From a virus (taxonomy: Duplodnaviria > Heunggongvirae > Uroviricota > Caudoviricetes): a stretch of DNA of 64,000 bases. The stretch is from IMG/VR virus record IMGVR_UViG_3300023238_000006, positions 1-64,000 of that record. One strand, given 5' to 3'. Of the stretch, positions 1 to 64,000 are shown piece after piece. The notes below the pieces were generated by a model. That model saw nothing but the letters and a program-made list of their open reading frames with translations, was not told the origin of the DNA and did not search any database. Numbering within the stretch: the stretch's first letter is position 1; each line of letters starts with the position of its first letter. Made by a program: the position numbers and the translations under genes.

Positions 1-2280
1 CAGCACATCTCTATAGTATATTGTAGTATTGTCATCCCCTGTGTATCTAACAACTGTGAGGTTAGAATTGACATCATACTCTGTAGCTATTATATCTAAA
101 GAACCAAGTATCTTATCATACCTCTTAATAGCTCCTGCTGTACCAAGTGCTCTATCTATATCGCCAATATCAGTAGCAGCTGTATTAAGTATTAACTTAT
201 CAGCACCTGTTAACATCCCTGCCGCAATAGTAGTAGCAGCTGGTAATAAGGCATCAGTTCCATCAGAGCTCACCACAGTCACTGTAGTGGCTGTAGTAGT
301 CGTACTAAGGTTAGTGGTGACATTAGTTAGCTTAGCATTATTAAGTGCTGTATCGCTCTCTATAGTATCAAGATTAACTGGTTGTGTAATAGTAATGTTT
401 GCTACTTTAGCTTGCTCAATGTCGTCATACTCATTAGTATTAACATTAGCCTCATAGGCTAACTTAATAGAAGCATTGTCTAAGTTCTTATTTACAATAG
501 TCCAGTCAGCTTCTACAGCTGCTAAGGCTATCTCAGCAATAAGCATATCTCCAACTTCAACAGCTACTGCGAAGAATGTTCCTGCCACTGTTACTGTGTA
601 CATATCACCTTTAGCTATCACTACTGGTGTAGCTGCATCTAGGTTAGGAGTATTAAGTGCTGCATCGTAGCCGCCCTTGTAACTCATCTCACTTACTAGT
701 GCTGCTGCAACTTCTGCATCAACATAAGCTTTCACTGATTGCTGTGTAGGAACCTTAGTAGCTAAGTTTGATGTCATCAAGTCTTCATCTATAACGAACT
801 GCATGAGTGCTGTTGTGGTATCACCCTCTAATACCATAGTATTAATCTCAGCTGCTGTAGCTGTGACCCCTAATGTCACCAAGGCGGCAGCTGCTGACAA
901 GTCATCAACTAGTGAAGCACCAAATACACTTATAGTAGTACTTGCTGGGAGTACTAGTGTCTTGATATCTAAATCAACCTCACTATCCATCAGCGCACCA
1001 GCTGCTGTTACATTAATAGTATCAGTCACATCTGCTAATGCTTCAATACCATCCAGCTTAGTCTTATCTGCTGCTGTCTGTACACCAGCAACTGTAGGCG
1101 TAGCTGCAGATAGTACTGCATCTGTACCATTAGAACTAACTACAGTTACTGCTGTAGCTGTTGTAGTAGTAGTTAGGTCTGTAGGGTTATCAATCCAGTC
1201 TGTGCCATTATAGTGTCTCTGACGTAGTAGTACTGTGTCGAAGTACAAGTCACCTTGAGTCAGTGTAGGATGTGTAGTAATAGTTGGTGCAACACTTAGT
1301 GAGCCGTAGTAAGTATCAGCGAAGTTGTTGACATCAAGGATATTTGCTGCTACCGTGTTTACATTAGCTATTGATGCACCTGTTAAATTAACATTAGCTA
1401 TTGCGCCTGCAACAGTGGCTATGTTAGCAGAGTACGTCCCTAATGTATCAATGTTATTGGCTGTTGCTCCGGTGTTCAATCTATCCAAAGCGGCTGAAGT
1501 AGTAACATCTCCAAGAGCATCTATAGCAGCAGCAGTAGCCCCCGTATTTAATCTATCTATATTAGCTGCAGTAGCTCCAGTATTAAGTCTGTCTAAAGCT
1601 GCTGATGTTTGCGTGTCACCTAGTATATCTATCGCAGTAGAAGTCTGTAGATCACCAAGTCTGTCCATGTTGTCAGCTGTAGCGCCTGTGTTAAGTCTGT
1701 CAATATTATTAACAGTAGCACCTGTGTTCAATCTATCTATATTAGCTATGGATACGTAGATCCTGTCAAGAGTAATCTTATCAGCATAGAGACTGTCCAA
1801 CGTAGCCTTATCTGCTACTAAGCTGTCAAGCTTAGCCTTATCAGTAAACAATGAGTCTAGCTTAGCTTTGTCTGCAAAGATTGAATCCAACTTAGCCTTG
1901 TCAGCTAGTAGTGAGTCTAGAGTCAACTTGTCTGCATACAGTGAATCCAGTATAGCCTTGTCAGTCACTAAGCTATCCAGCTTAATCTTATCAGCGTATA
2001 GGGAGTCTAACTTTAGCTTTCTTACAGCTAAGTCCGTAACTGCTGTAGAGATTGCAGCTACTGTTACAACATCTTGATATATACTTGCTACCACAGCACT
2101 ATCACCAGCCATCAGCTTCATTGAGCCATAGATACCAGCACCAATCCTAGGAGTTAATCCATCATCTTCTGTAGTCTTACCAACTATATCAAAATATATA
2201 CCATCAGTGTAAGGTGCCTCAGGAAGCCCTGTACCACGCACCTCTCTTAAAACCTTGCTAAGTAGATCTGTCGCCATTAT
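1..2280 (-). CDS. Tail fibre / tailspike-like protein, 3' part runs off the left window edge. N-terminus MATDLLSKVLREV... begins at 2280. Contains tandem decapeptide LDSLxADKxK repeats and IDRLNTGAT repeats.
   Basis: Manual reverse-complement translation from the ATG at 2278-2280 gives a continuous ORF to position 1. The plus-strand track ORFs at 29-2077 are low-complexity antisense products of it. Repeat-rich, Thr/Ala/Val-rich fibre-like composition. Sits next to the packaging genes. Confidence 0.55.
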   Translation of the reverse strand, partial: MMATDLLSKVLREVRGTGLPEAPYTDGIYFDIVGKTTEDDGLTPRIGAGIYGSMKLMAGDSAVVASIYQDVVTVAAISTAVTDLAVRKLKLDSLYADKIKLDSLVTDKAILDSLYADKLTLDSLLADKAKLDSIFADKAKLDSLFTDKAKLDSLVADKATLDSLYADKITLDRIYVSIANIDRLNTGATVNNIDRLNTGATADNMDRLGDLQTSTAIDILGDTQTSAALDRLNTGATAANIDRLNTGATAAAIDALGDVTTSAALDRLNTGATANNIDTLGTYSANIATVAGAIANVNLTGASIANVNTVAANILDVNNFADTYYGSLSVAPTITTHPTLTQGDLYFDTVLLRQRHYNGTDWIDNPTDLTTTTTATAVTVVSSNGTDAVLSAATPTVAGVQTAADKTKLDGIEALADVTDTINVTAAGALMDSEVDLDIKTLVLPASTTISVFGASLVDDLSAAAALVTLGVTATAAEINTMVLEGDTTTALMQFVIDEDLMTSNLATKVPTQQSVKAYVDAEVAAALVSEMSYKGGYDAALNTPNLDAATPVVIAKGDMYTVTVAGTFFAVAVEVGDMLIAEIALAAVEADWTIVNKNLDNASIKLAYEANVNTNEYDDIEQAKVANITITQPVNLDTIESDTALNNAKLTNVTTNLSTTTTATTVTVVSSDGTDALLPAATTIAAGMLTGADKLILNTAATDIGDIDRALGTAGAIKRYDKILGSLDIIATEYDVNSNLTVVRYTGDDNTTIYYRDVL
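1380..1750 (-). repeat. Second imperfect tandem repeat family (about 11-residue IDRLNTGATxxN / LDRLNTGATAAN units) in the tail-fibre gene.
   Basis: Translation of the minus strand. The antisense plus ORF 1325..1759 shows the mirrored periodicity (VAPVFNLSI... repeated). Confidence 0.5.
1765..2020 (-). repeat. About nine tandem 30-nt repeats encoding the decapeptide L-D-S-L-x-A-D-K-x-K within the tail-fibre gene.
   Basis: Visible in the translation (LDSLYADKIK LDSLVTDKAI LDSLYADKLT ...) and as periodic cttatc/cttgtc...agcttagc units on the plus strand. Confidence 0.6.
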
Positions 2281-2296
2281 AATTCTCCCTTGTTAA

Positions 2297-2743
2297 TTAA
2301 ATCCATTGTATACCATCTGCAGGTACTTGCTCATAAGTCTTATTCCACTTGTGGGACTCTTCATAATTTCTATTAAGTACAGGATGAGTAACACCTGTTA
2401 ACTCATCAATCAACCACTGGTCAAATGCTGTTAAAGCTATTAGTAGCTCACCAGTCTTGACTATACCTTCTTGAGACTCATTGTACTCTTTCCAGAACAG
2501 CTTCTCACTAGGGCCAAACGTAGAAGCAGCAATACCTTCACCAGCTAGCTGTCTCCTAGCTTCTGTTAAGAAGTGAAGGTTCATATACACAGACATCACA
2601 CCATTACCATCATATTGTTTGCTATAAGGACTACTCTCTTTAGTTAAGTCCTTAGCTAAGAACATAGCTGCAGTATCTAGGGAGATTCTATTCTCTAGAT
2701 CTCCATACCTAGCACTAGACTGTAGTAAACTTCCTAGCCTCAT
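2297..2743 (-). CDS. Hypothetical protein (148 aa) between the tail fibre and terminase genes.
   Basis: ORF track. 4-nt ATGA-type overlap with the upstream gene, same orientation as its neighbours. No recognisable motif. Confidence 0.45.
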   Translation of the reverse strand: MRLGSLLQSSARYGDLENRISLDTAAMFLAKDLTKESSPYSKQYDGNGVMSVYMNLHFLTEARRQLAGEGIAASTFGPSEKLFWKEYNESQEGIVKTGELLIALTAFDQWLIDELTGVTHPVLNRNYEESHKWNKTYEQVPADGIQWI

Positions 2744-3204
2744 AATGTAAACTCACTAGAAGGAGCTACATAGTCTAAATCAACCACACCATTATGGTAA
2801 CTCTCTAACCTCATCTGATCCTGGATCTCATAAGTCTTAGCATTGTAATCCTTAATAATCCTATCAGCAGCATTTACATGGATACCACCCTTCTCTTTGC
2901 TAAGGTAACTAGCTAAGTATCTACTAACAGCAAACACTAGTTCTTCATCAATATCCATAAGGTCAGTATCTAGTGTGGGTGAAACGGGGGTGCGTATAAG
3001 GTAGTCACCTTGTGCAAGGCGTAGGACATCAGCAGTTGTACTGAGTGTCATTAAGTGTAATGAGTCTGCTTGCATAGCAACAGTAGTCAAAGCATACTGA
3101 ACTAGCCCAGACAACACCTCCACATCCTTAGGGATAACGTTATCACCCGTAAGTAGTCCAGTTGTGATGCTCTTAAACATGCTATATGTCATATTATTCT
3201 CCAA
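2740..3204 (-). CDS. Hypothetical protein (154 aa).
   Basis: ORF track, operon context. Confidence 0.45.
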   Translation of the reverse strand: MENNMTYSMFKSITTGLLTGDNVIPKDVEVLSGLVQYALTTVAMQADSLHLMTLSTTADVLRLAQGDYLIRTPVSPTLDTDLMDIDEELVFAVSRYLASYLSKEKGGIHVNAADRIIKDYNAKTYEIQDQMRLESYHNGVVDLDYVAPSSEFTL

Positions 3205-3258
3205 TGGTTTTATTAGGAGAATAATAGTATATTATCGAGGATTTGTCAAGAGGGGTAT

Positions 3259-4968
3259 TTAGGCGTAGCTGGTGTATGCACTGTCTTCTTCAACATCTGA
3301 GGAGGAGTTGCCCCACATAGCCCTATCTCTGCTATTAGTTGGTTTGAAGCTACCGGGTGATATGTTTGGAAACCTAAGCTCCATCATGCCTAGTTGACTA
3401 ATAACATCTGGAAAGTCATCATGACCTGCAAAGTTGCTCCATGTTGTGTACTTCAATTGGCTCATAGCTTCCTTCATATCAGGAGTGTCAACAAGTTCTA
3501 CTGGAAAGTGTATCTTGTGATTCTGAAACTGTGGTAACATAAACCTAAATCTCTCATGTTTACCCTGGCCACTAGACCTACTGTTAATGCCTTCTGCCCC
3601 AAACTTAGCACCCTTCTGTCTAGCAAAGGTAAACCATGTAGTTCTCTTTAACATCATCTCTTTAAGGGAGAACAGGTGGCTACGCTGCTGTCCATCAATT
3701 TCTATCCCAACCTCTACGTTTTTGCCCTTGCTCTGCCACATCTCCACCATGTTAAACAGCTCATTGTACTGCTCACCAATCCCTTGACGACGTAGACACA
3801 GATCTAGGAGGTAGTAGTCCCTGTTACTATTAACAGCCCAGCACGCTATTGCAGAGAAGTCTGACTTAGCTTCTGATGTAGTTGTGAAGTCGGTAGTTAT
3901 ATAGATGTTGTATGCATCGATCTTCTTGATTAAGTCTTTACGGCTGTACATCTCAATCATGTCTGTAGATATCATCCTATCCTCATCGGAACTAATACGC
4001 AACATCCTCTCTTGGTTAAATGACTTAGTGGACTTAGATGCTATTGCCTGTCTGTATTGTCTTATAACAGCCTCGTACGGATGCATAGCTGGCCAAGCAC
4101 CTTTGAACTCCTCAGCTGTCATATCAGCGGATATACTTTCACAAATAGGTAGCAGCACAGGGGTATATCCTCCACCTGTAAGTGTTTCTACCACAGGATC
4201 CCCAAGGTTGAAGGGAGTAGCTACTGAAAATATTCTTCCTCTAAGCCCCCCTACCAAACCATTCTCAAGGTCACTTGCGATTAGTTCTCTTAGAAGGCTC
4301 ATCTGTACCTCTGAGTAAGCTGCCTGTGTATTTAGAATAACGTCATCCATAATAGCATGATCGTAACGTTCACCATAGTTATCTCGGTTACCACGGATAT
4401 TACCACCTATACCGAGGTATCTAATTAGAAAGGCTCTACTCTTCTCTTTACCAATCCCATTTCTAACGAAGCGTGATTCAGTCTCTGTAAAGTCCATAGA
4501 CTCAAACCAGTTATTACAGAATACACTGTCCTCACACAAAGCCTGGACAGCTTTACTCATAACCTTAGCACCACCCATTGCACTTGCACCTAGAAGCAGG
4601 TGAAACCGAGTCTTATCACCATTAGGTACTACCCCTTTAATGGCACAGTAAATAGGGTAGAAGGCAGTAACTACTGTTGACTTAGCTAAGCCACGAGAAG
4701 CAACTATAGCAACCCTGTGAGGGTTAATAGGGATTGAGTCACATACTTCTTTGGAGTATGGAAATTGTTCTTTAGTAACTTGTCCAAACAGTACATCAAC
4801 CATGAAATAATGGGCTAAGGGCGTAGTAAATTCAAAGTCCTCTCCAGCTACCATTCTCATGATAGCAAAGAACTCTAATGCTTCCTCAGATGGGATGTAA
4901 TTGGGGAAGGAGTAATCAATAGTATTGAGAGCTTCCTCCATATCGAATAAGTGTAAATCTATACTCAT
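3259..4968 (-). CDS. terL: Terminase large subunit (ATPase plus nuclease).
   Basis: 569 aa. P-loop-like VASRGLAKST. C-terminal acidic nuclease-type segment KIDAYNIYITTDFTTTSEAKSDFSAIACWAV...YYLLDL, typical of T4/T7-type large terminases. Confidence 0.7.
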   Translation of the reverse strand: MSIDLHLFDMEEALNTIDYSFPNYIPSEEALEFFAIMRMVAGEDFEFTTPLAHYFMVDVLFGQVTKEQFPYSKEVCDSIPINPHRVAIVASRGLAKSTVVTAFYPIYCAIKGVVPNGDKTRFHLLLGASAMGGAKVMSKAVQALCEDSVFCNNWFESMDFTETESRFVRNGIGKEKSRAFLIRYLGIGGNIRGNRDNYGERYDHAIMDDVILNTQAAYSEVQMSLLRELIASDLENGLVGGLRGRIFSVATPFNLGDPVVETLTGGGYTPVLLPICESISADMTAEEFKGAWPAMHPYEAVIRQYRQAIASKSTKSFNQERMLRISSDEDRMISTDMIEMYSRKDLIKKIDAYNIYITTDFTTTSEAKSDFSAIACWAVNSNRDYYLLDLCLRRQGIGEQYNELFNMVEMWQSKGKNVEVGIEIDGQQRSHLFSLKEMMLKRTTWFTFARQKGAKFGAEGINSRSSGQGKHERFRFMLPQFQNHKIHFPVELVDTPDMKEAMSQLKYTTWSNFAGHDDFPDVISQLGMMELRFPNISPGSFKPTNSRDRAMWGNSSSDVEEDSAYTSYA

Positions 4969-5738
4969 AGCATCTCCTCATCTAGTTCTAGAATATCTCT
5001 ATCAAACAACTCAGAGTTGCCATCCCTTAACAGTGCTTGCCCATCCCACTTGTACACCCTGAACTGCTGTTTAATACGGGTTTCACTATCAATAGCGTCT
5101 TGCCCTACAGCAAAGCTCCATTCCTTAATAACTTCTATCTCGCCCTTGTTGTTACCTTTAAATCTTTCAGCAACGCTGCTGTTAGTTATACCAATTTTGT
5201 AAGCTGGGTGTCCCGCGTATGTAACTTTTAAGTAGTACATAATAGCTGGCAGGTATTTCTTAACCCTGCCGTTATACAGTGTCTTGCAATTACAAGAGTT
5301 ATCTCTACCTAATACATTATCAAGTGTTGAATCTATAGTATCCCCACATGTTAGGCACTCAAGCGTAATGGGCTGGTTAGCTGTAATATACGTAGACCGG
5401 GTGTAATCAAACACCTCCCCAAATTTAGATAGTACTCTAGCTTTAAAGTGTTCAAGAGACCCAGTGTGGAACTTAGTAGCTGCCTCAATACCACACTGAC
5501 TGCACCCAAACTTATAGTGGTTACTAGGAGTCTGCCAAAAACTACCATGAGTGCTACATACCAGCTCAACATTTATCTTGGTGCCTAAATTTATAGCCTT
5601 TGAGTAGTCATAGGTATCTCCATGAAATGATTTGGACTTAGCTTCAAAATTACTAGCAGCATTAGCTAGCCTAGCCTCCCACTTCTTACCCACGGTTGAT
5701 ACCCACATCTTCAAAGTTAATACCCATAACCTGCACAT
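4965..5738 (-). CDS. Putative homing-endonuclease-like protein. It has N-terminal tandem zinc-ribbon repeats (HG-F-Q-P--H---GC--CG) and a C-terminal T5orf172/GIY-YIG-like domain (YYLKV...YKIGIT...R).
   Basis: Motifs THGSFWQTPSNHYKFGCSQCG, LECLTCG and AIMYYLKVTYAGHPAYKIGITNSSVAERF. It is a paralogue of 26797..27846 and 55771..56649. Wedged against the terminase gene, a typical homing-endonuclease position. Confidence 0.55.
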   Translation of the reverse strand: MCRLWVLTLKMWVSTVGKKWEARLANAASNFEAKSKSFHGDTYDYSKAINLGTKINVELVCSTHGSFWQTPSNHYKFGCSQCGIEAATKFHTGSLEHFKARVLSKFGEVFDYTRSTYITANQPITLECLTCGDTIDSTLDNVLGRDNSCNCKTLYNGRVKKYLPAIMYYLKVTYAGHPAYKIGITNSSVAERFKGNNKGEIEVIKEWSFAVGQDAIDSETRIKQQFRVYKWDGQALLRDGNSELFDRDILELDEEML

Positions 5739-6474
5739 CTATAATACTCTCACCACCAGTAAGTCTAGCCCGTTGTTGAGTTATTAATTCCTTCAACTGA
5801 GCATTCATCTCTTCTTGAGCACTAAGTGCAGCTGCCCCAGGGCTAACTGTAATACTTAACTTCTGCTCCTCAGGTTGCTTAGTCAACACAGCTAACTCTT
5901 TAGCTGCTAAATGGGCAACCATGGGACTAACTGTCATCTTAGTCCCGTCATGGTTTAAACAAGTACCATTCATAATATCAAACTGCTTCTTAACAGCAGC
6001 ATGGAAGAAGGAGCTATATTGTAGGTAGACAGGTATCATCATCTCCTTATCAATCATCCCTACAAGTTTAGTACCATTATACATACTAATATGATTATCA
6101 GTCTGGCGGTTCTCAGCTACCAGTTTATTATACTTCTCAGGGAATACTATACTCCAAGCTTCTTTATTAGTATGGGAACGTTTAAGGTTACAATACTTAA
6201 TAGCATTAACTAAGTCCTTAATACCAACCCCTCTCATACCTCCCATTAAATGGAGGTAGCTCATGAAGTCTTCTTCCATCAACTCCTGTTCAAGGCCTGT
6301 GTCATCACCCATAGCATTGACTAACCTAACTATCTCCTCAGTAACTATTACATTAGTATTCTTAGGTAGCATTGTTTTAATCTTATCTATAGTTATACCC
6401 TGAAGCTCGTCAGGGACCATCCTTGTAGATCCACTACTTGGTGTGGATAGTAACTCTGTTCTAGTCTTTGCCAT
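5686..6474 (-). CDS. Hypothetical protein (262 aa). Its position upstream of terL makes a terminase small subunit possible.
   Basis: ORF track only. The assignment is by position and is speculative. Confidence 0.3.
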   Translation of the reverse strand: MAKTRTELLSTPSSGSTRMVPDELQGITIDKIKTMLPKNTNVIVTEEIVRLVNAMGDDTGLEQELMEEDFMSYLHLMGGMRGVGIKDLVNAIKYCNLKRSHTNKEAWSIVFPEKYNKLVAENRQTDNHISMYNGTKLVGMIDKEMMIPVYLQYSSFFHAAVKKQFDIMNGTCLNHDGTKMTVSPMVAHLAAKELAVLTKQPEEQKLSITVSPGAAALSAQEEMNAQLKELITQQRARLTGGESIIDVQVMGINFEDVGINRG

Positions 6475-6721
6475 TCTTATCTCCTATTGTATATGCATAT
6501 AAACTCTTCCCCACCTGGTGAGTACCTAGGTAGCCTTTATCCATTAACTCTCTCTTATACTTGCGATGAGTACTCACACCCATGCCTGTATGGTTCATCA
6601 TCTCTTCATCAGTTACATCTATATCACATCTGTCTAGCACATTAAGCAGGTAGAAGCTTCCTATACTAAGGGTAGACAGTGATAGTAGCCAATCAATAGC
6701 TGATAGCTTTATTACCTTCAT
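6461..6721 (-). CDS. Hypothetical small protein (86 aa).
   Basis: ORF track, same-strand operon. Confidence 0.35.
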   Translation of the reverse strand: MKVIKLSAIDWLLSLSTLSIGSFYLLNVLDRCDIDVTDEEMMNHTGMGVSTHRKYKRELMDKGYLGTHQVGKSLYAYTIGDKNGKD

Positions 6722-6966
6722 AGTAATCCTTATATTATTATAGTGGGAAGTATAGCAGGTAGTTGTTAAAAAGTAAAGGGTGTTGTTGTGAATGCCAGAG
6801 TAGGATCTGGCTAGTGTGGCTAGTTAGGCCTTTAGGATAAGGTATCCATCAAATCAAATCATTGGCGTGTCGTGAGTAACGGTTACGATACTAGTAGACA
6901 TAGTTAGGGCTTCTTCGGTACGGTATGGTTGGCCGATGCCTAGGTGGGAGTATACAAGGGCTAACC

Positions 6967-6992
6967 TTAATACACTCTTAATACACTCTTAC
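6967..6992. repeat. Tandem direct repeat taatacactct x2 in a minus-strand intergenic region.
   Basis: cttaatacactcttaatacactcttac read directly. Confidence 0.5.
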
Positions 6993-7040
6993 TTCTTACC
7001 GGGTTTATGAGGTTTCTTCTTACAAGCCATTACTACTCCT

Positions 7041-7478
7041 TTAGAATTTAATATCATTAGCTATATCTTCCATATTAATAGTATCTGGCAGTTTATATAT
7101 GGTATCAGGGATAGCACCTTCCAGCACTAGATCGAAAGTAACCTTAGCATCCTCCATAGGAACTACATAGCACTCAGTAGATCCTACCCATGTAGCCTTT
7201 GAGGTATAGCTATAGTTCCTAAAGAAGGACCTAAACACTAGCTCTAACTCAAATGGGTTATCACATTTCCGGTCTCTGATGATCTTAATAGAAGGGGTTC
7301 TACGCTCTTTAGACTTATCATAGATACTTTCACATATCTCCATCAACCGCCTCTTGCTAGATACCCCTGAGCTCTTACCATACTTCATCACTACCATACC
7401 TGTAGGAAGGGTTATCTCCATTAGGTAGAGCCTAAGCTGAGGCTTAGCTACATCCTGACCAACCTGCAGGAATGCCAT
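7041..7478 (-). CDS. Small T5orf172/GIY-YIG-like domain protein (145 aa).
   Basis: LYLMEITLPTGMVVMKYGKSSGVSSKRRLMEI resembles the YxxxI...KIGxT...RR core of the other three T5orf172-like genes in the window. Confidence 0.4.
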   Translation of the reverse strand: MAFLQVGQDVAKPQLRLYLMEITLPTGMVVMKYGKSSGVSSKRRLMEICESIYDKSKERRTPSIKIIRDRKCDNPFELELVFRSFFRNYSYTSKATWVGSTECYVVPMEDAKVTFDLVLEGAIPDTIYKLPDTINMEDIANDIKF

Positions 7479-7613
7479 AGTTAAAGGGTATACTCATTAG
7501 CAGCTCTATCAGCGATACCTTCTGCTTCCTGAATATCCCACAGCTTGCACCACTCCATCCAGGCATCTAGCCTTTCTGCCAAGGGTGCATCACTATAGAT
7601 GACCTTACTCACC

Positions 7614-7856
7614 TCAGACATCTAACACCTGAGTATGCTGGATGTAGGCATCATAGTTAAACACTTTGTATGTTACCATCATAGTAAAGTCCCCCTCATG
7701 GAGTACATCCATAGATACTTTAATATCCTTCATATGACGTATAGGTTTTGGTATAACACAAGGAGTAAAGAGTGGATGGGAGTTGCACACCATCCCTACT
7801 CTATGATCTCCACTGCAGTACTCACATATAGCTTTGTCTAGTAAAGGCAATATCAT
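7614..7856 (-). CDS. Hypothetical Cys/His-rich small protein (80 aa), possibly zinc-binding.
   Basis: CEYCSGDH...CNSH spacing. Weak. Confidence 0.3.
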   Translation of the reverse strand: MILPLLDKAICEYCSGDHRVGMVCNSHPLFTPCVIPKPIRHMKDIKVSMDVLHEGDFTMMVTYKVFNYDAYIQHTQVLDV

Positions 7857-8002
7857 TAGTTACCCCTCTCCATACTATACTTACCCCCATCAGTAATAGT
7901 AGAACATTTAGGGCATATCATAACCCCAAACATCTTAGGTATAGGTAGAACCTTCTCCCCACACCCAGGGCATTCTACTAGTTTATCTAGTACACTACTC
8001 AT
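7856..8002 (-). CDS. Small zinc-ribbon protein (48 aa, MSSVLDKLVECPGCGEKV...CPKCSTITDG...).
   Basis: Manual reverse-complement translation. Two CxxC pairs. Start and stop are coupled to neighbouring genes (TAATG overlap). Confidence 0.4.
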   Translation of the reverse strand: MSSVLDKLVECPGCGEKVLPIPKMFGVMICPKCSTITDGGKYSMERGN

Positions 8003-8005
8003 TGG

Positions 8006-8593
8006 TTACTTCTTTAGTCCGCAGCCAACACATACGCTGAATCTACCAAGGCGGTTATGTATAGCTGTAACCTCTGTAGAAGTGCTACATTTACATTTAC
8101 CTGTTGCTGGTGTAGGCTCTTTACCATCCTCTGGTAATATATCAAATCCTATATACCCTGTGACAGAATCAACACTATGAACAGTATATGTACTGCCATC
8201 GGGGGTACGGATGTAGGTAACACCCAGTGCTACAGCTTCATTAAGATCTAATGAGAACTGTGTACCATCCCACTCTGGAGTATCTGGAAGGTTACTAGTG
8301 ATGACTCCTATAATCCTGCCATCAGGTAGTGTGTGTAGATTACAATCACCAACTAGTGCAGACTCTAGGCTATCCTCTGTAGGAACCTCTGCCAAAATTA
8401 AGTCTTGTGAAGACTTTGGAGCTACTTCTTCTAGGTCTATAATAGTAACTGGTATCTCTACCTCATCAATAACTACAACCTCCACCTTAGCAGCTTCTAC
8501 CGCTGCTCTTACCACTTCCATCTCTTCATCTGATAATACATTATCTGTAGTATCTATATCTACTAGCTTTACATCATTCTTAGCTCTTGGCAT
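8006..8593 (-). CDS. Hypothetical acidic protein (195 aa), first gene of the leftward operon.
   Basis: ORF track. Begins immediately next to the divergent intergenic region. Confidence 0.45.
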   Translation of the reverse strand: MPRAKNDVKLVDIDTTDNVLSDEEMEVVRAAVEAAKVEVVVIDEVEIPVTIIDLEEVAPKSSQDLILAEVPTEDSLESALVGDCNLHTLPDGRIIGVITSNLPDTPEWDGTQFSLDLNEAVALGVTYIRTPDGSTYTVHSVDSVTGYIGFDILPEDGKEPTPATGKCKCSTSTEVTAIHNRLGRFSVCVGCGLKK

Positions 8594-8965
8594 ATGAATC
8601 CTTTTGTTTGTTTGCGGAAGTATACCATAACTATTCTATCCACTATCCTCTCAGACAACTCTCTGGAGGCTCTTGAGCAAACGTAAGGGTTTAGGTAGCT
8701 AACGGTATGGTTGTGTGAAGCAAATGGCCCAGAGGTGGGTTAGAATTATTCCTAGTGGCCTATGTAGATATTAGCTAGTTGTAACTACTCTTAGCTAGTG
8801 CTATTTCTCTTCTGAGTTATCTGCGCAGCTGATGGTGAAGGGGCCTTATGTGCCTTATAGTAATATTTTTATTTTTCAGGAATTGTAGTTGGTATTTCTG
8901 AATTAATCTAGGTAGTGGTTCCCTTATATAGGGGATTTATGGAAATAGCTATTGGCAGCTAAGGG

Positions 8966-8986
8966 GGAGGAGGAGGAGGAGGAGGA
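8966..8986 (+). repeat. (GGA)7 microsatellite inside the polypurine tract.
   Basis: ggaggaggaggaggaggagga. Confidence 0.8.
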
Positions 8987-9300
8987 TGGAGAAGAGGGAG
9001 AGGTATAGTGTGTGTAGGTGGTAGCTAGGCCTTAGCTAGGAGCGGTAGCGACGGTAGGGAAGGTAGAGGGTGGGTGGTGGGGCAGGTAAGTAGGTGTGGT
9101 TGCCTTGAGAGGGAGGGTCCACAAGAGGGTAGTAGGCAGTGGAGATGGTAGGTTCTCAGCTGTTTGGCTTATGGGGATATTTTGTTATTTTTTGGTAGGG
9201 GGTTAGTATAGCCCACACAAACCCACACTGCACCTCCCACCCCCCGCCTAGCTAACAGAGCAAAGGGACCCAAGAAACTTGCCAGTAGTATTAGTTGTAG

Positions 9301-9315
9301 CTCAGCTTAGCTGAG
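9301..9315. promoter_or_regulatory. Perfect 7-1-7 palindrome CTCAGCTTAGCTGAG, a candidate operator upstream of the first rightward gene.
   Basis: Read directly. Lies about 75 nt upstream of the 9388 start. Confidence 0.35.
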
Positions 9316-9387
9316 TACAGTGTGGTGGTACCAGTAGACTAGCTTGCACTCACCTGAGTCGATGAGCTACTACTCAAGGAGTATCAA

Positions 9388-9546
9388 ATGAAGTACACAA
9401 GCCTTAACTATAACAACTATGATGCTAAGTTTGACTTAGATTCATTCGAGGAAGTAATAGAGATAGCAGAGCCTACATACTACCTCAATGAGTACTGGCT
9501 AGTACTTGGAGTGGCAGTAACCTCCTCTTTGAGGAGTAGAGTGTAG
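9388..9546 (+). CDS. Small early protein (52 aa) with a good RBS (caaggagtatcaaATG).
   Basis: Manual translation. SD-like aagga 8 nt upstream. Confidence 0.4.
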   Translation: MKYTSLNYNNYDAKFDLDSFEEVIEIAEPTYYLNEYWLVLGVAVTSSLRSRV

Positions 9547-9668
9547 TGGAAGAATAGAGAACAGACAACATCGGTATCCTCTAACCGTAAGACCTAGCGA
9601 TACTAGAACTCTTTACAAAGCTTGCCGAATGGCTAATCATATTCATTAAACCGTAGGAGGTTACAACA

Positions 9669-9944
9669 ATGGAAGAACTTATACCCACTTTTACACTTAT
9701 CGCACTAGCAATCATGGCAATGTGGATGTTTCCATCTGCAAGATTCCGCAAAAGCATAGGTAACTCACTCACAAGTACTATAGAAGTACAAGCTAAAGCA
9801 ATGGTCCGTAATGCTCAGATGAATAGCATACAAAGTGAAGTGGAGACGATGAATGAGTTCTTAGACCAAGGTCTAACTGAAGCAAGTATAGCAGAAAGTT
9901 GTCAAGCATTTGACAGACTAATCGCTAGAACACCTAAAGCATAA
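9669..9944 (+). CDS. Hypothetical early protein (91 aa).
   Basis: ORF track. RBS aggaggttacaacaATG. Confidence 0.5.
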   Translation: MEELIPTFTLIALAIMAMWMFPSARFRKSIGNSLTSTIEVQAKAMVRNAQMNSIQSEVETMNEFLDQGLTEASIAESCQAFDRLIARTPKA

Positions 9945-9954
9945 GGAGTTAACA

Positions 9955-10311
9955 ATGGGAAGAAGTATACAGCCACCTGTGGCAGCTGTTAGAGCAACTT
10001 GGGACAATCACGTCCAACTTGCTAGTTACTTACAACATAAAGGGCTTACAGCTGACAAGACTGTAGCCTTCTTGAAGGGTAAGGATTACACCCTCAACAA
10101 CCTCAAGTACGAAGCAACTCGTGTATCAGCTGTAATAGCTGGTATTGAACTAAGTACTCCTGTAGATAAAGTCGAGGCGCTAGTTGCCTCAGTAGATTTA
10201 GTAAACTCTGGTCTAGCATCAGGGTCATTGAAGTATACAAAGGCCAAAGGTATCCAAGTAATGCCAATGGCAAAGCCAATAGAGCCACCTATTAACGAGG
10301 TAGCCTACTAA
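9955..10311 (+). CDS. Hypothetical early protein (118 aa).
   Basis: ORF track. RBS aaggagttaacaATG. Confidence 0.5.
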   Translation: MGRSIQPPVAAVRATWDNHVQLASYLQHKGLTADKTVAFLKGKDYTLNNLKYEATRVSAVIAGIELSTPVDKVEALVASVDLVNSGLASGSLKYTKAKGIQVMPMAKPIEPPINEVAY

Positions 10312-10423
10312 TGGTAATATCATACGATGTGTTGTTTGTTGCAACCCTCTGTTTAATATGTGCAGTAGCTTTGGTCATCCTTGACCATAACACCTCACAT
10401 CATCCGTTCTAAAGGAACATACT

Positions 10424-10516
10424 ATGAACAAGCTAACTAACAAGCTAGCCATATACTTAACTGTGTACCCAAATGGTACTGTTTGTCACTTCGCTAAGTG
10501 GCTAAAGACTGTGTAG
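10424..10516 (+). CDS. Very small ORF (30 aa) with an RBS, directly followed by a terminator.
   Basis: taaaggaacatactATG, then a hairpin at 10523. Confidence 0.25.
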   Translation: MNKLTNKLAIYLTVYPNGTVCHFAKWLKTV

Positions 10517-10522
10517 ACATTA

Positions 10523-10550
10523 GTAACCTTCGGGTTGCTCTTGTTTTTTT
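10523..10550 (+). terminator. Rho-independent terminator (GTAACC-TTCG-GGTTGC stem-loop plus T-run).
   Basis: gtaaccttcgggttgctcttgttttttt. Same hairpin core as the terminator at 15616. Confidence 0.6.
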
Positions 10551-10762
10551 AGGGCAACCCACACATCAGCCACAGCAACTGCTCTGCTAAAGCTACCACA
10601 CCGTTGCTGGAGAGGCCTACGGAGTAGGGCTATCCTTCTACCTAGTGCTACCCAGCTACTTGATAGGCCGGCTATCCTTGCCTCATATCCTCTTCGAGGA
10701 TTCGTGTGTGGCGGTATTTAATGGTTATGGTCATTACTTGCTAATAAACTAATGGAGATAAT

Positions 10763-11005
10763 ATGTTCGAAGTAACAATTGCAATGGTACTTGTACCTAT
10801 ATTCTTAATCCTAGCTTGGAACCTCAGAAGAGGGGTGTTCAGTCAAACTGCTATATGGAGAGAGAAGGTCATACTAACTACTAAGGACTCTGAAGTAGAT
10901 TTACAAGAAGACTATAAAGAGTTAGCTGATAAGGTAGTAGCCTCTAAGGCTAAACACGGAGACAAGTGGTTCAAGATGAGTGACATCGATGAGCTAATGA
11001 AGTAG
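10763..11005 (+). CDS. Hypothetical small membrane-anchored protein (80 aa).
   Basis: ORF track. Hydrophobic N-terminus. RBS ggagataatATG. Confidence 0.45.
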   Translation: MFEVTIAMVLVPIFLILAWNLRRGVFSQTAIWREKVILTTKDSEVDLQEDYKELADKVVASKAKHGDKWFKMSDIDELMK

Positions 11006-11072
11006 AAGGGGTATAACTACCTTTTACAAAATAGCATAAAGGCAAAGCCTTTGTGTATATAAGGAGATAACA

Positions 11073-11204
11073 ATGGAAATAATAACAATGGTCTTGGTGC
11101 TGATGTTCTGGCCTATAATAGTGCCAATAGTAGCACTAGTATACACAACAGTCGTATGGCGCCTAGTAAGCCTAGTAGGGCTTGTGATAGGTGGCAACAA
11201 GTGA
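11073..11204 (+). CDS. Small hydrophobic peptide (43 aa).
   Basis: ataaggagataacaATG. Entirely hydrophobic core. Confidence 0.35.
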   Translation: MEIITMVLVLMFWPIIVPIVALVYTTVVWRLVSLVGLVIGGNK

Positions 11205-11243
11205 AGAAGGTGGTAGACTCTATAGAAGAGGCGCTAGAGCCTT

Positions 11244-11264
11244 GTAAACGACTCACTATATATA
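11244..11264 (+). promoter_or_regulatory. T7-class phage promoter-like sequence gTAAACGACTCACTATAtat. 13 of 13 match the T7 consensus -13..-1 ACGACTCACTATA.
   Basis: Direct comparison with TAATACGACTCACTATAG. Chance occurrence in 64 kb is improbable. The phage encodes a T7-like RNAP. Confidence 0.5.
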
Positions 11265-11536
11265 TTCTAGGAGTAGTTGTGGGAATCCTCACACAAGTAC
11301 TAGCTACTATCTCGTAAGACCTTCTAGGAGACCCGTGACGGGTCGCTACTTCAATAAGGTACTGGAGTAGCCTTTAGGGGAGATCGTGGCGTAGAGAGGC
11401 TCGTAGGTACTGTACACGCCTCTCACAGCCCTAACAAACACTCCACCTACAACAACCACTAAACAACCTCTGTACATACTAAGCTACACTTAAGCCTATG
11501 TACACTACAATACCAAATATGACATAAAGGGTAACT

Positions 11537-12007
11537 ATGAATTACGAACTACTCCAAAGAGATATAGTCGTAGCCACTGATAAGAAGTGGCTTAAACGCC
11601 ACCACTATTACACAACAGCTATCAAGCTATACGGAGTACTAGCTAAATCTCCACCAGACCTATCAGACACTGCTATGGCGTACCTCTGTACTATGGGGCT
11701 AACAACATACCAAGAGGCTAAACGACAACTAGTCCACTCAGGGCTACTAGAAGTACATAAGATTAACTCCACCACAATAGTATTCGTACTAGGAGATAAA
11801 GCTATAAGATACTACGCTAGACGCATAGCCTCTAAAGAGCACCAAAGGGTCCTACGCAAGGCCTTAGAGAGTATTAACTACCCAGACGCACCTGTATCTA
11901 TAGAAGAGGACGAAGTTACCTTAGACTATTCAGAGACAGATTTAGTAGCCTTAGCACAGACTATACCTAAACCTATAGCTATAGATACAAATATAGTAGT
12001 ACTATAG
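11537..12007 (+). CDS. Hypothetical protein (156 aa).
   Basis: ORF track. RBS taaagggtaactATG. Confidence 0.5.
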   Translation: MNYELLQRDIVVATDKKWLKRHHYYTTAIKLYGVLAKSPPDLSDTAMAYLCTMGLTTYQEAKRQLVHSGLLEVHKINSTTIVFVLGDKAIRYYARRIASKEHQRVLRKALESINYPDAPVSIEEDEVTLDYSETDLVALAQTIPKPIAIDTNIVVL

Positions 12008-12423
12008 CACCAGTATACACGTAACGCCGTGTGGACTAGTATCGTCTCTGTCTTACAGAAACTCTAGTAATATAGAAGCCTCGCAAAAACACCACCTAAA
12101 ACCCTTGCAAACATAAGGTACAGCGAGGTTTAGTCGTGTACAATAATAAAAGTGGCATAAAGGCACTTCAGCCCAGCTCTTACTACGAGCCTTCAACAAT
12201 TACATAAATACCATAAAGGCATACTATGAACTACCAACAAGAAGACATTAATAGGAGAAGTCTCAGATAGAGGCTTGCCACTTCTAGCATTAGAACTAGA
12301 GACTAAATATAATCTACCTGCAGAGGTAATTATAGAAAGTGACATAAAGGCCTTCCACCTTTTATTTAAGTATAGAATCAGACCTAATATCCACTACTCT
12401 CCACTAAGCCTAAAGGACTCACA

Positions 12424-12600
12424 ATGACAAGATTAGAATCAGCAATCCAAAGTAGAAAAGAAACAGCAATGGTACAAGCATACCTAAGAACCTCATTCGT
12501 AACGCAATGTAAACCAGTAGGAACTCCTCACCAAGTGGTAAGAGCAACTCCATTCAGCCTCAGACTAGCTACCTTAGAAGTATCAGCGGAGAAGAGATAA
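12424..12600 (+). CDS. Small hypothetical protein (58 aa).
   Basis: Manual translation. RBS taaaggactcacaATG. Confidence 0.35.
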   Translation: MTRLESAIQSRKETAMVQAYLRTSFVTQCKPVGTPHQVVRATPFSLRLATLEVSAEKR

Positions 12601-12731
12601 TGACTACTCGTACTCGTACTAGCCGTAGCTACCGTCCACTTCACTCACCTCGTACACCTAAGCCTCTACATTCTCTTCGAGAATTAATGTGTAATGGTTC
12701 CATAACAATCCTTAGAAACTCAAAAGCATAA
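12600..12731 (+). CDS. Small basic Arg/Thr/Ser/Pro-rich peptide (43 aa, MTTRTRTSRSYRPLHSPRTPKPL...).
   Basis: Manual translation. ATAATG start overlap. It overlaps a nucleotide motif that is also found non-coding at 10690. Confidence 0.25.
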   Translation: MTTRTRTSRSYRPLHSPRTPKPLHSLRELMCNGSITILRNSKA

Positions 12732-12809
12732 TAAATCTATTATAACTAGCCTCAAGCGTACCCTGAAAAGGTGCTAACCAAACTCACCACTAAACCAAGG
12801 AATCAATAA

Positions 12810-13439
12810 ATGAACATCACTAACTTAAGCACAACAGCAACAACTACTCTAGAAGCATTAGTAGCCGGTATCGAAGCAAAAGCATCAGCAAAAGCATTAG
12901 ACCGTAGGATAGCAATCCTTTCCACAGAGAGTGGTGCTAATAAGTTAATGCGTCAGAAAGACGGTAGAACTCTTGGTGCTATCACAACTCGTATTGCAGA
13001 CATCACAGAGAAGCCAGTATTCTCAGGCTTCACATACAATGGTAATGTTGAAACAATAGTAGCCATAGCTTCAGCACTTCAGTATATGAAAGGAGACCTT
13101 AGAGAATCTATCTCTGAAACTATCTGGGCTACATTCGACGGAGATACTCGTACAGACATCATCAATGCATATGGTCGCCTACCGTACTTAGCAGATGAGC
13201 TAGCTATAGAAATCAATGGAGTTGATGTAATCGTAGACCCTAACGCTCGTCCTCTAGCTAAAGCAGGTATTCAGCCTAATGTAGCTGAGTTAGAGATGTT
13301 AGTAAACACTATTGCTATGAACCTAAACCTATTAGGGGAATACAACTGTACTCAAAGAGAAGCGGACAAGAGTTGGGCAGATGCTAATCGCAAGATTAAC
13401 AAAGCAGAAATCCTCGACTCATACAAAGCTTCACTATAG
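12810..13439 (+). CDS. Hypothetical protein (209 aa) immediately upstream of the RNAP gene. Whether it substitutes for the N-terminal domain the RNAP lacks is speculative.
   Basis: ORF track. Adjacency to an RNAP that is truncated at its N-terminus. No detectable motif. Confidence 0.45.
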   Translation: MNITNLSTTATTTLEALVAGIEAKASAKALDRRIAILSTESGANKLMRQKDGRTLGAITTRIADITEKPVFSGFTYNGNVETIVAIASALQYMKGDLRESISETIWATFDGDTRTDIINAYGRLPYLADELAIEINGVDVIVDPNARPLAKAGIQPNVAELEMLVNTIAMNLNLLGEYNCTQREADKSWADANRKINKAEILDSYKASL

Positions 13440-13495
13440 CCATACGGTTAAGACTTAGGTCTTAGCCTCCTACCAAAACCCCAAGGAGATAATAA

Positions 13496-15259
13496 ATGAA
13501 TTTAGAATTAGAACTACCCGAGATAGTAGACTACCTCGACATAAACAACGATACAACAGTTGAGATGTTAACAGCACTCTTCCACCGTATAACTTACAAC
13601 CTAGGGGCTACCAGCCTCACTTACTGGTTAGATAAGTTCACAGACCACAAGCAAGGCAATCGTATGATACTACAGCTATCACTACGAGGAGTAATAGTAA
13701 CTACAGTCAAACACAACTATGCAGAAATAGAAATGTCTAAGCAATGGTTACTACAGAACAACACTCAAGAAGAGTTAGATGCTCTTATCCTTAGCAATAA
13801 GCTTAATAAATATCTACCAATCAGAGCTAACCTTAACAAGCCTCTAGTATCAGACCAAGTTAAGCTATCATCTGGTATCCAAGCTACTGGCCTATCTCGC
13901 CCATCATTCGCTAAAGCTGGCCATAACATATTCACATACGATACAGCTATGATGAGCCTCTACAGAGACGAGATAGTTAAGTTCTCAATCAAAGCTATGG
14001 AGAAGATGGAAGCTAAGCTCCACCGCTCTCTAAGACTACCTGAAGCACACGACTATGGCTCTATCATAGAACAAGCTATAGACCTCATCATAGCTAACTC
14101 TCACCACGAGTATATGCTAGGTAGCCTAGTCCTAGATAGTAGAGGTAGAGCTATATACCAATGCCTTAAAACTATCTTCAATCCAATTTCTAACAAGATG
14201 GCTAGAGCTCTGGTAAAGGCTCCAGGAGAGTTAGTAACAGCAGATAGTGCTAAGGGTGCTTTCCTATTCATAGCTGAAATCTACTCAGGCTTCAACCCTA
14301 ATATCCCAGCTAAGATTGAGCAGGGTATAGACTGCTACGCAGACCGCCTATACCACGAAATAGACGCAGACACTGAAGAAGGCTTAGACTCCTTATTCGA
14401 AAACATATGGTTAGAACGGCTATACGCAGATATGGAAGCTTTCGAAGCCAATCCATACCACCTAGTAACAACTCCACTAGAAGTGGACTTCTCAGCATCA
14501 AACCTAACTATCATAGGACTACTACTAGGGCACACAGACTATGTAGATGACTCTAGATATATGTGGGACATAGATGGCCTTAGCAAGAACCACGTTAAGT
14601 TTGCACAGACTCCATATGTATTTGGTAGCTCAGCCTCAATAAAATCACTATGGGCTAAGAACAAGCTAGACTTCACAGCAACTCAAGTTGACATTATGAG
14701 AACAGCTCAACTAAGAGGTAAGTTTGCTATTGCCAATGAGTTCAAGGACATCATAATCAACCATTGCCATCCAACAGCAGTAATGGAGTTCCATATAGCT
14801 GATGAGAAGTTCAGGGTAGAGTGTAATAAGACTAAGAACATAGGCGAAACTACTAAAAGCTATATAGTCTTAGACTCAATTAGCAACAAGTTCAACCTAA
14901 TCCAGCATACTAACACTCACAAGACACCAGACCTTAAGCAGTTTAGACGCTACCCAGTGACTGGTATCATCCACAATCGCGATAGCTGGTTACTAGACTT
15001 CGTATTCTCAGCACTACCTTGGGGATTACCTATCCACGATGCGGGCATAGTAACTTGGTCAGGGGCAACAACTATGCGAAACAAAGCTGTAGAAGGTATG
15101 ACAATCATACATTCTACTAGACAAGAGACTGTATACAACTACCTTAAATCTATAAACTTAGACACAGCTGGCTTAACAAAGTATGCAAAGCTACTAGGTA
15201 AAGTTGCAGACTTAAACAAAGACAAGACAATGACTATCTCACCGTACTTACTAAAATAG
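13496..15259 (+). CDS. Compact T7-like single-subunit DNA-dependent RNA polymerase (587 aa).
   Basis: Motifs are aligned to T7 RNAP by eye. LVLDSRGRAIY matches DWRGRVY. EVDFSASNLTI matches motif A (AFDGSCSGIQ). TPYVFGSSASI matches motif B (TLAYGS). GLPIHDAGIV matches motif C (HDSFG). The protein is about 200-300 aa shorter at the N-terminus than T7 RNAP. Confidence 0.75.
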   Translation: MNLELELPEIVDYLDINNDTTVEMLTALFHRITYNLGATSLTYWLDKFTDHKQGNRMILQLSLRGVIVTTVKHNYAEIEMSKQWLLQNNTQEELDALILSNKLNKYLPIRANLNKPLVSDQVKLSSGIQATGLSRPSFAKAGHNIFTYDTAMMSLYRDEIVKFSIKAMEKMEAKLHRSLRLPEAHDYGSIIEQAIDLIIANSHHEYMLGSLVLDSRGRAIYQCLKTIFNPISNKMARALVKAPGELVTADSAKGAFLFIAEIYSGFNPNIPAKIEQGIDCYADRLYHEIDADTEEGLDSLFENIWLERLYADMEAFEANPYHLVTTPLEVDFSASNLTIIGLLLGHTDYVDDSRYMWDIDGLSKNHVKFAQTPYVFGSSASIKSLWAKNKLDFTATQVDIMRTAQLRGKFAIANEFKDIIINHCHPTAVMEFHIADEKFRVECNKTKNIGETTKSYIVLDSISNKFNLIQHTNTHKTPDLKQFRRYPVTGIIHNRDSWLLDFVFSALPWGLPIHDAGIVTWSGATTMRNKAVEGMTIIHSTRQETVYNYLKSINLDTAGLTKYAKLLGKVADLNKDKTMTISPYLLK

Positions 15260-15286
15260 TAAGCGGGAGTAACAAAGGATTAAACA

Positions 15287-15619
15287 ATGAATCAAATATT
15301 TATCAACCTAACATCACATACACTAAACGAAGTAACAACAGGGATGGCTCTACCAGTAAGTGGCATAGTAGCTAGAGTTAAAAGTAGTACAACTACTCAT
15401 AGAGTTCACAATGGTATCCCTATCTACATCTCTGATTTCGGAGAAATACAAGGACTACCAGAGCCAATAGAAGGTACTATATATGTAGTAAGTGCATTAG
15501 CACTAAATGCTATACCGCCACACCGTACAGATGTGGTTGCCCCAGGTAATCTACAGCGGGACCAAGATGGTAAGCCTATAGGGTGTGTAGGATTTAGAAC
15601 AAGTGACCGCACTAAGTAA
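15287..15619 (+). CDS. Hypothetical protein (110 aa).
   Basis: ORF track. RBS aaaggattaaacaATG. Confidence 0.5.
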   Translation: MNQIFINLTSHTLNEVTTGMALPVSGIVARVKSSTTTHRVHNGIPIYISDFGEIQGLPEPIEGTIYVVSALALNAIPPHRTDVVAPGNLQRDQDGKPIGCVGFRTSDRTK

Positions 15620-15645
15620 CCTTCGGGTTACCAGTCTTTTTTTTT
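15616..15645 (+). terminator. Rho-independent terminator (GTAACC-TTCG-GGTTAC plus T9).
   Basis: gtaaccttcgggttaccagtcttttttttt. Confidence 0.7.
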
Positions 15646-15681
15646 CAAACAACTATAGTAACAATATAAGGCAAAAGGAGT

Positions 15682-15708
15682 AGGCTTTGGCTACTAAGCC
15701 TTTTTTTT
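15682..15708 (+). terminator. Second tandem terminator (AGGCTT...AAGCCT plus T8).
   Basis: aggctttggctactaagcctttttttt. Confidence 0.6.
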
Positions 15709-15836
15709 CAACCTACAAGCAAGAGAGACCCCAACTAAAAGGAACAACAATGACTATAAAGACAACAACAGTAACAACTACACCAGCACTCAACATACTA
15801 CCCAACGGTGAGATGGATCCTTCCAAATCCCAATAG

Positions 15837-16022
15837 ATGTTTGGGGGAGTAATTTACAACGTAGTAACCCCATTCCATTCTTACTCAATACAACGGGAGG
15901 GGGAGACCTTATGGTACGACCCAAAATATGATATGAGTAACACTGACCTATCCACATTGCTAGATGAAATCCACGCAATGGATTGTGACTACGAACACTA
16001 CTGTGAATCCCTCGGAATTTAA
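15837..16022 (+). CDS. Hypothetical small protein (61 aa).
   Basis: ORF track. Confidence 0.35.
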   Translation: MFGGVIYNVVTPFHSYSIQREGETLWYDPKYDMSNTDLSTLLDEIHAMDCDYEHYCESLGI

Positions 16023-16031
16023 GGAAAACAA

Positions 16032-16271
16032 ATGAACATATACAAAGTATCACAAACAGAAAACAGAGGGTATGATACATATGATAGCTTCATATGCTAC
16101 GCACTAACAGAAGAAGATGCCGCTAACCAGCTACCAACTGGCCGCCACACTTGGAAAGATTCCTACTGCTCATGGTGTACCAACCCGTCCAAAACAACAG
16201 TAGAGTATATAGGTACTTCAACATACCCAGTAATGGCTGGTTTAATACTATCATCCTTCAATGCAGGATAG
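16032..16271 (+). CDS. Hypothetical small protein (79 aa).
   Basis: ORF track. RBS aaggaaaacaaATG. Confidence 0.45.
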   Translation: MNIYKVSQTENRGYDTYDSFICYALTEEDAANQLPTGRHTWKDSYCSWCTNPSKTTVEYIGTSTYPVMAGLILSSFNAG

Positions 16272-16615
16272 AAAGCAATGAAATACCTACTACTAGCTAT
16301 AGCCCTACGACTACGTAGGGAAACACCAAAGATAAGAGGCACATACACACCTAATGCTCTTAGAGCTTCCCACTTCAAACTCATCGAATACGATGAGATG
16401 ATATTTTTAGGAGAATTATAATGACTAAACTAGCATACCAACAAGCTCGTAATGCTTACAACAGAGGGGGAGGTGTTAGTAAACACTAATCCAGGTAGTA
16501 CATACCATCCTAAGATCTTCTCTATATTAGGAACCCACTACTCTACTAATCACAAAAGGGCTAAGAAGCTTCGCCACTACAAACTAGCTTTCGTAACTGA
16601 GCAAAAGGACCACTA

Positions 16616-16849
16616 ATGTTTAACCCATTCAAATGGCTAATCCCAGAAAAGAGTGCCTTCGATAAACTATACGACTTAATCATTGCAGACAACACCGCAG
16701 GAATACCTATAGGGGATATGCGTGAAAGAATTAACTCCTTATACGAAGTAATGCTAACTGTTGGAGATGGTAAGAAAGCTACCTACATAAATGAGCTACT
16801 ACGTAGCGAAGTGTATGCTATTAGACTAAAGAATACAAAGGAAAACTAA
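16616..16849 (+). CDS. Hypothetical small protein (77 aa).
   Basis: ORF track. Confidence 0.45.
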   Translation: MFNPFKWLIPEKSAFDKLYDLIIADNTAGIPIGDMRERINSLYEVMLTVGDGKKATYINELLRSEVYAIRLKNTKEN

Positions 16850-17229
16850 TGTCTCACTCTCACTCACACCCAGAAGACTTATACAAAGTGGTATACAACT
16901 CTTGCTTCGGAGGCTTTAGCTTGAGCAAAGAAGCAGAGGAATGGATATGCACTAAACTACATATAACAGCTCTCCACGCAGGTGTGGGAATGTTTGAGCA
17001 CCTAATCCTGTCAGATGTAGATGCGGTTACCTACGAAGCTAATACTCAACGCCACTCACCACTTCTAGTAGAATGCGTAGAAACGTTAGGTTCAGCTAAA
17101 TCCTCCGGTAGATGCGCCAGCTTACAAATAGGAGTCATACAAGGTAACCAGTACTTCATAGAGGAGTATGATGGTAGCGAATCAGTAATCACTCCCGCAG
17201 ATGATATAGGCAAGTGGACAACAATTTAA
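16849..17229 (+). CDS. Hypothetical protein (126 aa).
   Basis: ORF track. ATG overlaps the upstream stop. Confidence 0.5.
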   Translation: MSHSHSHPEDLYKVVYNSCFGGFSLSKEAEEWICTKLHITALHAGVGMFEHLILSDVDAVTYEANTQRHSPLLVECVETLGSAKSSGRCASLQIGVIQGNQYFIEEYDGSESVITPADDIGKWTTI

Positions 17230-17487
17230 TGTTCATACTAGTAAACAAAGACGGAGCTATGCTAGTACGTCAATCAGCCTATGCCTTATTCTTCGCAGAT
17301 AAAGGTTACACTATTGAAGCCCTAGGTAGTTGGCTAACTTGTATGGAATGTATGGCAATCATAAAAGGCTACCATACAAACATACAGCTATAGTCCTCAG
17401 AGTAATTCTAAGGTACCAACAAGGCCTTAACTACCTTAACCCAACCCTAAGTATACCTAGCTATACTTTAGCCCTTCAGGAGGAGCT

Positions 17488-17952
17488 ATGGAACTACCAA
17501 GAGGCGCTGAAGCCTTATTGCTAGCTGCTGCCCAGCATCTAACAGAAGAAGACTTCAAGACTAAGGACCTAGGCCGCTACCTCCTAGCCAAGAAGAAGCG
17601 GCTACTAAAGATAGCCTTCCCAGTAGTTAAGGTAGAAGTAACAACCCTCCATGGTATCTACTTCCTCTACAACCACAACAGGATTGTCTACATAGACCAT
17701 AGCCTAGATTGTGAAAATGACATAAAGGCCTTTGCACTAGCTAAGGATATGACATTCAACAACTACAAGATCTTTCCTATGCATAGCTCATCCGACATCA
17801 TAGTCCTAGCTGTCTACTTAGCTAACAAGTTTAAACCGCAGTACAACCTTAACATTGGCATCACCACTTTGTCATTTAAAATCACCAACTACCCAACTCT
17901 CCTCGGCGAAGCAATACGAGGAACAGTTGCAGATCTCATAGCTACTTTATAA
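17488..17952 (+). CDS. Hypothetical protein (154 aa).
   Basis: ORF track. RBS aggaggagctATG. Confidence 0.5.
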   Translation: MELPRGAEALLLAAAQHLTEEDFKTKDLGRYLLAKKKRLLKIAFPVVKVEVTTLHGIYFLYNHNRIVYIDHSLDCENDIKAFALAKDMTFNNYKIFPMHSSSDIIVLAVYLANKFKPQYNLNIGITTLSFKITNYPTLLGEAIRGTVADLIATL

Positions 17953-17970
17953 GTAGCTTAACAAAACAAA

Positions 17971-18042
17971 CTAATACTCTCAATGAAGCTAATCTTAAGA
18001 TCCCTATCCTCCTACGGTAGGTTAGTTTCATTGAGAGTAATA
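17971..18042. promoter_or_regulatory. Long imperfect inverted repeat (19/21, 13-bp perfect core TACTCTCAATGAA / TTCATTGAGAGTA) enclosing a nested CCTACGGTAGG palindrome. It lies upstream of gene 18055.
   Basis: Direct reading. Confidence 0.45.
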
Positions 18043-18054
18043 TAAGGAATTATA

Positions 18055-18297
18055 ATGAAAGTAAAGATACTACGCAATACAGATGAAGATGAAATAAACG
18101 AGTTTATATCAGATAAAGATATTGTTACCATTACGTATCACACCCAAACTACTGGATACTATGATGTTTGCTTCATAACTTACAACGATAAGGAGGAAGG
18201 TAATGAACCTAACAATACTTCTAGTAACCTCATCGCTTATTGTGAGCGCGATAGTCACAGCATTAGCAATCTATCAAATAGATATCTATTCGAATAA
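18055..18297 (+). CDS. Hypothetical small protein (80 aa).
   Basis: ORF track. RBS tataaggaattataATG. Confidence 0.4.
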   Translation: MKVKILRNTDEDEINEFISDKDIVTITYHTQTTGYYDVCFITYNDKEEGNEPNNTSSNLIAYCERDSHSISNLSNRYLFE

Positions 18298-18394
18298 CCT
18301 CCACAAATGTGAAGCCACTCGTGACTCCATCATCCGTACAACTAAGGCTACATATGCCTTTAAACTTAAACAAATACAAGCATTAAGGAACTAA
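18203..18394 (+). CDS. Small membrane protein (63 aa) with a strong SD (ggaggaaggtaATG). It overlaps the previous ORF out of frame.
   Basis: ORF track. Hydrophobic N-terminus. Confidence 0.4.
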   Translation: MNLTILLVTSSLIVSAIVTALAIYQIDIYSNNLHKCEATRDSIIRTTKATYAFKLKQIQALRN

Positions 18395-18395
18395 G

Positions 18396-18878
18396 ATGGG
18401 ACTAATCGTAATAGCAATAATTGTAGCAGGGGTATATTACTGGATTACTAGTAGTACTAACCACATATCTCAGCAACAAGATAACAGTATACTAGAGGAA
18501 TGGGAGGATGAACTCCTCAGACGTAACACAGATGCCTCACAGCCTCCAATTCCCTCTACACCACCTAGGCCCTACCCAAGGTGGGAAGTTGGCTCTAAGG
18601 TACCTACGATTGATTATGACAGCTATATACGGTCAGACGCCTGGCTTAAAGGCCCTGCTAGAAGCTTAGCTTTAGTTAGGGATAGCTTTAGCTGTACTAT
18701 GTGCGGCTCTGGTAACCACATAGAAGTTCATCATATTAACTACTTAACAATGGGGGATGAAGACATAGACTACCTAGCAACACTTTGCAAGTGCTGCCAC
18801 GGCTATACACACAAAGTAGCAGGGAGAGGGGCTGGTAACTACCCACCGCTCCTAAAACCAAAGGACACTACATGTTAA
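18396..18878 (+). CDS. HNH endonuclease with an N-terminal transmembrane segment (160 aa).
   Basis: CTMCGSGNHIEVHHINYL...LCKCCHGYTHK is a canonical HNH/His-Me finger. Confidence 0.65.
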   Translation: MGLIVIAIIVAGVYYWITSSTNHISQQQDNSILEEWEDELLRRNTDASQPPIPSTPPRPYPRWEVGSKVPTIDYDSYIRSDAWLKGPARSLALVRDSFSCTMCGSGNHIEVHHINYLTMGDEDIDYLATLCKCCHGYTHKVAGRGAGNYPPLLKPKDTTC

Positions 18879-19123
18879 CTAAACTAACAACACTACTGAT
18901 AGCAGCAGCTATCACCACAACAACACTACCCGCAGGGATGTGGTCAGTAATGACTGCACCCAGCAAAACAGTACAAGCTACAGCCGCTTATACTATAGAG
19001 ACTCCAGGGTATAACCCTAGAGTCTATGAATGGACAACTGCACAAGGTGATACTTGTATCGCCTTGATGGCATCATCAGACAAATCATCAGCTCCAGCTA
19101 TGAGCTGTTTTAAGAAGAAATAA
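18872..19123 (+). CDS. Small secreted or signal-peptide protein (83 aa).
   Basis: ORF track. N-terminal hydrophobic signal-like segment. Confidence 0.4.
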   Translation: MLTKLTTLLIAAAITTTTLPAGMWSVMTAPSKTVQATAAYTIETPGYNPRVYEWTTAQGDTCIALMASSDKSSAPAMSCFKKK

Positions 19124-19131
19124 GGATACTT

Positions 19132-19944
19132 ATGTATAAATACGGAAATATAGAAGAAGCTAAAGCGGGAGATCTTGTAGAGTATACACGCAGTCATAGC
19201 TCAATGTACATTAGAGGGCAACTGTATATAGTAAAGTCTTTTGATATATATAGCATACACCAACATATCTATACTGAAAATGGTGACAATACTCACAGGA
19301 ACTTCAGATTAGTACTAACAGCTCCTGGCTCAACAGCTAAGGTTGGTGATAGTGTGATTATGATTGAGGATATGGGAGGAGTACTGAAGCGTAATACAAT
19401 ACATACTTTAGAAAGTTTATCTAATGGTTCGTTTGTAGGGCATTCTTGTGTATCTTCTAACCCAGATACCTACCTAGTCCTGCTTAAAGAAGAAGAGTAT
19501 GGTGAGGGGCCTGCTTACCGTAGGTGGTTTCAAGCCCAATATGGTAAAAAAGTATATAAGTTCACATCTTTAAACAGCAATCACAATGTTGACGGGAGTG
19601 GTCGTTATACAACATTAAAGCATACAGCCTCAACTCAAGACAACAAAAAGGAAACTAAAATGAACGAAAACATCACAGTAACAATGGCAGCAAAAGAATT
19701 TGCTAAACACCAATCGATGCCTACACCTAAGGTTAAGACAGACTTTGAGGCTAGATTTAATTTCTCAGTAACTTACTATAATGAAGATGGGAGTATATTC
19801 AACCACCAAGAATATAAGACTGCTAAGCTACGTAACGAAGCGGCACTAGATTACTTAGCTGATGCTAAAGCTGGGGCCAGAGCTGTACCTCACAATGCTG
19901 GGGCTGCTATCAAGCGTAAAGCTATAACGGTAGTGGAGGCTTAG
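19132..19944 (+). CDS. Hypothetical protein (270 aa).
   Basis: ORF track. Confidence 0.5.
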   Translation: MYKYGNIEEAKAGDLVEYTRSHSSMYIRGQLYIVKSFDIYSIHQHIYTENGDNTHRNFRLVLTAPGSTAKVGDSVIMIEDMGGVLKRNTIHTLESLSNGSFVGHSCVSSNPDTYLVLLKEEEYGEGPAYRRWFQAQYGKKVYKFTSLNSNHNVDGSGRYTTLKHTASTQDNKKETKMNENITVTMAAKEFAKHQSMPTPKVKTDFEARFNFSVTYYNEDGSIFNHQEYKTAKLRNEAALDYLADAKAGARAVPHNAGAAIKRKAITVVEA

Positions 19945-20064
19945 TATGTTTAGTTCCGTATCAACTCAAACATTCGTACCAGCTGGCCTAATGGCAGCGG
20001 TAATACTATGTGTAGCAGGAATCATGCTATATAGCAACTACATAAACACACCAGAGGCAGCATA

Positions 20065-20892
20065 ATGAACAAAATCAAACTAACACTACTTACAGCACTA
20101 CTAGCTCTTACATTCACTGGATGTATATCACCCTCGTCAGTAGACGAAGGCATGGAAGCAACACTTGTAAAGAAGCCTTTCATCTTTGGCCACGGTGGTG
20201 TAGACCATGACCCGGTAGCAACAGGGTTAGTATGGACTGCATTCAGTACATCAGTTGTTAGAAAGAGCATAAAGCCTTTCAACGTTGACGAAATATTCGA
20301 CGACCTGGTAACATCTGACAACAACCCTGTGGACTTTAAACTACACCTCAAGCTACAACACATTGAAGGCAAGACTCCAATCCTAGTAGAGAACTTTGGT
20401 GAAGGCTGGTACATTAACAACGTTAGAGAACCACTGCGTAACATCGTAAGAAACTTCACTAAGTCTCACAAGATGTTTGATATGACAACTAACAAAGGTG
20501 TAACTGATGAACTACAACTCCTAGTAATGACTGAGGTATCGGCATTACTAAAAAGCATTGGTATGCCTACAGTACTACTACAAGCCTCTGTAGGTAAAGT
20601 ATTACCTCCTGAAGCAGTCATCGCAGCAACTATCAAAACAGCTGTACAAAAGCAAAATGTTAAAACTCAGAACGAAAGAGTATCTGCAGAGAATGCTAGA
20701 GCTGAGGCTGAGAAAGCATCAGCTAGGGCAGACAAAGCCTATATGCTTGCAATAGGTATGGATGCTAATCAATACCTACAGATGAAGAAACTAGACATCC
20801 AGAAGTTAGCCGTACAAAGTGCGGCTGACGGTAAGATTGCTCTAAGCCTAATTATGGGTGGAGATGTACAACCTATGTACAATATAAAGTAG
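20065..20892 (+). CDS. Putative lipoprotein (275 aa) with a C-terminal coiled, AEAE-rich segment that resembles the SPFH/band-7 family.
   Basis: Signal peptide plus LTFTGC lipobox-like. ERVSAENARAEAEKASARADKA coiled segment. The family assignment is weak. Confidence 0.4.
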   Translation: MNKIKLTLLTALLALTFTGCISPSSVDEGMEATLVKKPFIFGHGGVDHDPVATGLVWTAFSTSVVRKSIKPFNVDEIFDDLVTSDNNPVDFKLHLKLQHIEGKTPILVENFGEGWYINNVREPLRNIVRNFTKSHKMFDMTTNKGVTDELQLLVMTEVSALLKSIGMPTVLLQASVGKVLPPEAVIAATIKTAVQKQNVKTQNERVSAENARAEAEKASARADKAYMLAIGMDANQYLQMKKLDIQKLAVQSAADGKIALSLIMGGDVQPMYNIK

Positions 20893-20899
20893 TAGCTTA

Positions 20900-21825
20900 A
20901 TCTACTACCACTGGGCACTTAGGTGCCTACTATAGTAAATTAAAAGGAAACCTATGGAATATCTAGTAACCCTACATGGAGAAACTCTATGTACACTAAC
21001 AGCAAACAGTTTAGAGCAGGCAGAGGCTATTGCCTTTAGAATGTATGGTTTAGAAGTTGACATAAAGGAAAAGTAATGAAGAGTCTATCAAGACTTAAGT
21101 GTGATGCTTGGTTCTATAGGAATTAGGGTAGTATATTTATAGCTATAGTTGTGTTTGGTGGAGCATTGATTGGTTACCTATTTGGTAACTGTAGATGAGC
21201 TTATTACTCGTAGTTCTATGAGTAGTTGCATTATGTATATTATTAAAAGGATAAGTGATGAAGTATTTTGTAATAGTAACAGAGGAAAATGAAGAGCCTT
21301 GTGAAACTAGAAGTGATGCTGGTATGTTCTCGTATCTTGAACCTTACTTTGTAAATACTACTCATTAGAAGAGGCTTTATTGCCCGTGAATACATCTTAT
21401 TGGAGGGACAATTATACCCCTCTTATGATAGTAACAGTATATGATTACAACTAAAGGAAAAGAGATGAAAGTATATTACATAGGTAAAATGATTGGTGAA
21501 TGCGATGAAAATGACTCTAAATGGTCAATAGAAGGTATCTTTGATTCTAAACAATTAGCATTTTCAAAACATGGTAGAAGATGAATTTTGTATTGAGTTA
21601 GAAATGAATGTTAAATTGCCTTCAGAATTAATAAAACCTCCTGAAGGAACATACTGGTGAAAAATTTATAACAAAATTATAAACTATGATGGTGTAGAAG
21701 TAAAGGATTAAATTAGAACTTAAGTATTAGTATAAACTTATATATAAAGGTTTATTCTTAAGCTTTTTTTATTTGTTACCTAGTATATAATACTATATAA
21801 CAAATAAAAAAAACGGAGAACAAAG
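20900..21825. other. AT-rich (about 30% GC) segment poor in ORFs. It contains a palindromic AT stretch (TTATTTGTTAC...ATAACAAATAA) just upstream of 21826.
   Basis: Composition by eye. Only tiny ORFs. The inverted repeat was read directly. Confidence 0.4.
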
Positions 21826-22365
21826 ATGAATAAAGTAGAATTACAAGAAGCACTAAGACTTCATAAGTTATGGTTAAATGATAAACCTGGTGGAATTAGA
21901 GCTGGTTTAAGTAAGGCTAATTTAAGTAATGCTAATTTAAGTTATACTGTTTTAAGAGGTGCTGATTTAAGAGGTACTAATTTAAGTAATGTTGATTTAA
22001 GTTATACTGATTTAAGAGGTGCTGATTTAAGTAAGGCTAATTTAAGAGGTACTAATTTAAGTTCTACTGATTTAAGAGGTGCTAATTTAAGTTATACTGA
22101 TTTAAGAGGTACTAATTTAAGTAATGTTGATTTAAGATGTGCCGTAGGAAACAACAAAGAAATAAAATCGCTTCAAATAGGTACTTATTTAATCTCTTAT
22201 ACAGCAGTTGTTTTAAATATTGGTTGTGAGTCTCACTCTATCAAAAAGTGGGCTTGTTTCAGTGATGAAAGAATAGCTAGTATGGATGAAGAGGCTTTAG
22301 AGTTTTGGAACTTAAACAAACATATAATTTTAGAGTTATGTAACAGAGGAGAAGGAAATGACTAA
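21826..22365 (+). CDS. Pentapeptide-repeat protein (179 aa) with A(D/N)LSx repeats and a C-terminal domain of about 70 aa. Very AT-rich codon usage.
   Basis: ANLSNANLSYTVLRGADLRGTNLSNVDLSYTDLRGADLSKANLRGTNLSSTDLRGANLSYTDLRGTNLSNVDL. Nucleotide-level internal repeats. Confidence 0.7.
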   Translation: MNKVELQEALRLHKLWLNDKPGGIRAGLSKANLSNANLSYTVLRGADLRGTNLSNVDLSYTDLRGADLSKANLRGTNLSSTDLRGANLSYTDLRGTNLSNVDLRCAVGNNKEIKSLQIGTYLISYTAVVLNIGCESHSIKKWACFSDERIASMDEEALEFWNLNKHIILELCNRGEGND

Positions 22366-23020
22366 TAAAGAAAGATATGAAGCTAACCCTGAGAAGTATG
22401 TAGTTTACTGTAGCTACGATGTTACGTGGTTTAAACATGCCAACCAGGACAATGTAACATTCACAAACTCAGGAACAAAGTATAAGCTAATCCTAGCTTC
22501 TCATTCTCACATTGCTGATTCCATTATAGCTGATGGGAGTGTTGAGGTTGAGCAATACTCCACATTATACAATAAAGAAGGTGATAGTAAAATACTAGAT
22601 TTCACTCTAAAAGCTAAAGACTTCTTTAGTGTATATCAATTAGTATATGACTACAGACTAGCAGATAAGCTAGAGATAGATATACCTGATGGTGTTGATG
22701 TACTAGCAGAACCTAAAGAGGAGAAAGAAGTAGCTATAACAAGAGTTGAAGTAATTGGTTTAGAGGGCAGAGAGTTTGTTAGCCATCTTAAAGGTGGTAC
22801 TTATACCACATCCCTACAAGATGATGGTAGAACTCTAAAGATATTTGAAGAACCAATCCAAAAACCGTGGCACGAATATGAGAATAATTTTCCAGCACTT
22901 ATGTATGATGTATTCCATGAACTATTTGAGATAGTAAACAGTAAAATGGGTATTAATAGCGACCACAGACTAGCTACTAAAGAAGAGGTTATGGCACTAT
23001 ATTATGAAGGTAAGAAGTAA
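22358..23020 (+). CDS. Hypothetical protein (220 aa).
   Basis: ORF track. ATGA overlap with the upstream gene. Confidence 0.5.
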   Translation: MTNKERYEANPEKYVVYCSYDVTWFKHANQDNVTFTNSGTKYKLILASHSHIADSIIADGSVEVEQYSTLYNKEGDSKILDFTLKAKDFFSVYQLVYDYRLADKLEIDIPDGVDVLAEPKEEKEVAITRVEVIGLEGREFVSHLKGGTYTTSLQDDGRTLKIFEEPIQKPWHEYENNFPALMYDVFHELFEIVNSKMGINSDHRLATKEEVMALYYEGKK

Positions 23021-23054
23021 TGACACAAGAACAAGCAAGACTAAAGGGTGAATA

Positions 23055-23264
23055 ATGAAATACTTTATAGTAAGTTACTCATTCCCTGACGGAAATGGGA
23101 GTGTAAATGTAGAAGACCCTATATACCCTAACTACGAAGAGTTGTTAGAGCGAGTCAAAGCTACAAATGTACATGTCGATAGCATCTCTATTATAAGTAT
23201 AATGAAATTAACAGCAGCAGAATATTATAGATTCTACTCAAAAAAAAGGGTAAGTAATGGCTGA
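23055..23264 (+). CDS. Hypothetical small protein (69 aa).
   Basis: ORF track. Confidence 0.4.
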   Translation: MKYFIVSYSFPDGNGSVNVEDPIYPNYEELLERVKATNVHVDSISIISIMKLTAAEYYRFYSKKRVSNG

Positions 23265-23445
23265 ATCACATGAACTACGCTGCAGGAAGTATAAGCAGCA
23301 GATAGAAAACCTCAAACTAGACTTAGCAGATGCCGACAAAATGATAGCAGAGCTATCAGCTATCATCGTTAAACGTGATGCTGTCATAAAAGCTACATCT
23401 AATACAATTGCTGATGGTACTGTACGAAGGCTTAAAGGTAAATAG
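23257..23445 (+). CDS. Hypothetical small coiled-coil protein (62 aa).
   Basis: ORF track. Confidence 0.4.
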   Translation: MAESHELRCRKYKQQIENLKLDLADADKMIAELSAIIVKRDAVIKATSNTIADGTVRRLKGK

Positions 23446-23992
23446 CCAAGAAGTTATCAGCCCTTGCAGGTAGGTTAACAGAAGTCAGATATGCAAGTAT
23501 CGTGGACTTTAAGCAGTGCAAACGAAGAGACGCTGCAAGGCTAGTTTGGAGTCTTAGGTAGCTATGGTAATATGTTTGTTATCATGGCTATTACCATCCG
23601 CTGTGGAGCGAGGTTACGACCAGTACATATTTATATGTTACCCCCTAGGAGGTTTCAGCTGCTATCGTATTGCTCCCAATTATGTTGCGGTCGTCTAATA
23701 GTAGGGCCCAATCTAGTGTAATTGTGCTTCAAAACCACACTAAGAAACTCTTAGTCGTCTAATTGGCAGGGCACACTCAACAGGCAATGCAGGTGCAAAT
23801 CCTGCCCACAACTAAATACGTTGTATATATAACTTTACTGAGTGACTTCCTAGACAAAACTTTGCATCTAGGTGCAACTTGCAGCATAGGTAAGGTTACA
23901 TATACAACTAAATAATTCTAAAAAGATTAAGAAGCCTACTTACTGAATAGTATTTAGGTCTAGGATGGATAAAGTGGGCCTTACGAGCACAT

Positions 23993-24020
23993 AAAGTGGT
24001 TCGAGTCCACTTAATCTTTT
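23993..24020 (+). terminator. Hairpin AAGTGG-TTCGAGT-CCACTT followed by AATCTTTTT. It is either a rho-independent terminator or the T-arm of a tRNA-like element. A 7-bp acceptor-like complement AAGATTA lies at 23923.
   Basis: Direct reading. The loop TTCGAGT is a canonical tRNA T-loop, but no anticodon arm could be folded by hand. Confidence 0.35.
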
Positions 24021-24064
24021 TAGAGTTATTTGCAGTAATTACATATACAACTAAAAGGATAACT

Positions 24065-24238
24065 ATGAGTACACCAGTAATAACAGAAGAAGAAGCATTA
24101 ATACTAATAAATGATGCAGCACTAATAGTAGAAGGCAACTACATGGTAATGGAAAGTGATGCCTTATATATTATACAAAGAATATTTGGTACTTATACAC
24201 ATCCTTTCAACTCAACTCAAGAGGAGTTAACCCTATGA
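24065..24238 (+). CDS. Small acidic protein (57 aa).
   Basis: aaaaggataactATG. The in-frame GTG-started track ORF 23996 is probably an artefact. Confidence 0.4.
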   Translation: MSTPVITEEEALILINDAALIVEGNYMVMESDALYIIQRIFGTYTHPFNSTQEELTL

Positions 24239-24444
24239 CAAGACTAGAAATACATCAACAACTAAACACTACTGGTAGCACAGAAGTTATGGCGCTAATA
24301 GAACAGGTCTTACACCTCTCACAAGTTTCTTGTGAAGGCTGTATCTTCCTACCTGAACCAGACGACACATATCCAGAGTACTGCGGTATGTGTAGCCGTT
24401 TCTACGGGGACCACCATACTACCGAAGCTCACCGTAACGACTAA
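24235..24444 (+). CDS. Small Cys-rich protein (69 aa).
   Basis: ORF track. CEGC...CGMC. Confidence 0.4.
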   Translation: MTRLEIHQQLNTTGSTEVMALIEQVLHLSQVSCEGCIFLPEPDDTYPEYCGMCSRFYGDHHTTEAHRND

Positions 24445-24463
24445 CATAACCTAAAGGATTAAT

Positions 24464-25099
24464 ATGAATACAGTAACGCTAACACTAGAACTAACTTACA
24501 CTCAAGCTACTAAGGTCTTAGCAGCTGTAGAACGTATATGCTCACCAGACTCGCACACAGGGGCTACAAGCCCTAAAGTCTGCCCAGGGGATACACTTAT
24601 CACGGTAGCCAATACTATGCTATTTGGAGACCCTATAGAGTCTCCTAGAGCTGAACAGCTATCCCAAACTGTTAATAACCCCATGGCAGCTAAATCCAAT
24701 AAATCTATAAACATCAACGAACTTGATGTTATTTACGGTAAGACAGACAGACCATCAGCAGGAGACGTCACTACCACTAGCTACGGAGCTCACCACACCC
24801 TTAAGTCTATACCAGTAGTAACTAAGCCTACAGGACGGTCTAAGACATCTATGCCTAGCTTTGGGCGTTCACAAGCACAAGTTGATGCCTATGCAGCCTC
24901 AGAGGCATCTCGTATAGAGATAGCTGACGAAGAAGCTATGTTAAAGCAGGAGCGTAAAGAAGCTAAAGAAATGGAAAAAGCTGAGATAGCCAAAGATAAG
25001 GCTAGAGCTCAAAAAGAAATAGATGACATTAAGTCAGCGGTAATTGAAGAGCCTCTACCAGGAGTTGCTGCACCTCTTAAGAAGCCTTGGGAATTATAA
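24464..25099 (+). CDS. Hypothetical protein (211 aa) with a Lys/Glu-rich C-terminus.
   Basis: ORF track. RBS aaaggattaatATG. Confidence 0.5.
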   Translation: MNTVTLTLELTYTQATKVLAAVERICSPDSHTGATSPKVCPGDTLITVANTMLFGDPIESPRAEQLSQTVNNPMAAKSNKSININELDVIYGKTDRPSAGDVTTTSYGAHHTLKSIPVVTKPTGRSKTSMPSFGRSQAQVDAYAASEASRIEIADEEAMLKQERKEAKEMEKAEIAKDKARAQKEIDDIKSAVIEEPLPGVAAPLKKPWEL

Positions 25100-25344
25100 T
25101 GTATCTGCCTGCAATGAAGCCAATAATTCTAAAGGCTATGAGTTACACTCTTATTCAAATCAAAACTGATAAAGGGTATAAAGGCGATGACTTACTACGC
25201 TTAGTAATGAAGCATCTGGACGAAGCTGAAGCTATCAGAATATTAGTACAATCCCTAGGATTTGAGGTTAAGATATTGCATAACCCACTAGAAGTTGTTT
25301 GTGCATTCCTACCTCCAACAGATATATATCAACTAAAGGATTAG
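25087..25344 (+). CDS. Hypothetical small protein (85 aa).
   Basis: ORF track. Confidence 0.4.
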   Translation: MGIIMYLPAMKPIILKAMSYTLIQIKTDKGYKGDDLLRLVMKHLDEAEAIRILVQSLGFEVKILHNPLEVVCAFLPPTDIYQLKD

Positions 25345-25346
25345 CT

Positions 25347-25526
25347 ATGTTAACTAAATTAATAAACTGGTACTATTGTACTGACCTATACCATCGGCAA
25401 CGTCGTGGGCAAATATCCACTCAGGAAGCCTTAGAACGTACACTTAACCGGCTGATAGTTATACACACTATAATGATACTAGTGGCAACACTAGTTCTAT
25501 ACATAATATTAAAGGTAACTGCATGA
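25347..25526 (+). CDS. Small membrane protein (59 aa).
   Basis: aaggattagctATG. Hydrophobic C-terminus. Confidence 0.4.
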   Translation: MLTKLINWYYCTDLYHRQRRGQISTQEALERTLNRLIVIHTIMILVATLVLYIILKVTA

Positions 25527-26086
25527 CAGCAACAGATCTAGCACTAATGGCTTTCTACGAAAGCATTCCAAATAGGCCTAAGATTAAATACGACGACACT
25601 ATAACTAGGTTCGATCGTGATTTATGGTTCTATGACCGTGATGATATAAACCGTCAATCATCCACAACTAAGAAAGTAACTTACGAAGCTCACATAAAAG
25701 TTATCCAAACAGCAGTAACTATGCTTAAGGTTGATACTCAACACGATATAGCTATGATGATACTAACTCATAGGTTCTTCAAATCATACCGTGATGATAT
25801 CTTCTCTGGCACAGGGAACTTCTATAGTGACTACTCCTTCTTAGTAAAGAAGATAGCTATGGTTCACAACACTGATACTAACAGAGTAATTACTCATAGT
25901 ATTGGTAATAAACTACAGGAGTTTAAAGTGCCAACATTGGTACAGATTAACTACATTGCAGGAACTGTAACTAAAGTTAAAACACCAGATACTGGAGAGA
26001 CTCTAAATGAGTGGGCTGTTAAGTTCAACCTAGCCTGTAATAGTACTATAAGCTACCAAGTAGCTGGGCTATCTATAGGAGCCTAA
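25523..26086 (+). CDS. Hypothetical protein (187 aa).
   Basis: ORF track. Confidence 0.5.
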   Translation: MTATDLALMAFYESIPNRPKIKYDDTITRFDRDLWFYDRDDINRQSSTTKKVTYEAHIKVIQTAVTMLKVDTQHDIAMMILTHRFFKSYRDDIFSGTGNFYSDYSFLVKKIAMVHNTDTNRVITHSIGNKLQEFKVPTLVQINYIAGTVTKVKTPDTGETLNEWAVKFNLACNSTISYQVAGLSIGA

Positions 26087-26087
26087 C

Positions 26088-26351
26088 ATGAGTGAGACCA
26101 GTAAAAAGGCTCCATGGTATCCTAATAGGGAACTAACATACGGAATGGTATATTTCTATATCAAGAATAAGACTCACTCCCTCAACGCATTTGACACTGA
26201 GTCAATACGTGAGGCTAAGCGATCAATACTAGAAGAAGCACGTGATGCTTCGCCTTCACACCAAATGTTCCTCAAAGCTGCTAAATTAGCCACAGGGATC
26301 TCACACAGAACTATAAAACGCCTGTTATATCAGGATAAAGAAGTTGTGTGA
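26088..26351 (+). CDS. Hypothetical small protein (87 aa).
   Basis: ORF track. Confidence 0.45.
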   Translation: MSETSKKAPWYPNRELTYGMVYFYIKNKTHSLNAFDTESIREAKRSILEEARDASPSHQMFLKAAKLATGISHRTIKRLLYQDKEVV

Positions 26352-26468
26352 ACCATTTGGCCCAGAACTCTACTACGTAAAGCCCTAAAAATAGGGCTTC
26401 TGTAGCCAGACAGTTCTCTGAAGGCATACTTTCTATGGTAGTTTACACCTGTACTTTCATACTTATAC

Positions 26469-26497
26469 TTGACTTCAGTAGTTAAACATAGTATACT
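26469..26497 (+). promoter_or_regulatory. Host sigma70-like promoter TTGACT-17 nt-TATACT.
   Basis: ttgacttcagtagttaaacatagtatact. About 25 nt upstream of the 26522 ATG with an intervening RBS. Confidence 0.5.
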
Positions 26498-26521
26498 TCA
26501 CTATTAAATTAAAGGATACAT

Positions 26522-26812
26522 ATGGAAACATGTAAAGACTTCATCTTAAAGATGACACAAATGGATAAAGCGGAGCAATTCGTAATAGCAGGTATAGTAC
26601 ATAGCTGGACACCAGAGTCCTCAATAGGTTCAGTAGTTATTAAGACTACTGATATGAGCAGTGCAGATGCTAATAAGTTTATTAAAGGCATTAAGACCCT
26701 AACAGCTAAAGGCTTAGTACGTAGAATTAAGAGGTCTCATTATATGATGCACCCTAAAACTTTAGTACCTAGAGATAAAGAACTCGCTATGGAGACATGG
26801 GAGGGGCTGTAA
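26522..26812 (+). CDS. Hypothetical small protein (96 aa), possibly DNA-binding.
   Basis: ORF track. Basic C-terminal half. Confidence 0.45.
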   Translation: METCKDFILKMTQMDKAEQFVIAGIVHSWTPESSIGSVVIKTTDMSSADANKFIKGIKTLTAKGLVRRIKRSHYMMHPKTLVPRDKELAMETWEGL

Positions 26813-27846
26813 TGGCTAGAAAATTGCTACCAGCGGATATCTTACAAAGATTCATAACCACACATGGGCAAACCTATGACTACACTAACAGTGATATAAC
26901 TACTAGAACAACAAAAATCTCAATAAGATGCAGGGTTCACGGGCCTTTTACACAGATGCCTAAAGAGCATATGCTGGGACAAGGATGCCCTAAGTGTGGG
27001 CATTTAGCCACAGCGGCTGCTTTAAGGCACTCTCAAGAAGAATTTGTACTAAAGGTGCAGGTAATCCACAATAACAGGTATGACTACTCATTAGTGAAGT
27101 ATACGTCTGATGCTGATAGCATTGATATAATTTGCAACACTCACGGTGTATTCTCACAAATAGCCTCATCCCATGTCCAAGGAAGTGGGTGCCCTAGGTG
27201 TGCAATTGAGAAAACACATAGTGAGGCTACGTATACAACTGCTGAATTCATCGAAAAAGCTAGTGTAAAACATAGTAATTATTACACATACCCAGAGACT
27301 AACTATGTTAAAGGTACTGTTAAAGTGGTGATAACATGCCCTGTTCATGGGACTTTTCAACAAACACCAGTGGCACACCTAACAGGCCAGGGGTGCAAAG
27401 TGTGTGTCACTGCAGAAAGAGGGCTAAAAACCAGAAACTCAACAGCTAACTTTATAGAGCAGGCAGGTAAAGTGCATGGTAATAAATACTGTTATGCGAA
27501 TACCTCTTATGTACTATCTGTTGAAAAAGTTACTATTACATGCCCTATACACGGGGACTTCACGCAGACTCCTACTAATCATCTGTATGGTTATGGATGT
27601 AGTAGATGTGGTGTGGTAAAATCAAATAAAAGGTTTCACCACATACCCACAACGCTTTACTACTTTAAAATAAAAGATTGTTGGAAAGTGGGCATAACAG
27701 TATTTGATGTAAAAACACGTTACAACACTGTGGATCACTCCAATATTAGTGATTTGACAACATGGAAATTCTCATCAGGCAAAGAAGCTTATGAGTATGA
27801 GCAGAATATCATATCACTTAACAAAGAACATGCCTATACGGGTTAA
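26797..27846 (+). CDS. Putative homing-endonuclease-like protein with four tandem zinc-ribbon repeats (HG-F-Q-P--H--G-GCP-C) and a C-terminal T5orf172/GIY-YIG-like domain.
   Basis: VHGPFTQMPKEHMLGQGCPKCG, THGVFSQIASSHVQGSGCPRCA, VHGTFQQTPVAHLTGQGCKVCV, IHGDFTQTPTNHLYGYGCSRCG, then LYYFKIKDCWKVGIT. Confidence 0.55.
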   Translation: MGGAVMARKLLPADILQRFITTHGQTYDYTNSDITTRTTKISIRCRVHGPFTQMPKEHMLGQGCPKCGHLATAAALRHSQEEFVLKVQVIHNNRYDYSLVKYTSDADSIDIICNTHGVFSQIASSHVQGSGCPRCAIEKTHSEATYTTAEFIEKASVKHSNYYTYPETNYVKGTVKVVITCPVHGTFQQTPVAHLTGQGCKVCVTAERGLKTRNSTANFIEQAGKVHGNKYCYANTSYVLSVEKVTITCPIHGDFTQTPTNHLYGYGCSRCGVVKSNKRFHHIPTTLYYFKIKDCWKVGITVFDVKTRYNTVDHSNISDLTTWKFSSGKEAYEYEQNIISLNKEHAYTG

Positions 27847-27912
27847 ACACCATTTACTGATGGTACAGGCATAACTGAATGCTTTAAAATAGATATAAAC
27901 AAGGATTAACAT

Positions 27913-28731
27913 ATGAATGAATCAGCTACGGGGGTAATTTTACCTGAGGATAATTTGATAAATACTGCATGGGCAAAGGAACAACTTGGAAGAGTAGACT
28001 TATTCTCTCAAGAACTCCTTAACTACGGTAAAGGTGAAATCTTCTTCATGCTACAGACAAACCTATCAACAGGTGGCTTTGAGCAATCAATCAACGACTT
28101 AGATTACACTGTAGAGACTGCTGTTAAATACATCAGCTACTTACAAAAGCGCTCAGTGCTAGATGCCATAAAGGCTAAGTACTACGTAGCTCTATCTCTA
28201 TCAGCAGCTGAATACATCCCAGACTCTGTTGAAGACGCTATTGCACTAGCAGACGTATGTCTAGCTAAATTCGGCAAATTAACTGCTGACAACCTTAAGA
28301 AGGCTGCTGAGACAACTGGTGTACTTCCTAAGAAGATGTCAGATGCTGCAATCTCTGTAGAGGCTATGAAGAAGAAAGCCCTCAACGAGTGGTTACTAAG
28401 CGAACACAGCCTATCAGACGATGATGTGTTACAAGCATCAACTATCAATACCACAGGGCGTGCAGAATACTTAGAGAAGATGCTACAAGCCTACAGCCTC
28501 CTAGAAGGCTGGAAAGCCTTCTACAACATCATTGCTAAATCTGTCCACGACTCAGGAAACTCTAAAGCCCTTCGCTTCTTATCAGATGTATCAGATGCCT
28601 CTAAGTCAATCGAAGAGTTTCTAGCATCAGAAGCTGCTAACACTAACTTAATGTCTCTCAAGGAAACCTTCGTAAATGAGGTCTACCCATCTATCAGCTA
28701 CAATGCTGAGATGGCTAAAGAGAGTAAGTAA
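27913..28731 (+). CDS. Hypothetical protein (272 aa).
   Basis: ORF track. RBS aaggattaacatATG. Confidence 0.5.
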   Translation: MNESATGVILPEDNLINTAWAKEQLGRVDLFSQELLNYGKGEIFFMLQTNLSTGGFEQSINDLDYTVETAVKYISYLQKRSVLDAIKAKYYVALSLSAAEYIPDSVEDAIALADVCLAKFGKLTADNLKKAAETTGVLPKKMSDAAISVEAMKKKALNEWLLSEHSLSDDDVLQASTINTTGRAEYLEKMLQAYSLLEGWKAFYNIIAKSVHDSGNSKALRFLSDVSDASKSIEEFLASEAANTNLMSLKETFVNEVYPSISYNAEMAKESK

Positions 28732-29276
28732 TGTTGCCTAAACTAGGTGATGTACTTGTAGCTATTGCTAGTAGTATAGTTGACGACCTTCCAATACTAA
28801 CTATAGGGTTAGGATACGAAGTGCACAAGTACTCCAGCGAGTATTCGGAAGGTGGGGTATTAAACTACCTACACATTATTGACGATCAAAACGAGCATTA
28901 TATGTTAGAAGAAGATTGGCACCAAACATTCAAACTAATGGATGACCAACCGGTGGAGAGTAACGAGCCGGTAGGTACTAACGACGCTGGCGAAGCACTA
29001 CAGTCTATTGAGGAAACTCTCATTCAACGCGGTAAACGCTATGGCGAATACTCTAAGGTTTCTGGTGTATCTCAAAGGCTTAAGGCAGTCCTCCAAAAGG
29101 GCATAAATGAGTCAGGTAAAAGCTACACAGAGTTACCTCCTTACATACGAGAATCTCTAGAGCTAATCTGTAACAAACTATCTCGTATAGTAAATGGTGA
29201 CCCTCTATACGATGACAACTGGCGTGACATAGCTGGGTATTCCCAGCTAGTAGTAGACGAACTTAATAAGGATTAA
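28731..29276 (+). CDS. Hypothetical protein (181 aa).
   Basis: ORF track. ATG overlaps the upstream stop. Confidence 0.5.
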   Translation: MLPKLGDVLVAIASSIVDDLPILTIGLGYEVHKYSSEYSEGGVLNYLHIIDDQNEHYMLEEDWHQTFKLMDDQPVESNEPVGTNDAGEALQSIEETLIQRGKRYGEYSKVSGVSQRLKAVLQKGINESGKSYTELPPYIRESLELICNKLSRIVNGDPLYDDNWRDIAGYSQLVVDELNKD

Positions 29277-29277
29277 T

Positions 29278-29418
29278 ATGTTTTACACCCTATCAGCAAT
29301 TGTATGGCTATCACTAGCACTAATGCAGTACCACTTCGGAGACATGACCGATACTAAAGATGTAGTAGGGGTTTGTACCGCTGTAATAGTAGCCCATATA
29401 TATGGCGTAAGGAATTAA
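29278..29418 (+). CDS. Small membrane peptide (46 aa).
   Basis: Manual translation. TAATATG coupling. Confidence 0.3.
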   Translation: MFYTLSAIVWLSLALMQYHFGDMTDTKDVVGVCTAVIVAHIYGVRN

Positions 29419-29419
29419 T

Positions 29420-29587
29420 ATGAAGCACATACCATTAGCAATAGGATGGCTATTCTTAATTATAGCCTTAACAGTTGCATTCTTCGGACTAGAAGAAACA
29501 AATAGTTTAATAACATACCACAGTAATATCATATGTGCAAACATATGGTTTGCCGTTAGTGCTGTTATATATAAACTAGAGGACTAA
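29420..29587 (+). CDS. Small membrane protein (55 aa).
   Basis: Manual translation. Hydrophobic. Confidence 0.3.
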   Translation: MKHIPLAIGWLFLIIALTVAFFGLEETNSLITYHSNIICANIWFAVSAVIYKLED

Positions 29588-29589
29588 CT

Positions 29590-29745
29590 ATGGATATTCC
29601 TCGCTGCAACTCTTGTATGTACTGGAAGGTCTCAACTAAGTCTCCAGCACTCATGGTGTGTGAGGCTGATACTAATCATATAGGCCTTATAGGCCCTACA
29701 TTCTACTGTGCTAACCACACTGTGGGTAAACATAAAGGAAAGTAA
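29590..29745 (+). CDS. Small Cys-rich, zinc-binding-like protein (51 aa).
   Basis: CNSCMYW...CEAD...FYCANH. Manual translation. Confidence 0.3.
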   Translation: MDIPRCNSCMYWKVSTKSPALMVCEADTNHIGLIGPTFYCANHTVGKHKGK

Positions 29746-30345
29746 ATGAAAGTAACAATACACTTAGCAACCCCACAAATACAAGTAGGTGAAATGGCTA
29801 AGATATGTTATGCTACTAAAGCGCTTGAGGCTGGTGGTAAAGATATAACAAATCAACTAGTATTTGGACACGGGCACTTAGCTGCCTTAAGGTTTGCATA
29901 TGTAACATTATCACTAGAAGGTATCTCAGTTGCCTGCCAAAACCAAATAGTAAGAAGTAAGCACTTAGACTTTATGGTACAGTCAAAACGCTATGTAAGT
30001 GCTGATAAGGGAGAGTTCAAATTCATCATGCCTGAAGGGTTAGATGAAGTTACTCAAACTTATATGCAAGGGCATTGGGATACAGCTTTAAGCTGCTACA
30101 CATCGCTATTAAAAAGTGGTGTAAAGAAAGAAGACGCAAGAGCAGTACTGCCAGCTAACACATCCACAAAGATGAACATTACAGGTAATCTACAAGCTTG
30201 GTGGAGTTTCTTTGTCCTCAGAATGACTCCGCATGCTCAAACTGAAGTACGTATGGTAGCTCATGCTATATTTGATAGACTTAAGGATCCATACCCAGAA
30301 GTATTTAATGATAAGTCATTAGCTATATTTACTAAGGCTAAGTAA
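29746..30345 (+). CDS. thyX: Flavin-dependent thymidylate synthase ThyX-like (199 aa).
   Basis: GHGHLAALRFAYVT, RSKHLDFMVQSKRY (a divergent RHR-x7-S-x-RY ThyX motif), and NITGNLQAWWSFFVLRMTPHAQTEVR, which matches the NLRAW.HF..LR...AQ.EIR block of ThyX. Confidence 0.6.
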   Translation: MKVTIHLATPQIQVGEMAKICYATKALEAGGKDITNQLVFGHGHLAALRFAYVTLSLEGISVACQNQIVRSKHLDFMVQSKRYVSADKGEFKFIMPEGLDEVTQTYMQGHWDTALSCYTSLLKSGVKKEDARAVLPANTSTKMNITGNLQAWWSFFVLRMTPHAQTEVRMVAHAIFDRLKDPYPEVFNDKSLAIFTKAK

Positions 30346-30555
30346 TGAACTCTCAAGAGTTTCAGCAACTAGTTGCCTTCATACGCAAATCACTAACCTA
30401 CTCCGCTATTGGGTTATCAACCCAAGAGCTACAAGCTCTATCACAACGGCTGGACTCAGATGCCTTTAAGGCAGCAGTAGCAGTAGATGAGTTTTTTGAG
30501 CTTAAGCGCCAAGAGGTAGCTTAATCTCTGACAACTTATTAATCAAAGGAAACAA

Positions 30556-30756
30556 ATGTTTACAACTAAATACAGAATCGTAAGAGACGCCTACAACGGA
30601 TACGAAGTACAGTATAGAAAGTGGTGGATGCCTCTATTTATGATGGCAGCCAGCAATGGCGCTGGTAGAGGTATAAATACATTTGGTAAACTAGATGAAG
30701 CTAAAGACCATATCCGTAAGCATAGAATTACGCATAAAATAGTGTACGAAGAATAA
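30556..30756 (+). CDS. Hypothetical small protein (66 aa).
   Basis: ORF track. RBS aaggaaacaaATG. Confidence 0.45.
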   Translation: MFTTKYRIVRDAYNGYEVQYRKWWMPLFMMAASNGAGRGINTFGKLDEAKDHIRKHRITHKIVYEE

Positions 30757-30758
30757 CT

Positions 30759-30947
30759 ATGGAAGAACAAATACAAGAAGTCTACGAAGAACTATTGAAC
30801 TACCTAGACAACTCACCACTGAACATATCTACAGCTATCTACTACGACGTACTATGGCAACTAGCAGAAGACGAGATTAACAACCGTCTACAAGACAAAG
30901 CAGACTATGAAAGAGATGCTATTAAAAATGGAGATTACGATGACTAA
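30759..30947 (+). CDS. Hypothetical small acidic protein (62 aa).
   Basis: ORF track. Confidence 0.4.
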   Translation: MEEQIQEVYEELLNYLDNSPLNISTAIYYDVLWQLAEDEINNRLQDKADYERDAIKNGDYDD

Positions 30948-31281
30948 ACTACAAGAACTACAAGGTAAGATCCTAGAGGCAGAAGATGCTGCAGGACTGG
31001 TAAACCCAGAAGAGTATGAAACACTATATAAGATATTAGTTAAAGCCTACTACTATGCGAAAGATATTATAGCCTTGCAAGACCCTATTAATGTAATGTT
31101 AGAGGATGTTAATACTGATATCCTCCAGGATGAGCTAGATACAGCTAAGGCTGAACTTGTTCAACGGGATAAGACTATCATTAGTCTTAATGAAGAGGTT
31201 GATGTATTAATAACGTCAATAGCTTCATTCTCCTCAAAGATGGAAGCTATTACTAAACTATCAGCCTATGCCTCAGAGTAA
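30907..31281 (+). CDS. Hypothetical coiled-coil protein (124 aa).
   Basis: ORF track. Confidence 0.45.
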   Translation: MKEMLLKMEITMTKLQELQGKILEAEDAAGLVNPEEYETLYKILVKAYYYAKDIIALQDPINVMLEDVNTDILQDELDTAKAELVQRDKTIISLNEEVDVLITSIASFSSKMEAITKLSAYASE

Positions 31282-31480
31282 ACGCCACTCAACAATAGAA
31301 GCATTCGTCAACACGGTTAGCGGTATACTACTAGCAGTATATGTAGCTCAGCCAATCATCTTTAGTTTCTATGGAATACATATGAGCACCTACGACAACT
31401 TTGGTATAGCTATAAGCTTCACAGCATTTAGCTTCACCAGAGCCTATCTACTACGTAGGATATTTAATAAACTGACATAA
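31268..31480 (+). CDS. Small membrane protein (70 aa).
   Basis: ORF track. Confidence 0.4.
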   Translation: MPQSKRHSTIEAFVNTVSGILLAVYVAQPIIFSFYGIHMSTYDNFGIAISFTAFSFTRAYLLRRIFNKLT

Positions 31481-31489
31481 AGGACTTTA

Positions 31490-32323
31490 ATGTTTAAAGA
31501 CAAAACAATTGCCATATACGACATTGAAAGTCCTTGGATAACTGATGCAGGAATCTCTGCCTTAACCCAAATATATTGTATAGGGGTGGTAACACTACTA
31601 AATGGCAATATCATAGATAAGAAGATGTATACCGAACACTGGACTACCTACTCAGATGGTTCATTAGTAGAATGTATGACTGCATTAAACTCTGCAGACA
31701 TTCGTGTAGCATTCAACAACATTGGATTCGATGACGTTGTAATGTCTAACGTTATAGGTGTAGGGATGCCTATAATATCTAGCACTCTGGACTTCAACTC
31801 CTTAGACTTAATCATATGCGCTAAGCTATGCTACAGCAAAGATGAACTAATGGCTATAGATATAGAGCTAAACCTAGATAAAGCCTTATGGGGTTCTTAC
31901 TCCTTACGAGCCTTTGGAGCTCGTCTAGGCAACGCTAAGATGCACTTCGATGAATTCGATGGTGGACTTACAGAAGACCTCTGTACGTACTGTATACAGG
32001 ATTGTGTGGTAACTGCAGACCTGTTTATACACCTGACTCAAAAAGAAAACTTTCCGATAGCTGCTGTACTAACAATAGAACATAAAGCTAGCACAATCAT
32101 CCAAGAGCAGACATTCCACGGATTTTATATTGATATAACTAAGACCAGAGCCCTTAACACTAAACTTCTCAAAGAGAAGCTAGAGATAGCTACTGAACTA
32201 AGCAAGACCTTTATGCCCAAATGGCTACCAGACGGTAAGGTACTTACCTATAAAAAGAAAAGTATAACTAGGAAGTTTCTTCCTAACAACAGTTACATTC
32301 CCCTACTGGGCACAAAGGTTTAA
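31490..32323 (+). CDS. Family A (T7-like) DNA polymerase, N-terminal fragment: 3'-5' proofreading exonuclease domain plus the start of the thumb (277 aa).
   Basis: Exo I IAIYDIES. Exo II FNNIGFDD (T7 FHNGHKYD). Exo III YCIQDCVVTADLF (T7 YNVQDVVVTKALL). Collinear with T7 gp5 residues about 1-300. Confidence 0.8.
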   Translation: MFKDKTIAIYDIESPWITDAGISALTQIYCIGVVTLLNGNIIDKKMYTEHWTTYSDGSLVECMTALNSADIRVAFNNIGFDDVVMSNVIGVGMPIISSTLDFNSLDLIICAKLCYSKDELMAIDIELNLDKALWGSYSLRAFGARLGNAKMHFDEFDGGLTEDLCTYCIQDCVVTADLFIHLTQKENFPIAAVLTIEHKASTIIQEQTFHGFYIDITKTRALNTKLLKEKLEIATELSKTFMPKWLPDGKVLTYKKKSITRKFLPNNSYIPLLGTKV

Positions 32324-32324
32324 A

Positions 32325-32489
32325 ATGAAATACTCTCAAATGATAGCAATACACACCACAGCACTACTACTGTTAGGGGTAGCACTGGCTATATACCCAA
32401 TACTATTACCTATAGTCCTACTAGCTATGTGTGTAGTCCTAGTTGTACAAGCTGGAGTTGAGCTATACCACTGGCTGACTAATGTCTAG
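32325..32489 (+). CDS. Small membrane protein (54 aa).
   Basis: Manual translation. TAAAATG follows the DNAP-exo stop. Confidence 0.35.
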   Translation: MKYSQMIAIHTTALLLLGVALAIYPILLPIVLLAMCVVLVVQAGVELYHWLTNV

Positions 32490-32589
32490 CATAGGTGTAG
32501 CTGAGGCTATACTAACTATGGGGATATTAATAATATTAATAACGTTCATAGGCACATACTGTGCTGTTGAACACTCTAAGAAAAACTAA
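32482..32589 (+). CDS. Small membrane peptide (35 aa).
   Basis: Manual translation. Confidence 0.25.
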   Translation: MSSIGVAEAILTMGILIILITFIGTYCAVEHSKKN

Positions 32590-32864
32590 ACTACCTTCCT
32601 CCTGGCATTGCTAATACCATATAAGCCCAATGGCGTCTATTGGTCTTCCGCTGACGTACACTCGCTAAGACTAACTCCATTCATCTTCATTGGAGTATAA
32701 CATTAAGATGACCGAGAAGGGCACTATCATACTAACATCCGCAGCTCGGTATATAAAAATAAGAGCAAGGGATGTATGGCGGGACTAATACACCTTGCTT
32801 AATACAAACGTAATACAGAAAGATACTGTATAACAGACCCAGAGGCCGTTGAGGTAACGCTGCG

Positions 32865-32954
32865 GTAGGTGTAAAGTAGTCCGGTAACACTTGGTGTATC
32901 ATTTACCTGCAGAGGTATGCATCTAGATCGCTGGTTCAAATACAGCCACCTACC
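32865..32954 (+). tRNA. tRNA-like element with a 7-bp acceptor GTAGGTG/CACCTAC, a D-arm AAGT..ACTT and a T-arm GCTGG-TTCAAAT-ACAGC. The 37-nt middle region (anticodon/variable) could not be folded by hand.
   Basis: Manual base-pair check. Class II or intron-containing tRNA, or a tRNA-like decoy. Confidence 0.25.
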
Positions 32955-34348
32955 ATGAGAGAAGACTCAAACAACATTCCCGAACTTACAGTTCTAATCT
33001 ACCTTCATCGCGGATAGAAATTAGATAACCCTACAGGCTCCCGGCGGGCTGTGTAGGTTGAAACAAGCCATACTACTTAGGCTAAACTAGTAGCAGAGCA
33101 TAACTGCAATATCCGTCTGGTCCCCGTAAGGGACTCTATAAACTCCTAGTGAGCATACACACTAAGACAGGAATACAAGAGACTGCCTGACTACGCAGTG
33201 TATTGCGTAATACACCCAGTCAGTTGTGTGTTCTCTAGGGTTTTATACCCAAAGTTTCTATCAGCTTGATGATGGCGTATATCCTACGACACAAGGATCA
33301 ACACCGTGCCTCTTATCAAGGCTAGTACGCTGGTTGTATACGTATGAAGAAGTAGCTTGATACCTACATTTGAACCAAAACCGGTAACTGCTCCCGTTAA
33401 GGGCTCTGAGACGAGAAGGCTCTCGCCTTCTCTCCACAGCCTAGCAGCTAAGTTCCTAAGAGCATATAGATAACTGTTCCATAGATGTAAGCTGATGCCC
33501 AACGCTATGACTAAGTAACCCTAGAGCCCAACGAGATTAATTATCTCACCACACATTTGGATAGCACGTCGAGAGTCACTATGCCGGTCCATTGTAGATA
33601 CTCAATGCTATATGTTCTTAGGAGCTTATCCCTCCTGAAAAAAGCTAGTAACTTAATTACTCTTCTTAAACGTCAATGCACTATTATGCCCCAGATGTGA
33701 ACAGGGAATGCCTGGCAACGTATATAGGGAATGTTGTGAAGTGTCTTGCGTATTAGCACCATAGGTAGCACTTGGAGTATAGGTACCTAGCGACCTGCAC
33801 TCGAAAATTATATCAATGCGCTAAGCCCTTGTTGATACCTTGGGAGATGTCTACACTCGATGTGAGGGGACGCTAAATACAAGATCATCAGACCACTAGT
33901 TACCCATCACTAGTATAAATAAGATGGGCAATATGTAAACGTATAAAGTAGGGTTGCCTACAAATGTGGCTGTCCTCGAGGCTTGTAGACCACATCCTAT
34001 TAAGGTGCAGTTCAACTCTGATTCGTTTACACCAAAAATAAGTACCAGTCATCTAACTAGTCAAGAAGCTCCATTAAAGGAGCTAATGTGAGTGCAACTC
34101 TCACCTGGTACACCAGCTCCGTATAGAGTATAAACGATTCAGTCAAGAGTAAAGACTATAACTTATCCCCTCGGGATTGAAGCTTCAAAAAGTACGTCAC
34201 TGTGGAACAGGACTTAAAAGAAACAGTAGGTTCCTCACGTACCTTAAACGTGGGTGCATATGCTGCAGCCTGGTTGGCACGAGAGGTTCGATTCCTTTAA
34301 CAGCACTAGATATATCGAAAGATCCTCATATCTTAAATGGGGACGTAA

Positions 34349-34424
34349 GTACCATTAGCTTAATCGGTAAAAAGCGTCGACTATTAAAACATAAGATACT
34401 GGTTTGAATCCAGTATGGTACACA
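34349..34424 (+). tRNA. tRNA-like element with acceptor GTACCAT/ATGGTAC, U8, a D-arm GCTT-AATCGGTAAA-AAGC containing GG, and a T-arm ACTGG-TTTGAAT-CCAGT. The anticodon stem does not pair.
   Basis: Manual folding. Probable degenerate or pseudo-tRNA. Confidence 0.2.
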
Positions 34425-35190
34425 AAACAATGGGGCGAGCATTACAGAGGCAGGATGAATTTGCAACTTCATCAGTGAGTTTGACTCTCACCGCTCCACC
34501 ATGATACCACCTATGAGCATAAGTTATAAGCCAGGAATAAAACCGCCTGCAGTACCGAACAGTAAGGTACAGTGTTACCGGTCCACTTATGTTCTTAGGT
34601 GTTATCACCAGTCCCCAGCTAAGACTTAAAATAAATGCACTCCAAGCCATTATGAGTATAAACCATTGGCAGTACCCGCCGATAGCAGGGGCAGTTTAAG
34701 TGCTAACCAAGTCTCCGGAAGCTCATCTAGGTCAAGACTTTAAACTGACCCTAAACGAAGCAGGTTTTACCGTTGTACCTTAAACAATGGCTACGACTAT
34801 CCCTGTGGGTACATACAGGAAGACAGGATAAGTATACACTGCCTGAAGCGTGTAGTTAGTTGCGCACATCTAACCCAGTGCTGTATGTATCCTCAGGGGT
34901 CGTCTAGCTAAAGAATGACCGCTAATCATAAACTATAGCAGCGTGGCAAACAGAGCTGAAAGACTCAATACCAACCAGAGGTACCGGACGCTATAAAAAT
35001 TCGGGGTAGACGGAGTTAACCATAGGTGTACAACTACTGGTGCAAAAGCAATAAACTTATGAAGGTTATATACTCTCCTTTGGAGATCAAGTATGTAGCC
35101 TTTAGTAAGTTTATACAATACGTAACATAGTACAGATTAAAGCCATAAAAGGTACTTAATCTGTATTATAATAAACATTAAAGGAACCAG

Positions 35191-35529
35191 ATGGAAACAA
35201 CTCTACTAACAATAGCCCTAATACTAATCACCCACTTCGTGGCTGATTTCGTACTCCAATCAGACTACGTAGCTAAGAACAAATCTAAATCTAACTGGGT
35301 ACTACTACAACACGGCACTATCTATATGATACCCTTCATCATCATAATAAGCCCACTCTACGGCCTAGTTAACGCTATCCTGCACATTGCTGTGGATTAC
35401 TTCACATCACGTGCTACAGGTAAGCTATGGGCTGCTGGTAAGACTCATGACTTCTTTTTAGTTATAGGATTTGATCAGTTATTACATTCACTAACGCTAA
35501 TAGGTACTTACTACTTATTAGTATTATAA
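35191..35529 (+). CDS. Small polytopic membrane protein (112 aa), first gene of the NAD-salvage operon.
   Basis: ORF track. Three hydrophobic segments. RBS aaaggaaccagATG. Confidence 0.5.
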   Translation: METTLLTIALILITHFVADFVLQSDYVAKNKSKSNWVLLQHGTIYMIPFIIIISPLYGLVNAILHIAVDYFTSRATGKLWAAGKTHDFFLVIGFDQLLHSLTLIGTYYLLVL

Positions 35530-35537
35530 GGACTTCT

Positions 35538-36062
35538 ATGCTTAAATACGGAATAATACTTGGGAGATGTCAGCCCATGCATTTAGGCCACCAACACATT
35601 ATCAACAAAATAATATCGGATGGACTAACACCTGTAGTAGTACTAGGCTCTTCACAAGAAGCTGGTACTACTAAGAACCCATATCATCCACTACAACGTA
35701 TACACATGCTTCGCCTAGTATACCCAGATATCAAATGCTTCGCATTAGATGATGCTGACTGCTGGGACGAATGGTACAACAAGCTTATAAACTCAATAGA
35801 GTTAGTAATAACTGATGACTTATCAGAAGTAACTATCTACCTCCACGACAAACTTGAAGACTTACAAGACTTCACCTTTAGAGGTATAGACTATTTCAAT
35901 GAGTCATACAGCAAAGTCTACGAAGTAGACGGTATGCATACAACTAAGCTAGCTATATCTGATATTCAGATTAGAGCTAAATCAATACGTGAAGACTTAG
36001 AAGGTAATAAACACTTCTTAGATACTAACGTGTATAACTATATAAAGGGACTTAATGACTGA
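35538..36062 (+). CDS. Nicotinamide/nicotinate mononucleotide adenylyltransferase (NadM/archaeal-type NMNAT, 174 aa).
   Basis: GIILGRCQPMHLGHQHII is the G-R-F-Q-P-F-H-x-G-H nucleotidyltransferase signature of NadM-type NMNAT. Confidence 0.7.
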   Translation: MLKYGIILGRCQPMHLGHQHIINKIISDGLTPVVVLGSSQEAGTTKNPYHPLQRIHMLRLVYPDIKCFALDDADCWDEWYNKLINSIELVITDDLSEVTIYLHDKLEDLQDFTFRGIDYFNESYSKVYEVDGMHTTKLAISDIQIRAKSIREDLEGNKHFLDTNVYNYIKGLND

Positions 36063-36603
36063 TACAACAATAGAATGGCAATCCCCTGAGACAACACCAG
36101 CAGGTGATCCGTTCCTAACAGTAAAGAAAGCTAGAGGTTACTACTACTACGCAGAGCGTGGGGGAGTAGACTCTATAGCCTTCGTACTGCTGGATAAAAC
36201 AGCTAACAAGATTGGTCTTATACTAGAGAGTAAACCTCCTATGGATGAAATGGCTTCAATTGAAGTTGACTACATCACTGCATTTGGGGGGTCTATAGAC
36301 TCACCAGACTCTAAGACTGATATAGTTATAACTGAGGTATTAGAGGAAGCTGGTTACGTAGTAACAGCTGATAATGTAACTGAAGTTGGATCAACTGTGG
36401 TATCGACCCAAATGAGTCAAACACTTTACGCCTACACAGTAGACGTTACAGGTATACCTAAGACTGCAGAGACTGAGTACGAGTCTCAAGGTAAAGGTGA
36501 TAGAACACAGTGGATGACATTCACTGAAGCATTAGCAAACTCTGACTGGAAGTCTATATTTATTATGACTATGTTAGGGCACAAGCTAGATGGAGCTAAA
36601 TAA
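36055..36603 (+). CDS. Nudix hydrolase (ADP-ribose pyrophosphatase-like, 182 aa).
   Basis: Nudix-box-like GGSIDSPDSKTDIVITEVLEEAGY. 8-nt overlap with the NMNAT gene. In other phages NMNAT and Nudix are fused as NatV. Confidence 0.6.
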   Translation: MTDTTIEWQSPETTPAGDPFLTVKKARGYYYYAERGGVDSIAFVLLDKTANKIGLILESKPPMDEMASIEVDYITAFGGSIDSPDSKTDIVITEVLEEAGYVVTADNVTEVGSTVVSTQMSQTLYAYTVDVTGIPKTAETEYESQGKGDRTQWMTFTEALANSDWKSIFIMTMLGHKLDGAK

Positions 36604-37997
36604 TGCAATCAATACTAAACCTAGCTGATTCCTACAAATTCTCACATTCAAGCCAGTACCCAAAGAATATGGTAAGTCAATATGACTACATGGAATCACG
36701 TGGGGGCACTTACCCTGCAACAGTATTCGTAGGACTTCAGTACTACTTATTCAAGTACCTAACAGTACCTGTGACTGAGTTAGAAGTAAAACTAACAGCG
36801 GCTAAAGCTGCTCGTCACGGAGTACCTTTCGATCTAAATGGTTGGATGCATATTGTAAACAACTGTGATGGCTTAATTCCCGTAGAAATTAAAGCAGTAC
36901 CAGAAGGCAGCCTAATACCTACCAAGATGGTACTAGTAACTATAGAATCAACAGACACAGCTGTTCCATGGATAGCAGGATTCTTAGAGACTATCTTAAT
37001 GAAGATCTGGTACCCAACTACAATAGCTACTAAATCTTACTACACTCGTAAGATGCTAGAGAAGTACGGAGATCCTGAATGGGCTAAGTTCGCTTACCAC
37101 AACTTCGGAGACCGTGGCGCTACCTCAGTAGAATCTGCAGCTATAGGAGGCTTTGCCCACTACACCCAATTCATGGGAACTGATAACTTCAACTCCCTAG
37201 ACATTGCAGAGAACTACTACGCTACAACAGCCATGCCAGCATACTCAGTATACGCTACCGAGCACTCTAGCACTACCTCACACGGTCGTGAAGGAGAAGA
37301 AGAGTTTGTCTATACTCAGCTATTAGAAAACCCTGGTAAGGCCATCATGAGCTTCGTAGCTGATTCATACGACGTGTATGAGTTTACTAAGTTCTGTACA
37401 GCCCCTAACTCTCGTATTAGAGAACTAATTGAGTCTAGACCTAGCCAAAAGTTAGTCCTCCGCCCTGACTCTGGTAACCCTATTGAAGTGATGACACAGA
37501 TGTTAGCTATAGTTAAAGCCAATAATTGGGGCTATACTGAGACTCCTACAGGATTACTATTCAATCAACTAGGTATCTTATGGGGTGATGGAATCACTCC
37601 TGAAGTAATAGAAGAAATCTTAGCTATGGTACCACGTGTGGGCTATGCAGCTGGGAACTTCATATTTGGAAGTGGTGGTGATCTCATGCAGAACATCACT
37701 AGAGACACTCAGAGGTTTGCTATTAAATGTAGTAGTATCACTGTAGCACATGATGAGTTTATAGGTAATACCTCGTACGAAGAGGTAGATGTCTACAAAG
37801 ACCCTATTACTGACCCTGGTAAAGCCTCTAAACGTGGTAAGGTAACTACTTACATTAGAGAAGATGGTACTTACTTCGTAGACCTGGTAACAAATAAAAC
37901 ACCTGATGCTAAGAATGCTTTAACAACTGTATTCTTAAATGGTACGGTAACTAAAGAGTATACACTAGAAGAGATACGTAACAACTCAAAGGACTAA
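36603..37997 (+). CDS. nadV: Nicotinamide phosphoribosyltransferase (NAMPT/NadV, 464 aa).
   Basis: N-terminal LNLADSYKFSHSSQYP (the DSYK motif of NAMPT/NAPRT). Length is typical. Co-operonic with NMNAT. Confidence 0.75.
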   Translation: MQSILNLADSYKFSHSSQYPKNMVSQYDYMESRGGTYPATVFVGLQYYLFKYLTVPVTELEVKLTAAKAARHGVPFDLNGWMHIVNNCDGLIPVEIKAVPEGSLIPTKMVLVTIESTDTAVPWIAGFLETILMKIWYPTTIATKSYYTRKMLEKYGDPEWAKFAYHNFGDRGATSVESAAIGGFAHYTQFMGTDNFNSLDIAENYYATTAMPAYSVYATEHSSTTSHGREGEEEFVYTQLLENPGKAIMSFVADSYDVYEFTKFCTAPNSRIRELIESRPSQKLVLRPDSGNPIEVMTQMLAIVKANNWGYTETPTGLLFNQLGILWGDGITPEVIEEILAMVPRVGYAAGNFIFGSGGDLMQNITRDTQRFAIKCSSITVAHDEFIGNTSYEEVDVYKDPITDPGKASKRGKVTTYIREDGTYFVDLVTNKTPDAKNALTTVFLNGTVTKEYTLEEIRNNSKD

Positions 37998-37999
37998 CT

Positions 38000-38665
38000 A
38001 TGGCTAAACTATCAATCTGCTGCGTCTCGGACACACATGGTAAACACAGCCAACTAACCCTCTCTAAATACCCGGCTGATGTACTTGTACATGCTGGGGA
38101 TTGGACCGGAGGTAAGGACATAGCCCTAACTGAGACTATAGCCTTCCTAGACTGGTTCTCTGAGCAACCATTTGAACACAAGCTATTCATAGCCGGTAAC
38201 CACGAGAGAACTGTAGAGGCTAACCCCCAAGACTTTCAAGACTTACTAAAGCACTACCCAACTATAGAGTACATTCACCATAAAGCGGTAACTATTTCCG
38301 GTATTAACTTCTACGGCAGTAACTACTCTAACGAGTTCTGTGACTGGGCATTTATGGAAGAAGAGCCTGAACTATCTAAAGTCTGGGACCTAATCCCTAA
38401 TGATACTGATGTCCTTGTGACTCATGGGCCAGCCTATGGCTGTCACGATCAAGTTAAGCATGCTTACGGACGTGATCCCCATGTAGGGAGTAGATCTCTT
38501 CATCATAAGAAACTATCCCTCCAGGATACATTAAAACTCCACATAAGTGGGCACATCCACGAAAGTTATGGCACATCCTCAGATCTATGTATAAATGTAT
38601 GTGCCTCGGTACTAAATGAGAAATATCAATTAGTAAATGAACCAGTAGTAATAACACTACACTAG
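38000..38665 (+). CDS. Calcineurin-like metallophosphoesterase (221 aa).
   Basis: CVSDTHG, GDWTGG, IAGNHE and the later GHIHE are the MPP family motif series. Confidence 0.65.
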   Translation: MAKLSICCVSDTHGKHSQLTLSKYPADVLVHAGDWTGGKDIALTETIAFLDWFSEQPFEHKLFIAGNHERTVEANPQDFQDLLKHYPTIEYIHHKAVTISGINFYGSNYSNEFCDWAFMEEEPELSKVWDLIPNDTDVLVTHGPAYGCHDQVKHAYGRDPHVGSRSLHHKKLSLQDTLKLHISGHIHESYGTSSDLCINVCASVLNEKYQLVNEPVVITLH

Positions 38666-38738
38666 CTAGAAGCCCAGCAACAGGGGGCGAAACACTGTCA
38701 GTCAGCAAAGGCATAAAGCCTTCACAAAAGGAAATACA

Positions 38739-39023
38739 ATGATCAAGACTATCAAAAACAGAAGAGCATACCCAGCAGCACTTAAGATGGCTGCACTAAA
38801 GGCATCTAAAGGCAAGAAGGCTAAATCAAATGCAGCAATTGCAGATGACTTCAACATCCACAAGTCAACTCTAGGGAATTGGAGACGTGCTGCAGGTATT
38901 CAACGCCCCCAGCCTACAGGCTTAGCTAGACACAACTCTGATCAAAAGGCTGAGAAAGCTCACAACACTCCTACTATGCAAACAAACGGTACAATCATGT
39001 ACCGTGGTGTAGAGTACAAGTAA
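38739..39023 (+). CDS. Small basic protein (94 aa) with a putative helix-turn-helix (IADDFNIHKSTLGNWRR).
   Basis: ORF track. The HTH resembles the transposase/sigma-region-4 type. Confidence 0.45.
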   Translation: MIKTIKNRRAYPAALKMAALKASKGKKAKSNAAIADDFNIHKSTLGNWRRAAGIQRPQPTGLARHNSDQKAEKAHNTPTMQTNGTIMYRGVEYK

Positions 39024-39255
39024 TTAGTTGGTTGAGGTGAAAGGCCTCTTATAAATAGCGTAGAGCTTACCACATAGTCTACCTAGACTCTAAACTTGCT
39101 GGCAACCAACCAGAGTGTTGATGGCTACACAGGTTTAACCATCTGCGAATGAGGCTCAGCCTAGCATAAGGCTAGTAGAGGCATGGTACCTCTACGATCA
39201 TTTATACTACTTATGAGTATAACGGTACCAATAATTAATATAAATAGGAATAACT

Positions 39256-40239
39256 ATGGCAACAGCACTACAAGACTTAATAAATATAATTAAAACAGAA
39301 GACAGTACATTGTTGCAATCAATAATAAAAGATATTGATGCATCAGACTACTCATGGGGTATGCCTGAGTTTTTAACCCACTTAACAACTTCACAGGTAG
39401 CTAGATTAACTACTAGCCAAATAACTCTACTAAAGAATATGAGGTTTAAAAGGGGGCAAACCTTAAGGCTGTATAGAGAAAGATGTATATTTGCAACAAC
39501 AATATCAGGAGCGCACTCTAAACAATGGGCCTTCATGCATGCCTCGGCGTTGTTTGCTAAGGAAGACCTTATCTACCTCAGCAAGTATGAAACTACTAAA
39601 TGGAAGGAAGCTAACCCATCAGGTGGTAGCACTAAAAAAGGTACTGAGCTTAACTTCGCTATGGACGACTTCTCTCTAGCACTATTCAAAGCCTCTATAA
39701 CTAAAGGCTTTCTCCGTACTGAAGCTAAGAACTACATCTTAGCAGTGAACAAAGCCTACTCTAGTGTGACTGCTACTGACCCTGTTAAGAAGCTAGCAGC
39801 AACTAAAATTCGTAACAAGTTCTACGCAGTTATACTAAACAACACCGAGGTACATACTAACGCTATGTTAAAGGAGCTACAATGGACAGACTTAGAGCCT
39901 GCAAAAGGTGGATACTACCAAGCCTCTGAAGACGAGGCACTATCCTTCTCATTCGGCGGTCACAGACATTTACTAAGCTACACAACTACTAACGCTATGG
40001 AGACGTACTCAACTGATATTGAAATAACTACCCACAACAACGGTACTGACAACGAACGTCATGCTGATCGTTTAGCCAGTGCTACCAGTATACTACTAAC
40101 TATTCACGCAGCAACTGGCAATACAGCTTACTTAGCACTAGCTACTCGTATGCTAAAAAACATCACATCTGATAGTAAGATTAAAGTACTTAACACAACC
40201 TCTGCCGTAGCTATGCTACGAGCTATACTAACTAAATAA
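39256..40239 (+). CDS. Hypothetical protein (327 aa) immediately upstream of the AAA/VWA pair.
   Basis: ORF track. No motif recognised. Confidence 0.55.
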   Translation: MATALQDLINIIKTEDSTLLQSIIKDIDASDYSWGMPEFLTHLTTSQVARLTTSQITLLKNMRFKRGQTLRLYRERCIFATTISGAHSKQWAFMHASALFAKEDLIYLSKYETTKWKEANPSGGSTKKGTELNFAMDDFSLALFKASITKGFLRTEAKNYILAVNKAYSSVTATDPVKKLAATKIRNKFYAVILNNTEVHTNAMLKELQWTDLEPAKGGYYQASEDEALSFSFGGHRHLLSYTTTNAMETYSTDIEITTHNNGTDNERHADRLASATSILLTIHAATGNTAYLALATRMLKNITSDSKIKVLNTTSAVAMLRAILTK

Positions 40240-40247
40240 GGATTACA

Positions 40248-41444
40248 ATGAAAGATACTAAACAACAAACAAGAATTAAGACTAACCTAAAAGCACAGCT
40301 AGACGGGGTAGCAATACTACCACTATGTTTATTTGGAGGACCAGGGTTAGGTAAAAGCTCTATTATCTCCCAAGCAGCTAGAGACTTAGGTGCCTCAGAA
40401 AATGTAGTATCAATTTCATCAGTAAACTTCGAGTACTTCTCAGGTATACCTGCCTTTAGTACTGATAGCTCTCTTGATCAATACTCAGTATCAGGGGCTA
40501 AAGGTGTGCAAGCAACAATATGGTCTATAGCAGAACTTATTATGGCTACTAACCGTGTTGCAGAAAAGAACCCTAACGGTGCTGTACTACACCTAGAAGA
40601 TATGCATACAGCAGATAAAACTACTGAAAATGTTATGTACCAGCTATTATTAGACAGAAAGCTTGGTGACTACAAGCTACATCCTAAAGTGGCTATCATA
40701 TGCTCTATGAACCACTCTAAGGAATCTGGAGGGGGGCACTTCAACTCAGCAGCAGTAAAGTCAAGACTATCTCTAATGGAGTATGTATTTAACTTCGACG
40801 ACTGGTACACTAACTTTGGACTATCTCTCCACCCTTGGTTATCTTCATTCTTAAAGGCTAACCAACAGTACATCATAGAGACTGAGAGCAAGACTTTAGA
40901 GCCTTCAGGGTCAGCTAGATCATACAGTAAACTATCACTAGAGTTTAACCTCTACAATGATGTGGACTTAAATGAGATGTACAAAGACTTAGCATCTGGA
41001 GTATTATCAATCAACGCTGTCAACTCTTTAGAGAAACACGTAATTTACTACCAGAAGATTGACTTCACAGGTATTGTCAAGCATAGAACAATACCTACCC
41101 TATCATCTCTCCCAGACCTTGATAAAGTATTATGGGGATATGTATTCCATAGTGTTGTAACTCCAGAAGATGGTGTCTACATCATCGACCTTATCAATGC
41201 TATAACCACTCAGCCTCATTACCAAAGCCTACTAGGCTTTCTATCAGCTGAGATTCACTCTAAGTACAAGATTCAACTATCTGGTGAGACAATCACACCA
41301 GGGCAAAACCTTGTACTAAGTAAGATCATGGGTTCATTCGATCCATCTCTATACAAGGTTACAGCACCAGTCGCTAAGAAGCTTGCAGAAGCTGAGCTAG
41401 CCAACAAAACAGAGGTCATGAGTCTCATGGCTAAATACATGTAA
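40248..41444 (+). CDS. AAA+ ATPase of the MoxR/CobS-like type (398 aa).
   Basis: Walker A LFGGPGLGKSS. Walker-B-like AVLHLEDMH. Size and architecture are those of CobS/MoxR-like ATPases commonly found paired with VWA proteins. Confidence 0.65.
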   Translation: MKDTKQQTRIKTNLKAQLDGVAILPLCLFGGPGLGKSSIISQAARDLGASENVVSISSVNFEYFSGIPAFSTDSSLDQYSVSGAKGVQATIWSIAELIMATNRVAEKNPNGAVLHLEDMHTADKTTENVMYQLLLDRKLGDYKLHPKVAIICSMNHSKESGGGHFNSAAVKSRLSLMEYVFNFDDWYTNFGLSLHPWLSSFLKANQQYIIETESKTLEPSGSARSYSKLSLEFNLYNDVDLNEMYKDLASGVLSINAVNSLEKHVIYYQKIDFTGIVKHRTIPTLSSLPDLDKVLWGYVFHSVVTPEDGVYIIDLINAITTQPHYQSLLGFLSAEIHSKYKIQLSGETITPGQNLVLSKIMGSFDPSLYKVTAPVAKKLAEAELANKTEVMSLMAKYM

Positions 41445-41453
41445 GGAACTACA

Positions 41454-42899
41454 ATGACAAAACAAGAATTCTTAATTGAACTAAAAGCAATCGTGATAAC
41501 AGGCATGGTTAAAGAGGTTAACATTATGTTAGGGGCTAGCAAGGCTGCTTTCCTATCAACATCACTCCTCCTTAAACTTCAACCAACATTTGTAGCTATA
41601 GAATCTCCCTACGCTAGACTACCTAAAGCTTCAACTATCGAAGACTTAGATGAAATCTTCAAAGCTTACATACCTATTGATGATCCTTCATTACTAGTAT
41701 TCGAAATTGCATACGATAGTAAGAAGACTATTAAACGTGCACTGAAACTTGCTGAAAAACACACAGCTTACTTCGCATTCCACTACATCAAACATCTACA
41801 TGCAACTCTTGCACAAGTTAACACTACTGCATACGTTCAAGCTATGATAAAACAAGTAGCTGGTAAAGAGCACCCATTCCTCCTAGCATCTGCAGTAATT
41901 GACAGATCTATGAGTGATATGGCTCTTAAAACACTAGCAGCAGCTGGTGTTAACACTAGGCCATACGAGAATGTTATTGAGCATATGGAGACTACTAATA
42001 TCGCTGAAGAGTTAGAGCTACTAGCTTCAGCTATGGAGTCTAAAGTTATCACTAAGATCCCTGGCTATATTCGTAAATTACGCATAAAGCCAATTGATAA
42101 CATCGCAGAGCTATTAGAAGTAGTGGCTAACCACGGCCAAGGTCAAGGCGAGTTCGGGTACCAGCAAGGTCAAAGAACTGCTAGTGTAATAGTAGACCTG
42201 TCACAAGCTCTTAACCACACCCTCTCATCATCTTGTAAAGGTACTGCAGTTGGTGACCTTATGGCTACTAGCTTTGAAGCTAATCACATCGATGCCTTAT
42301 GGTTCGATGACTTAACTAAAACTGTATTATCATCAGTAATTGAAAAGTCTAACGAAGGTTATGCGTCATGGGGTAATCTGTCTAAGACTAAACGCCACTT
42401 ATACCATAGCCCAGTTAGAATCAATACTGACCACAAGTTACAACTATATGTAACAATAGACCAAAGTGGGTCTGTATCTACTGGAGACCTTCAGAAGATA
42501 CTATCAGTATTTGAACAATACTCACACCTAATATCTCAAGCAGTAGTTATGCATCACACAGCTAGCGTTATACAGCAGTATGAGCTAGATGATAGCTATG
42601 GAGAGTTAATAGATCACCCAGAGTTTAAAGCGGCCTTTGCTTGTCGCCACGGTGATGGTGGGACATCTCACGGAGATTGTGTTAAGCGTATAGCTAAACA
42701 TATCACTAAGAACAACATCGACCCTGAGAGAGCTATTTGGCTCAGCTTCAGCGATGGCTATAGCGACTTAGAAGACGTATGCATGACTGAACATAGTATT
42801 ATGGACAAGTTAGAAAAGTTCTTCATCAGAGATAGTAGAGGTAGAAATATTATCCTACATACAATCCCTGGTAAGAACCACAATATAGTAACGCCTTAG
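41454..42899 (+). CDS. von Willebrand factor A (VWA) domain protein, CobT-like (481 aa).
   Basis: MIDAS motif YVTIDQSGSVS (DxSxS) in the C-terminal half. Immediately downstream of the AAA+ gene. Confidence 0.6.
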   Translation: MTKQEFLIELKAIVITGMVKEVNIMLGASKAAFLSTSLLLKLQPTFVAIESPYARLPKASTIEDLDEIFKAYIPIDDPSLLVFEIAYDSKKTIKRALKLAEKHTAYFAFHYIKHLHATLAQVNTTAYVQAMIKQVAGKEHPFLLASAVIDRSMSDMALKTLAAAGVNTRPYENVIEHMETTNIAEELELLASAMESKVITKIPGYIRKLRIKPIDNIAELLEVVANHGQGQGEFGYQQGQRTASVIVDLSQALNHTLSSSCKGTAVGDLMATSFEANHIDALWFDDLTKTVLSSVIEKSNEGYASWGNLSKTKRHLYHSPVRINTDHKLQLYVTIDQSGSVSTGDLQKILSVFEQYSHLISQAVVMHHTASVIQQYELDDSYGELIDHPEFKAAFACRHGDGGTSHGDCVKRIAKHITKNNIDPERAIWLSFSDGYSDLEDVCMTEHSIMDKLEKFFIRDSRGRNIILHTIPGKNHNIVTP

Positions 42900-42907
42900 G
42901 AGATGCA

Positions 42908-43600
42908 ATGGATAACTTCGAATACTTAGTTAGAGTTGCAGAAATGGACACACTAACTACCCTTAAAGCTAAGGAGCAGTTCATTAGAGAGCAGGTAGCT
43001 GCTATCTATGAAATAGATGGGATGGATAGCTGGAGCCATTATGTTAATGACTCAAATGTTGCCGCAGTTATACCTAGATATAAACTACTTACTAAAGCGT
43101 TAAATCTCTATGATGGGGCTAATGACTTACCAGATAAACTTCTTAAAGTTAAACGTAGGTTATGTGCTAGTTTACTAACTAGGTTTGTAGAGCAAAAGCA
43201 TAACTACCCAGACTTCGTAAATTTCTTTGAGTTTGATGCAGAGTTAAACTTTCGTGGAATGTATGGGGGGGACGCTATATCTGTAATACTTATGATAGGC
43301 ACAGAGGTGCCTATACAAAAGGTAGAGTTGACGCTACATGCACCATACAGACTGCAGTATGTGTTTAACGACATACTAACAGACAGTGATAATTATAGCC
43401 TTAGAAATATACTAGCAGCAGAAGACTTAAAAGCTGCACTACATAACCGTGAGGATCTTACAATGCTTAATCAACTAATAGATAAGGCTTACAGTGACCT
43501 TAATAAAAGATCCTTACCAGCTGACCTATCTAAAGTACCTATAAACCTAGAACGCCTAAACACTATCTCAGCCACTATGATGGCAAAGTTATGCCCTTAG
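42908..43600 (+). CDS. Hypothetical protein (230 aa). It overlaps the DNAP polymerase ORF by 10 nt in another frame.
   Basis: ORF track. Not similar to DNAP thumb sequences by eye. Confidence 0.5.
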   Translation: MDNFEYLVRVAEMDTLTTLKAKEQFIREQVAAIYEIDGMDSWSHYVNDSNVAAVIPRYKLLTKALNLYDGANDLPDKLLKVKRRLCASLLTRFVEQKHNYPDFVNFFEFDAELNFRGMYGGDAISVILMIGTEVPIQKVELTLHAPYRLQYVFNDILTDSDNYSLRNILAAEDLKAALHNREDLTMLNQLIDKAYSDLNKRSLPADLSKVPINLERLNTISATMMAKLCP

Positions 43601-44958
43601 CCCCTTACAAAATCCCAAGTGGGAGGTACTTGAAAAATGGTAGTTGGAAACCTCCAGGTAAAAAAACGTTCAAATGGTTCTCAACTCCTCATAGGACGAT
43701 AAACGTAACTAGGGAAGGGGAGTACCAACCTATTAAGTATGAGCCGTTTAATCCTGGGTCACGTTCACATATAAAGAAGTGGATGGAAGAGGACTATGGC
43801 TACACGTTTCCTTATTATACAGAGAAAGGATCTCCTAAAGTTGACCCCGAGTCGTTAGACAATATGAACCACCCAGCAGGAAAGATGCTTAAAAGGTTTT
43901 TAAAGGTTGGAAAGGACCAGTCGCAAATAGGCAATGGGGCAGGATCTCTTATAAGTCACTACAATGAAAACACAAAAGGTATACACTGTAGAGTTGACAC
44001 TAATGGCACTATTACAGGCAGATTCTCGGTAAATTCTCCAAATATGGCACAGATACCATCTCAAGAGGAATTCAGGGAGCTGTTCTCTGCACCAGAGGGC
44101 TGGACCTTTGTAGGTGTGGATTTTTCTCAGCAGGAGCTAGTAAATCTAGCGCATTTCCTGTACCCTTATGATGGCGGAGCATATGCTAAAACTGTTGCTG
44201 ATGGTAATAAAGAAGATGAAACAGATCCACATAATGTACATAAAAGGCTGGCTGGGCTAGATACTAGAGGGCAGGCTAAAGTGTTTGGATTCCAGTACCT
44301 GTATGGTGCAGGTGAAGTTGTTCTAGGAGCAGCTGTAAGGTCAGAGCTGTTAGCCGATTACACAGATAAAGAATATGCAACAGCTAAGAAGAAAATAGAC
44401 AGACGTATAGTAATTATAGACGATATGCCTCTATTCCCTATAAAGAAGGATAAGTATATACAAGTCACAGAACTTCTAATACATCAAGCTATATACGGCA
44501 ACCGCATAGTTACCAAATTCGAAAAGAACTTTCCTGGTTTATCAGAGCTAATCAAAGCACTCCAGAAAGAAGCTAAGGACTACGGCACTATCACTATACC
44601 TGGCGGGAGGGTTATGCCTTGCAGATCCTCCAGGAACGCGCTGAACACTGCTATGCAATCCCTAGGAGGCACCGCAATGAAGTACTATTTGGTAGCTATA
44701 CATAGAGAATTAGCTAAAGAAGGTATTATACATGGAAAGCACTTCATACAGCAAGCAACAATATATGATGAGGTTGATATGATAGTAAAAACTGAGTACG
44801 CAGAAGCAGTTGGCAAAACTCTAGAACGCTGCTTCTCAATTATATCAGAGGAACTATCCCTAAACACGCACTACAAAGGCGAAGCCCTTCTTGGGGGAAT
44901 AAGTATAGATACTGACACAAAGTTGCCTATAGCAAATTCTTGGTGGGGTTGTCATTAA
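43591..44958 (+). CDS. Family A (T7-like) DNA polymerase, C-terminal fragment: thumb, palm and fingers (455 aa).
   Basis: EPFNPGSRSHIKK matches T7 VVFNPSSRDHIQKK. TGRFSVNSPNMAQIPS matches TGRxSSxxPNLQNIP. Motif A VGVDFSQQEL. Motif B GQAKVFGFQYLYGAG. Motif C IYDEVDMIV. The C-terminus ...NSWWGCH matches T7 ...NWAICH. Confidence 0.85.
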   Translation: MPLAPYKIPSGRYLKNGSWKPPGKKTFKWFSTPHRTINVTREGEYQPIKYEPFNPGSRSHIKKWMEEDYGYTFPYYTEKGSPKVDPESLDNMNHPAGKMLKRFLKVGKDQSQIGNGAGSLISHYNENTKGIHCRVDTNGTITGRFSVNSPNMAQIPSQEEFRELFSAPEGWTFVGVDFSQQELVNLAHFLYPYDGGAYAKTVADGNKEDETDPHNVHKRLAGLDTRGQAKVFGFQYLYGAGEVVLGAAVRSELLADYTDKEYATAKKKIDRRIVIIDDMPLFPIKKDKYIQVTELLIHQAIYGNRIVTKFEKNFPGLSELIKALQKEAKDYGTITIPGGRVMPCRSSRNALNTAMQSLGGTAMKYYLVAIHRELAKEGIIHGKHFIQQATIYDEVDMIVKTEYAEAVGKTLERCFSIISEELSLNTHYKGEALLGGISIDTDTKLPIANSWWGCH

Positions 44959-45105
44959 TATTACTGTAAGGAACAACAATGCAATCAAGACTACATAATA
45001 TAAGACTAGCTAGCCAATTACTGCAAGCTAGAGTAATACCAACAACTACAATGCTATCATCAGTACCTCTACTAGAGGCGTATATTAAGCGTCAGAAGGA
45101 TAACT

Positions 45106-45333
45106 ATGAGATCACTAATATCAACACTAATAGAACGATGTAAGTACCTAAGCATAGAGTTAGAGCTCCATGGCAACTACCCATGGATCTATCTCCACTC
45201 AGTTAATGGTAACATAGTTAAAGAAAGGTTTCAAGCTAATCATGGATTTACAGCCTTTACATTAGGTATGGGCAATACGACCAGATGGTCCGACCGTAGG
45301 GAAGTATTTAAAATTATAAGGAAATATAGATGA
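45106..45333 (+). CDS. Hypothetical small protein (75 aa).
   Basis: ORF track. Confidence 0.4.
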   Translation: MRSLISTLIERCKYLSIELELHGNYPWIYLHSVNGNIVKERFQANHGFTAFTLGMGNTTRWSDRREVFKIIRKYR

Positions 45334-45638
45334 CTAATGAAGACTACAGCTACCTTCGCAAGAAGTTCTTAATGTACCAGTATGACACACCGCAGTACCC
45401 TGCTAGTGTAGCTAGGGTAATGGCAGATACTAAGGTAATTGATATGTACCTACTTGCAGCTAATCAGAGTGCAGCTACTAACATAAAGCTTTATGTTAGG
45501 TGGTTACGTAAGCTACGTGATACTAAACTATTCCCTGGTAATAGTCATACTTCTAAACCTAGTAAGTTTGTTGGTATCTTCGGTATAACTAAGTCTATGG
45601 TTATCTATGATTTAATTGTAGCTATAAGGCCTTACTGA
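45330..45638 (+). CDS. Hypothetical protein (102 aa).
   Basis: ORF track. ATGA coupling. Confidence 0.45.
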   Translation: MTNEDYSYLRKKFLMYQYDTPQYPASVARVMADTKVIDMYLLAANQSAATNIKLYVRWLRKLRDTKLFPGNSHTSKPSKFVGIFGITKSMVIYDLIVAIRPY

Positions 45639-46015
45639 TGATAAGTAAAGAACTACTAAGTGCAGTACTGGATGTACCAATAGGCAGCTTTGTTAATGGT
45701 ATAGATACACACCAATACATGGTAGAGTATCAACACTTGAAAGGCGATGAAATACTAGACTGTTGTATTAACATTTACCATCTTGCACACAAGTGCAAGG
45801 AGTGGGCTGTAACTATTAAGACTGACAAGTTAACTATGTATGCTATAAACAACTACTTATCTAATGCTGGAAGCACTGTATGTGACATAAGTTGTAGCTA
45901 TGAGAATGAACTGCTTGATATAGATGATACAGATTACACCAAATGGTTTTCTGCAGCATCTGAACCAGAAGCAATCTTCGCAGCATGTGAGTGGATACTA
46001 AAGGAAACTAAATGA
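45638..46015 (+). CDS. Hypothetical protein (125 aa).
   Basis: ORF track. ATGA coupling. Confidence 0.45.
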   Translation: MISKELLSAVLDVPIGSFVNGIDTHQYMVEYQHLKGDEILDCCINIYHLAHKCKEWAVTIKTDKLTMYAINNYLSNAGSTVCDISCSYENELLDIDDTDYTKWFSAASEPEAIFAACEWILKETK

Positions 46016-46296
46016 CTAAGACAACTAGAACTAAACAAGTAACTGAGGAGCTATTCACAGCAAACGACGGTACTGAGTTTAACGAGGCTTACCATTGTAA
46101 ACTACACGAGTGGAAATCAACAGCTACTAAGGTGTATACTGTATATGCGAGGGGTAAACGCGCTAACTTTAGTGAAATCTACTCTACTCTAGAGCTAGCA
46201 AAAGAAGCTTTAGCCAGCTCTTCTGCTCACAATATAGTAACTTCATACCTTAACGAACGCTTCTGGCTACGTGAATGGGAAGCATCAAATGGATGA
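46012..46296 (+). CDS. Hypothetical protein (94 aa).
   Basis: ORF track. Confidence 0.45.
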   Translation: MTKTTRTKQVTEELFTANDGTEFNEAYHCKLHEWKSTATKVYTVYARGKRANFSEIYSTLELAKEALASSSAHNIVTSYLNERFWLREWEASNG

Positions 46297-46642
46297 ATTT
46301 CAATACAAGATGAAACTTGCAGAACTTGACAGCCTTACCACTAATAAGAGTAAATCTGAGTTTATCTCAGCCAACAGGGTTAATTGGACTTATGACCTTA
46401 TAACCGCTTATGATATACTACTCATGCAAACCATATCTGATAGTGTACCAATGGCTGGGGCTGTAGGCCAGGCTTCTCTTCGTACCTCTATAAATGAGTA
46501 CATTATTAGGGTAGTAGGTGATCTAGCACCTTTAGAAGGATTACCACACTCACCGCCAACAGCACCTAAAGCATACAATACTTTTATGCAGAGTCCTGGT
46601 ATACCAGCCTATATGAAGCTAGCTATTCTAAAAACTAAGTAA
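46289..46642 (+). CDS. Hypothetical protein (about 117 aa). An ATG start at 46289 is preferred over the track's GTG at 46271.
   Basis: ATGA-type overlap with the upstream stop. Confidence 0.45.
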   Translation: MDEFQYKMKLAELDSLTTNKSKSEFISANRVNWTYDLITAYDILLMQTISDSVPMAGAVGQASLRTSINEYIIRVVGDLAPLEGLPHSPPTAPKAYNTFMQSPGIPAYMKLAILKTK

Positions 46643-46736
46643 CAACTTCTACTACTCCTGCCTGTAGACGTTAGAGCCTTAAACCTCTACCGACTATAAG
46701 GCACTAAGGCTATCCGTAGCCGAACAAGGAGCTGTA

Positions 46737-47690
46737 ATGGCTAAAAACAAACTCACGAAGAAGGTTCTCAATGAAAATTGGGAAGAGATACTACGTCTAA
46801 AAGCCAAGGGTGAATCTACTACAGATATCGCTATGCTATTTGGGGTACCAAGGGGGTCACTGGTTGCCAGGTTGAAGAAGAAAGTAATTTCTAACACACC
46901 TGCTAACCCCACATCACGGACTTTAATCATTGATATAGAGAATGCACCCATGTTAAGTTACCACTGGGGAATTTACCAGCAAGACATAGGCAAACCGATG
47001 CGTGTAGAAGGCAACCGCTCATACATGATGAGCTGTGCAATGGGGTGGTTAGATGAAGACAAGGTACATTACTTTGAAACTCGTACTGAGGATGACTCAA
47101 CACTAACAGCTAAGATACTAGAATTTCTAGACGAAGCTGACTTTGTAATAGGTCACAATGCTAAACGCTTTGATATGAAAAAGATCAATGCCTATGCTAT
47201 CCTTAACAACCTCTCACCTCCTAGCCCCTACAAAGTTATAGACACTATGTTGATGGCTAAGCAGCAGTTCTCATTCGAACGTAACACCCTCGAATACCTC
47301 TCAAACGCACTATGTACTCAGACTAAATCTGCCCATGGAAAGTTCAAAGGCTTTGAACTGTGGAGTGAATGTATGAAAGGCAATGAAGAAGCTTGGGCAG
47401 AGATGAAGCACTACAACATCCAAGATGTTGTTGCTACTAAAGAACTCTACCTGAAGCTACGTCCTTGGGTTAAAGGTCACCCCAATATGGTTGCTAAATC
47501 TGGCTCTGAAAAGAACAGATGTACTACATGTGGCTCATCAGATATTAGTCCTCATGGTTACCATGTGTCTAATTCTGGCAAGTTCCAGCAATACAAGTGT
47601 AATGACTGCGGGGGATTCTCTAAGGCTCGTAAGAACCTTCTACCAAAAGAAGCTAAGGCATCACTGCTAACAGCTATACCTAACGGTTAA
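46737..47690 (+). CDS. Stand-alone DnaQ/DNAP-type 3'-5' exonuclease (317 aa) with an N-terminal HTH-like segment and a C-terminal CxxC...CxxC zinc ribbon.
   Basis: Exo I LIIDIENAP. Exo II VIGHNAKRFDMKKI. Exo III YNIQDVVATKELYLKL. These are close to T7 gp5 motifs and to the 31490 ORF. C-terminal CTTCGSS...CNDCGG. Confidence 0.6.
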   Translation: MAKNKLTKKVLNENWEEILRLKAKGESTTDIAMLFGVPRGSLVARLKKKVISNTPANPTSRTLIIDIENAPMLSYHWGIYQQDIGKPMRVEGNRSYMMSCAMGWLDEDKVHYFETRTEDDSTLTAKILEFLDEADFVIGHNAKRFDMKKINAYAILNNLSPPSPYKVIDTMLMAKQQFSFERNTLEYLSNALCTQTKSAHGKFKGFELWSECMKGNEEAWAEMKHYNIQDVVATKELYLKLRPWVKGHPNMVAKSGSEKNRCTTCGSSDISPHGYHVSNSGKFQQYKCNDCGGFSKARKNLLPKEAKASLLTAIPNG

Positions 47691-47709
47691 CAATTAAAGG
47701 AGCAGTACA

Positions 47710-49110
47710 ATGCTGGAACTATACCGCGAAAGCTTAGCTAAAGATGGCTGCTTCGTACAAGAATACCCTCAAGTGTTTAAGGCAGCAGCAGCAACAATCC
47801 CATCACACATACCATCTAAGATGGCTATACTAATGGCAGCTGCAGAGCTTACAGTATTTGCAGGGCACTTACGTAAACCAATCATGTGGCACGGATCTAA
47901 AATCCCAGTAAATATGATAGCCTTCCTAATAGGAGGGAGTGGCTCAGGTAAGGGGTTGTCAATTAAATGTATCTCCAAGATACTTGAAAATGGTAATACT
48001 CAGATAGATAAAAGCCGTGAGGCTTATGCCAAAGTCCTAGCAGTGGAAGCTGCTGAGGCTGATGGCAAGAAGCCAACTGACTGGCGCAAGTACTACGCTA
48101 AGCCTAAAAGCCTAAAGTCTACTGTATCAACTCTACCAGGTACTATGAAGCATTTAGCCTCCCTTGAAAAAGGTAAGCTAGGTTCTGGCTATATGTATGT
48201 AGATGAGATAGGTAGTGAATTAGTTAGCAACAAAGACTTATCCGAGAATATCATAGCCCTAGCAATAGGGTATGATCTTGGAGAAATAGCCCCTAAACTA
48301 CTTAAGGATGACACCAACCAAGTTGAGGCCATCCACAACCTGCCTTACTCAGCACTGATGTTTGGCTCACCAGCTAACATCATCTACGACGAGGTAGTAA
48401 AGAAGAAGTTCAAGGACGAGTTCTCTACTAAACTATCCAGAAGGGTTCACTTCGCTTTCATCACTGAGAAAGAAGAGAAGCCTGTATTTGATTCTATAGC
48501 GGAGTCTAGACTCCATGCTAAAACTGAACGCGATAGAGTAGCTGAAGCCACTGCTGGCCTTGCACCTTGGTTCACTTCACTAGTCACAACAACAACTCAC
48601 ATACCACTAGCGGTTACAGAAGAGGTTGAAGACTTATTTAGTGATTACCAGGGGTACAATGACTGGTATGCTGAAACTATCTCTAAACAGTACCCTATGA
48701 CAATCCTGCATAGACTCCACCTACAATGGAAGAGTCTAAAGATAGCAGGGGCTCTAGCTATACTTAGCGGAGATACTGTGATAACTAAACAACATATGGT
48801 AGAAGCTATACGCTTCTCTGAGATATTTGCTAATGACCTTATGGCCTTTGAAACAGAACTCAGTAAAGAACCATATGAGTTATTAGTATCGTATATGCAT
48901 AGTATTGCGGTAGGAGGGACAGCTACCGTAAGTATACACCAACTACGTAAACTAGGCTTTATAACTGGACAAGGTTCCGACCGTAAAGCTATAGAGCTTG
49001 TGGACTTGGCTAACAACCTTGATACCAGCAAATACGAAGTTATAGGTAAATATATCCATTTCTTTCAAGATGTTGGAGACACAAGTTACGACCGTGATAC
49101 TTTAGCTTAG
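47710..49110 (+). CDS. P-loop NTPase (466 aa), possibly a replicative helicase or primase-associated ATPase.
   Basis: Walker A FLIGGSGSGKGLS. Walker B-like GYMYVDEIG. The family is not resolvable by eye. Confidence 0.45.
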   Translation: MLELYRESLAKDGCFVQEYPQVFKAAAATIPSHIPSKMAILMAAAELTVFAGHLRKPIMWHGSKIPVNMIAFLIGGSGSGKGLSIKCISKILENGNTQIDKSREAYAKVLAVEAAEADGKKPTDWRKYYAKPKSLKSTVSTLPGTMKHLASLEKGKLGSGYMYVDEIGSELVSNKDLSENIIALAIGYDLGEIAPKLLKDDTNQVEAIHNLPYSALMFGSPANIIYDEVVKKKFKDEFSTKLSRRVHFAFITEKEEKPVFDSIAESRLHAKTERDRVAEATAGLAPWFTSLVTTTTHIPLAVTEEVEDLFSDYQGYNDWYAETISKQYPMTILHRLHLQWKSLKIAGALAILSGDTVITKQHMVEAIRFSEIFANDLMAFETELSKEPYELLVSYMHSIAVGGTATVSIHQLRKLGFITGQGSDRKAIELVDLANNLDTSKYEVIGKYIHFFQDVGDTSYDRDTLA

Positions 49111-49199
49111 TTTTAGGTAACTATAGTATAATTGTACTAATTTAACTAAGGAACCTTATGAGGACTAAAGAAGCTAGATCAATTGTGTTTATAGGTAAA

Positions 49200-49445
49200 G
49201 CCAGTACATAATGGCAAGTACAACTACATAAATGTAGTGTACCTAAACAACAGTACAAAAGTTGAAATTATATGTCCTATTCATGGTGTGTTTTGACAAA
49301 GACCTCAAGACCACGTAAAAGAAAGAGGCTGTAGTGTATGTGGCGGTACAGAATTCAGAATTATGACTACTGAAGATATTAATACTGCTTGCAGTATAGC
49401 CTATTCAATGGCGTATGCTGTTGAGGACAACGAACGAGAAGAGTT
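49200..49445 (+). pseudogene. Decayed remnant of the zinc-ribbon-repeat endonuclease family. ICPIHGVF*QRPQDHVKERGCSVCGG is interrupted by an in-frame TGA.
   Basis: Manual translation of an intergenic AT-rich segment. The repeat signature HG-F-Q-P--H---GC--CG is retained with a stop inside. Confidence 0.5.
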
Positions 49446-49531
49446 AGCATAAGCTAGCTCTACCCATCTGATACTATAATAGACTTAACTATTATTAATC
49501 CCATTATATTATCTAAGCCAAGGAGGCAATC

Positions 49532-50437
49532 ATGCTACACGGTGTTTCACTCAAACATGTTTCTAATATTGCTATCCAAGAGGCTATAGCTGCAAAAGCT
49601 CATCCAGATGTTATCACTCGCCTTAAGGCCAATGTAGCGTACTCCTGTGTTGTGGGGTTTGAATATCACGAAGTGTCCTTTGAAGACTTAGCAAACCTTT
49701 TATCCCACGATATAGGGTTCAACAACTTTAAATTCAAGGACTTCACAACAGCTACCTACGACAAAATAAAACACCCGGAAGCTTACGGTAGAATACGAGG
49801 AGCTAATAACATAGAATCTGGCTGTAGCTGGGTATGGTTTGACATAGACGTAACTACAATCTCAGACACTGAGATGCACGATATACTATCTAAGTTCAAC
49901 CACCACATAGCTAGAACCTCTGACCCATCTAAAGCCTATAAATATCGAATACTTATAGAGCTGTCAACACCTATAGAAATTCTAAGAGACGAGTGGAAAC
50001 CTTTCATACAGTCAATAGCTAATATGTTAGGACTAGGTAAGGTTGACAAACTGCCACTCTCACAAGTGATCTTCGGGTACTTAGGCAGACCAGTACTATC
50101 CCAGCTAAACGGGGAGAAACTTAACCCCGCCTCTCACCTCGCTATAGCTCGTGCTGAAGTGGCTAAACGTGCAGAAGAGGAACTACTATGGGACTACGAT
50201 AAAGATGCCGCTACGGCAGCCCTAGCTACCCCCTACTCGACGTTTGAGTATGCATACAATGCTCAAGTTGGTGACAGATGGAAGACATCTATGGCAGCCA
50301 TATCACACGCTAAGAAGCTAGGTGCTAGTAAAGCATACATCCAAGATTTGATGTATGCAATCAATGACTTCTTAGATGTCCCTAAGGCAAAAAGTATTGT
50401 AAGAACATCACTATTCTCAGCAATAGAAGGAAATTAA
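49532..50437 (+). CDS. Hypothetical protein (301 aa), possibly a primase of the primase-polymerase type.
   Basis: WFDIDV (hhhDhD-like) and a downstream HHIARTS...KAYKYRILIEL. Weak. RBS aaggaggcaatcATG. Confidence 0.35.
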   Translation: MLHGVSLKHVSNIAIQEAIAAKAHPDVITRLKANVAYSCVVGFEYHEVSFEDLANLLSHDIGFNNFKFKDFTTATYDKIKHPEAYGRIRGANNIESGCSWVWFDIDVTTISDTEMHDILSKFNHHIARTSDPSKAYKYRILIELSTPIEILRDEWKPFIQSIANMLGLGKVDKLPLSQVIFGYLGRPVLSQLNGEKLNPASHLAIARAEVAKRAEEELLWDYDKDAATAALATPYSTFEYAYNAQVGDRWKTSMAAISHAKKLGASKAYIQDLMYAINDFLDVPKAKSIVRTSLFSAIEGN

Positions 50438-50659
50438 ATGAAACCAGTAACACTAAAAGCAATTGACTGCTATATGTCAGACCCGGGTGAGTACACACTA
50501 CTACTAACACCTACTCAAGTAGAGGATGCTATAGACTCTTTAGAAGATCTATATGTATCTATACGTAACAAGGACCTAGTCCCTTACCGCATCAAGTTTC
50601 ACGATGAGGAAGGCTATATGGGCTCAGACATTCAAATTATAGCAAAGTATAAGCTATGA
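50438..50659 (+). CDS. Hypothetical small protein (73 aa).
   Basis: ORF track. Confidence 0.4.
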   Translation: MKPVTLKAIDCYMSDPGEYTLLLTPTQVEDAIDSLEDLYVSIRNKDLVPYRIKFHDEEGYMGSDIQIIAKYKL

Positions 50660-50856
50660 AGTTTGAAGTAGGAGATATCGTAATAGGGATGGCTAAGTCC
50701 ATCCATGCAGGGCATAAAGGAACAGTAGTAGCTGACTACGGCAACTACTTAATGATCCTCGCTGAGGATCAGAAGTACACTAACGCCCATAAGAATAGTG
50801 CGTTTGAAGGCAAAGTCTTTCAAGTAGATAGCTTGTTATGTAAGAAGGTAAAGTAA
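50656..50856 (+). CDS. Hypothetical small protein (66 aa).
   Basis: ORF track. Confidence 0.4.
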   Translation: MKFEVGDIVIGMAKSIHAGHKGTVVADYGNYLMILAEDQKYTNAHKNSAFEGKVFQVDSLLCKKVK

Positions 50857-50927
50857 TGGTTAAAGCATTAAAGCTTAATTTAAGGTAGGCCTACTATAAT
50901 TTTAATAATAAAATTATAAGGTATTTA

Positions 50928-51176
50928 ATGCAATTACATAAATTAGCCCCAGGTAAATCAAAGTCAACATTCAAAACACTAGAGGCAGAGCTCCACAAGG
51001 TACACGGTAACAAGTACTCTTACTTCTTTGCAGAATACTTAACACCTAAAGGGCAAGCTAAGTACTATAGTGATGATATACTAATAGGAGGAAACTCTGA
51101 ATTATTTAAAACTAATATACTAAAGGATTACGATGATAAAATTGAGCAATACCTCCAAGATGAAAGTAACAGGTAA
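50928..51176 (+). CDS. Hypothetical small protein (82 aa).
   Basis: ORF track. Confidence 0.4.
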   Translation: MQLHKLAPGKSKSTFKTLEAELHKVHGNKYSYFFAEYLTPKGQAKYYSDDILIGGNSELFKTNILKDYDDKIEQYLQDESNR

Positions 51177-51747
51177 AAAAGTCCGTTCATGGAGCTTAGA
51201 AGCAGGAGTAACCTGCCCTATGTCAAAAGATGTAGAGGTGTGTAAAGGGTGCTATGCCTTAAAAGGTATGTATCGGTTTCCTGTAGTTAAGGCTGTAAGG
51301 CAACATAACAGAGAAGACTACAGAACCGCCGACTGGGTTACTAGGATGGTAGCTGAGTGTACTAAACTAGATATGGTACGACTGTTTGACTCCGGAGACT
51401 GTGAGACTGTAGAATTGGCTGAGAAGCTAGAGCAGGTCATAACAGCCTCACCAAAAGTAATTTGGTGGTTCCCTTCAAGAATGGACAAGTCTAAGAATGT
51501 AGGTAAAGTACTTAAACGCATAGCAGCTCTTCCTAACGTAGCTATGAGGCTCTCAGCAGACAACATTGGATTCAAGAAGGAACGAGCAGGAGTTAACTCC
51601 TATGTAATACGGCCCTCAGACATCCCAGAAGCTCAGGCTAAAGGTATCCACCTTTGCCCAGTAACTCTGCCAGGAAGTACTCAGAAGTCTTGTGACAGCT
51701 GTACTGCCTGCTACACAGATACTCCTGTAGCCTACATGGTCCACTAG
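51133..51747 (+). CDS. Cys-rich hypothetical protein (204 aa).
   Basis: ORF track. CPMSKDVEVCKGCY...C...CDSCTAC. Confidence 0.45.
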   Translation: MIKLSNTSKMKVTGKKVRSWSLEAGVTCPMSKDVEVCKGCYALKGMYRFPVVKAVRQHNREDYRTADWVTRMVAECTKLDMVRLFDSGDCETVELAEKLEQVITASPKVIWWFPSRMDKSKNVGKVLKRIAALPNVAMRLSADNIGFKKERAGVNSYVIRPSDIPEAQAKGIHLCPVTLPGSTQKSCDSCTACYTDTPVAYMVH

Positions 51748-51754
51748 GATTGCC

Positions 51755-52405
51755 ATGGGACTAAAACCGCTAAACCAAGCAGACTACATACTAACTATAA
51801 TAAAAGACCTAGGATCTATCCATATAAACGATAGCAAAGGTAAACGTCGTTCAGCACTTTTCAATTGTAAAGTCTGCAACACAGATATTAAGTTAGCAGT
51901 AATTGATGCTAAGAAAGCTACATGTGTAAACTGTCACACCATAGCCAAAGCTAAAGAGGATGAAGCCTATAAGGACTCATCCCTTACCTACGTCTCTGGT
52001 GTTTACTATACACAAAGCTATAAAAACAAAAAGCCTAGGACATTCCTAGTCTCTATGAATGAACTACGATCAGCCCACTACTTTATGCAAAACAACATAA
52101 AGCGTTGGTTCACTGATTACTTCATGGGTATATTCCTAGCAACCCCTCCAGTACCTATAGTAGGACCTTACGAGGTAGCTTATGTATACCACTACAAGAA
52201 TGAAGCTAGTGACCTGGGTAATGTATGTAGCCTCACAGATAAATACTTCTGTGATGCTATACAACTAGCCGGGATAGTACCTGAGGATAATGTTAACTTC
52301 TGTAAGAAGATAACATTTCTAGTAGGTGAGAAAGATGTACTACACCCTAGGGTAGAAGTGCATTTGAGGCCTTATAAGGGCGAAACAAAGGACAACAATG
52401 ATTGA
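51755..52405 (+). CDS. rusA: RusA-like Holliday-junction resolvase with an N-terminal zinc-ribbon extension (216 aa).
   Basis: DLGNVCSLTDKYFCDAIQLAGIVPEDN matches the RusA core DLDNLxKxxLDALTGAGVWxDD. N-terminal CKVCN...CVNCH. Confidence 0.6.
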   Translation: MGLKPLNQADYILTIIKDLGSIHINDSKGKRRSALFNCKVCNTDIKLAVIDAKKATCVNCHTIAKAKEDEAYKDSSLTYVSGVYYTQSYKNKKPRTFLVSMNELRSAHYFMQNNIKRWFTDYFMGIFLATPPVPIVGPYEVAYVYHYKNEASDLGNVCSLTDKYFCDAIQLAGIVPEDNVNFCKKITFLVGEKDVLHPRVEVHLRPYKGETKDNND

Positions 52406-52571
52406 CAGAGAAGCATTAAAGATATCTATAGCAGATACTTTGATTAATAGTTATGAGTACTCAGAGGCTGAAGATATGCTGTTCACTGAGGAAATACTTG
52501 ATGAAGTACTATACCAAATGCACGAAGCTATAGATGAAGAAATAAGCTACGCAATTGAGAGAAGAACATAA
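52398..52571 (+). CDS. Small acidic protein (57 aa).
   Basis: Manual translation. ATGATTGA overlap with the rusA stop. Confidence 0.35.
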   Translation: MIDREALKISIADTLINSYEYSEAEDMLFTEEILDEVLYQMHEAIDEEISYAIERRT

Positions 52572-52646
52572 TGAATAACTTACTAGCACTTTATGAATAC
52601 ATAAAGCTAAAAATAGAGGTAACACTCTACAACATATTTCAAGACG

Positions 52647-53732
52647 ATGGGGGGAGATGTTATGGAGAATTTGAAGATAAACTCTGAGTACCTATTAAAC
52701 TTTCTACACCTCCATTACCAAGAAGTATATGATGCACTGGGAACTACTGAGCATGGGTATTTAGGCAAAGAGCCTAACTCCCACCACTTAGAAGGAACAA
52801 TCCTAACCCATACTAAAATGGTTATGGAAGTTGCTGAAACTACTTACCCTGGTAACATAAATATCCTAGTGACAGCAATGTTACATGATATAGGCAAACC
52901 TTATGTATATGAAGACATCGAGAAGTCTCACCGCAGACGCTTTGCATGTCATGAAGCGCTCAGCACATTTATGGCTAAGCCTATACTACAATATCTAGCT
53001 AACGTTATAGATATTGACCAAGAGTTAATACTAAAGGTAATAGCTCTTCATGGAAGTCTTTACAACTACTTTGAAGATAGCAGGATACCTGCTAATAATC
53101 ATCAGAAGATTGCTGATAAGTTTGGTAATGATCTAACTCTTTTAGAAGCAGTTGCTAACTTTTACTACTGTGACCACACAGGCCGTACTCAAGAGAGCCC
53201 TGGAGACATATCCGGTATCATGAAGGACTTTAAAGCTATAGCTACTTTATTAGTAGAGCCTAACGAACCTATATCTCCAGCTATTACAGTCCTCGTAGGG
53301 CCTCCTAGAGTCGGTAAAAGCACTTGGGTAACCAATCATGCCTTTGATACTACGATTGTCTCTAGAGACGCTCTGGTGGACTCTCACGGGGTAGGTTCTA
53401 CCTACTCTGAAAGATGGAAGTCTTTAAGAAGGGATACTCAAACGTTAATAGACAAAGAGCTGCTAAGCATATTCAACTCGGCTATTAAGGCCAAGAGGGA
53501 TGTAGTAGTAGATATGACTAACATGAGTAAAAAGAGCCGTAAAAAGTGGCTAACAAATGCTAGGGGCTATTACAAGAAAGCTATAGTTTTCATAGAGCCT
53601 AGGGAAGTGTTACTCGCTAGGAACACTCCTGATAAGTACATACCTGAGTACGTAATAGACAACATGATTAAAAGCTTTGTAATGCCTATGTACGACGAAG
53701 TGGACTACATAGAATTATATAAAGGACGGTAA
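52647..53732 (+). CDS. HD-Pnk-type RNA/DNA end-healing enzyme (361 aa) with an N-terminal HD phosphoesterase and a C-terminal P-loop 5'-OH polynucleotide kinase. An alternative start at 52662 has a better SD.
   Basis: HD signature NSHHLEG...LHDIGK. Walker A VLVGPPRVGKST. Adjacent to an Rnl1-type RNA ligase. Confidence 0.65.
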   Translation: MGGDVMENLKINSEYLLNFLHLHYQEVYDALGTTEHGYLGKEPNSHHLEGTILTHTKMVMEVAETTYPGNINILVTAMLHDIGKPYVYEDIEKSHRRRFACHEALSTFMAKPILQYLANVIDIDQELILKVIALHGSLYNYFEDSRIPANNHQKIADKFGNDLTLLEAVANFYYCDHTGRTQESPGDISGIMKDFKAIATLLVEPNEPISPAITVLVGPPRVGKSTWVTNHAFDTTIVSRDALVDSHGVGSTYSERWKSLRRDTQTLIDKELLSIFNSAIKAKRDVVVDMTNMSKKSRKKWLTNARGYYKKAIVFIEPREVLLARNTPDKYIPEYVIDNMIKSFVMPMYDEVDYIELYKGR

Positions 53733-54913
53733 TGAAATTTGACTTACTAACAAGAGATGAGTGCCAAGCAATAACTAAATCATCAGAAGCTTTCTTCTGT
53801 ATGACTAAGCATATTGAAGGACAAGTAGTTGAGCTATACGATTATCGTCTAGCCTCAATCAGTGACTTTGTTGACAACAAGGCCTTTGAACTAAGAGGCT
53901 TATGCTTTGTGCAAGACCCTGCTACTTTAGAATGGACTCGTAACTTACTACTTAATAAGTTCTTCAACATCAACCAAACTATTGGCTGGATGTATGAGGA
54001 GGTTAAGGGTAAGAAAGTTACTAGAGTTCAGAATAAAGAGGATGGATCTGTGGTGTCATTCGTAAAGTTTAAGAATGGTAACATTCGTGCTAAGTCTAAA
54101 ATGTCATTTGAATCTGATCAGGCTGTAATGGCTCAAGAAGTTTATACTACCAACTGTACCATACGTATGATTGTGGGTAGAGGACTAAGAACAGGGTTCA
54201 CTCCCATCTTTGAGCTAGTATCACCAGATAACCAGATTGTTCTTGAATATCAAGACACGGAATTAGTGTTGTTACAAATTAGAAATAACGAAACAGGTGA
54301 GTACCTAAACCCCAAGTTTTTATTTAGTGAAATAGAGTACTATGCTATTAAAACTACGCAGAATTTTCGGATAGAACATCCGCAGGTTGTATTAGACGTC
54401 TTACTAGATGCTAAAACATCCAACCAAGAACCTATAGAAGGCTGGGTAGTAACATTCGAAGATGGTCAAATGGCTAAGATCAAAACTGACCACTACTTAT
54501 CCCTCCACGGACTTATAGGTCCTGATGCCTTTAGAGAAAACTTGCTAGTTAAAACAATCCTAGATGGCAACATTGACGATGTAATATCAGCACTAGTACC
54601 CGGTATCAAACGTGATAAGCTTATAGAGATGAGCAACTTAGTAGAAGCCAACTTCAACCACTTAGTTGTTGAATTCAAAGAGCTACGTCGTAAATACTTT
54701 CAAGACTTCAAAGAAGATCGTAAAAGCTTTGCTATTGCACACAGGACTAAAGTAGCATTCGGTGGTGTGATGAAGACTATTAATAGCTCATTTAGAGATG
54801 TGGAGCAAGTAGCTGAGGAACAAGTGTCTCACTATATCCTTAAGCAATGTAAATCACTTGGTGATGCACAGAACTACCTTAACAAACTAAAGGAATCCAA
54901 TAATGGAATTTAA
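53732..54913 (+). CDS. rnlA: RNA ligase 1 (T4 Rnl1/gp63-like, 393 aa).
   Basis: FELRGLCFV matches T4 LECRGIMFE. KEDGSVVSF has the catalytic Lys as in TKEDGSLVS. LLQIRNNETGEYL matches LLNVRENETGEYI. EGWVVTFEDGQMAKIKTDHYLSLHG matches [25 protein letters not shown]. Confidence 0.8.
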   Translation: MKFDLLTRDECQAITKSSEAFFCMTKHIEGQVVELYDYRLASISDFVDNKAFELRGLCFVQDPATLEWTRNLLLNKFFNINQTIGWMYEEVKGKKVTRVQNKEDGSVVSFVKFKNGNIRAKSKMSFESDQAVMAQEVYTTNCTIRMIVGRGLRTGFTPIFELVSPDNQIVLEYQDTELVLLQIRNNETGEYLNPKFLFSEIEYYAIKTTQNFRIEHPQVVLDVLLDAKTSNQEPIEGWVVTFEDGQMAKIKTDHYLSLHGLIGPDAFRENLLVKTILDGNIDDVISALVPGIKRDKLIEMSNLVEANFNHLVVEFKELRRKYFQDFKEDRKSFAIAHRTKVAFGGVMKTINSSFRDVEQVAEEQVSHYILKQCKSLGDAQNYLNKLKESNNGI

Positions 54914-55724
54914 TTACGAAGCTATGCTTCAATACAACGACGGAATGGCTACATTGCCAGAAGGTGCTTTCAAGATATCCCCTAGTGGGGTCGAGAAGTT
55001 CTTCTCTGACAAAACCACTTGGTATCGTGAGAACCTAATGGGAGCTGATAAGAAGTTCACTGGCTCAACATCAACAGTACTAGGTACTTGTGTACATTTA
55101 TGTGCAGAAGTAGTGGCTAACTCTATTATGGCTAAGGAGGATCACGATAGTGATGCCTTAGCAGCAGCTATAGAAGCTCACATAGACACCTACGAAGGTA
55201 ACGAAGAGTATGATACTGGTAAGATTAGAGGGCTATGGCGTACTATGTCTACTCCTCTAATCCAGGACTATGTGTTGCAGGCTAACACTATTGCAACTGA
55301 AGACTTCATCTCTCATGAGCTACTGCCAGGTATATTCGTAGCTGGAAGCTACGATGCTATTACGTCATCGGCCCCAGGTGATGACTTAATGAATCCTGTT
55401 GGGCAGTTAACTGTAAGGGATTACAAGACTGCTAGCACTAAGCCAGCAAGCTTTAGTTGGGCGTACACACTACAAGCCTACACGTATGCTTATATACTAC
55501 ATCAAAAAGGTATTAAAGTATCGCAAGTAGAACTCTGTTATGCGGTTCAACCAACCAAGACGTTACCTGTCCGCACATTTAGCTTTGTAAAGCCTTTTGA
55601 TGATTCTGCTTATACTATGATAGAAGGTATCCTGCTACTAGTTGCAGACTCTGTGCAGGCCTGGAAAGAATGGCCACAAGGGAGATACCTTTTGGCAAAT
55701 GACTACAGGCTTAAGATTACTTAA
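54903..55724 (+). CDS. PD-(D/E)xK-family nuclease (273 aa), a putative recombination or repair exonuclease.
   Basis: AGSYDAI ... LTVRDYKT is a D...(D/E)xK arrangement. Context only for function. Confidence 0.4.
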   Translation: MEFNYEAMLQYNDGMATLPEGAFKISPSGVEKFFSDKTTWYRENLMGADKKFTGSTSTVLGTCVHLCAEVVANSIMAKEDHDSDALAAAIEAHIDTYEGNEEYDTGKIRGLWRTMSTPLIQDYVLQANTIATEDFISHELLPGIFVAGSYDAITSSAPGDDLMNPVGQLTVRDYKTASTKPASFSWAYTLQAYTYAYILHQKGIKVSQVELCYAVQPTKTLPVRTFSFVKPFDDSAYTMIEGILLLVADSVQAWKEWPQGRYLLANDYRLKIT

Positions 55725-55770
55725 AGGTGTTTGTAGCCATAATACACTTAGATTTAAATAGGAGTTTATA

Positions 55771-56649
55771 ATGGCTAGAAAACTAACACTTAAAGAGTTC
55801 ATAGACAGGGCGACCGCTGTACATGATGCTATGTACGGATACGGCAATGCTGTCTACACCAATAGTAGTACTAAGATAACAATAGTATGTAAGGTACATG
55901 GGTGCTTTACCCAGCAGCCATCTGCACATCTTAACGGGCAAGGATGCCCTACCTGTTCTGGAAGAGGTAACTACAAATTACCAACTTTCAGAAAATTAGT
56001 AGGCATTAAACATAAAGGTAAATACCTATATACCTTTCCTAATGAGTTACATGCAGATACTGTATTAAAGATTGCATGCCCATACCATGGAGAGTTTAAG
56101 CAACGAGCTTCAAGTCACCTAGAGGGTTATGGGTGTAAAGAATGTGCCTATGACACTAAGGCTAATAGCTACGAAGAATTTGTAGCTAGAGCTACTGCAA
56201 AGCATGGCAATGAGTATGGATATACTAAAAACTTATTTAACAAGAGAGATCCGGGTATCTATGCTAATTGTAGCAAGCATGGGCCTTTCACGCAGAATAA
56301 GGGTAACCATTTACAAGGGCATGGGTGCCCTCAATGTTACACTCCTGGGTTCGATAAGAATAAGCCTGGTACTTTGTATTACTTAGAAGTGGTCACTGTT
56401 AGTGGAACCCTGTGGAAAATAGGGATTACTAACAGAACCATAGATGAACGATTCACAGCTAAAGACCTACTGAGTATTACTGTTGTGTACCAACATACTT
56501 TTAAATCTGGCAAAGATGCTAGTGACCTTGAGAAACTGCTGCTTAAGGAGTATAAGCATCTGCAGTACGACGGCGCTAAAGTGCTTAGAGATGGCAACAC
56601 AGAATTATTCACTAGTGATATAACACTCAATGACCCAATGAAGTCTTAA
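55771..56649 (+). CDS. Putative homing-endonuclease-like protein with three zinc-ribbon repeats plus a T5orf172/GIY-YIG-like domain (292 aa).
   Basis: VHGCFTQQPSAHLNGQGCPTCSG, YHGEFKQRASSHLEGYGCKECA, KHGPFTQNKGNHLQGHGCPQCY, then TLYYLEVVTVSGTLWKIGITNRTIDERF. Confidence 0.55.
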   Translation: MARKLTLKEFIDRATAVHDAMYGYGNAVYTNSSTKITIVCKVHGCFTQQPSAHLNGQGCPTCSGRGNYKLPTFRKLVGIKHKGKYLYTFPNELHADTVLKIACPYHGEFKQRASSHLEGYGCKECAYDTKANSYEEFVARATAKHGNEYGYTKNLFNKRDPGIYANCSKHGPFTQNKGNHLQGHGCPQCYTPGFDKNKPGTLYYLEVVTVSGTLWKIGITNRTIDERFTAKDLLSITVVYQHTFKSGKDASDLEKLLLKEYKHLQYDGAKVLRDGNTELFTSDITLNDPMKS

Positions 56650-56699
56650 AACTCATCAAATCAATCATCGGCTAGTTACCGAACAAACAAAGGACACAA

Positions 56700-57365
56700 A
56701 TGTCAGCAATAAAGCTGCTAATATCCGGATTTGAAAATACCGGAAAATCGACGACAGCGTCTCAAATACAAGATGCGCTAGTGATCAACTACGATAGAAA
56801 GACTTATGGTTTCCCAGTCCCTCATATGAATGTGACAGGGTACACCGGCATTGACGACCTGGTAGGCACCATCAACGACAAACTATCAGTATACCAAGAA
56901 CGCTTTGGTAAACTGCCTGCGACAGTTGTTATGGACACTGTTACTCAGTTTTACACGACCATGATGGGCTTTAATGATAACAACTATAAGGGATTTGATG
57001 TTCATAAGAACAACAACCGTGACACACTTAATCTAAATGCATATATAGAAGATGTATTAATAGCTAATGGTGTAAATGTAGTAATTGTGGCACACACAAT
57101 ATTTGATGCAGACACAGCTAGGCATATAATCCCAGCTACTGGGCAATTTGGAAAAGCTGGAAGTTGGCTTAGTGTAGTCAACGATGCTATCTTCATAGAA
57201 AAGAAAAGTGGTAAGTTTGTAATTCACCAAAAGTCTATGAAGTTCCCGTGCCGTACTACCCTCCCAGATGTGCTAGAATCTGTAGACAGCTCTGTTTATG
57301 ATATCAACGCACACATAGCACAACTTACAGCAGCAAAGCTTGAGGCCGCAGAATTTATTCTGTGA
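56700..57365 (+). CDS. RecA-fold P-loop ATPase (221 aa), possibly a Sak4-like recombination ATPase.
   Basis: Walker A LLISGFENTGKST near the N-terminus. Size about 220 aa. The family call is tentative. Confidence 0.4.
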   Translation: MSAIKLLISGFENTGKSTTASQIQDALVINYDRKTYGFPVPHMNVTGYTGIDDLVGTINDKLSVYQERFGKLPATVVMDTVTQFYTTMMGFNDNNYKGFDVHKNNNRDTLNLNAYIEDVLIANGVNVVIVAHTIFDADTARHIIPATGQFGKAGSWLSVVNDAIFIEKKSGKFVIHQKSMKFPCRTTLPDVLESVDSSVYDINAHIAQLTAAKLEAAEFIL

Positions 57366-57411
57366 ACCTTTCACCACTAACAAATTTAAATAAAATAAAC
57401 AAGGACCATTA

Positions 57412-58071
57412 ATGGCATTTTTAATAGTAAAAGAAGAATCAGTTGCAGCAGAAGGCGGCAGCGGTTATATCACAAAATCAGGTATCTACGGCCTAACACT
57501 GAAACACGCAGAAGTATCTACCACACCAAACGGCGCTACACAAATTAATTACTTCTTCGACAAAGCTATGTCATATGGTAACACTATTCTAGGTGTTAAC
57601 GGGCAACCAACATTTGGCTACAAGATCTTGGAAGCACTAGCTTCAGTTCTAGGGCAAGAAGAGTTATCAGATCCTGAGATGACTACAGTAACATTTAAGA
57701 AAGGCCCTAAAGAGTTATCTTGTATCCCAGAATTAAATGATGTGCAAGTTAAAGCTTGGATCCAAATCTCTTACCGTATGTACAAAGGTGAGATTAGAGA
57801 AGATGTAGCTGTACGTCGTTTCTACCGTTCAGCTGACAATGCTTCTGGTTCAGAAGTGCTTTCTGGTACAGACATTGGAGATCGTTACTCTAAAGACGAA
57901 GCAGTAGCTTCTGAAATTAAGTACGACGAAGGTGTGACAGCAGAGAGTGTGGCAGCTTGGAAGAAGAGTCAGCAAACTGGTAGTGGTTCAACACCATCTG
58001 TAGCCGCTGCTTCAGGATTTCCTATGGGTGGAGCCGTTAAGAAACCTTCAGGGTTTCCTGGGGCTCAGTAA
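57412..58071 (+). CDS. Hypothetical protein (219 aa) with a Gly/Ser-rich C-terminal tail. It might be a single-stranded DNA-binding protein.
   Basis: ORF track. Position next to a recombination ATPase. No diagnostic motif. Confidence 0.3.
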   Translation: MAFLIVKEESVAAEGGSGYITKSGIYGLTLKHAEVSTTPNGATQINYFFDKAMSYGNTILGVNGQPTFGYKILEALASVLGQEELSDPEMTTVTFKKGPKELSCIPELNDVQVKAWIQISYRMYKGEIREDVAVRRFYRSADNASGSEVLSGTDIGDRYSKDEAVASEIKYDEGVTAESVAAWKKSQQTGSGSTPSVAAASGFPMGGAVKKPSGFPGAQ

Positions 58072-58364
58072 TGGGTCAAACATTCATTGAAGCACTAACG
58101 GAAGCTATCGCTGGTAACGGCGGTAAGCTCCCATTCCACTTCATACAATCACAAGTAGCACAAGGTACAGTAACTCACACACACCTTACTCCCAATATGA
58201 GAGTATGTGTAATAAGACTTCTTACTGGTCACGAAGTTATTGGTATTGCACAAGTACTTGATGCAGCTAACGACGTAGAAGCACTAGGGCAAGAAGTTGC
58301 CTTAACTAATGCTACTAACGAACTCTGGAAAGTATTTGGTGCAGTTGCACTAGCTGCTAGATAG
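58071..58364 (+). CDS. Hypothetical small protein (97 aa).
   Basis: ORF track. ATG overlaps the upstream stop. Confidence 0.45.
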   Translation: MGQTFIEALTEAIAGNGGKLPFHFIQSQVAQGTVTHTHLTPNMRVCVIRLLTGHEVIGIAQVLDAANDVEALGQEVALTNATNELWKVFGAVALAAR

Positions 58365-58378
58365 CATAAAGGATAACT

Positions 58379-59464
58379 ATGTCAGTAAGAAGACACTTAG
58401 GCTTCGGATCAACCCTAGCCTTTCGCAATCTCTACCCACAAGTAGCCAGACTTACTGACAACGCTGGTAGACTAGCATACGCAAACTACGACCCTTCTCT
58501 AGGGGAGCCTCCAAACGAGGTTCAGCTAGAACTACTTCAAAACTACAAGTGTGACATGCCAACCATTACCTTCACTGGCTCTGAAAAGCTCCACGGTGAG
58601 AATATGGCTGTATGCTACAGTCAGGGGGAACTCTGGGTACAAGGTCGTAACCATATTAGAACTCTACTAGGAGATCAAAACGGTATGGCACAATTCGTTG
58701 AGTCAACTAAAGACCAGTGGTTGGGACTATTTATGGAAATAGGGCATCGAGAAGAACTTGATGACCAGGACCACACTATAGTAATCGACTGTGAATGGGC
58801 TGGCGGCAATATCCAAAAGGGTAATGCCGCTTGCTCAGGAACTGATAAAGGTGCTTACATCTTTGACTACTGTAGAGTTGTTAACAACGATACCAATGAG
58901 AGTGAGTATAAGAGCACTGAAGGGCTTTTCATCCCAACAGATAGCTCAATATACCTTATGAGCTCTTTTGCCTCCTACAGTGCTGTACTGGACTTTAACG
59001 AGCCATCTCAATGTGAGAAGGACTTAGAAAGGATGGCAACAGCTATAGAAGACTCGTCTCCTATAGCAGCTTACTTCGACAAACCTAATAACGTTGGTGA
59101 AGGGGCCTACCTCTGGGCTACCTACAACGGCAATGTCCTACGTCTTAAAGCCAAAGGCTTAAAGCACGGTGGTAAGCCTAAAGTACCTAGAGAGAACTCT
59201 AAAGTACTATCATCTGAAGATGCTAAAGAAATAAATGCCTTTGCTGAAGCTGTAACTCCTGTATGGAGAATCACACAAGCAATAGCTGAATCTGGTGCTA
59301 CTGAACATAAACATATTGGTATGGTTATTAAGTGGGTGCTGACTGACATTGCTAAAGAGGAAGGTCCTCTTATAGCAGCCATAACTGTCGAGTATAAGAA
59401 GACTCACTCTACTATTATTAGTATTGTGAAAGCTTACTATTTAGATAGCCTTAAAGAGTACTAA
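58379..59464 (+). CDS. Rnl2-family RNA ligase (361 aa).
   Basis: Motif I TGSEKLHGENMAV (T4 Rnl2 REKIHGTNFSL). DCEWAGGNIQKGNA matches FGEFAGPGIQKNVD. AYIFDY matches FYVFDI. Confidence 0.65.
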   Translation: MSVRRHLGFGSTLAFRNLYPQVARLTDNAGRLAYANYDPSLGEPPNEVQLELLQNYKCDMPTITFTGSEKLHGENMAVCYSQGELWVQGRNHIRTLLGDQNGMAQFVESTKDQWLGLFMEIGHREELDDQDHTIVIDCEWAGGNIQKGNAACSGTDKGAYIFDYCRVVNNDTNESEYKSTEGLFIPTDSSIYLMSSFASYSAVLDFNEPSQCEKDLERMATAIEDSSPIAAYFDKPNNVGEGAYLWATYNGNVLRLKAKGLKHGGKPKVPRENSKVLSSEDAKEINAFAEAVTPVWRITQAIAESGATEHKHIGMVIKWVLTDIAKEEGPLIAAITVEYKKTHSTIISIVKAYYLDSLKEY

Positions 59465-60003
59465 CCGCTGGCATTCCTGTACTAGGTTTTAAGACCAGCA
59501 ATCTGCTTGAAGTGGCAATCGCAGTGCAACTGCCGTAACAACAGCACAGATGAGTGCAGAGATAACTCCTTCAGCTCACAGAGGTGAATCCTCCAACAAA
59601 AGGCAGTACACAGTCTTCCAGCGTAGCAAACCAAAAGTGAATCCTGGCCGGTATGCGTATACAAACCGTAAGTCCATAGACCCAGCCATTAAGTCTTTAA
59701 AAGAGTTGGCGTTACCATAAAAAATTACCTAGCTAGTGGTACGGCTAGGGGTATAAAACCATCGGAGTTCGTTTAGGACGTGCAGCAAAGCAAGTGGCGT
59801 CTGACATTAAAACGCTTGAACTCTTGACTAGCTAACACCCGTAACAACTATGGTAGTTTTTGGTCTACTTAGGGTAGCACCCGAGCTTGTACTTCATTAT
59901 GGCTAATAGCCTCAGAGTACATTACACACTGGCCCTCTGCCTCAAGTTATCACAACTAAAGTGCACGGTCTTTTATTAAACTAAATTAAAACAAAGGGTC
60001 AAT
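59465..60003. other. ORF-poor region of about 540 nt upstream of nrdA with several hairpins and a repeated GTGAATCCT motif. It is a possible regulatory or ncRNA region.
   Basis: Only one short antisense ORF in the track. Repeats and hairpins read directly (GAGGTGAATCCTCC, AGTGAATCCTGGCC, GCAGTGCAACTGC). Confidence 0.3.
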
Positions 60004-60177
60004 ATGACTGAATTAAACAACATTAAAACACAACTAGAAACAGCATTAGCTTCAATTGAAGCTTACACAACTAAGCCTACTAAAGCAGAGTCTGCACGTA
60101 TACGTAAAGTACTTGGAGAAATTAAGAAACAAGTAACAGGCGTTAGAGCTGCACTAGTAGCTGCTGACAAAGCGTAA
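60004..60177 (+). CDS. Small Lys/Ala-rich protein (57 aa).
   Basis: Manual translation. RBS aaagggtcaatATG. Confidence 0.35.
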   Translation: MTELNNIKTQLETALASIEAYTTKPTKAESARIRKVLGEIKKQVTGVRAALVAADKA

Positions 60178-60348
60178 TAAGCTTCGATACTAAAGACGTT
60201 ACCAATAGTGTAACTAGTGGCGGAGCTAGAGTTATAGGTGGTATATCCCTTCTAATTCTAATGACACTTAATGGCCCGTCTGGTATTGACTTACTAGATG
60301 CTCTAATTATATACGTATCAGCGTTAGCTGGTTAATTAAAGGAACTTA

Positions 60349-62559
60349 ATGGTATACGTAAGAAAACATTCAGGCAACTTGGAGCCTCTAGATATATCCA
60401 AGGGTACAGATAGCCTTGAGTGGGCTATAGGAGATTTAAAAGGGGTGTCAGCATCAGAGATTGAAATTCAATCTAAACTACACTTCTTTGACGGTATCGA
60501 GACTAGCTACATTACGGACGTCTACATAAAGACCTGTGACGACTTAGCTGATCTACGCAACATCAACTACGACGATGTAGCTAGAAATCTTAAACTACAG
60601 AAACTGTATAAAAGAGTATTTGGAGGGATTACACCCACCAACTTGCTAGGCTTCTTAACTGAGCGTGTCGAAGACGGGCACTATTCTAGTAATTTATTAG
60701 ATAACGATAGGCTAAACTACGATGTGCTTAATGCTGAAATAGCTCACAATAGTGACTTCACATTCACATCATCCGGTCTTGACGCTTTAATCAACGGTTA
60801 CGGTGTATGTAAGATGGAGACTCCTCAATTTATGTTCATGGCTATAGCTATCGACATATTTAGAGACTACCATCTAGATCCTATGCCTTACGTTATTAAC
60901 TTCTACCATGCACTTCGTACATTTGAAGTAACACTGCCATCTCCTGAGATGAAAGCCCTTCGTACAAACAGTACTGACTACGCTTCGTGTATTACCTTTA
61001 GAATGGGTGATACCATAGACTCATGGGACGAGTGTGACTCGGCACTACTAAAACACACTGTAGCGTCAGCTGGAGTAGGTATTGATATTGCAGATGTAGC
61101 ATCCCTTGGAGATTCTGTAAAGAATGGTAAGATACGCCATTCTGGTAAGCTACCTATCCTAAAGTCTATAGATACTCATATCCAAAAAGCATCTCAAGAA
61201 GGCAGAAGAGGCTCTGCTACAGGTTATGTAGCTTTCTTTGATCCAGAGATTGAAACTATCTTTGCGTTAAAGTCGCCACGTATGCCTGTAGAAGATCGTA
61301 TCAACGACCTATCCTACGGTATAAAGCTTAATCAACTAGCTTACGACAGAGCAACAGAGGGAGGAGTAATATCCCTATTCTCAGTTAGAAAAGCTCCTAA
61401 AGAACTGTTTGAGGCTTTCTACTCTGGTAACAATGATCTATTCAAGTCTATCTACGAGAAGTGTGAATGTGAAGAACTATACACATCTCAGATAGATGCT
61501 AAAGTGTTCTGGGAAAGGATGATAGCTATTGAGTCCACTGAGACATCTTCGTACTACATCCTAAATATTGACGAAGTAAATCAGAACTCTCATATCACAA
61601 GACCTATACACAACTACAACATCTGTATGGAGTATGGTACAGGCACAGAGCCTTTAAGTTCTGAAAGGCCTGACAGCCCTGATATAGGTGTATGTGTACT
61701 TGGTAATGTAAACCAAGGTAAGGTACCTATAGCTAGGATACCAGCTACCATGGACTTACTGGTGAGAGCACAGTCCCATATCATGACTAGACAAGTACAC
61801 CCTAAGCCTCAGGCTAATGCGTATGTTAATACATATCATGATATTGGGCTAGGGCTATCTAATCACGCATTCTGGCTGGCTGATAATAACCTACGTTATG
61901 GTACCCCCGAGGCTTTAGACAGACATAACGAATGGATGGAACATTTCTCTTTCAATGCTCACGTAGCTTCTGTGCAACTAGCTGAAGAGTTAGGAGCTGC
62001 TAAAGGTTTCGAGTATCATGATAAAGTACTACCTATTGATAGATATAACAGAAACTGCGATGAGTTAGTATCCCCAGACCTTCACTGTGACTGGGAATCA
62101 TTACGTGCTCGTATTAAACAGGTAGGGATGTACAACGTAGGATTAATGATGATACCTCCAGCTGAAACCAGCGCAGGACCATCTAACCAGACAACGTCGC
62201 TAGAGCCTGTACGGAGTTTAATGACTATCAAGGATAAAGCTGGTGTTAACTACAAGCAGTTCGTACCTGATGCCCTTAGACTTGCAGATAAGTATGACTT
62301 CGCGTTTGATAGAGATATCAACATTCCTTTCATTAAGAATGTAGTAGTCAGCCAGAAGTGGCTAGACAAAGGTATCTCTGCTAACACATTCTATAATCCT
62401 GAATGGAAGAACACTAAGATCAGTGCATCCGATGTAATTAAACATTTGTTTATCCTAAAGTACTTCGGTGGCAAGGGTAGGTATTACCAAAACACAAAAC
62501 TGCCTGATGAGGTTGACTCATTAACAGAACAATGCTCAGGAGGTGGATGTAGTGTCTAA
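60349..62559 (+). CDS. nrdA: Ribonucleotide reductase class I large subunit NrdA (736 aa) with an N-terminal ATP-cone.
   Basis: ATP-cone YVRKHSGNLEPLDISKG (cf. VxKRDGxxExFDxxKI). Catalytic HNYNICMEY (N-C-x-E). C-terminal redox pair CSGGGC. Confidence 0.8.
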   Translation: MVYVRKHSGNLEPLDISKGTDSLEWAIGDLKGVSASEIEIQSKLHFFDGIETSYITDVYIKTCDDLADLRNINYDDVARNLKLQKLYKRVFGGITPTNLLGFLTERVEDGHYSSNLLDNDRLNYDVLNAEIAHNSDFTFTSSGLDALINGYGVCKMETPQFMFMAIAIDIFRDYHLDPMPYVINFYHALRTFEVTLPSPEMKALRTNSTDYASCITFRMGDTIDSWDECDSALLKHTVASAGVGIDIADVASLGDSVKNGKIRHSGKLPILKSIDTHIQKASQEGRRGSATGYVAFFDPEIETIFALKSPRMPVEDRINDLSYGIKLNQLAYDRATEGGVISLFSVRKAPKELFEAFYSGNNDLFKSIYEKCECEELYTSQIDAKVFWERMIAIESTETSSYYILNIDEVNQNSHITRPIHNYNICMEYGTGTEPLSSERPDSPDIGVCVLGNVNQGKVPIARIPATMDLLVRAQSHIMTRQVHPKPQANAYVNTYHDIGLGLSNHAFWLADNNLRYGTPEALDRHNEWMEHFSFNAHVASVQLAEELGAAKGFEYHDKVLPIDRYNRNCDELVSPDLHCDWESLRARIKQVGMYNVGLMMIPPAETSAGPSNQTTSLEPVRSLMTIKDKAGVNYKQFVPDALRLADKYDFAFDRDINIPFIKNVVVSQKWLDKGISANTFYNPEWKNTKISASDVIKHLFILKYFGGKGRYYQNTKLPDEVDSLTEQCSGGGCSV

Positions 62560-63673
62560 CCATTTATTTAACACAAGTCCTATTGACTTTACACAGCAAC
62601 CCCTATTCCTTGGAGAGGGCCGTAACATATCTAGACTAGACTTACCTATGGAAACTCAGATAAGTTCAGCTACAGCAGCAGCCATAGGTAAACTATGGTT
62701 CTCTGGAGACTTCAGCCCCTCTAAAGATGCTAAAGACTACATTTCTTGTAGTAAAGGTCTTAACACTTTATTTATGAAGAACTTAAAGTTCCAAACACTG
62801 CTTGACTCTCTAGCTGCTAGATCAGTAGCTGAGGTATTCTTGCCAATCACTACCAACCCTCAACTAGAGAGTTGGTGGTACCAGCATGCATTCTTTGAGA
62901 ATAATATACATTCACTGTCTTACGCTGATATTCTAAAAGGCCTTCCTGTAAATGCTTCAGCTATCTTTGATGATATTATGGTTAACCCTGATATCCTTGC
63001 TAGAGCTGACTCTGTTATTAAGTGCTTTGAAGACACTGTACAGCACAACGCTAAAATGGTGCTAAAGAATAGTGGGCTGCCTGTAGGATATAACCTTAAA
63101 GACCATAAAAAGTCTATAGTTATGTCCTTGTTTGCACTTAACATTCTTGAAGCAGTTCTATTCAAGTCATCATTCTTAACATCCTTTGCATTCAAAGAAA
63201 ATGGGCTATACTCAGTAGCTGCAGATATTATCAGTAAAATTGCACAGGATGAGTCAGGGCACTATGCCATGACTATTAACTTAATCAATAGACTACGCGT
63301 AGATCCGGATTGGGCTTACATCTTCCATGAGCACTCAGATGAAATTGACTCTCTATACAGGGATGCTATTGAAGCTGACTACAAGTGGATTGAAGTATTG
63401 TTTGAAGATGATGTAAAGCTAATGGGCATAAATGAAGCTATATTAAAGCAATACGTAACTTCTAACTTACACTCAGTTATGACATCAGTAAAACAGGCTC
63501 CAATTGTAGATAAGCTTGATAACCCATGTAAATGGGCAAACAAGTATAGTAGGCCGTCTAACATACAAACTGCACAGAAAGAGAAGACTTCAGGTAACTA
63601 CCTACTTGGTATTGTAACTGTGGATACTGATGCTGAGTTCTGGGAGAGTTTAAAGACTCCTGGTACATTGTAA
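62543..63673 (+). CDS. nrdB: Ribonucleotide reductase class I small subunit NrdB (376 aa).
   Basis: Di-iron ligand helices QDESGHYAMTINLINRL (ExxH) and earlier E/H-containing helices. Immediately downstream of nrdA. Confidence 0.7.
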   Translation: MDVVSNHLFNTSPIDFTQQPLFLGEGRNISRLDLPMETQISSATAAAIGKLWFSGDFSPSKDAKDYISCSKGLNTLFMKNLKFQTLLDSLAARSVAEVFLPITTNPQLESWWYQHAFFENNIHSLSYADILKGLPVNASAIFDDIMVNPDILARADSVIKCFEDTVQHNAKMVLKNSGLPVGYNLKDHKKSIVMSLFALNILEAVLFKSSFLTSFAFKENGLYSVAADIISKIAQDESGHYAMTINLINRLRVDPDWAYIFHEHSDEIDSLYRDAIEADYKWIEVLFEDDVKLMGINEAILKQYVTSNLHSVMTSVKQAPIVDKLDNPCKWANKYSRPSNIQTAQKEKTSGNYLLGIVTVDTDAEFWESLKTPGTL

Positions 63674-63753
63674 TGCCCTCTGTATGTAAAAGCTGCGGAG
63701 CTAGTAACCACTACCCAAACATTGTGTGCTTTGTATGCCACAAACAACTATAA
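63673..63753 (+). CDS. Tiny zinc-ribbon peptide (26 aa, CKSCG...CFVCH).
   Basis: Manual translation. TAATG coupling to nrdB. Confidence 0.25.
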   Translation: MPSVCKSCGASNHYPNIVCFVCHKQL

Positions 63754-63762
63754 AGGCCGCTA

Positions 63763-64000
63763 ATGAAACTAGAAACACTATATAAACTATCCACTAAAGG
63801 TGCTACACAGGTCCTTGATATGACTATCAATGGAGCTGTCTACACTCGTATCTGGGGGCAAGTAGGAGGTAAGATGCAGTACAAGGCTACTACAGCTATC
63901 GGCAAGAACATAGGCAGAGCCAATGAGACTTCTCCAGAAGCTCAAGCTATCCTAGAAGCCGAAGCTGTATGGACTAAGAAGCAGAAAGATAACTACTCTA
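63763..64000 (+). CDS. WGR-domain-like protein, N-terminal fragment that runs off the right window edge.
   Basis: LYKLSTKGATQVLDMTINGAVYTRIWGQVGGKMQYKATTAIGKN...EAQAILEAEAVWTKKQKDNY resembles the WGR consensus (LYKLE...RWGRIGT.GQ.K...F.S.EEA...F.K....K...GY). Confidence 0.4.
   Translation, partial: MKLETLYKLSTKGATQVLDMTINGAVYTRIWGQVGGKMQYKATTAIGKNIGRANETSPEAQAILEAEAVWTKKQKDNYS

Follow-up and report, generated by a model that had tools for sequence, protein, structure and literature searches.

Fission of a family A DNA polymerase was first described in 2023, as one recent event with adjacent genes, and in cyanophage S-SBP1 the two pieces of PolA are predicted to come together again (Czernecki et al., NAR 2023, PMC10201439). 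For the split PolB of Aeromonas phage 25, the two halves co-purify and are active (PMC2988022). Other cases of split PolA are thus on record, with the break elsewhere in the protein and the genes next to each other. Here we describe an uncultivated phage in which a T7-type family A DNA polymerase is encoded by two separate genes 11.3 kb apart. The sequence analyzed, hereafter the window, is 64,000 nt long (IMG/VR record IMGVR_UViG_3300023238_000006). A preliminary description made from the sequence alone had claimed one T7-type polymerase in two ORFs; both ORFs were confirmed on the plus strand, at 31490-32323 (277 aa, the N-half) and 43591-44958 (455 aa, the C-half), with 11,267 nt between them.

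The N-half has no Pfam match and was assigned by profile, structure and translated searches. It matches phrog_17 "DNA polymerase" (E=9e-20), aligns by tblastn with Autographiviridae polymerases at their N-termini (24-30% identity), and, as a profile of 32 homologues searched against the PDB, matches T7 gp5 with E=1e-20 across T7 residues 40-272. T7 gp5 is also the top Foldseek match (E=2e-9) of its AlphaFold model (pLDDT 85). Sequence and alignments place Exo I at D11/E13, Exo II at N76/D81, and Exo III at Y167/D171, and all six catalytic residues are invariant in 32 of 32 aligned stand-alone N-halves. The protein further includes a thumb-helix segment of ∼50 residues and one half of the loop at the thumb tip, both conserved, and terminates in ...PLLGTKV, of which the P-L-L-G-T tail recurs in 25 of the 32 N-halves. 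Its ATG is preceded by a Shine-Dalgarno-like AAGGA motif. The N-half is the proofreading part of a T7-type family A polymerase: its 3'-5' exonuclease domain, followed by the first helix of the thumb.

The C-half supplies the remaining thumb together with the palm and fingers. It matches PF00476 DNA_pol_A (E=3e-29, 102.5 bits; cut-off 34.3) and, by phmmer against the PDB, T7 gp5 (E=1e-30). A profile of 29 homologues matches T7 gp5 with E=2e-54, profile position 45 corresponding to T7 residue 325, and the top Foldseek match of the AlphaFold model is again T7 gp5 (E=1e-19). Residues 1-125 comprise the second part of a loop like the thioredoxin-binding domain, together with what remains of the thumb. 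Using the patterns Dx..E, RxxxKxxxFxxxYG, and DE, the alignment locates motif A at D177-E182 (nt 44119-44136), motif B at R226-G239 (R226/K230/Y238-G239, nt 44266-44307), and motif C at Y392-D393-E394 (nt 44764-44778), all on the plus strand, and these residues show little or no variation among 29 C-halves. The preliminary description, which had put Exo I, II, and III on the first ORF and the thumb with motifs A, B, and C on the second, is borne out by these assignments. At the position of T7 Tyr526 the C-half carries Phe234 (RGQAKVFGFQYLYG versus RDNAKTFIYGFLYG in T7), as do most relatives at the equivalent position. A Tyr at this motif B position is reported to be typical of the T7-like cluster (PMC10201439), if the position called B3 there is T7 Tyr526, as we assume. 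On that assumption the C-half lacks the typical Tyr, while PF00476, motifs A, B, and C, and T7 gp5 as the closest structure were all found. Its start has no Shine-Dalgarno-like motif and overlaps the stop codon of the upstream 230-aa ORF by 10 nt, which suggests that the C-half is translationally coupled to that ORF.

When aligned to contiguous relatives, the two halves adjoin without overlap or loss. On a single PHROG profile the N-half occupies positions 714-902 and the C-half positions 887-1207; along P0004, an undivided relative of 689 aa, residues 7-269 of the N-half align with residues 3-248 and residues 2-455 of the C-half with residues 253-689. Since the halves are adjacent both on one profile and on contiguous homologues, they are not duplicates of one another. 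In T7 coordinates the break falls near residue 285, at the thumb tip and inside the homologue of the 262-338 loop, which is the thioredoxin-binding domain of T7 gp5. In T7 this loop is unbroken and binds host thioredoxin. The split polymerase has a thumb-tip extension of similar length, rich in Lys and Arg; it is continuous in T7 and cut in two here. The clean break in the thumb that had been proposed therefore stands, whereas the T7-specific thioredoxin-binding loop, thought to be missing, is represented by a homologue that contains the break. No ORF with a thioredoxin-like CxxC was found across the window. In the AlphaFold models, which are of single chains, N-half residues 242-277 are mostly of low confidence and without secondary structure (block means 47-57, with pLDDT <50 at 242-250 and 261-265), and C-half residues 1-160 are mostly of low confidence as well, as would be expected of broken ends that lack their partner. 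A short duplication between the N-half tail (PLLGTK) and the C-half head (PLAPYK) was considered and rejected, as the DNA is similar only at I/M-P-L.

Relatives of the window were obtained solely via protein searches and an alignment-based scan; a near-identity DNA search against deposited phage genomes and single-sequence pattern scans of IMG/VR returned no match. At least 37 stand-alone N-half homologues were found (166-283 aa, 35 of the 37 being 264-283 aa) at 42-68% identity, together with ∼30 stand-alone C-halves (432-461 aa) at 38-53% identity, from many metagenomes, and a representative library holds further clusters of stand-alone halves. By this conservation the split is ancient, as the preliminary description had supposed, and it is common to a whole clade of related phages. 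The contigs of this clade reach about 100-120 kb. Wherever both halves can be placed on a contig they share a strand, and the N-half precedes the C-half. The distance between them spans 1.5 kb to >10.8 kb: 11.27 kb in the window, 10.4 kb in L011 and L006, 8.1 kb in L019, 7.8 kb in L035, 6.96 kb in L024, 3.7 kb in L012, and 1.5 kb in L110. In L007 and L008, read to a distance of 10 kb from the C-half, no N-half was seen.

The interval in the window begins with two small hydrophobic ORFs (54 and 35 aa, 32325..32589, no family match), directly after the N-half stop, and every feature assigned in it lies on the plus strand. They are followed by a 2.6-kb ORF-free stretch (32590..35190), which is part of the variable cargo zone and has three degenerate tRNA-like elements at 32864-32955, 34042-34115, and 34349-34422. 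ARAGORN reports these at relaxed thresholds only, and a permissive Rfam scan of the stretch gave one tRNA match (34349-34422, 46.7 bits) and one weak tRNA-like match. Short patches of this stretch are conserved downstream of N-halves in relatives, and L028 carries six canonical tRNA genes at the corresponding place. Next come a DUF3307 membrane protein (35191-35529, Pfam/PHROG match), a cytidylyltransferase-fold NMNAT-like protein (174 aa, 35538-36062, with a Pfam match of only E=1.3e-5), a 182-aa protein with no function assigned (36055-36603), a nicotinamide phosphoribosyltransferase (36603-37997; PF04095 1.8e-31, PF18127 9e-22), and a calcineurin-like phosphoesterase (38000-38665, Pfam/PHROG match). 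The putative NAMPT and NMNAT-like pair resembles the NARP2 NAD+ reconstitution pathway, which is outlined as a Nampt and Nmnat gene pair in bioRxiv 10.1101/2024.02.11.579819. The remainder is a module (38739..43600) encoding a small helix-turn-helix protein (38739-39023), a 327-aa protein (39256-40239), a MoxR-type AAA+ ATPase (40248-41444), a 481-aa protein (41454-42899), and the 230-aa protein (42908-43600); by tblastn it is conserved in L006, L007, L008, L012, L019, L024, and L035. The 481-aa ORF had been labeled VWA; its VWA_CoxE match is faint (E=0.07) and overlaps a weak match to phrog_1314 "HNH endonuclease" (E=4.5e-4).

Comparison of related genomes shows that the interval is an accessory island only in part. 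Variable cargo is confined to the part that adjoins the N-half, which holds NAD salvage genes in the window and, in relatives, anti-Pycsar Apyc1, RtcB, a CCA-adding-type (PolyA_pol-family) enzyme, RlaP, or tRNA arrays. In contrast, ∼4.3 kb at the 3' end (the 327-aa, AAA+ ATPase, 481-aa, and 230-aa genes) form a conserved module, which in L012 lies upstream of the N-half instead. A homing endonuclease had been suggested as the seed of the split, for which we find circumstantial support only. Endonuclease-like ORFs, many in number, and group I introns occur elsewhere in these genomes, but no recognizable endonuclease was present at the break among the scanned gap ORFs of the window, L012, L019, and L110 or among the genes called in the L011 and L013 gaps. 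Consensus scans of 30.5-48 kb gave 33 promoter matches (44.9 expected from shuffles) and 14 terminator matches (9.7 expected); neither is enriched, and such counts are uninformative on cotranscription of the halves.

Across 12 genomes, N-half identity correlates with that of the C-half thumb segment (r=0.70) and not with that of the palm and fingers (r=0.02), values that come from non-independent pairs in these 12 genomes only. The thumb and the core are on one ORF and the N-half lies kilobases off, yet the N-half tracks the thumb alone, which argues for a physical partnership of N-half and thumb and for a mosaic core. The N-half and the thumb segment are thus co-inherited. The same break position occurs in two thumb lineages, with undivided relatives interleaved. 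The tree of the whole C-half suggested many switches between split and undivided forms; separate trees of thumb and core show that part of the pattern is intragenic mosaicism. A more elaborate model, which we regard as doubtful, is that of a modular replicase in which the N-half and thumb would be a co-evolving "adapter," the core would be swapped between lineages by recombination, the cut loop and P-L-L-G-T tail would act as a new docking or regulatory site that might control polymerase assembly, the AAA+ module would perhaps aid this, and fission and re-fusion would have recurred at one site.

It is hardly credible that the split is an artefact of mis-assembly, or that the gene is the pseudogenised polymerase of a defective element. 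The sequence does come from metagenomic assemblies only, and the N-half is without a Pfam match. However, ENA contig L004 (97 kb) and Logan contig L001 (65.9 kb), from separate assemblies, have 0 mismatches to the window over 21490-42323 and 33591-54958 and jointly cover both junctions of the split. Both ORFs are present also on contigs assembled from other samples, and the same split recurs on related contigs from other, unrelated samples. An assembly chimera is excluded by these observations, and decay is at odds with catalytic residues that are invariant among divergent homologues. Very improbable, too, is that the halves are rejoined by a split intein, RNA trans-splicing, translational bypass, or programmed excision of the 11.3-kb interval, even though metagenomes contain fractured genes in which an endonuclease lies between split inteins (PMC2677866), group I introns are active in the clade (a 91-bit Rfam match lies inside the AAA gene of L013), and an endonuclease-like ORF interrupts the C-half of L019. 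The alignment to P0004 accounts for all but 8 residues at the N side of the break and 1 at the C side, where a split intein would need ∼100 plus 35, so that there is no room for one. Moreover, the C-half starts with Met-Pro rather than an intein C-terminal block followed by Cys/Ser/Thr, and the stand-alone homologues all begin and end at the same aligned positions. A search of the whole window with Rfam found no intron, and the proposal that the gap is neither intein nor intron is upheld. Border repeats as excision sites were likewise rejected, as the borders share one 10-mer only, which is chance level (0.19 expected), and no recombinase gene is encoded in the gap.

A gene that does not figure in the preliminary description lies 1.8 kb downstream of the C-half (46737..47690, plus strand) and encodes a separate DEDD-type exonuclease of 317 aa (PF13482, E=3.5e-10) with an N-terminal helix-turn-helix and a C-terminal zinc ribbon. 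It has no similarity to the N-half. Conserved near the C-half, this protein could in principle supply proofreading, and the two polymerase ORFs could be functionally independent, with the C-half working alone or with the 317-aa exonuclease and the N-half being a free-standing nuclease in some other role. We consider this unlikely. In its favor, the protein matches phrog_403 "DNA polymerase exonuclease subunit" (E=1e-89); homologues of 43-62% identity follow the C-half at 0-2 kb in L006, L007, and L008; and kilobases of DNA separate the N-half, which has its own ribosome-binding site, from the C-half. Yet the conserved thumb helix and half loop of the N-half would have no role in a free nuclease, the divergence of the N-half tracks the C-half thumb segment, and the 317-aa gene is absent at the L012 and L110 loci, both of which still have the two halves. 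Homologues of the gene were found in 1615 phage records, some of them from phages with a contiguous polymerase. Furthermore, family A polymerases are reported, in a passage of PMC10201439, to need the exonuclease domain for stability. The 317-aa protein was also rejected as the missing half itself; it has no thumb segment, unlike the N-half, and is common beside undivided polymerases.

Taken together, these data show a natural gene fission long fixed in an uncultivated phage clade, and our current hypothesis, which we consider probable, is that the two chains reassemble into a working heterodimer. The two polypeptides would be translated independently, one of 277 aa with the exonuclease and the first long thumb helix and one of 455 aa with the returning thumb, palm, and fingers. 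The break lies at the thumb tip in a solvent-exposed, flexible, and insertion-tolerant loop, and for this reason a chain break there should leave the fold intact. The chains would most likely reassemble non-covalently, through the usual contacts between exonuclease and polymerase and by pairing of one thumb segment with the other, and the heterodimer would function as the undivided polymerase does. For physical reassembly and activity, both inferred here, the split polymerases of S-SBP1 and Aeromonas phage 25 serve as precedents. Against the hypothesis weigh the C-half start without a Shine-Dalgarno-like motif, the N-half not seen near the C-half in L007 and L008, and the second exonuclease-fold protein beside the C-half. 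Once open, the gene would have gained the conserved module of five co-oriented genes, and the part of the interval adjoining the N-half would have turned into a slot in which RNA-repair, tRNA, and anti-defence genes change rapidly. If so, the locus offers a natural permissive break point, situated at the thumb tip where T7 has its processivity-factor loop, that could be useful for engineering split polymerases; a natural system for two-chain replicase assembly and for processivity-factor docking on a cut loop; and a recombination-prone slot where a clade gathers RNA-repair, tRNA, and anti-defence genes.

Several described systems share part of this arrangement. The fractured genes with split inteins are likewise environmental, phage-like replication genes in two ORFs (Dassa et al. 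2009, PMC2677866), but that class is defined by flanking intein halves and protein trans-splicing, whereas the polymerase here has neither room for an intein nor intein-like ends. PolB of Aeromonas phages 25 and 44RR (gp43A/gp43B) and NrdA of Aeh1 are also essential replication enzymes in two cistrons that must reassemble (PMC2988022; PMC3045599). However, gp43 belongs to a different polymerase family, and what separates the cistrons in 25, 44RR, and Aeh1 is either a gene for a homing endonuclease or a short, untranslated spacer rather than a multi-gene interval. In the MEP401-type OM43 phages (PMC10580990) a family A polymerase is likewise in two ORFs, with a break in the polymerase domain that is conserved across related genomes. 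There the pieces are of 387 and 236 aa, which puts the break later than here, in the palm or fingers, with one 77-aa ORF in a gap of 0.24 kb.

The S-SBP1-like T7-like cyanophages (PMC10201439) resemble the present phages in that their T7-type family A polymerase consists of two polypeptides and lacks an intein, with the exonuclease piece first and reassembly inferred from structure prediction. They differ in that their break lies at the exonuclease/polymerase linker (we verified it in cyanophage P-SSP2 at about T7 residues 183/212), ∼100 residues before the thumb-tip loop that is broken here. Their genes overlap and arose by a 1-nt frameshift, whereas the halves described here are 1.5 to >10.8 kb apart with genes between. 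The cyanophage event is described as recent, whereas the present split is conserved at 42-68% identity. The locus represents a second, independent, and much older fission of a family A polymerase, at a different structural site and stably maintained with its halves up to >10.8 kb apart.

The two ORFs were assigned to a T7-type DNA polymerase by profile and structure comparison. The C-half (43591-44958, + strand, 455 aa), which carries most of the thumb, the palm, and the fingers, matched DNA_pol_A in Pfam (E=3e-29) and T7 gp5 in the PDB (E=1e-30). When a profile built from 29 C-half homologues was searched against the PDB, an E-value of 2e-54 was obtained, and profile position 45 aligned to T7 residue 325. 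The N-half (31490-32323, + strand, 277 aa), which comprises the exonuclease and the first thumb helix, returned no match in the Pfam search. It matched the PHROG DNA polymerase profile phrog_17 (E=9e-20) and aligned in tblastn with the N-termini of many Autographiviridae polymerases, and a profile from 32 of its homologues matched T7 gp5 residues 40-272 in the PDB (E=1e-20). AlphaFold models of the N-half and C-half (pLDDT of 85 and 77) both had T7 gp5 as the top Foldseek match (E=2e-9 and 1e-19, respectively).

The preliminary description had proposed that the pair represents a single polymerase, and the fit between the halves bears this out. The N-half aligns to positions 714-902 of phrog_17, and the C-half to positions 887-1207. 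In the contiguous relative P0004 (689 aa), residues 3-248 correspond to N-half residues 7-269 and residues 253-689 to C-half residues 2-455, which leaves 8 residues of the N-half tail and 1 residue of the C-half head unaligned. The halves abut by both comparisons, and two separate polymerases with duplicated domains are therefore ruled out. The 8 + 1 spare residues also leave no room for a split intein, in agreement with the earlier claim that no intein lies at the break, and no intron was found by Rfam across the window. Nor is the arrangement an assembly artefact: over both junctions, the window is identical to contigs of 97 kb and 65.9 kb that come from separate assemblies, and the GC content of the interval between the halves is steady at 0.375-0.44. 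The borders of the island share only a single 10-mer, against a chance expectation of 0.19. We conclude that a T7-type polymerase has undergone a genuine and conserved fission without an intein, at a new site, and that its halves are dispersed.

A third ORF (46737-47690) encodes a 317-aa DEDD-type exonuclease that carries its own DEDD-type motifs, matches phrog_403, "DNA polymerase exonuclease subunit" (E=1e-89), and is kept near the C-half in three relatives. It was rejected as the missing half because it has no sequence similarity to the N-half, contains no thumb segment, was not found at two related loci (L012 and L110, the latter from a second thumb lineage), and belongs to a family (1615 phage records) that is common beside undivided polymerases. 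It is a separate nuclease. A helix-turn-helix is weakly matched at the N-terminus of the protein, and a CxxC...CxxC zinc ribbon lies at its C-terminus; the family, very common in phages, often bears the subunit annotation, a label without evidence for that role.

To map the break, 13 contiguous relatives and T7 gp5 were aligned with the halves using MAFFT. The N-half body extends to T7 residue ~285 and the C-half begins at residue ~287, so that the break lies inside residues 262-338, the thioredoxin-binding domain at the thumb tip. The preliminary description had held that the thioredoxin-binding loop alone was missing. This was mistaken, since the break maps within the loop and contiguous relatives retain a loop of similar length at this site; the loop has been kept, in two pieces. 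In the AlphaFold models, a long helix near the end of the N-half (residues 216-241) is followed by a mostly low-confidence tail, and most of C-half residues 1-160 likewise have low confidence, as would be expected of thumb elements modeled without their partner.

Stand-alone halves are widespread. Protein searches recovered 37 N-halves (42-68% identity) of 166-283 aa, 35 of them at 264-283 aa, and about 30 C-halves of 432-461 aa (38-53% identity), the latter beside contiguous relatives of 689-709 aa. Searching 1.8 billion representatives exhaustively with a profile added more stand-alone clusters. The six exonuclease catalytic residues are invariant in 32/32 aligned N-halves, and the polymerase motif residues are conserved among C-halves. 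A P-[LI]-[LI]-G-T tail, which contiguous forms do not have, ends 25 of the 32 N-halves. In motif B (44266-44307), the window and most relatives have Phe at the T7 Tyr526 position, equivalent to Klenow Phe762. The residue at this position controls discrimination of dideoxynucleotides, and marine surveys have tied it to phage lifestyle.

The thumb and the core have different histories. In a tree of the thumb segment, all split forms of the window's lineage (type I) group together with bootstrap support <70%, with the contiguous P0025 and P0026 as their sister. Split and contiguous members occur together in a second thumb lineage (100% bootstrap). The palm-and-fingers tree conflicts with this: the window groups (93%) with the contiguous P0004 and with P0018, which is of the other thumb type, and the core of one type I subgroup (P0027, P0037, and others) is very divergent. 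Because the separate trees disagree, the polymerase gene is a mosaic with its junction between thumb and core, and the differing histories account for part of the interleaving of split and contiguous forms in the whole C-half tree. Among 12 genomes, a small sample of non-independent pairs, N-half identity correlates with that of the thumb segment (r=0.70) and not with that of the core (r=0.02; thumb versus core, r=0.10), which we read as the two elements that have to pair being inherited together or co-evolving. In both thumb lineages, the break occupies one alignment position to within about 3 residues. Either a single old fission followed by re-fusions, or several fissions at one permissive site, could account for this shared position.

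In every relative locus where both halves could be placed, they are co-oriented with the N-half first. The gap is 11.27 kb in the window, 10.4 kb in L011/L006, 8.1 kb in L019, 7.8 kb in L035, 6.96 kb in L024, 3.7 kb in L012, and 1.5 kb in L110, and exceeds 10.8 kb in L013 and 10 kb in L017 (all related loci). The island had been described as a landing pad for cargo, which holds for only part of it, because the 5' part adjoining the N-half is variable, whereas the 3' part is a conserved module of small helix-turn-helix, 327-aa, MoxR-type AAA+ ATPase, 481-aa, and 230-aa proteins (upstream of the N-half rather than in the gap in L012). The 5' part of the window holds two small hydrophobic ORFs, a 2.6-kb ORF-free stretch, a DUF3307 protein, a Nampt and NMNAT-like pair, and a phosphoesterase; that of relatives holds the anti-Pycsar Apyc1, RtcB, a CCA-adding-type (PolyA_pol-family) enzyme, RlaP, phosphoesterases, or canonical tRNA arrays, and the L019 gap is nearly without cargo. 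The ORF-free stretch (32590-35190) contains degenerate tRNA-like elements, one an Rfam tRNA (34349-34422, 46.7 bits) rejected by default ARAGORN and two from relaxed ARAGORN (32864-32955 and 34042-34115). L013, L017, L018, L028, L030, and L033 share short conserved patches of it downstream of their N-halves, and the L028 equivalent carries six canonical tRNA genes. A small protein (92-106 aa) with sub-threshold HTH_Tnp_1 matches (E from 1e-4 to 1e-3) lies between the halves in three divergent loci (window 38739-39023; L019 10790-11068; L012 14193-14513, directly upstream of the C-half).

An AAGGA motif precedes the ATG of most + strand genes, the N-half included. The C-half ATG lacks this motif and has a 10-nt overlap with the stop of the 230-aa ORF, a tight junction also seen in relatives, and we infer that C-half translation is coupled to the upstream ORF. 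The most likely mechanism for the split enzyme is that the halves reassemble into an active two-chain polymerase, a reading we consider quite probable.

Other genes are also split or interrupted. A primase-like replication protein appears divided (47710-49110 and 49532-50437, 420-nt spacer), with phrog_2135 "DNA primase" positions 31-444 in a 466-aa ORF and 465-591 in a 301-aa ORF; the pair (466-468 aa and 296-301 aa) recurs in L006, L007, L008, and L012. The conserved module's AAA+ ATPase gene, uninterrupted in the window (40248-41444), is interrupted in relatives by a group I intron (L013 18460-18832; Rfam RF00028, 91 bits) or an HNH_3 endonuclease ORF between 66-aa and 323-aa fragments (L011 6711-8989), and L019 (12363-14645) has a 216-aa ORF of the same size and position as the latter. 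In L019 (18879-20774) and L035 (8211-9734), the C-half itself is broken after "...ELFSAP", directly ahead of motif A; the L035 interruption is ~0.87 kb long. The L019 interruption holds a 248-aa DUF723/T5orf172-like, homing-endonuclease-like ORF, so the L019 polymerase either consists of three or more pieces or has an intron. Three paralogous phrog_681/DUF723-type endonuclease-like ORFs in the window (4965-5738, - strand; 26797-27846 and 55771-56649, + strand) suggest heavy homing-endonuclease traffic. A set of RNA-repair genes (52647-54913 and 58379-59464) lies downstream of the replication genes. It encodes two RNA ligases, one of the T4 Rnl1 type and one matching phrog_548, together with an AAA_33 kinase-like protein, in keeping with the RNA-repair functions among the cargo of relatives (RtcB, CCA-adding-type enzyme). 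At 21001-23000 the GC content is 0.30-0.34 with skews of +0.35 and +0.21, compared with about 0.40 and near zero elsewhere.

Exonuclease/polymerase fission was first reported for family A polymerases in S-SBP1-like cyanophages (Czernecki et al. 2023, PMC10201439), with a frameshift origin, adjacent genes, and predicted reassembly. We found the break of cyanophage P-SSP2 at T7 residues of about 183/212, ~100 residues before that of the window. In MEP401-type phages (PMC10580990), the break is later than the window's and one 77-aa ORF separates the pieces. The split PolB halves of the T4-related phages 25 and 44RR co-purify and are active (PMC2988022). Genes fractured by split inteins (PMC2677866) represent a different mechanism from the fission seen here. 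The fission in the window is a further variant of an already known polymerase fission, and what is new is the break site and the dispersal of the halves.

What the first reader, a model, noticed from the sequence alone, without database searches (positions are those of the whole stretch)
32590..35190. 2.6-kb ORF-free island predicted to fold into RNA, with tRNA-like modules, inside the split polymerase locus
The rest of the rightward arm is packed with coupled ORFs, but this 2.6 kb has none longer than 88 aa in the six-frame track. It is dense in nested helices. One is CTGAC-[TACGCA-GTGTAT-TGCGTA]-ATACACCC-AGTCAG at about 33186-33223. Another is GAGAAGGC-TCTC-GCCTTCTC at about 33410-33430. A third is a three-way arrangement GGAGCT...[GTGAG-TGCAAC-TCTCAC][CTGG-TACA-CCAG]...AGCTCC at about 34078-34120. 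There are also short CCC-loop-GGG hairpins: a GTAA (GNRA-type) tetraloop at about 33124-33133 and a 5-nt GTTAA loop at about 33399-33409. Three canonical tRNA T-loops occur: GCTGG-TTCAAAT-ACAGC at 32930, GGTTCGATTCC at 34285, and ACTGG-TTTGAAT-CCAGT at 34396. Two of these have matching 7-bp acceptor stems and D-arms but unfoldable anticodon regions. This fits a large ornate ncRNA of the kind often found next to tRNAs in phages (GOLLD/ROOL-like), or an array of intron-containing or decoy tRNAs. Either would be notable immediately upstream of an NAD/anti-defence operon.
Basis: seen in the sequence. Interest (0 to 1): 0.8.

Follow-up and report, generated by a model that had tools for sequence, protein, structure and literature searches.

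The report
Degenerate tRNA and small-RNA array
This 2.6-kb gene-free stretch of an uncultured phage is not one giant RNA but the phage's tRNA slot, where the tRNAs have been reduced to tRNA-like stubs that alternate with four copies of an undescribed, roughly 100-180-nt stem-enclosed RNA that also sits next to tRNAs in a few other phages.

Summary
The preferred interpretation, a GOLLD/ROOL-like giant RNA, is not supported. Rfam gives one hit, a tRNA at 34349-34422. Fold stability is only modestly above coding sequence, and conservation with relatives is a mosaic of 30-60-nt blocks.

Related phages carry ordinary tRNA arrays or a tmRNA in the same slot, next to the NMNAT/NAMPT genes. The island holds four clear tRNA-like elements and one weak one. 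The four keep a perfect 7-bp acceptor stem and an adjoining T arm (one mismatch in T1). None has a normal anticodon arm. One is the homologue of a canonical tRNA in a relative.

Between them are four copies of a family not in Rfam, with 12 copies in 6 phage contig lineages. Its ~19-bp closing stem has an invariant G·U and compensatory changes at 18 of 22 positions. Three copies share a nested double-pseudoknot core. Copies typically lie 5-12 nt after a tRNA or tRNA-like 3' end.

Best reading: a tRNA-punctuated array of small non-decoding RNAs. Function is unknown; a processing role, a decoy role and plain decay remain open.

The parts
32642..32812 (+). Conserved non-coding block shared with relative L043. 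It contains the hairpin ACTCCA...TGGAGT at 32675-32697, then UAUAACAUUAAGA, and AUACACCUUGCUUAAUACAAACGUA at 32787-32812. The window carries a 71-nt insertion with its own hairpin between the two halves.
   Evidence: The two halves are 91% identical over 35 nt and 33 nt to L043 5563-5597 and 5601-5633. Flanking genes are only about 62-65% identical at the DNA level.
32865..32953 (+). T1: a tRNA-like element with class-II shape. It has a 7-bp acceptor (GTAGGTG/CACCTAC), a D arm, a long variable hairpin and a T arm with a G·A closing mismatch. The anticodon arm has a mismatch and A33 (loop CAUUUAC).
   Evidence: Found by the acceptor plus T-arm scan. ARAGORN reports it only at the lowered threshold, as 'tRNA-Lys(ttt)', and not at default. 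There is no Rfam tRNA hit.
32990..33033 (+). Conserved block X, shared with L058 and lying upstream of the module in both phages.
   Evidence: 82% identical over 44 nt to L058 4641-4684.
33119..33136 (+). Hairpin GGUCCC-CGUAA-GGGACU. It is probably a degenerate T arm that precedes M1 by about 7 nt.
   Evidence: Fold. It aligns to the T arm GCAGG-TTCGATG-CCTGT of L058 in the same position before that phage's module.
33143..33243 (+). M1: stem-enclosed module, type A. It has closing stem P1, P2 (CAGG/CCTG), PK1 (GACUG/CAGUC), P3 (ACGCA/UGCGU) and PK2 (GUGUAU/AUACAC).
   Evidence: The 120-nt window starting at 33130 has z = -2.6.
33396..33434 (+). Two short hairpins just upstream of M2: CCC-GUUAA-GGG and GAGAAGGC-UCUC-GCCUUCUC.
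   Evidence: Sequence and fold. The window starting at 33370 has z = -2.5. No homologue was found.
33449..33628 (+). M2: stem-enclosed module with a 21-bp closing stem (UAAGUUCCUAAGAGCAUAUAG / CUAUAUGUUCUUAGGAGCUUA) and a 138-nt interior.
   Evidence: Inverted repeat I2, 21 nt and 90% complementary. Also.
34042..34115 (+). T2: a tRNA-like element. It has a 7-bp acceptor (GTACCAG/CTGGTAC), a T arm GUGAG-UGCAACU-CUCAC and an encoded A-CCA end. The anticodon-like arm has 6 bp and a 6-nt loop AUUAAA. There is no D arm.
   Evidence: scan; MFE z = -3.6. Its T arm is a paralogue of T5's (repeat D4, 83%). The Rfam Tymo_tRNA-like match is only 18.9 bits against a 40-bit cut-off.
34188..34226 (+). Conserved block Y, shared with L058.
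   Evidence: 85% identical over 39 nt to L058 6164-6202.
34234..34260 (+). Hairpin with the 7-nt loop ACCUUAA. A second copy lies at 34769-34795, and related hairpins occur in L043 and L061.
   Evidence: GTACCTTAAAC occurs twice in the island. Folds. L043 5857-5888 and L061 3396-3427 are 94% identical to each other and carry a related loop.
34262..34310 (+). T3: a weak mini tRNA-like element. It has a 5-bp acceptor (GCUG../..CAGC), the small hairpin GCC-UGGUU-GGC and the T arm AGAGG-UUCGAUU-CCUUU. There is no anticodon arm.
   Evidence: Fold. The energy is not better than shuffles (z = +0.2), so this is the least certain element.
34349..34422 (+). T4: a tRNA-like element with perfect acceptor, D and T arms but an unpaired anticodon stem (UCGAC / ACAUA) around the loop UAUUAAA.
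   Evidence: Rfam tRNA, 46.7 bits against a 29-bit cut-off. ARAGORN negative. It is the homologue of the canonical tRNA(AUU) at L063 32-103. Acceptor and T stems differ at 1 of 24 positions against 24% overall (P = 0.011).
34431..34502 (+). T5: a tRNA-Ala- or tmRNA-TLD-like minihelix RNA. In the register GGGGCGA.../...CGCUCC-A-CCA it has G3·U70, A73 and an encoded CCA. The T arm is GUGAG-UUUGACU-CUCAC. The anticodon-like arm has 6 bp and an 8-nt loop UUUGCAAC. The D region is vestigial.
   Evidence: Its 3' part resembles L044 4019-4046, with a compensatory change in the T stem. L044 3965-4048 scores 26 bits on the tmRNA model. No tRNA or tmRNA hit is reported here for the window itself.
34507..34603 (+). 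M3: stem-enclosed module, type B, starting 5 nt after the CCA of T5. The P2 loop is AAUAAAACCG.
34687..34752 (+). Long-range stem AGGGGCAGUUUAA / UUAAACUGACCCU enclosing 40 nt.
   Evidence: Inverted repeat I12, 13 nt and 92% complementary. Fold. No homologue was found.
34795..34908 (+). M4: stem-enclosed module, type A, with a variant closing stem (GGGUACAUACAG / CUGUAUGUAUCC). The variant keeps the G·U while its neighbouring pairs covary.
   Evidence: Inverted repeat I1. 77% identical to the L058 module. Also.
34896..34935 (+). Conserved hairpin and tail, GGGGUCGUC...GAAUGACCGCUAAUCAUAAA, directly after M4. L043 has the same element after its module.
   Evidence: 82% identical over 56 aligned columns to L043 6065-6118; the last 20 nt are identical.
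35048..35171 (+). Two strong terminal hairpins before the first gene of the NAD cluster. The first is a hairpin of about 27 bp at 35051-35114 with arms AUAAACUUAU / GUAAGUUUAU. The second is a 14-bp hairpin at 35127-35169.
   Evidence: The window starting at 35050 has z = -9.1. The arms of the first hairpin recur at the 3' end of the islands of L043, L058, L068 and L082. The motif is not repeated elsewhere in the window.

Best explanation
The island is this phage lineage's tRNA/small-RNA slot. It lies between the polymerase-exonuclease-like gene and the NAD-salvage genes (DUF3307, NMNAT-like, NAMPT). In this phage it no longer holds decodable tRNAs.

Shown:
- It is an array of at least a dozen separate small structured elements on the + strand.
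- (a) There are four clear tRNA-derived elements (T1, T2, T4, T5) and one weak one (T3). The four keep the acceptor-stem/T-arm minihelix, two of them with an encoded ACCA end. Each lacks a normal anticodon arm, and T2 and T5 also lack a normal D arm.
- (b) There are four copies (M1-M4) of a stem-enclosed RNA family not present in Rfam. Its ~19-bp closing helix has a conserved sequence (CCUAAGAGCAUA / UAUGUUCUUAGG) and an invariant G·U. Its interior is variable. In type A copies the interior folds as a nested double pseudoknot.
- (c) There are several smaller conserved hairpins and blocks.

Inferred mechanism:
- The array is transcribed rightward with the surrounding operon as one precursor.
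- The tRNA-like minihelices act as punctuation for the host tRNA-processing enzymes: RNase P at their 5' ends, and RNase Z or RNase E plus exonucleases at their 3' ends.
- This processing releases the modules that sit 5-12 nt downstream as discrete, stable RNAs of about 100-180 nt.
- The long G·U-containing closing stem is the recognition or stability element, for a double-strand-specific nuclease such as RNase III or for an unknown protein.
- The variable interior carries whatever specific activity each module has.

The tRNA-like elements themselves are most likely non-decoding.
For: Synteny:
- Relatives with 57-76% identical NMNAT carry canonical tRNA arrays or a tmRNA in the equivalent ORF-poor slot.
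- L002 has a tmRNA and three tRNAs. L068 has five tRNAs there by ARAGORN and a sixth by Rfam. L058 has tRNA-Ser, L061 tRNA(UUA) and L063 tRNA(AUU).

tRNA derivation:
- T4 aligns over 71 nt with the canonical tRNA of L063.
- Acceptor and T stems differ at 1 of 24 positions, against 24% overall (P = 0.011).
- The 3' strand of the anticodon stem and the variable loop differ at 6 of 9 positions.
- The window's D stem GCUU/AAGC still pairs where L063 has GCUC/GAGC.
- T2, T4 and the L063 tRNA share GUACCA acceptors and an AUUAA anticodon-loop core.

Non-random tRNA-likeness: 3 perfect acceptor plus T-arm hits lie in 460 nt, against 4.8 per 64 kb in shuffles.

Module family:
- There are 12 copies in 6 phage contig lineages: window x4, L043 x2, L058, L068 x3, L080, L091.
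- In the 11-copy arm alignment, 83% of cells pair against 34-57% when the register is slid. 18 of 22 pairs show changes on both sides. The G·U is 11 of 11.
- In a sequence-only pattern search, 1 of 39 matches had 20 of 22 pairs (L091). That match lies in a phage tRNA region, and all the others had 16 or fewer.
- An inner hairpin, CAGG/CCUG, covaries to CGGA/UCCG and CAGA/UCUG.
- Type A copies share the same helix order, with covarying PK1 and PK2.

Adjacency: modules start 5-12 nt after a tRNA or tRNA-like 3' end in L068 (three times), at T5 to M3, and in L091. In L058 and at M1 they follow a T-arm hairpin.

Strand: the G·U pairs and the tRNA-like elements make sense only on the + strand. Fold z-scores are lower on + than on -.

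No coding signal.

Precedent: in phage T4, tRNA-Arg is followed within a few nt by the small stable RNAs rnaD (119 nt) and rnaC (139 nt). rnaC ends in a tRNA-like T arm.
Against: - No expression or processing data exist. Transcription, cleavage sites and stability are all inferred.
- The different tRNA-like elements are damaged in different places: T4 lacks the anticodon stem, T2 lacks the D arm, and T5 has an 8-nt loop. Plain pseudogene decay would also produce this.
- One population SNP breaks an acceptor pair of T2 (34109 T>C).
- Most module copies were found with a search that required arm pairing. The pairing percentage is therefore inflated by ascertainment. Only the L091 copy and the both-sides changes are free of that bias.
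- Module interiors are poorly conserved outside types A and B.
- The family is rare. A strict pattern found none in IMG/VR, and a looser one found a single new copy.
- No RNase III or other candidate partner was identified.
Confidence: 0.6

Rival explanations
1. Decay plus selfish DNA. The island is a dying tRNA array whose tRNA genes are pseudogenes under relaxed selection after a host or codon-usage change. The repeated 'modules' are DNA-level inverted-repeat elements (MITE-like, or recombination or endonuclease sites) that spread in the tRNA regions of phages. Nothing in the island has an RNA-level function.
For: - No tRNA-like element is decodable.
- Each is damaged in a different part.
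- Islands of relatives are mosaics with rapid turnover and length changes from 0.8 to 2.9 kb.
- Modules are bounded by inverted repeats and have variable interiors.
- An SNP breaks a T2 acceptor pair.
Against: - Acceptor and T stems of T4 are conserved far above the local rate (1 of 24 positions against 24%, P = 0.011).
- The window's D stem GCUU/AAGC still pairs where L063 has GCUC/GAGC.
- All four good tRNA-like elements keep 7 of 7 acceptor pairs.
- The two arms of the module differ at one fixed position (G against A, giving G·U on the + strand only) in 11 of 11 copies from 5 phages. Neighbouring pairs covary, and variant M4 shows this clearly.
- Copies within one genome are old (60-70% identical), not recent transpositions.
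- Conserved blocks are 82-91% identical where flanking genes are about 62-65% identical.
- Phage genomes rarely keep 2.6 kb of junk.
Confidence: 0.2
2. Anti-defence tRNA mimics. The anticodon-less, acceptor/T-arm minihelix RNAs are decoys or sponges. They could soak up host tRNA-targeting immunity, or supply uncleavable substrates to enzymes that read only the acceptor end. T5 carries the AlaRS identity set G3·U70/A73/CCA. Candidate immune targets are anticodon nucleases of the PrrC, RloC, PARIS-AriB, Schlafen or retron-PtuAB type, and toxins that modify the CCA end. This would complement the NAD-reconstitution genes next door.
For: - The acceptor/T-arm half is selectively retained while the anticodon arm is lost or remodelled.
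- ACCA ends are encoded in T2 and T5.
- Relatives show unusual anticodon loops: 9-nt and 11-nt loops in L068, and A34 or G33 anticodon loops in L063 and L061.
- Relatives encode RtcB, RlaP, a CCA-adding-type enzyme, an RNA ligase and Apyc1 beside the same NAD genes.
- Published work shows that phage tRNAs evolve anticodon-loop changes to evade tRNA-cleaving defences (PMC10264068).
Against: - This is purely contextual. No defence system, target or binding partner is identified.
- The window itself encodes no RtcB, PNK or ligase in the ORFs scanned.
- An RNA without an anticodon stem-loop may not be recognised by anticodon nucleases at all.
- The elements are heterogeneous.
Confidence: 0.12
3. 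One large ornate non-coding RNA (GOLLD/ROOL-like) spans most of the 2.6 kb and folds as a single unit.
For: - The region is ORF-free, lies where relatives have tRNAs and contains many local helices.
- Some long-range complementarities exist, for example 32874-32891 with 34571-34588 at 18 nt and 89%.
Against: - There is no hit to GOLLD, ROOL or any other large RNA family, even at E<=10.
- The mean fold z-score is only -0.96, and many 120-nt windows are at or above 0.
- Homologous blocks are short, separated by unalignable sequence, and re-ordered or absent in relatives whose islands range from 0.8 to 2.9 kb.
- The same modules occur singly in other phages.
Confidence: 0.04
4. Functional but unconventional decoding tRNAs, or a split or permuted tmRNA, that standard finders miss. 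The causes could be introns, expanded anticodon loops, or post-transcriptional editing or repair.
For: - ARAGORN at the lowered threshold calls T1 'tRNA-Lys(ttt)'.
- T5 has an Ala-like anticodon-loop sequence, UUUGCAAC.
- Relatives have tRNAs with 9-11-nt anticodon loops that still score as tRNA.
Against: - T4 has 1 of 5 anticodon-stem pairs. T2 has a 6-nt loop and no D arm. T5 has an 8-nt loop and a 2-bp D stem. T1 has A33 and a mismatch.
- There is no group I intron hit and no ARAGORN intron call in the island.
- No tmRNA tag or pseudoknot domain is detected by ARAGORN or Rfam.
Confidence: 0.04

Closest known systems
Phage tRNA gene clusters with accompanying small stable RNAs. The type example is phage T4: eight tRNAs plus rnaC (species 1 RNA, 139 nt) and rnaD (species 2 RNA, 119 nt).
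   Same: - It is an ORF-poor cluster on the coding strand, inside an early or middle gene region.
- Non-tRNA small RNAs of 100-180 nt sit directly (within a few nt) downstream of a tRNA.
- At least one T4 species (rnaC) ends in a tRNA-like T arm.
- Function is unknown after decades.
   Different: - No sequence similarity was found, and no INPHARED phage matches the island by blastn.
- Here no canonical tRNA remains.
- The non-tRNA RNAs form a repeated family with a ~19-bp G·U-containing closing stem, present four times.
- Expression here is unproven.
YrlA / bacterial Y RNA-like RNAs (Rfam RF02553)
   Same: - The architecture is a long terminal stem, formed by the 5' and 3' ends, that encloses a variable effector domain.
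- There is an association with tRNA mimicry.
- In relatives there is an association with RtcB-type RNA repair genes.
   Different: - There is no YrlA hit in the window. The weak 30.9-bit hit in L068 simply spans two tRNAs.
- In YrlA the tRNA-like part lies inside the stem. Here the tRNA-like elements lie outside and upstream of the stem modules.
- No Ro/TROVE gene was seen among the window ORFs scanned.
tRNA gene fragments and pseudo-tRNAs in prokaryotic genomes (discussed in PMC9897764)
   Same: Partial tRNA-like sequences score on tRNA models but lack a complete cloverleaf. T4 scores 46.7 bits with an unpaired anticodon stem.
   Different: - These are full-length elements with intact 7-bp acceptor stems closing the molecule, not truncated 3' or 5' fragments such as att-site remnants.
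- They are clustered, and stem conservation is non-neutral.
GOLLD and ROOL large RNAs of phages and prophages
   Same: They occur in phage genomes, are often adjacent to tRNA genes, and are non-coding.
   Different: - No covariance-model match was found.
- The island is not one conserved fold but a mosaic of small units.
tmRNA tRNA-like domain, and alanine minihelices
   Same: - T5 has G3·U70, A73, an encoded CCA and a T arm similar to a tmRNA-like remnant in L044.
- A full tmRNA occupies the same slot in L002.
   Different: - T5 is only 72 nt.
- It has no tag reading frame, no pseudoknots, and no tmRNA hit in the window.

Membership tests
GOLLD / ROOL / HEARO large ncRNAs | A match to the family covariance model (conserved multi-stem core). 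| tested here: not met
   cmscan of Rfam 15 found no such hit, either at gathering thresholds on the whole window or at E<=10 on 32300-35400.
GOLLD / ROOL / HEARO large ncRNAs | Collinear conservation of one large (>500 nt) fold among relatives. | tested here: not met
   Only 30-60-nt blocks are shared. They are re-ordered, and island length varies from 0.8 to 2.9 kb.
Canonical (decoding) tRNA | A 7-bp acceptor stem closing the molecule, with the T arm stacked directly on its 3' strand. | tested here: met
   T1, T2, T4 and T5 have 7 of 7 acceptor pairs. T2, T4 and T5 have 5 of 5 T-stem pairs, and T1 has 4 of 5.
Canonical (decoding) tRNA | A 5-bp anticodon stem with a 7-nt loop carrying U33. 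| tested here: not met
   T4 has 1 of 5 stem pairs. T2 has a 6-nt loop. T5 has an 8-nt loop. T1 has a mismatch and A33. T3 has no such arm.
Canonical (decoding) tRNA | Detection by standard tRNA finders. | tested here: not met
   ARAGORN at default finds 0 genes in 64 kb. Only T4 passes the Rfam tRNA cut-off (46.7 bits). T1 appears only at the lowered ARAGORN threshold.
Intron-containing tRNA (group I intron in the anticodon loop, or ARAGORN C-loop intron) | An intron model hit, or an intron-tolerant tRNA prediction, in the island. | tested here: not met
   There is no Intron_gpI or gpII hit in the island. ARAGORN -i gives no call in 32590-35190.
tmRNA (one-piece or permuted) | A tRNA-like domain together with a tag reading frame and pseudoknots. 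| tested here: not met
   ARAGORN and Rfam find no tmRNA in the window. Only the acceptor identity features of T5 are present. Relative L002 does have a full tmRNA in the slot.
T4-type small stable RNAs of phage tRNA clusters (rnaC / rnaD kind) | Location inside a phage tRNA cluster, directly 3' of a tRNA, with a size of about 100-180 nt and no coding capacity. | tested here: met
   Modules of 90-180 nt lie 5-12 nt after tRNA or tRNA-like 3' ends in L068, the window and L091. The T4 layout is shown.
T4-type small stable RNAs of phage tRNA clusters (rnaC / rnaD kind) | Accumulation as a discrete stable RNA processed from the tRNA precursor. | not testable with these tools
   This needs RNA from infected cells.
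MITE-like inverted-repeat mobile element | Terminal inverted repeats, target-site duplications, and near-identical recent copies. | tested here: inconclusive
   Inverted arms are present. However, copies are only 60-70% alike. The two arms differ at one fixed position in all 11 copies, giving G·U. No obvious flanking duplication was seen by eye. The ends of the stem are too fuzzy for a strict test.
YrlA / Y RNA | A covariance-model match and a Ro (TROVE) partner gene. | tested here: not met
   There is no YrlA or Y_RNA hit in the island. No TROVE domain was found in the 30 window ORFs scanned with Pfam. The rest of the genome was not seen.
Known self-cleaving ribozyme classes (hammerhead, twister, twister-sister, pistol, hatchet, HDV-like) | A covariance-model match. 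| tested here: not met
   No such hit was found at E<=10. The helix order of type A modules (P2, PK1, P2', P3, PK2, P3', PK2', PK1') does not reproduce the HDV order as I know it.

The most novel reading that the evidence does not exclude
The stem-enclosed modules are a new, phage-specific class of functional RNA. They share a conserved ~19-bp helix with an obligatory G·U, and the best-conserved subtype has a compact nested double pseudoknot. That level of architecture is otherwise seen in ribozymes, riboswitches or dedicated protein-binding RNAs.

On this reading the modules are cut out of a tRNA-punctuated precursor. The neighbouring anticodon-less tRNA minihelices are not relics but active mimics. 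They could be processing handles, or decoys for tRNA-targeting immunity. Together with the adjacent NAD-reconstitution genes they would form an RNA-based counter-defence island.
Probability: 0.15. Interest if true: 0.8.

Novelty: new variant of a known kind. Interest (0 to 1): 0.5.

Why it matters
Phage tRNA clusters are usually read as codon-supply or anti-anticodon-nuclease devices. Their non-tRNA passengers, such as T4 species 1 and 2 RNAs, have stayed unexplained for fifty years.

This island offers a case where the decoding function is gone but two things remain under apparent constraint:
- the acceptor/T-arm halves of the tRNA-like elements;
- a repeated, covarying, G·U-marked stem module.

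If these RNAs are expressed, they point to a function of tRNA-cluster RNA that is independent of translation, such as processing punctuation, protein sponging or defence decoys. They also give a defined and experimentally tractable RNA motif.

If they are not expressed, the island is a clear example of how a phage tRNA array decays. It is also a warning that tRNA covariance models will call such relics tRNA genes.

Tried and rejected
1. Rfam at gathering and at E<=10 thresholds returned only the tRNA hit. The weak Tymo_tRNA-like, CRISPR-DR54 and Srn266 matches are far below their cut-offs and were treated as chance.

2. blastn and megablast against 50,697 cultured-phage records found no match. 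The polymerase is under 30% identical to any cultured phage, so no annotated relative exists.

3. The polymerase-exonuclease-like protein found no relative in IMG/VR. DUF3307, NAMPT and NMNAT worked as anchors instead.

4. Exact 20-mers from the conserved blocks occur only in the L043 contig in IMG/VR.

5. ARAGORN at 80% and 70% thresholds produces 50 and 391 calls over the window. This was rejected as noise.

6. An arms-only covariance model (R1) could not span the 60-150-nt interiors and recovered none of the known modules. Full-length MAFFT alignments of the modules were too ragged to model. I therefore relied on a motif-plus-pairing script and on a fixed-register arm alignment.

7. Two strict module patterns found nothing in IMG/VR. 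The looser pattern found one true new copy among 7 IMG/VR hits, and none among 32 hits in 185,579 bacterial and archaeal genomes.

8. I considered a group II intron domain V reading, because GAGC...GUUC with A-U, G·U and C-G pairs matches the base of domain V. I rejected it because the stem encloses 60-150 nt, has no 2-nt bulge and no GNRA hairpin, and no intron or reverse transcriptase is present.

9. Other readings considered and rejected:
- HDV-like: rejected on helix order.
- Retron msr/msd: rejected because there is no reverse transcriptase.
- Type III antitoxin repeats: rejected because the copies are not tandem or short.
- NAD+ riboswitches: rejected because there is no Rfam hit and the position is wrong.
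- Sigma-70 promoters or terminators: rejected because there are fewer promoter-like sites than in shuffles.

10. The motif GTAAGTTTAT is not a repeated phage promoter.

11. Population SNPs are too few to test constraint: 3 in 1.2 kb of island against 7 in 0.9 kb of adjacent coding sequence.

Full report
**What the window is.** The window is part of a tailed phage with no close cultured relative. Neither the island nor 20 kb around it matches 50,697 phage records, and the family-A polymerase is under 30% identical to any of them. On the + strand the local genes are:
- ThyX at 29746-30345;
- a polymerase/exonuclease-like protein at 31490-32323;
- the island;
- DUF3307 at 35191-35529;
- a cytidylyltransferase-like (NMNAT-type) protein at 35538-36062;
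- NAMPT at 36603-37997;
- a metallophosphoesterase, and further on a DNA_pol_A fragment at 43591-44958.

The same sequence, base for base, occurs in at least four independent assemblies from saline-lake metagenomes, so it is not an assembly artefact.

**Check of the observation.** The island has no ORF over 88 aa. It has no PHROG match and no protein-level conservation with any relative. All the quoted helices and T-loop motifs are present. Three details need correcting:
- The 33124 hairpin has a 5-nt loop, not a GNRA tetraloop.
- The T stem at 32930 has a G·A closing mismatch.
- The element at 34285 has only a weak 5-bp acceptor, and its fold is no better than shuffles.

The claim of dense structure is only modestly true. 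Mean z-scores of 120-nt windows are -0.96 on the + strand, against -0.38 for downstream coding sequence (p = 0.035) and -0.39 for the island's minus strand. Strong values occur only at discrete places: 32710-32770, 33130, 33370, 34030, 34390 and 34990-35050.

**Known RNA families.** ARAGORN finds no tRNA or tmRNA in the whole window. Rfam 15 finds one family above threshold, a tRNA at 34349-34422 with 46.7 bits. Even at E<=10 it finds nothing resembling GOLLD, ROOL, HEARO, introns, tmRNA, Y RNA or ribozymes. The large-ornate-RNA reading therefore has no support.

**What relatives have at this position.** I used DUF3307, NAMPT and NMNAT as anchors to fetch relatives from IMG/VR, JGI metagenomes, ENA and Logan. 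Several carry an ORF-poor stretch of 0.8-2.9 kb beside or close upstream of the NAD genes. In many of them it contains ordinary RNA genes:
- L002 has a full tmRNA and three tRNAs.
- L068 has five tRNAs there by ARAGORN and a sixth by Rfam.
- L058 has tRNA-Ser, L061 a tRNA with anticodon UUA, and L063 a tRNA with anticodon AUU.
- L044 has an 84-nt remnant that scores 26 bits on the tmRNA model.

The island is thus the lineage's tRNA/tmRNA slot. DNA comparison of the islands shows a mosaic. Blocks of 25-60 nt at 77-96% identity are shared between different pairs of phages, often in a different order, and are separated by unalignable sequence. Flanking genes are about 60-65% identical. That pattern fits an array of small independent RNA genes with turnover, not one large RNA.

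**The tRNA-like elements.** A scan for a 7-bp acceptor helix whose 3' strand directly follows a 5-bp stem with a 7-nt loop gives three perfect hits within 34042-34498, and a fourth with one T-stem mismatch at 32865-32953. Shuffled sequence gives 4.8 hits per 64 kb.
- T1 (32865-32953) has acceptor, D arm, a long variable hairpin and a T arm. Its anticodon arm has a mismatch and A33. ARAGORN reports it only at the lowered threshold.
- T2 (34042-34115) has an acceptor, a T arm with the loop UGCAACU and an encoded A-CCA end. It has a 6-bp arm with a 6-nt loop and no D arm.
- T3 (34262-34310) is a weak mini-version.
- T4 (34349-34422) has perfect acceptor, D and T arms, but only 1 of 5 anticodon-stem pairs.
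- T5 (34431-34502), read as GGGGCGA.../...CGCUCC-A-CCA, has G3·U70, A73 and an encoded CCA. It has a T arm paralogous to T2's, a 6-bp arm with the 8-nt loop UUUGCAAC and a vestigial D region.

T4 is informative because it aligns with the canonical tRNA(AUU) of L063. The acceptor and T stems differ at 1 of 24 positions, against 24% overall (binomial P = 0.011). The 3' strand of the anticodon stem and the variable loop differ at 6 of 9 positions. The window's D stem GCUU/AAGC still pairs where L063 has GCUC/GAGC. T2, T4 and the L063 tRNA share GUACCA acceptors and an AUUAA loop core, so T2 and T4 are paralogous derivatives of that tRNA.

I conclude that these are tRNA-derived RNAs that cannot decode, and that the acceptor/T-arm half is still constrained. 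The elements are damaged in different places, and one population SNP breaks a T2 acceptor pair. Simple decay therefore cannot be excluded.

**The repeated stem-enclosed module.** Repeat analysis showed long inverted repeats and a three-copy direct repeat. Both resolve into four copies of one module: M1 at 33143-33243, M2 at 33449-33628, M3 at 34507-34603 and M4 at 34795-34908. Each is closed by a helix of about 19 bp with the consensus CCUAAGAGCAUA... / ...UAUGUUCUUAGG.

The same module occurs twice in L043, once in L058, three times in L068 and once in L080. A sequence-only pattern search also found it in an unrelated AT-rich phage contig, L091. In that search, 38 other pattern matches (6 viral, 32 bacterial or archaeal) had 9-16 of 22 arm positions paired. 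The L091 match had 20 of 22 and lies in a tRNA region. I found no copy in 185,579 prokaryotic genomes.

In a fixed-register alignment of the arms of 11 copies:
- 83% of cells pair, against 34-57% when the register is slid.
- 18 of 22 positions show changes on both sides.
- One position is G·U in 11 of 11 copies, while its neighbours covary. M4 has GGGUAC/GUAUCC in place of GAGCAU/AUGUUC.

Most copies were found with a filter that required arm pairing, so the pairing percentage is inflated. The both-sides changes, the invariant wobble and the L091 result do not depend on that filter. The fixed G·U works only on the + strand. It argues for selection at the RNA level rather than for a DNA inverted repeat.

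Inside the stem, seven of the copies share a first hairpin, CAGG...CCUG, that covaries to CGGA/UCCG and CAGA/UCUG. Three copies (M1, M4 and L058, 'type A') share the same order of helices: P2, PK1, P2', P3, PK2, P3', PK2', PK1'. Both pseudoknot helices covary:
- PK1: GACUG/CAGUC, CACUG/CAGUG, CACUA/UAGUG.
- PK2: GUGUAU/AUACAC, GUUAG/CUAAC, GUUUA/UAAAC.

Other copies have unrelated interiors of 60-150 nt. No Rfam family overlaps any module.

**Arrangement.** Modules sit directly after tRNAs or tRNA-like elements.
- In L068, three modules begin 5-8 nt after the ends of canonical tRNAs.
- In the window, M3 begins 5 nt after the CCA of T5.
- In L091, a 115-nt element with a 7-bp acceptor and an adjoining hairpin ends about 10 nt before the module.
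- In L058 and before M1, a T-arm hairpin (degenerate in the window) precedes the module by about 7-10 nt.

Each module is followed by a small hairpin that overlaps the last GG of the closing stem.

The island ends with two strong hairpins (z = -9.1). The arms of the first recur at the 3' end of the islands of L043, L058, L068 and L082.

**Interpretation.** The best-supported description is a co-oriented array of small structured RNAs: non-decoding tRNA derivatives alternating with a new stem-enclosed RNA family and a few smaller conserved hairpins. The mechanism I think most likely is tRNA punctuation, and it is inferred. In this model the array is transcribed with the operon. RNase P and the tRNA 3'-end machinery cut at the retained acceptor/T-arm minihelices. 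This releases the downstream modules, whose long G·U-marked stem gives stability or is the binding or cleavage site for a partner such as RNase III.

The closest precedent is phage T4. There tRNA-Arg is followed within a few nucleotides by the small stable RNAs rnaD and rnaC, and rnaC ends in a tRNA-like T arm. Their function remains unknown.

The rivals, in order of weight, are:
- neutral decay of a tRNA array plus selfish inverted-repeat DNA (about 0.2);
- tRNA mimics that serve as anti-defence decoys (about 0.12). This fits the neighbouring NAD-reconstitution genes, the RNA-repair and Apyc1 genes of relatives, and published evidence that phage tRNAs adapt to anticodon-targeting immunity (PMC10264068, PMC13056530);
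- a single large RNA (about 0.04);
- unconventional but decoding tRNAs (about 0.04).

**Novelty and score.** The kind of locus, a phage tRNA cluster with passenger RNAs, is known. What appears new is a cluster with no canonical tRNA left but constrained acceptor/T halves, and the module family itself. That family has 12 copies in 6 phage contig lineages, is absent from Rfam 15, and was not found in cultured phages or in prokaryotic genomes at the sensitivity used. I rate it a new variant of a known kind, with interest 0.5. It is clearly more than an artefact, but it has no expression data and only a small family so far. It is also less remarkable than the GOLLD/ROOL-like reading that motivated the original score of 0.8.

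Noticed in passing
window 23450-24060: A second ORF-poor stretch holds another tRNA-like element at 23923-24018. It has a perfect 7-bp acceptor (AAGATTA/TAATCTT), the T arm AGTGG-TTCGAGT-CCACT and a 65-nt non-cloverleaf interior (fold z = -3.1). There is also a marginal ARAGORN 'tRNA-Thr(agt) with a 42-nt intron' call at 23684-23813, seen only at the lowered threshold.
   Followed up: partly
L068 358-518; L063 32-103; L061 2287-2359; L082 1469-1541: tRNAs of related phages have unusual anticodon loops. L068 has 9-nt and 11-nt loops. L063 has A34 (anticodon AUU), L068 and L082 have AAU, and L068 has AAA. L061 has a UUA (ochre-reading) anticodon preceded by G33. This may reflect evasion of anticodon nucleases or non-standard decoding.
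   Followed up: partly
L044 3965-4048 and L002 5948-6277: L002 has a full phage tmRNA (tag ANNVNYRSAQFVRVAA) in the slot. L044 has an 84-nt remnant that matches only the two ends of the tmRNA model (26 bits, below the 47-bit cut-off). This suggests tmRNA reduction to a bare tRNA-like domain in this lineage.
   Followed up: partly
L066 4562-6762 and 12028-13308; L068 1807-2529, 3199-4326 and 8469-9770: Relatives place RNA-repair and anti-defence genes around the same NMNAT/NAMPT pair. These are RlaP, a CCA-adding/poly(A)-polymerase-type enzyme, RtcB, an RNA ligase and anti-Pycsar Apyc1. None of these was seen in the window ORFs scanned.
   Followed up: no
L043 14888-15176 and 15612-15841: The relative L043 has group I intron hits downstream of its NAD cluster. 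One is at the gathering score (50.2 bits) and one is below it (31.7 bits).
   Followed up: no
window 21000-23000: GC content drops sharply to 0.30-0.34 with positive GC skew, against about 0.40 elsewhere. The region covers a pentapeptide-repeat protein (21826-22365) and an unannotated 220-aa ORF. It is possibly a recently acquired cassette.
   Followed up: no
window 35538-37997: The NMNAT-like cytidylyltransferase and NAMPT form a two-enzyme NAD+ salvage pair of the type reported to counter NAD-depleting defence. This link rests on my own knowledge and was not tested here. DUF3307 lies upstream of them in the window but downstream of NAMPT in L043 and L061.
   Followed up: partly
window 34234-34260 and 34769-34795; L043 5857-5888; L061 3396-3427: A recurring hairpin has a 7-nt loop, ACCUUAA in the window and a related loop in L043 and L061. 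The stems differ between copies. The loop is partly complementary to the local ribosome-binding consensus UAAAGGAA, which is only an observation.
   Followed up: partly
L058 3986-4022: There is a sub-threshold match to the abiF RNA motif (27.9 bits against 37, E = 0.71) at the very start of the L058 island. It is probably chance.
   Followed up: no

Follow-up and report, generated by a model that had tools for sequence, protein, structure and literature searches.

The question raised by this locus was whether a tRNA-like element in a phage genome encodes a decoding tRNA and, if it does not, what its RNA could be. The element (element A, about 90 nt, 32864..32955, + strand) lies in a 64 000-nt stretch of phage DNA (the window). 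In an initial annotation it had been described as having perfect acceptor, D and T arms around a 37-nt core; a class II tRNA, an intron-bearing tRNA and a tRNA mimic serving as a nuclease decoy had been put forward. The arms, all on the + strand, were re-read in the sequence and, for the D and T arms, in the alignment to the Rfam tRNA model (RF00005). The 5′ strand of the acceptor stem (GTAGGTG, 32865..32871) forms 7/7 Watson–Crick pairs with 32947-32953, within the 3′ strand (CACCTAC plus the discriminator C, 32947..32954), with the letters and coordinates originally given. An eighth pair, G32864:C32954, makes G32864 a possible G-1. The D arm (AAGT / AGTCCGGTAAC / ACTT, 32874..32892) is also perfect (4/4 pairs). 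U8 is at position 32872, the D stem is preceded by TA and the D loop contains A14 and G18G19, its last nucleotide being C instead of A21. The T arm (GCTGG / TTCAAAT / ACAGC, 32930..32946) has a canonical loop in which T54, T55, C56 and A58 are all present. It had wrongly been called perfect: next to the loop, G32934 faces A32942, so that a mismatch, flagged in the Rfam alignment, stands at the near-invariant G53-C61 position. Since G53 is opposite A61, the T stem consists of 4 pairs and is not the 5-bp stem of a canonical tRNA. CCA is not encoded, the 3′ flank being C-ATG. Outside the insert found in the core (see below), 16/17 stem pairs are intact, and the anticodon stem was exactly kept around the insert.

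No tRNA was found in the 64-kb window by ARAGORN with default thresholds. At 95% thresholds, a single call was made in the window, which was element A as 'tRNA-Lys(ttt)' (32864-32955). Using a 131-nt slice, RF00005 was aligned to element A (32865-32954, model positions 1-71) with a 31-nt local insert replacing the anticodon arm. The covariance-model check suggested in the initial annotation thus gave an end-to-end alignment, but the score (21.1 bits, E 0.019) was below the gathering score of the model (29 bits); element A was not reported by Rfam in the 5-kb or 64-kb scans. Compared with a canonical decoding tRNA, element A agrees in its acceptor stem and discriminator and in its D arm, and departs from it in its T stem, its anticodon arm and its score and default call. 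No Rfam match other than tRNA was obtained for element A. A viral 3′ tRNA-like structure (RF00233 and relatives) was ruled out, as the acceptor is a plain helix and RF00233 did not match. The tRNA-like domain of a tmRNA was also ruled out, none being returned by ARAGORN (tmRNA search included) or Rfam.

The window was then scanned for sequences with 7/7 acceptor pairs, T8, 4/4 D-stem pairs, at least 4/5 T-stem pairs and the T-loop motif. Two matches were obtained, element A and 34349-34421, both on the + strand and in the same ORF-free gap. Dinucleotide-shuffled windows gave a mean of 0.125 matches, and at least two matches were obtained in 1 of 200 shuffles. The tRNA arms of element A at their correct spacing exceed chance. 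The description as a tRNA-like element is supported: the three arms are real and correctly spaced, the tRNA covariance model aligns over the whole length and the element is located in a phage tRNA island.

The core (32893-32929, 37 nt, with the letters quoted in the initial annotation) was folded on its own, in element A under constraints, as had been recommended, and in the minimum free energy (MFE) structure. In all three cases a 31-nt bulged hairpin (32893..32923, + strand) replaces the anticodon arm. It consists of a 6-bp stem (GGUGUA/UGCAUC), a 5-nt 5′ bulge (UCAUU) and an apical hairpin (UACCU-GCAG-AGGUA). It is followed on the same strand by a linker (TAGATC, 32924..32929) at the position of the variable region. 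The fold energy was −23.1 kcal/mol for the cloverleaf with the long hairpin, −14.6 kcal/mol for the class II drawing and −26.1 kcal/mol for the MFE structure. In the MFE fold of isolated element A, the acceptor stem and the core hairpin are kept and the D and T arms are lost. All 5+7+5 registers in 32893-32929 were scanned, and none had at least 4 pairs with T at loop position 2 and a purine at position 6, which bears out the remark that no clean anticodon stem could be drawn. A 7-nt loop with U33 and R37 on a 5-bp stem cannot be drawn for element A, and a decoder, a class II tRNA and an intron-bearing tRNA are accordingly excluded. Judged from its sequence, element A is a tRNA-derived gene in which the body was kept, a predicted hairpin stands in place of the anticodon loop and decoding would be impossible.

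A decoding tRNA of unusual shape, such as a class-II-like tRNA-Lys(UUU) or one whose anticodon loop is expanded, would explain the sole ARAGORN call in the window at 95% thresholds, tRNA-Lys(ttt), and would find a parallel in the tRNAs of related phages, which have odd anticodon loops with G33. We consider it very improbable. The class II form proposed initially exists only as the relaxed ARAGORN drawing, which requires A33, an 8-bp acceptor, the G53·A61 opposition and an anticodon stem of 4 bp containing a U·C mismatch; its energy is less favourable than that of the long-hairpin cloverleaf by 8.5 kcal/mol. The register scan and the rejection by both ARAGORN default thresholds and the Rfam gathering score also speak against a decoding tRNA, and a paralogous hairpin at 12308 (described below) favours the long-hairpin fold. 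The intron-bearing tRNA was abandoned as well. The excess is just 12-14 nt, far below the length of a bacterial group I intron, and the single 5-nt bulge, present on the 5′ side only, does not make a bulge-helix-bulge when the fold is read by eye. On reading the sequence, removal of the excess from element A did not yield a loop with U33. The restriction-type palindromes noticed in the core are in excess within its 37 nt (3 palindromic hexamers vs 0.48 expected, P ~0.013), but this does not extend to the region: palindromic hexamers occur at 15.6 per kb in the whole gap and at 15.0 per kb in the window, and restriction-site enrichment of the region was rejected. The CTGCAG of the core is merely the apex of the hairpin.

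Part of this hairpin is found elsewhere in the window. A 21-nt segment of the core (TATCATTTACCTGCAGAGGTA, 32897..32917, + strand) is a dispersed repeat, 19/21 identical to 12308-12328. The second copy of the hairpin (12308..12334, + strand) folds likewise, with a 6-bp stem (TATAAT/ATTATA), a bulged C on the 5′ side and the identical apical UACCU-GCAG-AGGUA. The flanks of the two 21-nt copies are unrelated. The copy at 12308 is intergenic, in another ORF-free stretch, about 100 nt upstream of the ATG at 12425. When IMG/VR was scanned with a 16-mer of the hairpin, 48 matches were obtained, which is about the estimated chance number, and those inspected in context resembled coding sequence.

Element A is carried by a 2.7-kb island of tRNAs and small RNAs (32490..35190, + strand) which is free of ORFs of at least 60 aa over most of its length. 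No PHROG match was obtained for the small ORFs of the island. Two minus-strand ORFs overlapping element A (32732-32902 and 32799-32939) were rejected as genes, having no PHROG match and an orientation opposed to that of all neighbouring genes. At the head of the island is a conserved, promoter- or leader-like block of 38 nt (32673..32710, + strand). It is 97% identical in the relative L022, where the protein of the upstream gene is just 68% identical, and 89% identical in L025/L027, where it is located about 30 nt upstream of a tRNA-Gln(UUG); a related variant is present in L028. Position and conservation suggest a promoter role for this block. Sigma-70 promoter and intrinsic terminator patterns were rejected for the island, their counts being equal to those of shuffles. 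The GTATAAC at 32828 was rejected as a promoter of element A, the motif being present 21 times vs 14.5 in the window, which is not significant.

Three further modules of the island, also on the + strand, are tRNA-like. Module B (34042..34115) has a 6-nt 'anticodon' loop (AUUAAA), a UGCAACU T loop and an encoded ACCA, and gave a weak RF00233 match (18.9 bits). It has homologues with compensatory changes in L028 and L022; in this family, the acceptor and T stems were kept through two compensatory pairs each and the middle part varies from 15 to 39 nt. Module C (34349..34424) is a tRNA according to Rfam (46.7 bits), with 1/5 pairs in the anticodon stem. Its orthologue is the L028 tRNA at 9071-9144, with which it has identical acceptor and T stems and a compensatory D-stem change (C-G to U-A). 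Module D (34431..34501) has an acceptor and a T arm whose stem is the same as that of B. It lacks a D arm and has a 6-bp stem capped by an 8-nt loop. Anticodon regions are abnormal in all four modules (A, B, C and D); besides element A, the island contains at least three such modules. The patterns of conservation of C and the B family indicate that the conserved unit of the island is the top half (acceptor and T arm) and not the anticodon. Selection on the top half of B and C would support, by analogy, a retained role for that of element A. The window contains at least four tRNA-derived elements, of which standard finders detect none (ARAGORN) or one (Rfam) as a tRNA.

Element A could be a domain of a much larger structured RNA, comparable to the large ornate RNAs that some phages encode beside tRNAs. 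This is improbable. The island is hairpin-rich, its G+C content is slightly above that of its flanks and several of its blocks are conserved in relatives, as such an RNA would predict. Against this, tRNA was the only Rfam family found in the island and in the islands of the relatives, with no GOLLD, ROOL or other large RNA even at permissive E-values, and the gap was rejected as a known large RNA on these grounds. The 8-bp terminal stem closes element A on itself, and the interval containing it differs in length and content among relatives.

We tentatively favour, with slightly less than even confidence, the reading of element A as a remodelled tRNA gene, the RNA of which would be processed like a tRNA and would display a hairpin. 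The anticodon loop would have been overwritten by a 19-21-nt segment copied from, or common with, the hairpin at 12308-12328, so that the former anticodon stem would now bear the bulged hairpin UACCU-GCAG-AGGUA. The tRNA body, with its extra G-1:C73 pair, U8, GG D arm and T-Psi-C-type loop, should be able to form the elbow. Element A occupies a variable 'cargo' interval of the + strand island headed by the conserved promoter- or leader-like block, and it would be co-transcribed with the island. RNase P would cleave at the 5′ end, and the RNA would be completed by trimming of the 3′ end and addition of CCA. Such processing is expected, as what these enzymes recognize is the top half (acceptor and T arm) together with the elbow, and the anticodon plays no part. 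A stable RNA of about 90 nt is predicted to result, whose tRNA body would give the hairpin a handle for processing and stability.

Relatives were reached through the upstream gene, which encodes a 277-aa protein with a DNA-polymerase exonuclease-like domain. Ordered blocks are common to the island and to two related uncultured phages (L028 7791-9394 and L022 3632-4807). In relatives, genes for a CCA-adding-type nucleotidyltransferase and RlaP are found beside the homologue of the 277-aa gene, adjoining the island only in L022. A CCA-adding enzyme was not found in the 64-kb window. Relatives encode tRNAs, genuine ones included, in or next to the equivalent region: those for Gln, Thr and Trp, together with 'Asn(att)' and 'Stop(tta)'. 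The anticodon loops of the relatives' tRNAs are odd and carry G33. DUF3307 homologues were discarded as a route to relatives since they were not syntenic. In the contigs with an identical DUF3307 protein the gap was 100% identical, and no microdiversity could be read from them. All contigs carrying element A, from several independent metagenome assemblies, are 100% identical; SRR7528869, JGI 3300022848 and ERZ27315646 are among the sources that contain it.

No homologue of element A was found in any relative or collection searched. The interval holding it is 680 nt long here vs 338 nt in L028, and no counterpart of element A is present in the relatives. Scores of element A against every fetched relative (blastn-short and Smith-Waterman) were not above those of shuffles. 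When INPHARED was searched with the whole island (megablast and blastn), the only matches were weak ones between the T arm of module C and phage tRNA-Arg. For element A, GTDB genomes were scanned with two patterns, with 0 matches. Two further pattern scans of IMG/VR (one with a pattern off by one base) gave none, and IMG/VR searches with two flanking proteins found no relatives. Since element A has no homologue in the sets searched, there is no covariation and no sign of purifying selection on element A itself.

These results bear on a dead relic of the same origin, in which a short insertion or a gene conversion would have destroyed the anticodon loop, leaving a young pseudogene whose RNA would be a by-product. 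This is nearly as likely as the remodelled gene, though still rather unlikely when taken by itself. It agrees with the restriction of element A to this phage, the equivalent interval of relatives having no counterpart, and with its sub-threshold scores (ARAGORN default and RF00005). The G53·A61 opposition at a near-invariant pair is what decay would look like, and the insert, being a dispersed repeat, is consistent with an accident at the DNA level. The lineage has tRNA-like genes that are variously damaged, such as module C and a tRNA-like gene of L032 (2845-2918). The latter is damaged in another arm (the T loop), which indicates that the tRNA genes of the lineage do decay. Conversely, decay sits less well with the 16/17 intact pairs outside the insert and the exact anticodon stem, although a recent event explains these equally well. 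Phage genomes are compact, yet the 2.7-kb ORF-free island was kept and is syntenic in relatives, and the neighbours B and C show selection on their top half.

The initial annotation had also proposed that element A acts as a decoy or sponge for a host nuclease targeting tRNAs, alongside phage Pnk and Rnl repair enzymes. The domains of three ORFs confirm that such enzymes are encoded: HD + AAA_33 (Pnk-like, 52647-53732), RNA_lig_T4_1 (Rnl1, 53732-54913) and an RNA_ligase family domain (PF09414, 58379-59464). It has been proposed that phage tRNAs evolve changes in the anticodon loop by which they escape anticodon nucleases (van den Berg et al., 2023; PMC10264068), and the abnormal anticodon regions of all four island modules would fit a role of this kind. 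As in that study, element A is a phage tRNA gene with an abnormal anticodon region in a phage with tRNA-repair genes; the tRNAs described there keep a 7-nt loop and decode, whereas element A has no loop to decode with. Anticodon nucleases recognize the anticodon loop; element A, which presents no 7-nt loop of the anticodon type, would therefore be unable to compete for one. A decoy for an enzyme reading the acceptor or the T arm can be imagined, but no observation made here points to such an enzyme. The decoy is improbable, slightly less so than the domain of a larger RNA.

Element A was also compared with known systems. It shares with phage tRNA genes (RF00005) the arm spacing, U8, A14, G18G19, T54-T55-C56 and A58, as well as its location on the coding strand of a phage tRNA island and, as in many of them, an unencoded CCA. 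It differs from them by the missing anticodon stem-loop, the G53·A61 mismatch, a score of 21.1 bits (< 29 bits) and rejection by ARAGORN at default thresholds. Like pseudo-tRNAs, it is sub-threshold, lineage-specific, located beside real or near-real tRNA genes and broken at one near-invariant pair. Unlike in pseudo-tRNAs, the damage is not scattered, and consists of a clean swap of the anticodon loop for a structured repeat. The tRNA cluster of phage T4 co-encodes small stable RNAs with tRNAs, and among the Y-RNA-like bacterial RNAs, YrlA contains a tRNA-like module. The predicted likeness of element A to these RNAs is that of non-decoding small RNAs processed alongside tRNAs. It has no sequence or Rfam match to either; it is closed by an ordinary acceptor stem and not by a long Ro-binding stem, and no Ro/TROVE gene was found among the ORFs scanned. 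The plant-virus 3′ tRNA-like structures (tymovirus TLS, RF00233) share the non-decoding mimicry of the tRNA top half, and the UGCAACU T loop of the tymovirus TLS is common to module B. Element A differs from them by a non-pseudoknotted acceptor, a predicted position internal to a DNA-phage transcript and the lack of an RF00233 match. The closest architecture is that of the engineered tRNA scaffold (Ponchon and Dardel; PMC3753655), in which a hairpin replaces the anticodon stem-loop and the chimeras are processed and stable in E. coli. Both retain the acceptor, D and T arms, and in element A the hairpin continues the anticodon stem. The scaffold is a laboratory design, whereas element A is a natural arrangement, known from its sequence. 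Overall, element A is a moderately interesting oddity and not a new kind of system.

A more specific form of the remodelled-gene reading, which we regard as unlikely, is that of a natural tRNA scaffold: the phage would have grafted a regulatory or protein-binding hairpin on a tRNA body, and the RNA matured by host enzymes would titrate or deliver the binder of the hairpin. In that case HisRS might charge the RNA through G-1:C73, and element A, with B/D and C, would belong to a class of phage RNAs for which the top half of the tRNA is a handle with no decoding role. If element A is only a relic, it matters for annotation and shows how a phage tRNA gene can die by replacement of its anticodon loop with a dispersed hairpin repeat. 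Provided that a stable RNA is produced from it, element A would represent the natural equivalent of the engineered tRNA scaffold. It would then also belong to an island that conserves the acceptor/T-arm half of tRNA and can dispense with the anticodon half, and it would point to non-decoding uses of the tRNA shape in phages, such as processing punctuation, RNA stabilization and the titration of RNA-binding factors.

The strings and coordinates reported for the tRNA-like element at 32864-32955 (+ strand), including its 37-nt core (32893-32929), were confirmed by reading the window. The acceptor stem (GTAGGTG, 32865-32871/CACCTAC, 32947-32953; + strand) has 7/7 pairs, is extended by an eighth (G32864:C32954), and TA directly follows its 5' strand. 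The D arm reads AAGT/AGTCCGGTAAC/ACTT. The T arm (GCTGG/TTCAAAT/ACAGC), first described as perfect, has a loop-proximal G·A at G53-C61, flagged in the Rfam tRNA alignment. G53-C61 is a near-invariant tRNA position. The window was scanned for 7/7 acceptor pairs, T8, 4/4 D-stem pairs, at least 4/5 T-stem pairs and a T-loop motif. Two matches were obtained, the element and 34349-34421, both on the + strand of the same ORF-free gap, against an average of 0.125 per window in dinucleotide shuffles. The resemblance to tRNA is therefore not due to chance.

ARAGORN at default thresholds called no tRNA anywhere in the 64-kb window. At 95% thresholds, its sole call was the element, drawn as a class-II-like 'tRNA-Lys(ttt)' with an 8-bp acceptor, a 4-bp anticodon stem containing a U·C mismatch, A33 and a short variable arm. 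Rfam at gathering thresholds returned one tRNA (34349-34422) in the 64-kb window, and the element was absent from both the 64-kb and the 5-kb scans. On a 131-nt slice, positions 1-71 of the Rfam tRNA model were aligned to 32865-32954 (E 0.019), with a 31-nt local insert at the anticodon arm; the covariance model thus aligned end to end, but its 21.1 bits lie below the gathering score of 29 bits. The element belongs to neither the viral TLS nor the tmRNA class. That it is a domain of a larger RNA finds no backing in Rfam and seems improbable.

When all 5+7+5 registers of the core were examined, none combined at least four stem pairs with U33 and a purine at 37. The core folds into a 6-bp stem (GGUGUA/UGCAUC), made up of the former anticodon stem and the 26:44 pair, which carries a 5-nt 5' bulge (UCAUU) and, at its apex, the hairpin UACCU-GCAG-AGGUA. 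Fold energies were -23.1 kcal/mol for the cloverleaf with the long hairpin, -14.6 for the ARAGORN class-II fold and -26.1 for the unconstrained MFE. The excess over a normal anticodon arm is 12-14 nt, too short for a group I intron. Both the class II and the intron-bearing tRNA proposed at first were rejected because of the missing canonical anticodon register, the fold energies, the short excess and the lone one-sided bulge, which is not a bulge-helix-bulge. From its sequence, the element is predicted to be unable to decode; it departs from decoding tRNAs in its anticodon arm, at G53-C61 and in its model score, and a decoding role is very improbable. The palindromes remarked on in the core are locally dense (3 versus 0.48 expected), but the palindrome density of the gap equals that of the window; the CTGCAG of the core is the top of the apical hairpin. 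Over the whole window, GATC is under-represented (101 versus 229 expected), CTGCAG is over-represented (26 versus 9.4 expected) and GTCGAC is present only once.

The 14-mer TACCTGCAGAGGTA of the core recurs exactly once in the window, on the same strand at 12315-12328, and was absent from every shuffle. Similarity extends over 21 nt (32897-32917 and 12308-12328, 19/21 identical), beyond which the flanks of the two copies score no better than shuffles. The second copy precedes the ATG at 12425 by about 100 nt, in a different ORF-free stretch. It folds like the core: its 6-bp outer stem is TATAAT/ATTATA, one C is bulged, and the apical hairpin is identical. In the element, the repeat spans the last two anticodon-stem nucleotides and everything at the loop position, which suggests that a copy of a dispersed hairpin has taken the place of the anticodon loop within an intact anticodon stem. 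In IMG/VR, a 16-base version had 48 matches, about the number estimated by chance, and those examined in context resembled coding sequence. A separate motif, (A/T)GTGACATAAAGG(A/C)C/TT, is repeated at 12148, 12335, 17713, 21049 and 31468; one copy directly precedes the ATG at 31490, another lies 7 nt past the second hairpin copy, and the motif probably marks a region for ribosome binding or regulation.

Our preferred reading, held tentatively and at somewhat less than even confidence, is that of a remodelled tRNA gene. The analysis shows the sequence facts, the context and the comparative data; we infer transcription, processing, stability and any ligand. The element would be transcribed, its RNA would be recognised by the shape-reading tRNA enzymes (those of 3' trimming, CCA addition and T-loop modification, and RNase P), and a tRNA-shaped RNA of about 90 nt would accumulate with a hairpin in the anticodon's place. 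Engineered tRNA scaffolds have the same architecture, with acceptor, T and D arms kept and a hairpin insert replacing the anticodon stem-loop, and such chimeras are stably produced in E. coli (PMC3753655). By analogy, the element may work like such a scaffold, or is at least built like one. The tRNA-repair genes noted at the outset are present (a Pnk-like HD+kinase protein, Rnl1 and a second RNA ligase) and would suit the original idea of an anticodon-nuclease decoy; however, the element has no anticodon loop to offer, unlike evasive phage tRNAs, which keep their decoding loop (PMC10264068), and we regard a decoy as unlikely.

No credible ORFs occur in the 2.7-kb stretch that contains the element (32490-35190); its few small ORFs gave no PHROG match, and the neighbouring genes are all on the + strand. 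The stretch is preceded by the gene for a 277-aa protein, which has a DNA-polymerase exonuclease-like domain, and is followed by DUF3307, an NMN-adenylyltransferase-like gene and NAMPT. This uncultured phage is distant from all INPHARED entries: the island has no DNA match there, and the RNR shares 35% identity with that of jumbo coliphages. Several independent assemblies carry the gap with 100% identity and without microdiversity, so the element's sequence is natural. Elsewhere, the ORF 21826-22365 contains about 14 or more copies of a 15-nt tandem repeat (21871-22185); the segment is low in GC (0.30-0.34), and its GC skew is strongly positive.

Relatives were located via homologues of the 277-aa gene (protein identity 68% in the phage sequence L022, 52% in L028-L031), and their equivalent regions share ordered blocks with the gap, which makes it a conserved island of tRNAs and small RNAs. 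The first block (32673-32710, 38 nt) is 97% identical in L022. Scanning metagenomes with part of it retrieved L025 and L027, in which a bona fide tRNA-Gln(UUG) (67.7 bits) follows the block after about 30 nt. Its position and conservation suggest an island promoter or leader; a sigma-70 consensus scan gave no enrichment in the island. The block TATGTTCTTAGGAG.TTATC recurs in L022 and L028, and lies 200 nt upstream of a tRNA-Trp in the IMG/VR contig L034; it occurs twice in the window, followed by a hairpin. Short blocks shared among the islands of diverged phages (the window at 33520-33557, 33609-33630, 34588-34603 and 34686-34702; L028, L022 and L034) are CCTAGAGCCCAACG, TATGTTCTTAGGAG.TTATC and CAGGGGCAGTTTAAGTG, none with an Rfam match. 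The motif GAG[CT]ATA(A), which makes up the core of the 38-nt block that other phages keep upstream of tRNA-Gln, has 8 of its 23 + strand copies in 64 kb within the island; sites are within 32673-32710 and at 33096, 33151, 33460, 33775, 34126, 34515, 34654 and 39215. It follows two other tRNA-like modules of the island, B (34042-34115) and D (34431-34501), by 10-15 nt, one copy precedes the gene start at 39256 by 41 nt, and the motif may be a phage promoter or processing signal. In relatives (L022, 916-2526; L036, 7959-10170), RlaP and a CCA-adding-type nucleotidyltransferase (PolyA_pol), whose roles are reviewed in PMC7824862, come right after the 277-aa-gene homologue; only in L022 does the pair adjoin the ORF-free island, directly before it. 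No gene of this kind turned up among the window ORFs scanned.

The interval holding the element measures 680 nt in the window versus 338 nt in L028. Neither L028 nor L022 has a counterpart of the element, which by this comparison looks like lineage-specific cargo. The close rival, a dead, young pseudogene of the same origin as the remodelled gene, is only somewhat less likely: no homologue of the element was found, G53·A61 is mismatched, and tRNA decay is evident in the lineage (L032, 2845-2918). That 36-bit L032 gene keeps a CAU anticodon arm and has a degenerate T loop. Other tRNAs in or beside relatives' islands are a Thr (L015), 'Asn(att)' (L028) and 'Stop(tta)' (L032, 8732-8804; non-canonical loop UGUUAUA with G33 and U37).

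Beyond the element itself, module C (34349-34424; 46.7 bits), the only Rfam-level tRNA of the window, missed by ARAGORN at default thresholds, is the orthologue of the L028 tRNA (9071-9144; 61.2 bits). Their acceptor and T stems are identical, and in the D stem a compensatory change turns C-G into U-A; the anticodon stem of module C has 1/5 pairs. The L028 loop, CGAUUAA, is non-canonical (G33, A34), and AUUAAA at the loop position is common to B, C and the L028 tRNA. Module B encodes ACCA, has homologues in L028 (8669-8718) and L022 (4437-4500), shares its T stem with D and weakly matches the tymovirus TLS (18.9 bits). In its family, two T-stem and two acceptor pairs change compensatorily (B/D family: GTGAG/CTCAC versus GGCAG/CTGCC; GTACCAG/CTGGTAC versus GATTCAG/CTGGATC), the segment from acceptor to T arm is hypervariable (15-39 nt), and the L028 copy is merely a 46-nt minihelix. 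The B/D T loops are unusual (UGCAACU, UGCAAGU, UGUGAGU). Anticodon regions are abnormal in 4/4 tRNA-like modules of the window. Because good acceptor and T stems were a condition for finding the modules, part of this intactness reflects ascertainment; it does not affect the comparisons made for C and B. The conserved top halves of B and C thus point to selection in the island on the acceptor/T-arm half, not the anticodon.

Further tRNA-like pieces were observed. At 34257-34308, the stem that closes a canonical T arm (AGAGG-TTCGATT-CCTTT) has only 5 bp (TGCTG/CAGCA); the L028 counterpart (8978-9066, about 90 nt), immediately upstream of the L028 tRNA, has a GCGGGG/CCCCGC acceptor, a GATAGG-TTCGATT-CCTATC T arm and a CACCA tail. 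At 23899-24060, in another ORF-free stretch, a T arm (AGTGG-TTCGAGT-CCACT) sits inside a perfect 13-bp stem (TCTAAAAAGATTA/TAATCTTTTTAGA), bracketed by the direct repeat TTACATATACAACTAAA (23899, 24044). At 23690-23810, a GCAGG-TGCAAAT-CCTGC hairpin accompanies two repeats of the D-arm-like GTCGTCTAAT..AGGGC.

Pseudo-tRNAs and tRNA-like RNAs are already known in phages. What is new is the clean replacement of an anticodon loop by a dispersed hairpin repeat, in an island where tRNA top halves are the conserved units. The whole island, especially the B/D minihelix family and the conserved blocks, is probably of more interest than the element alone.
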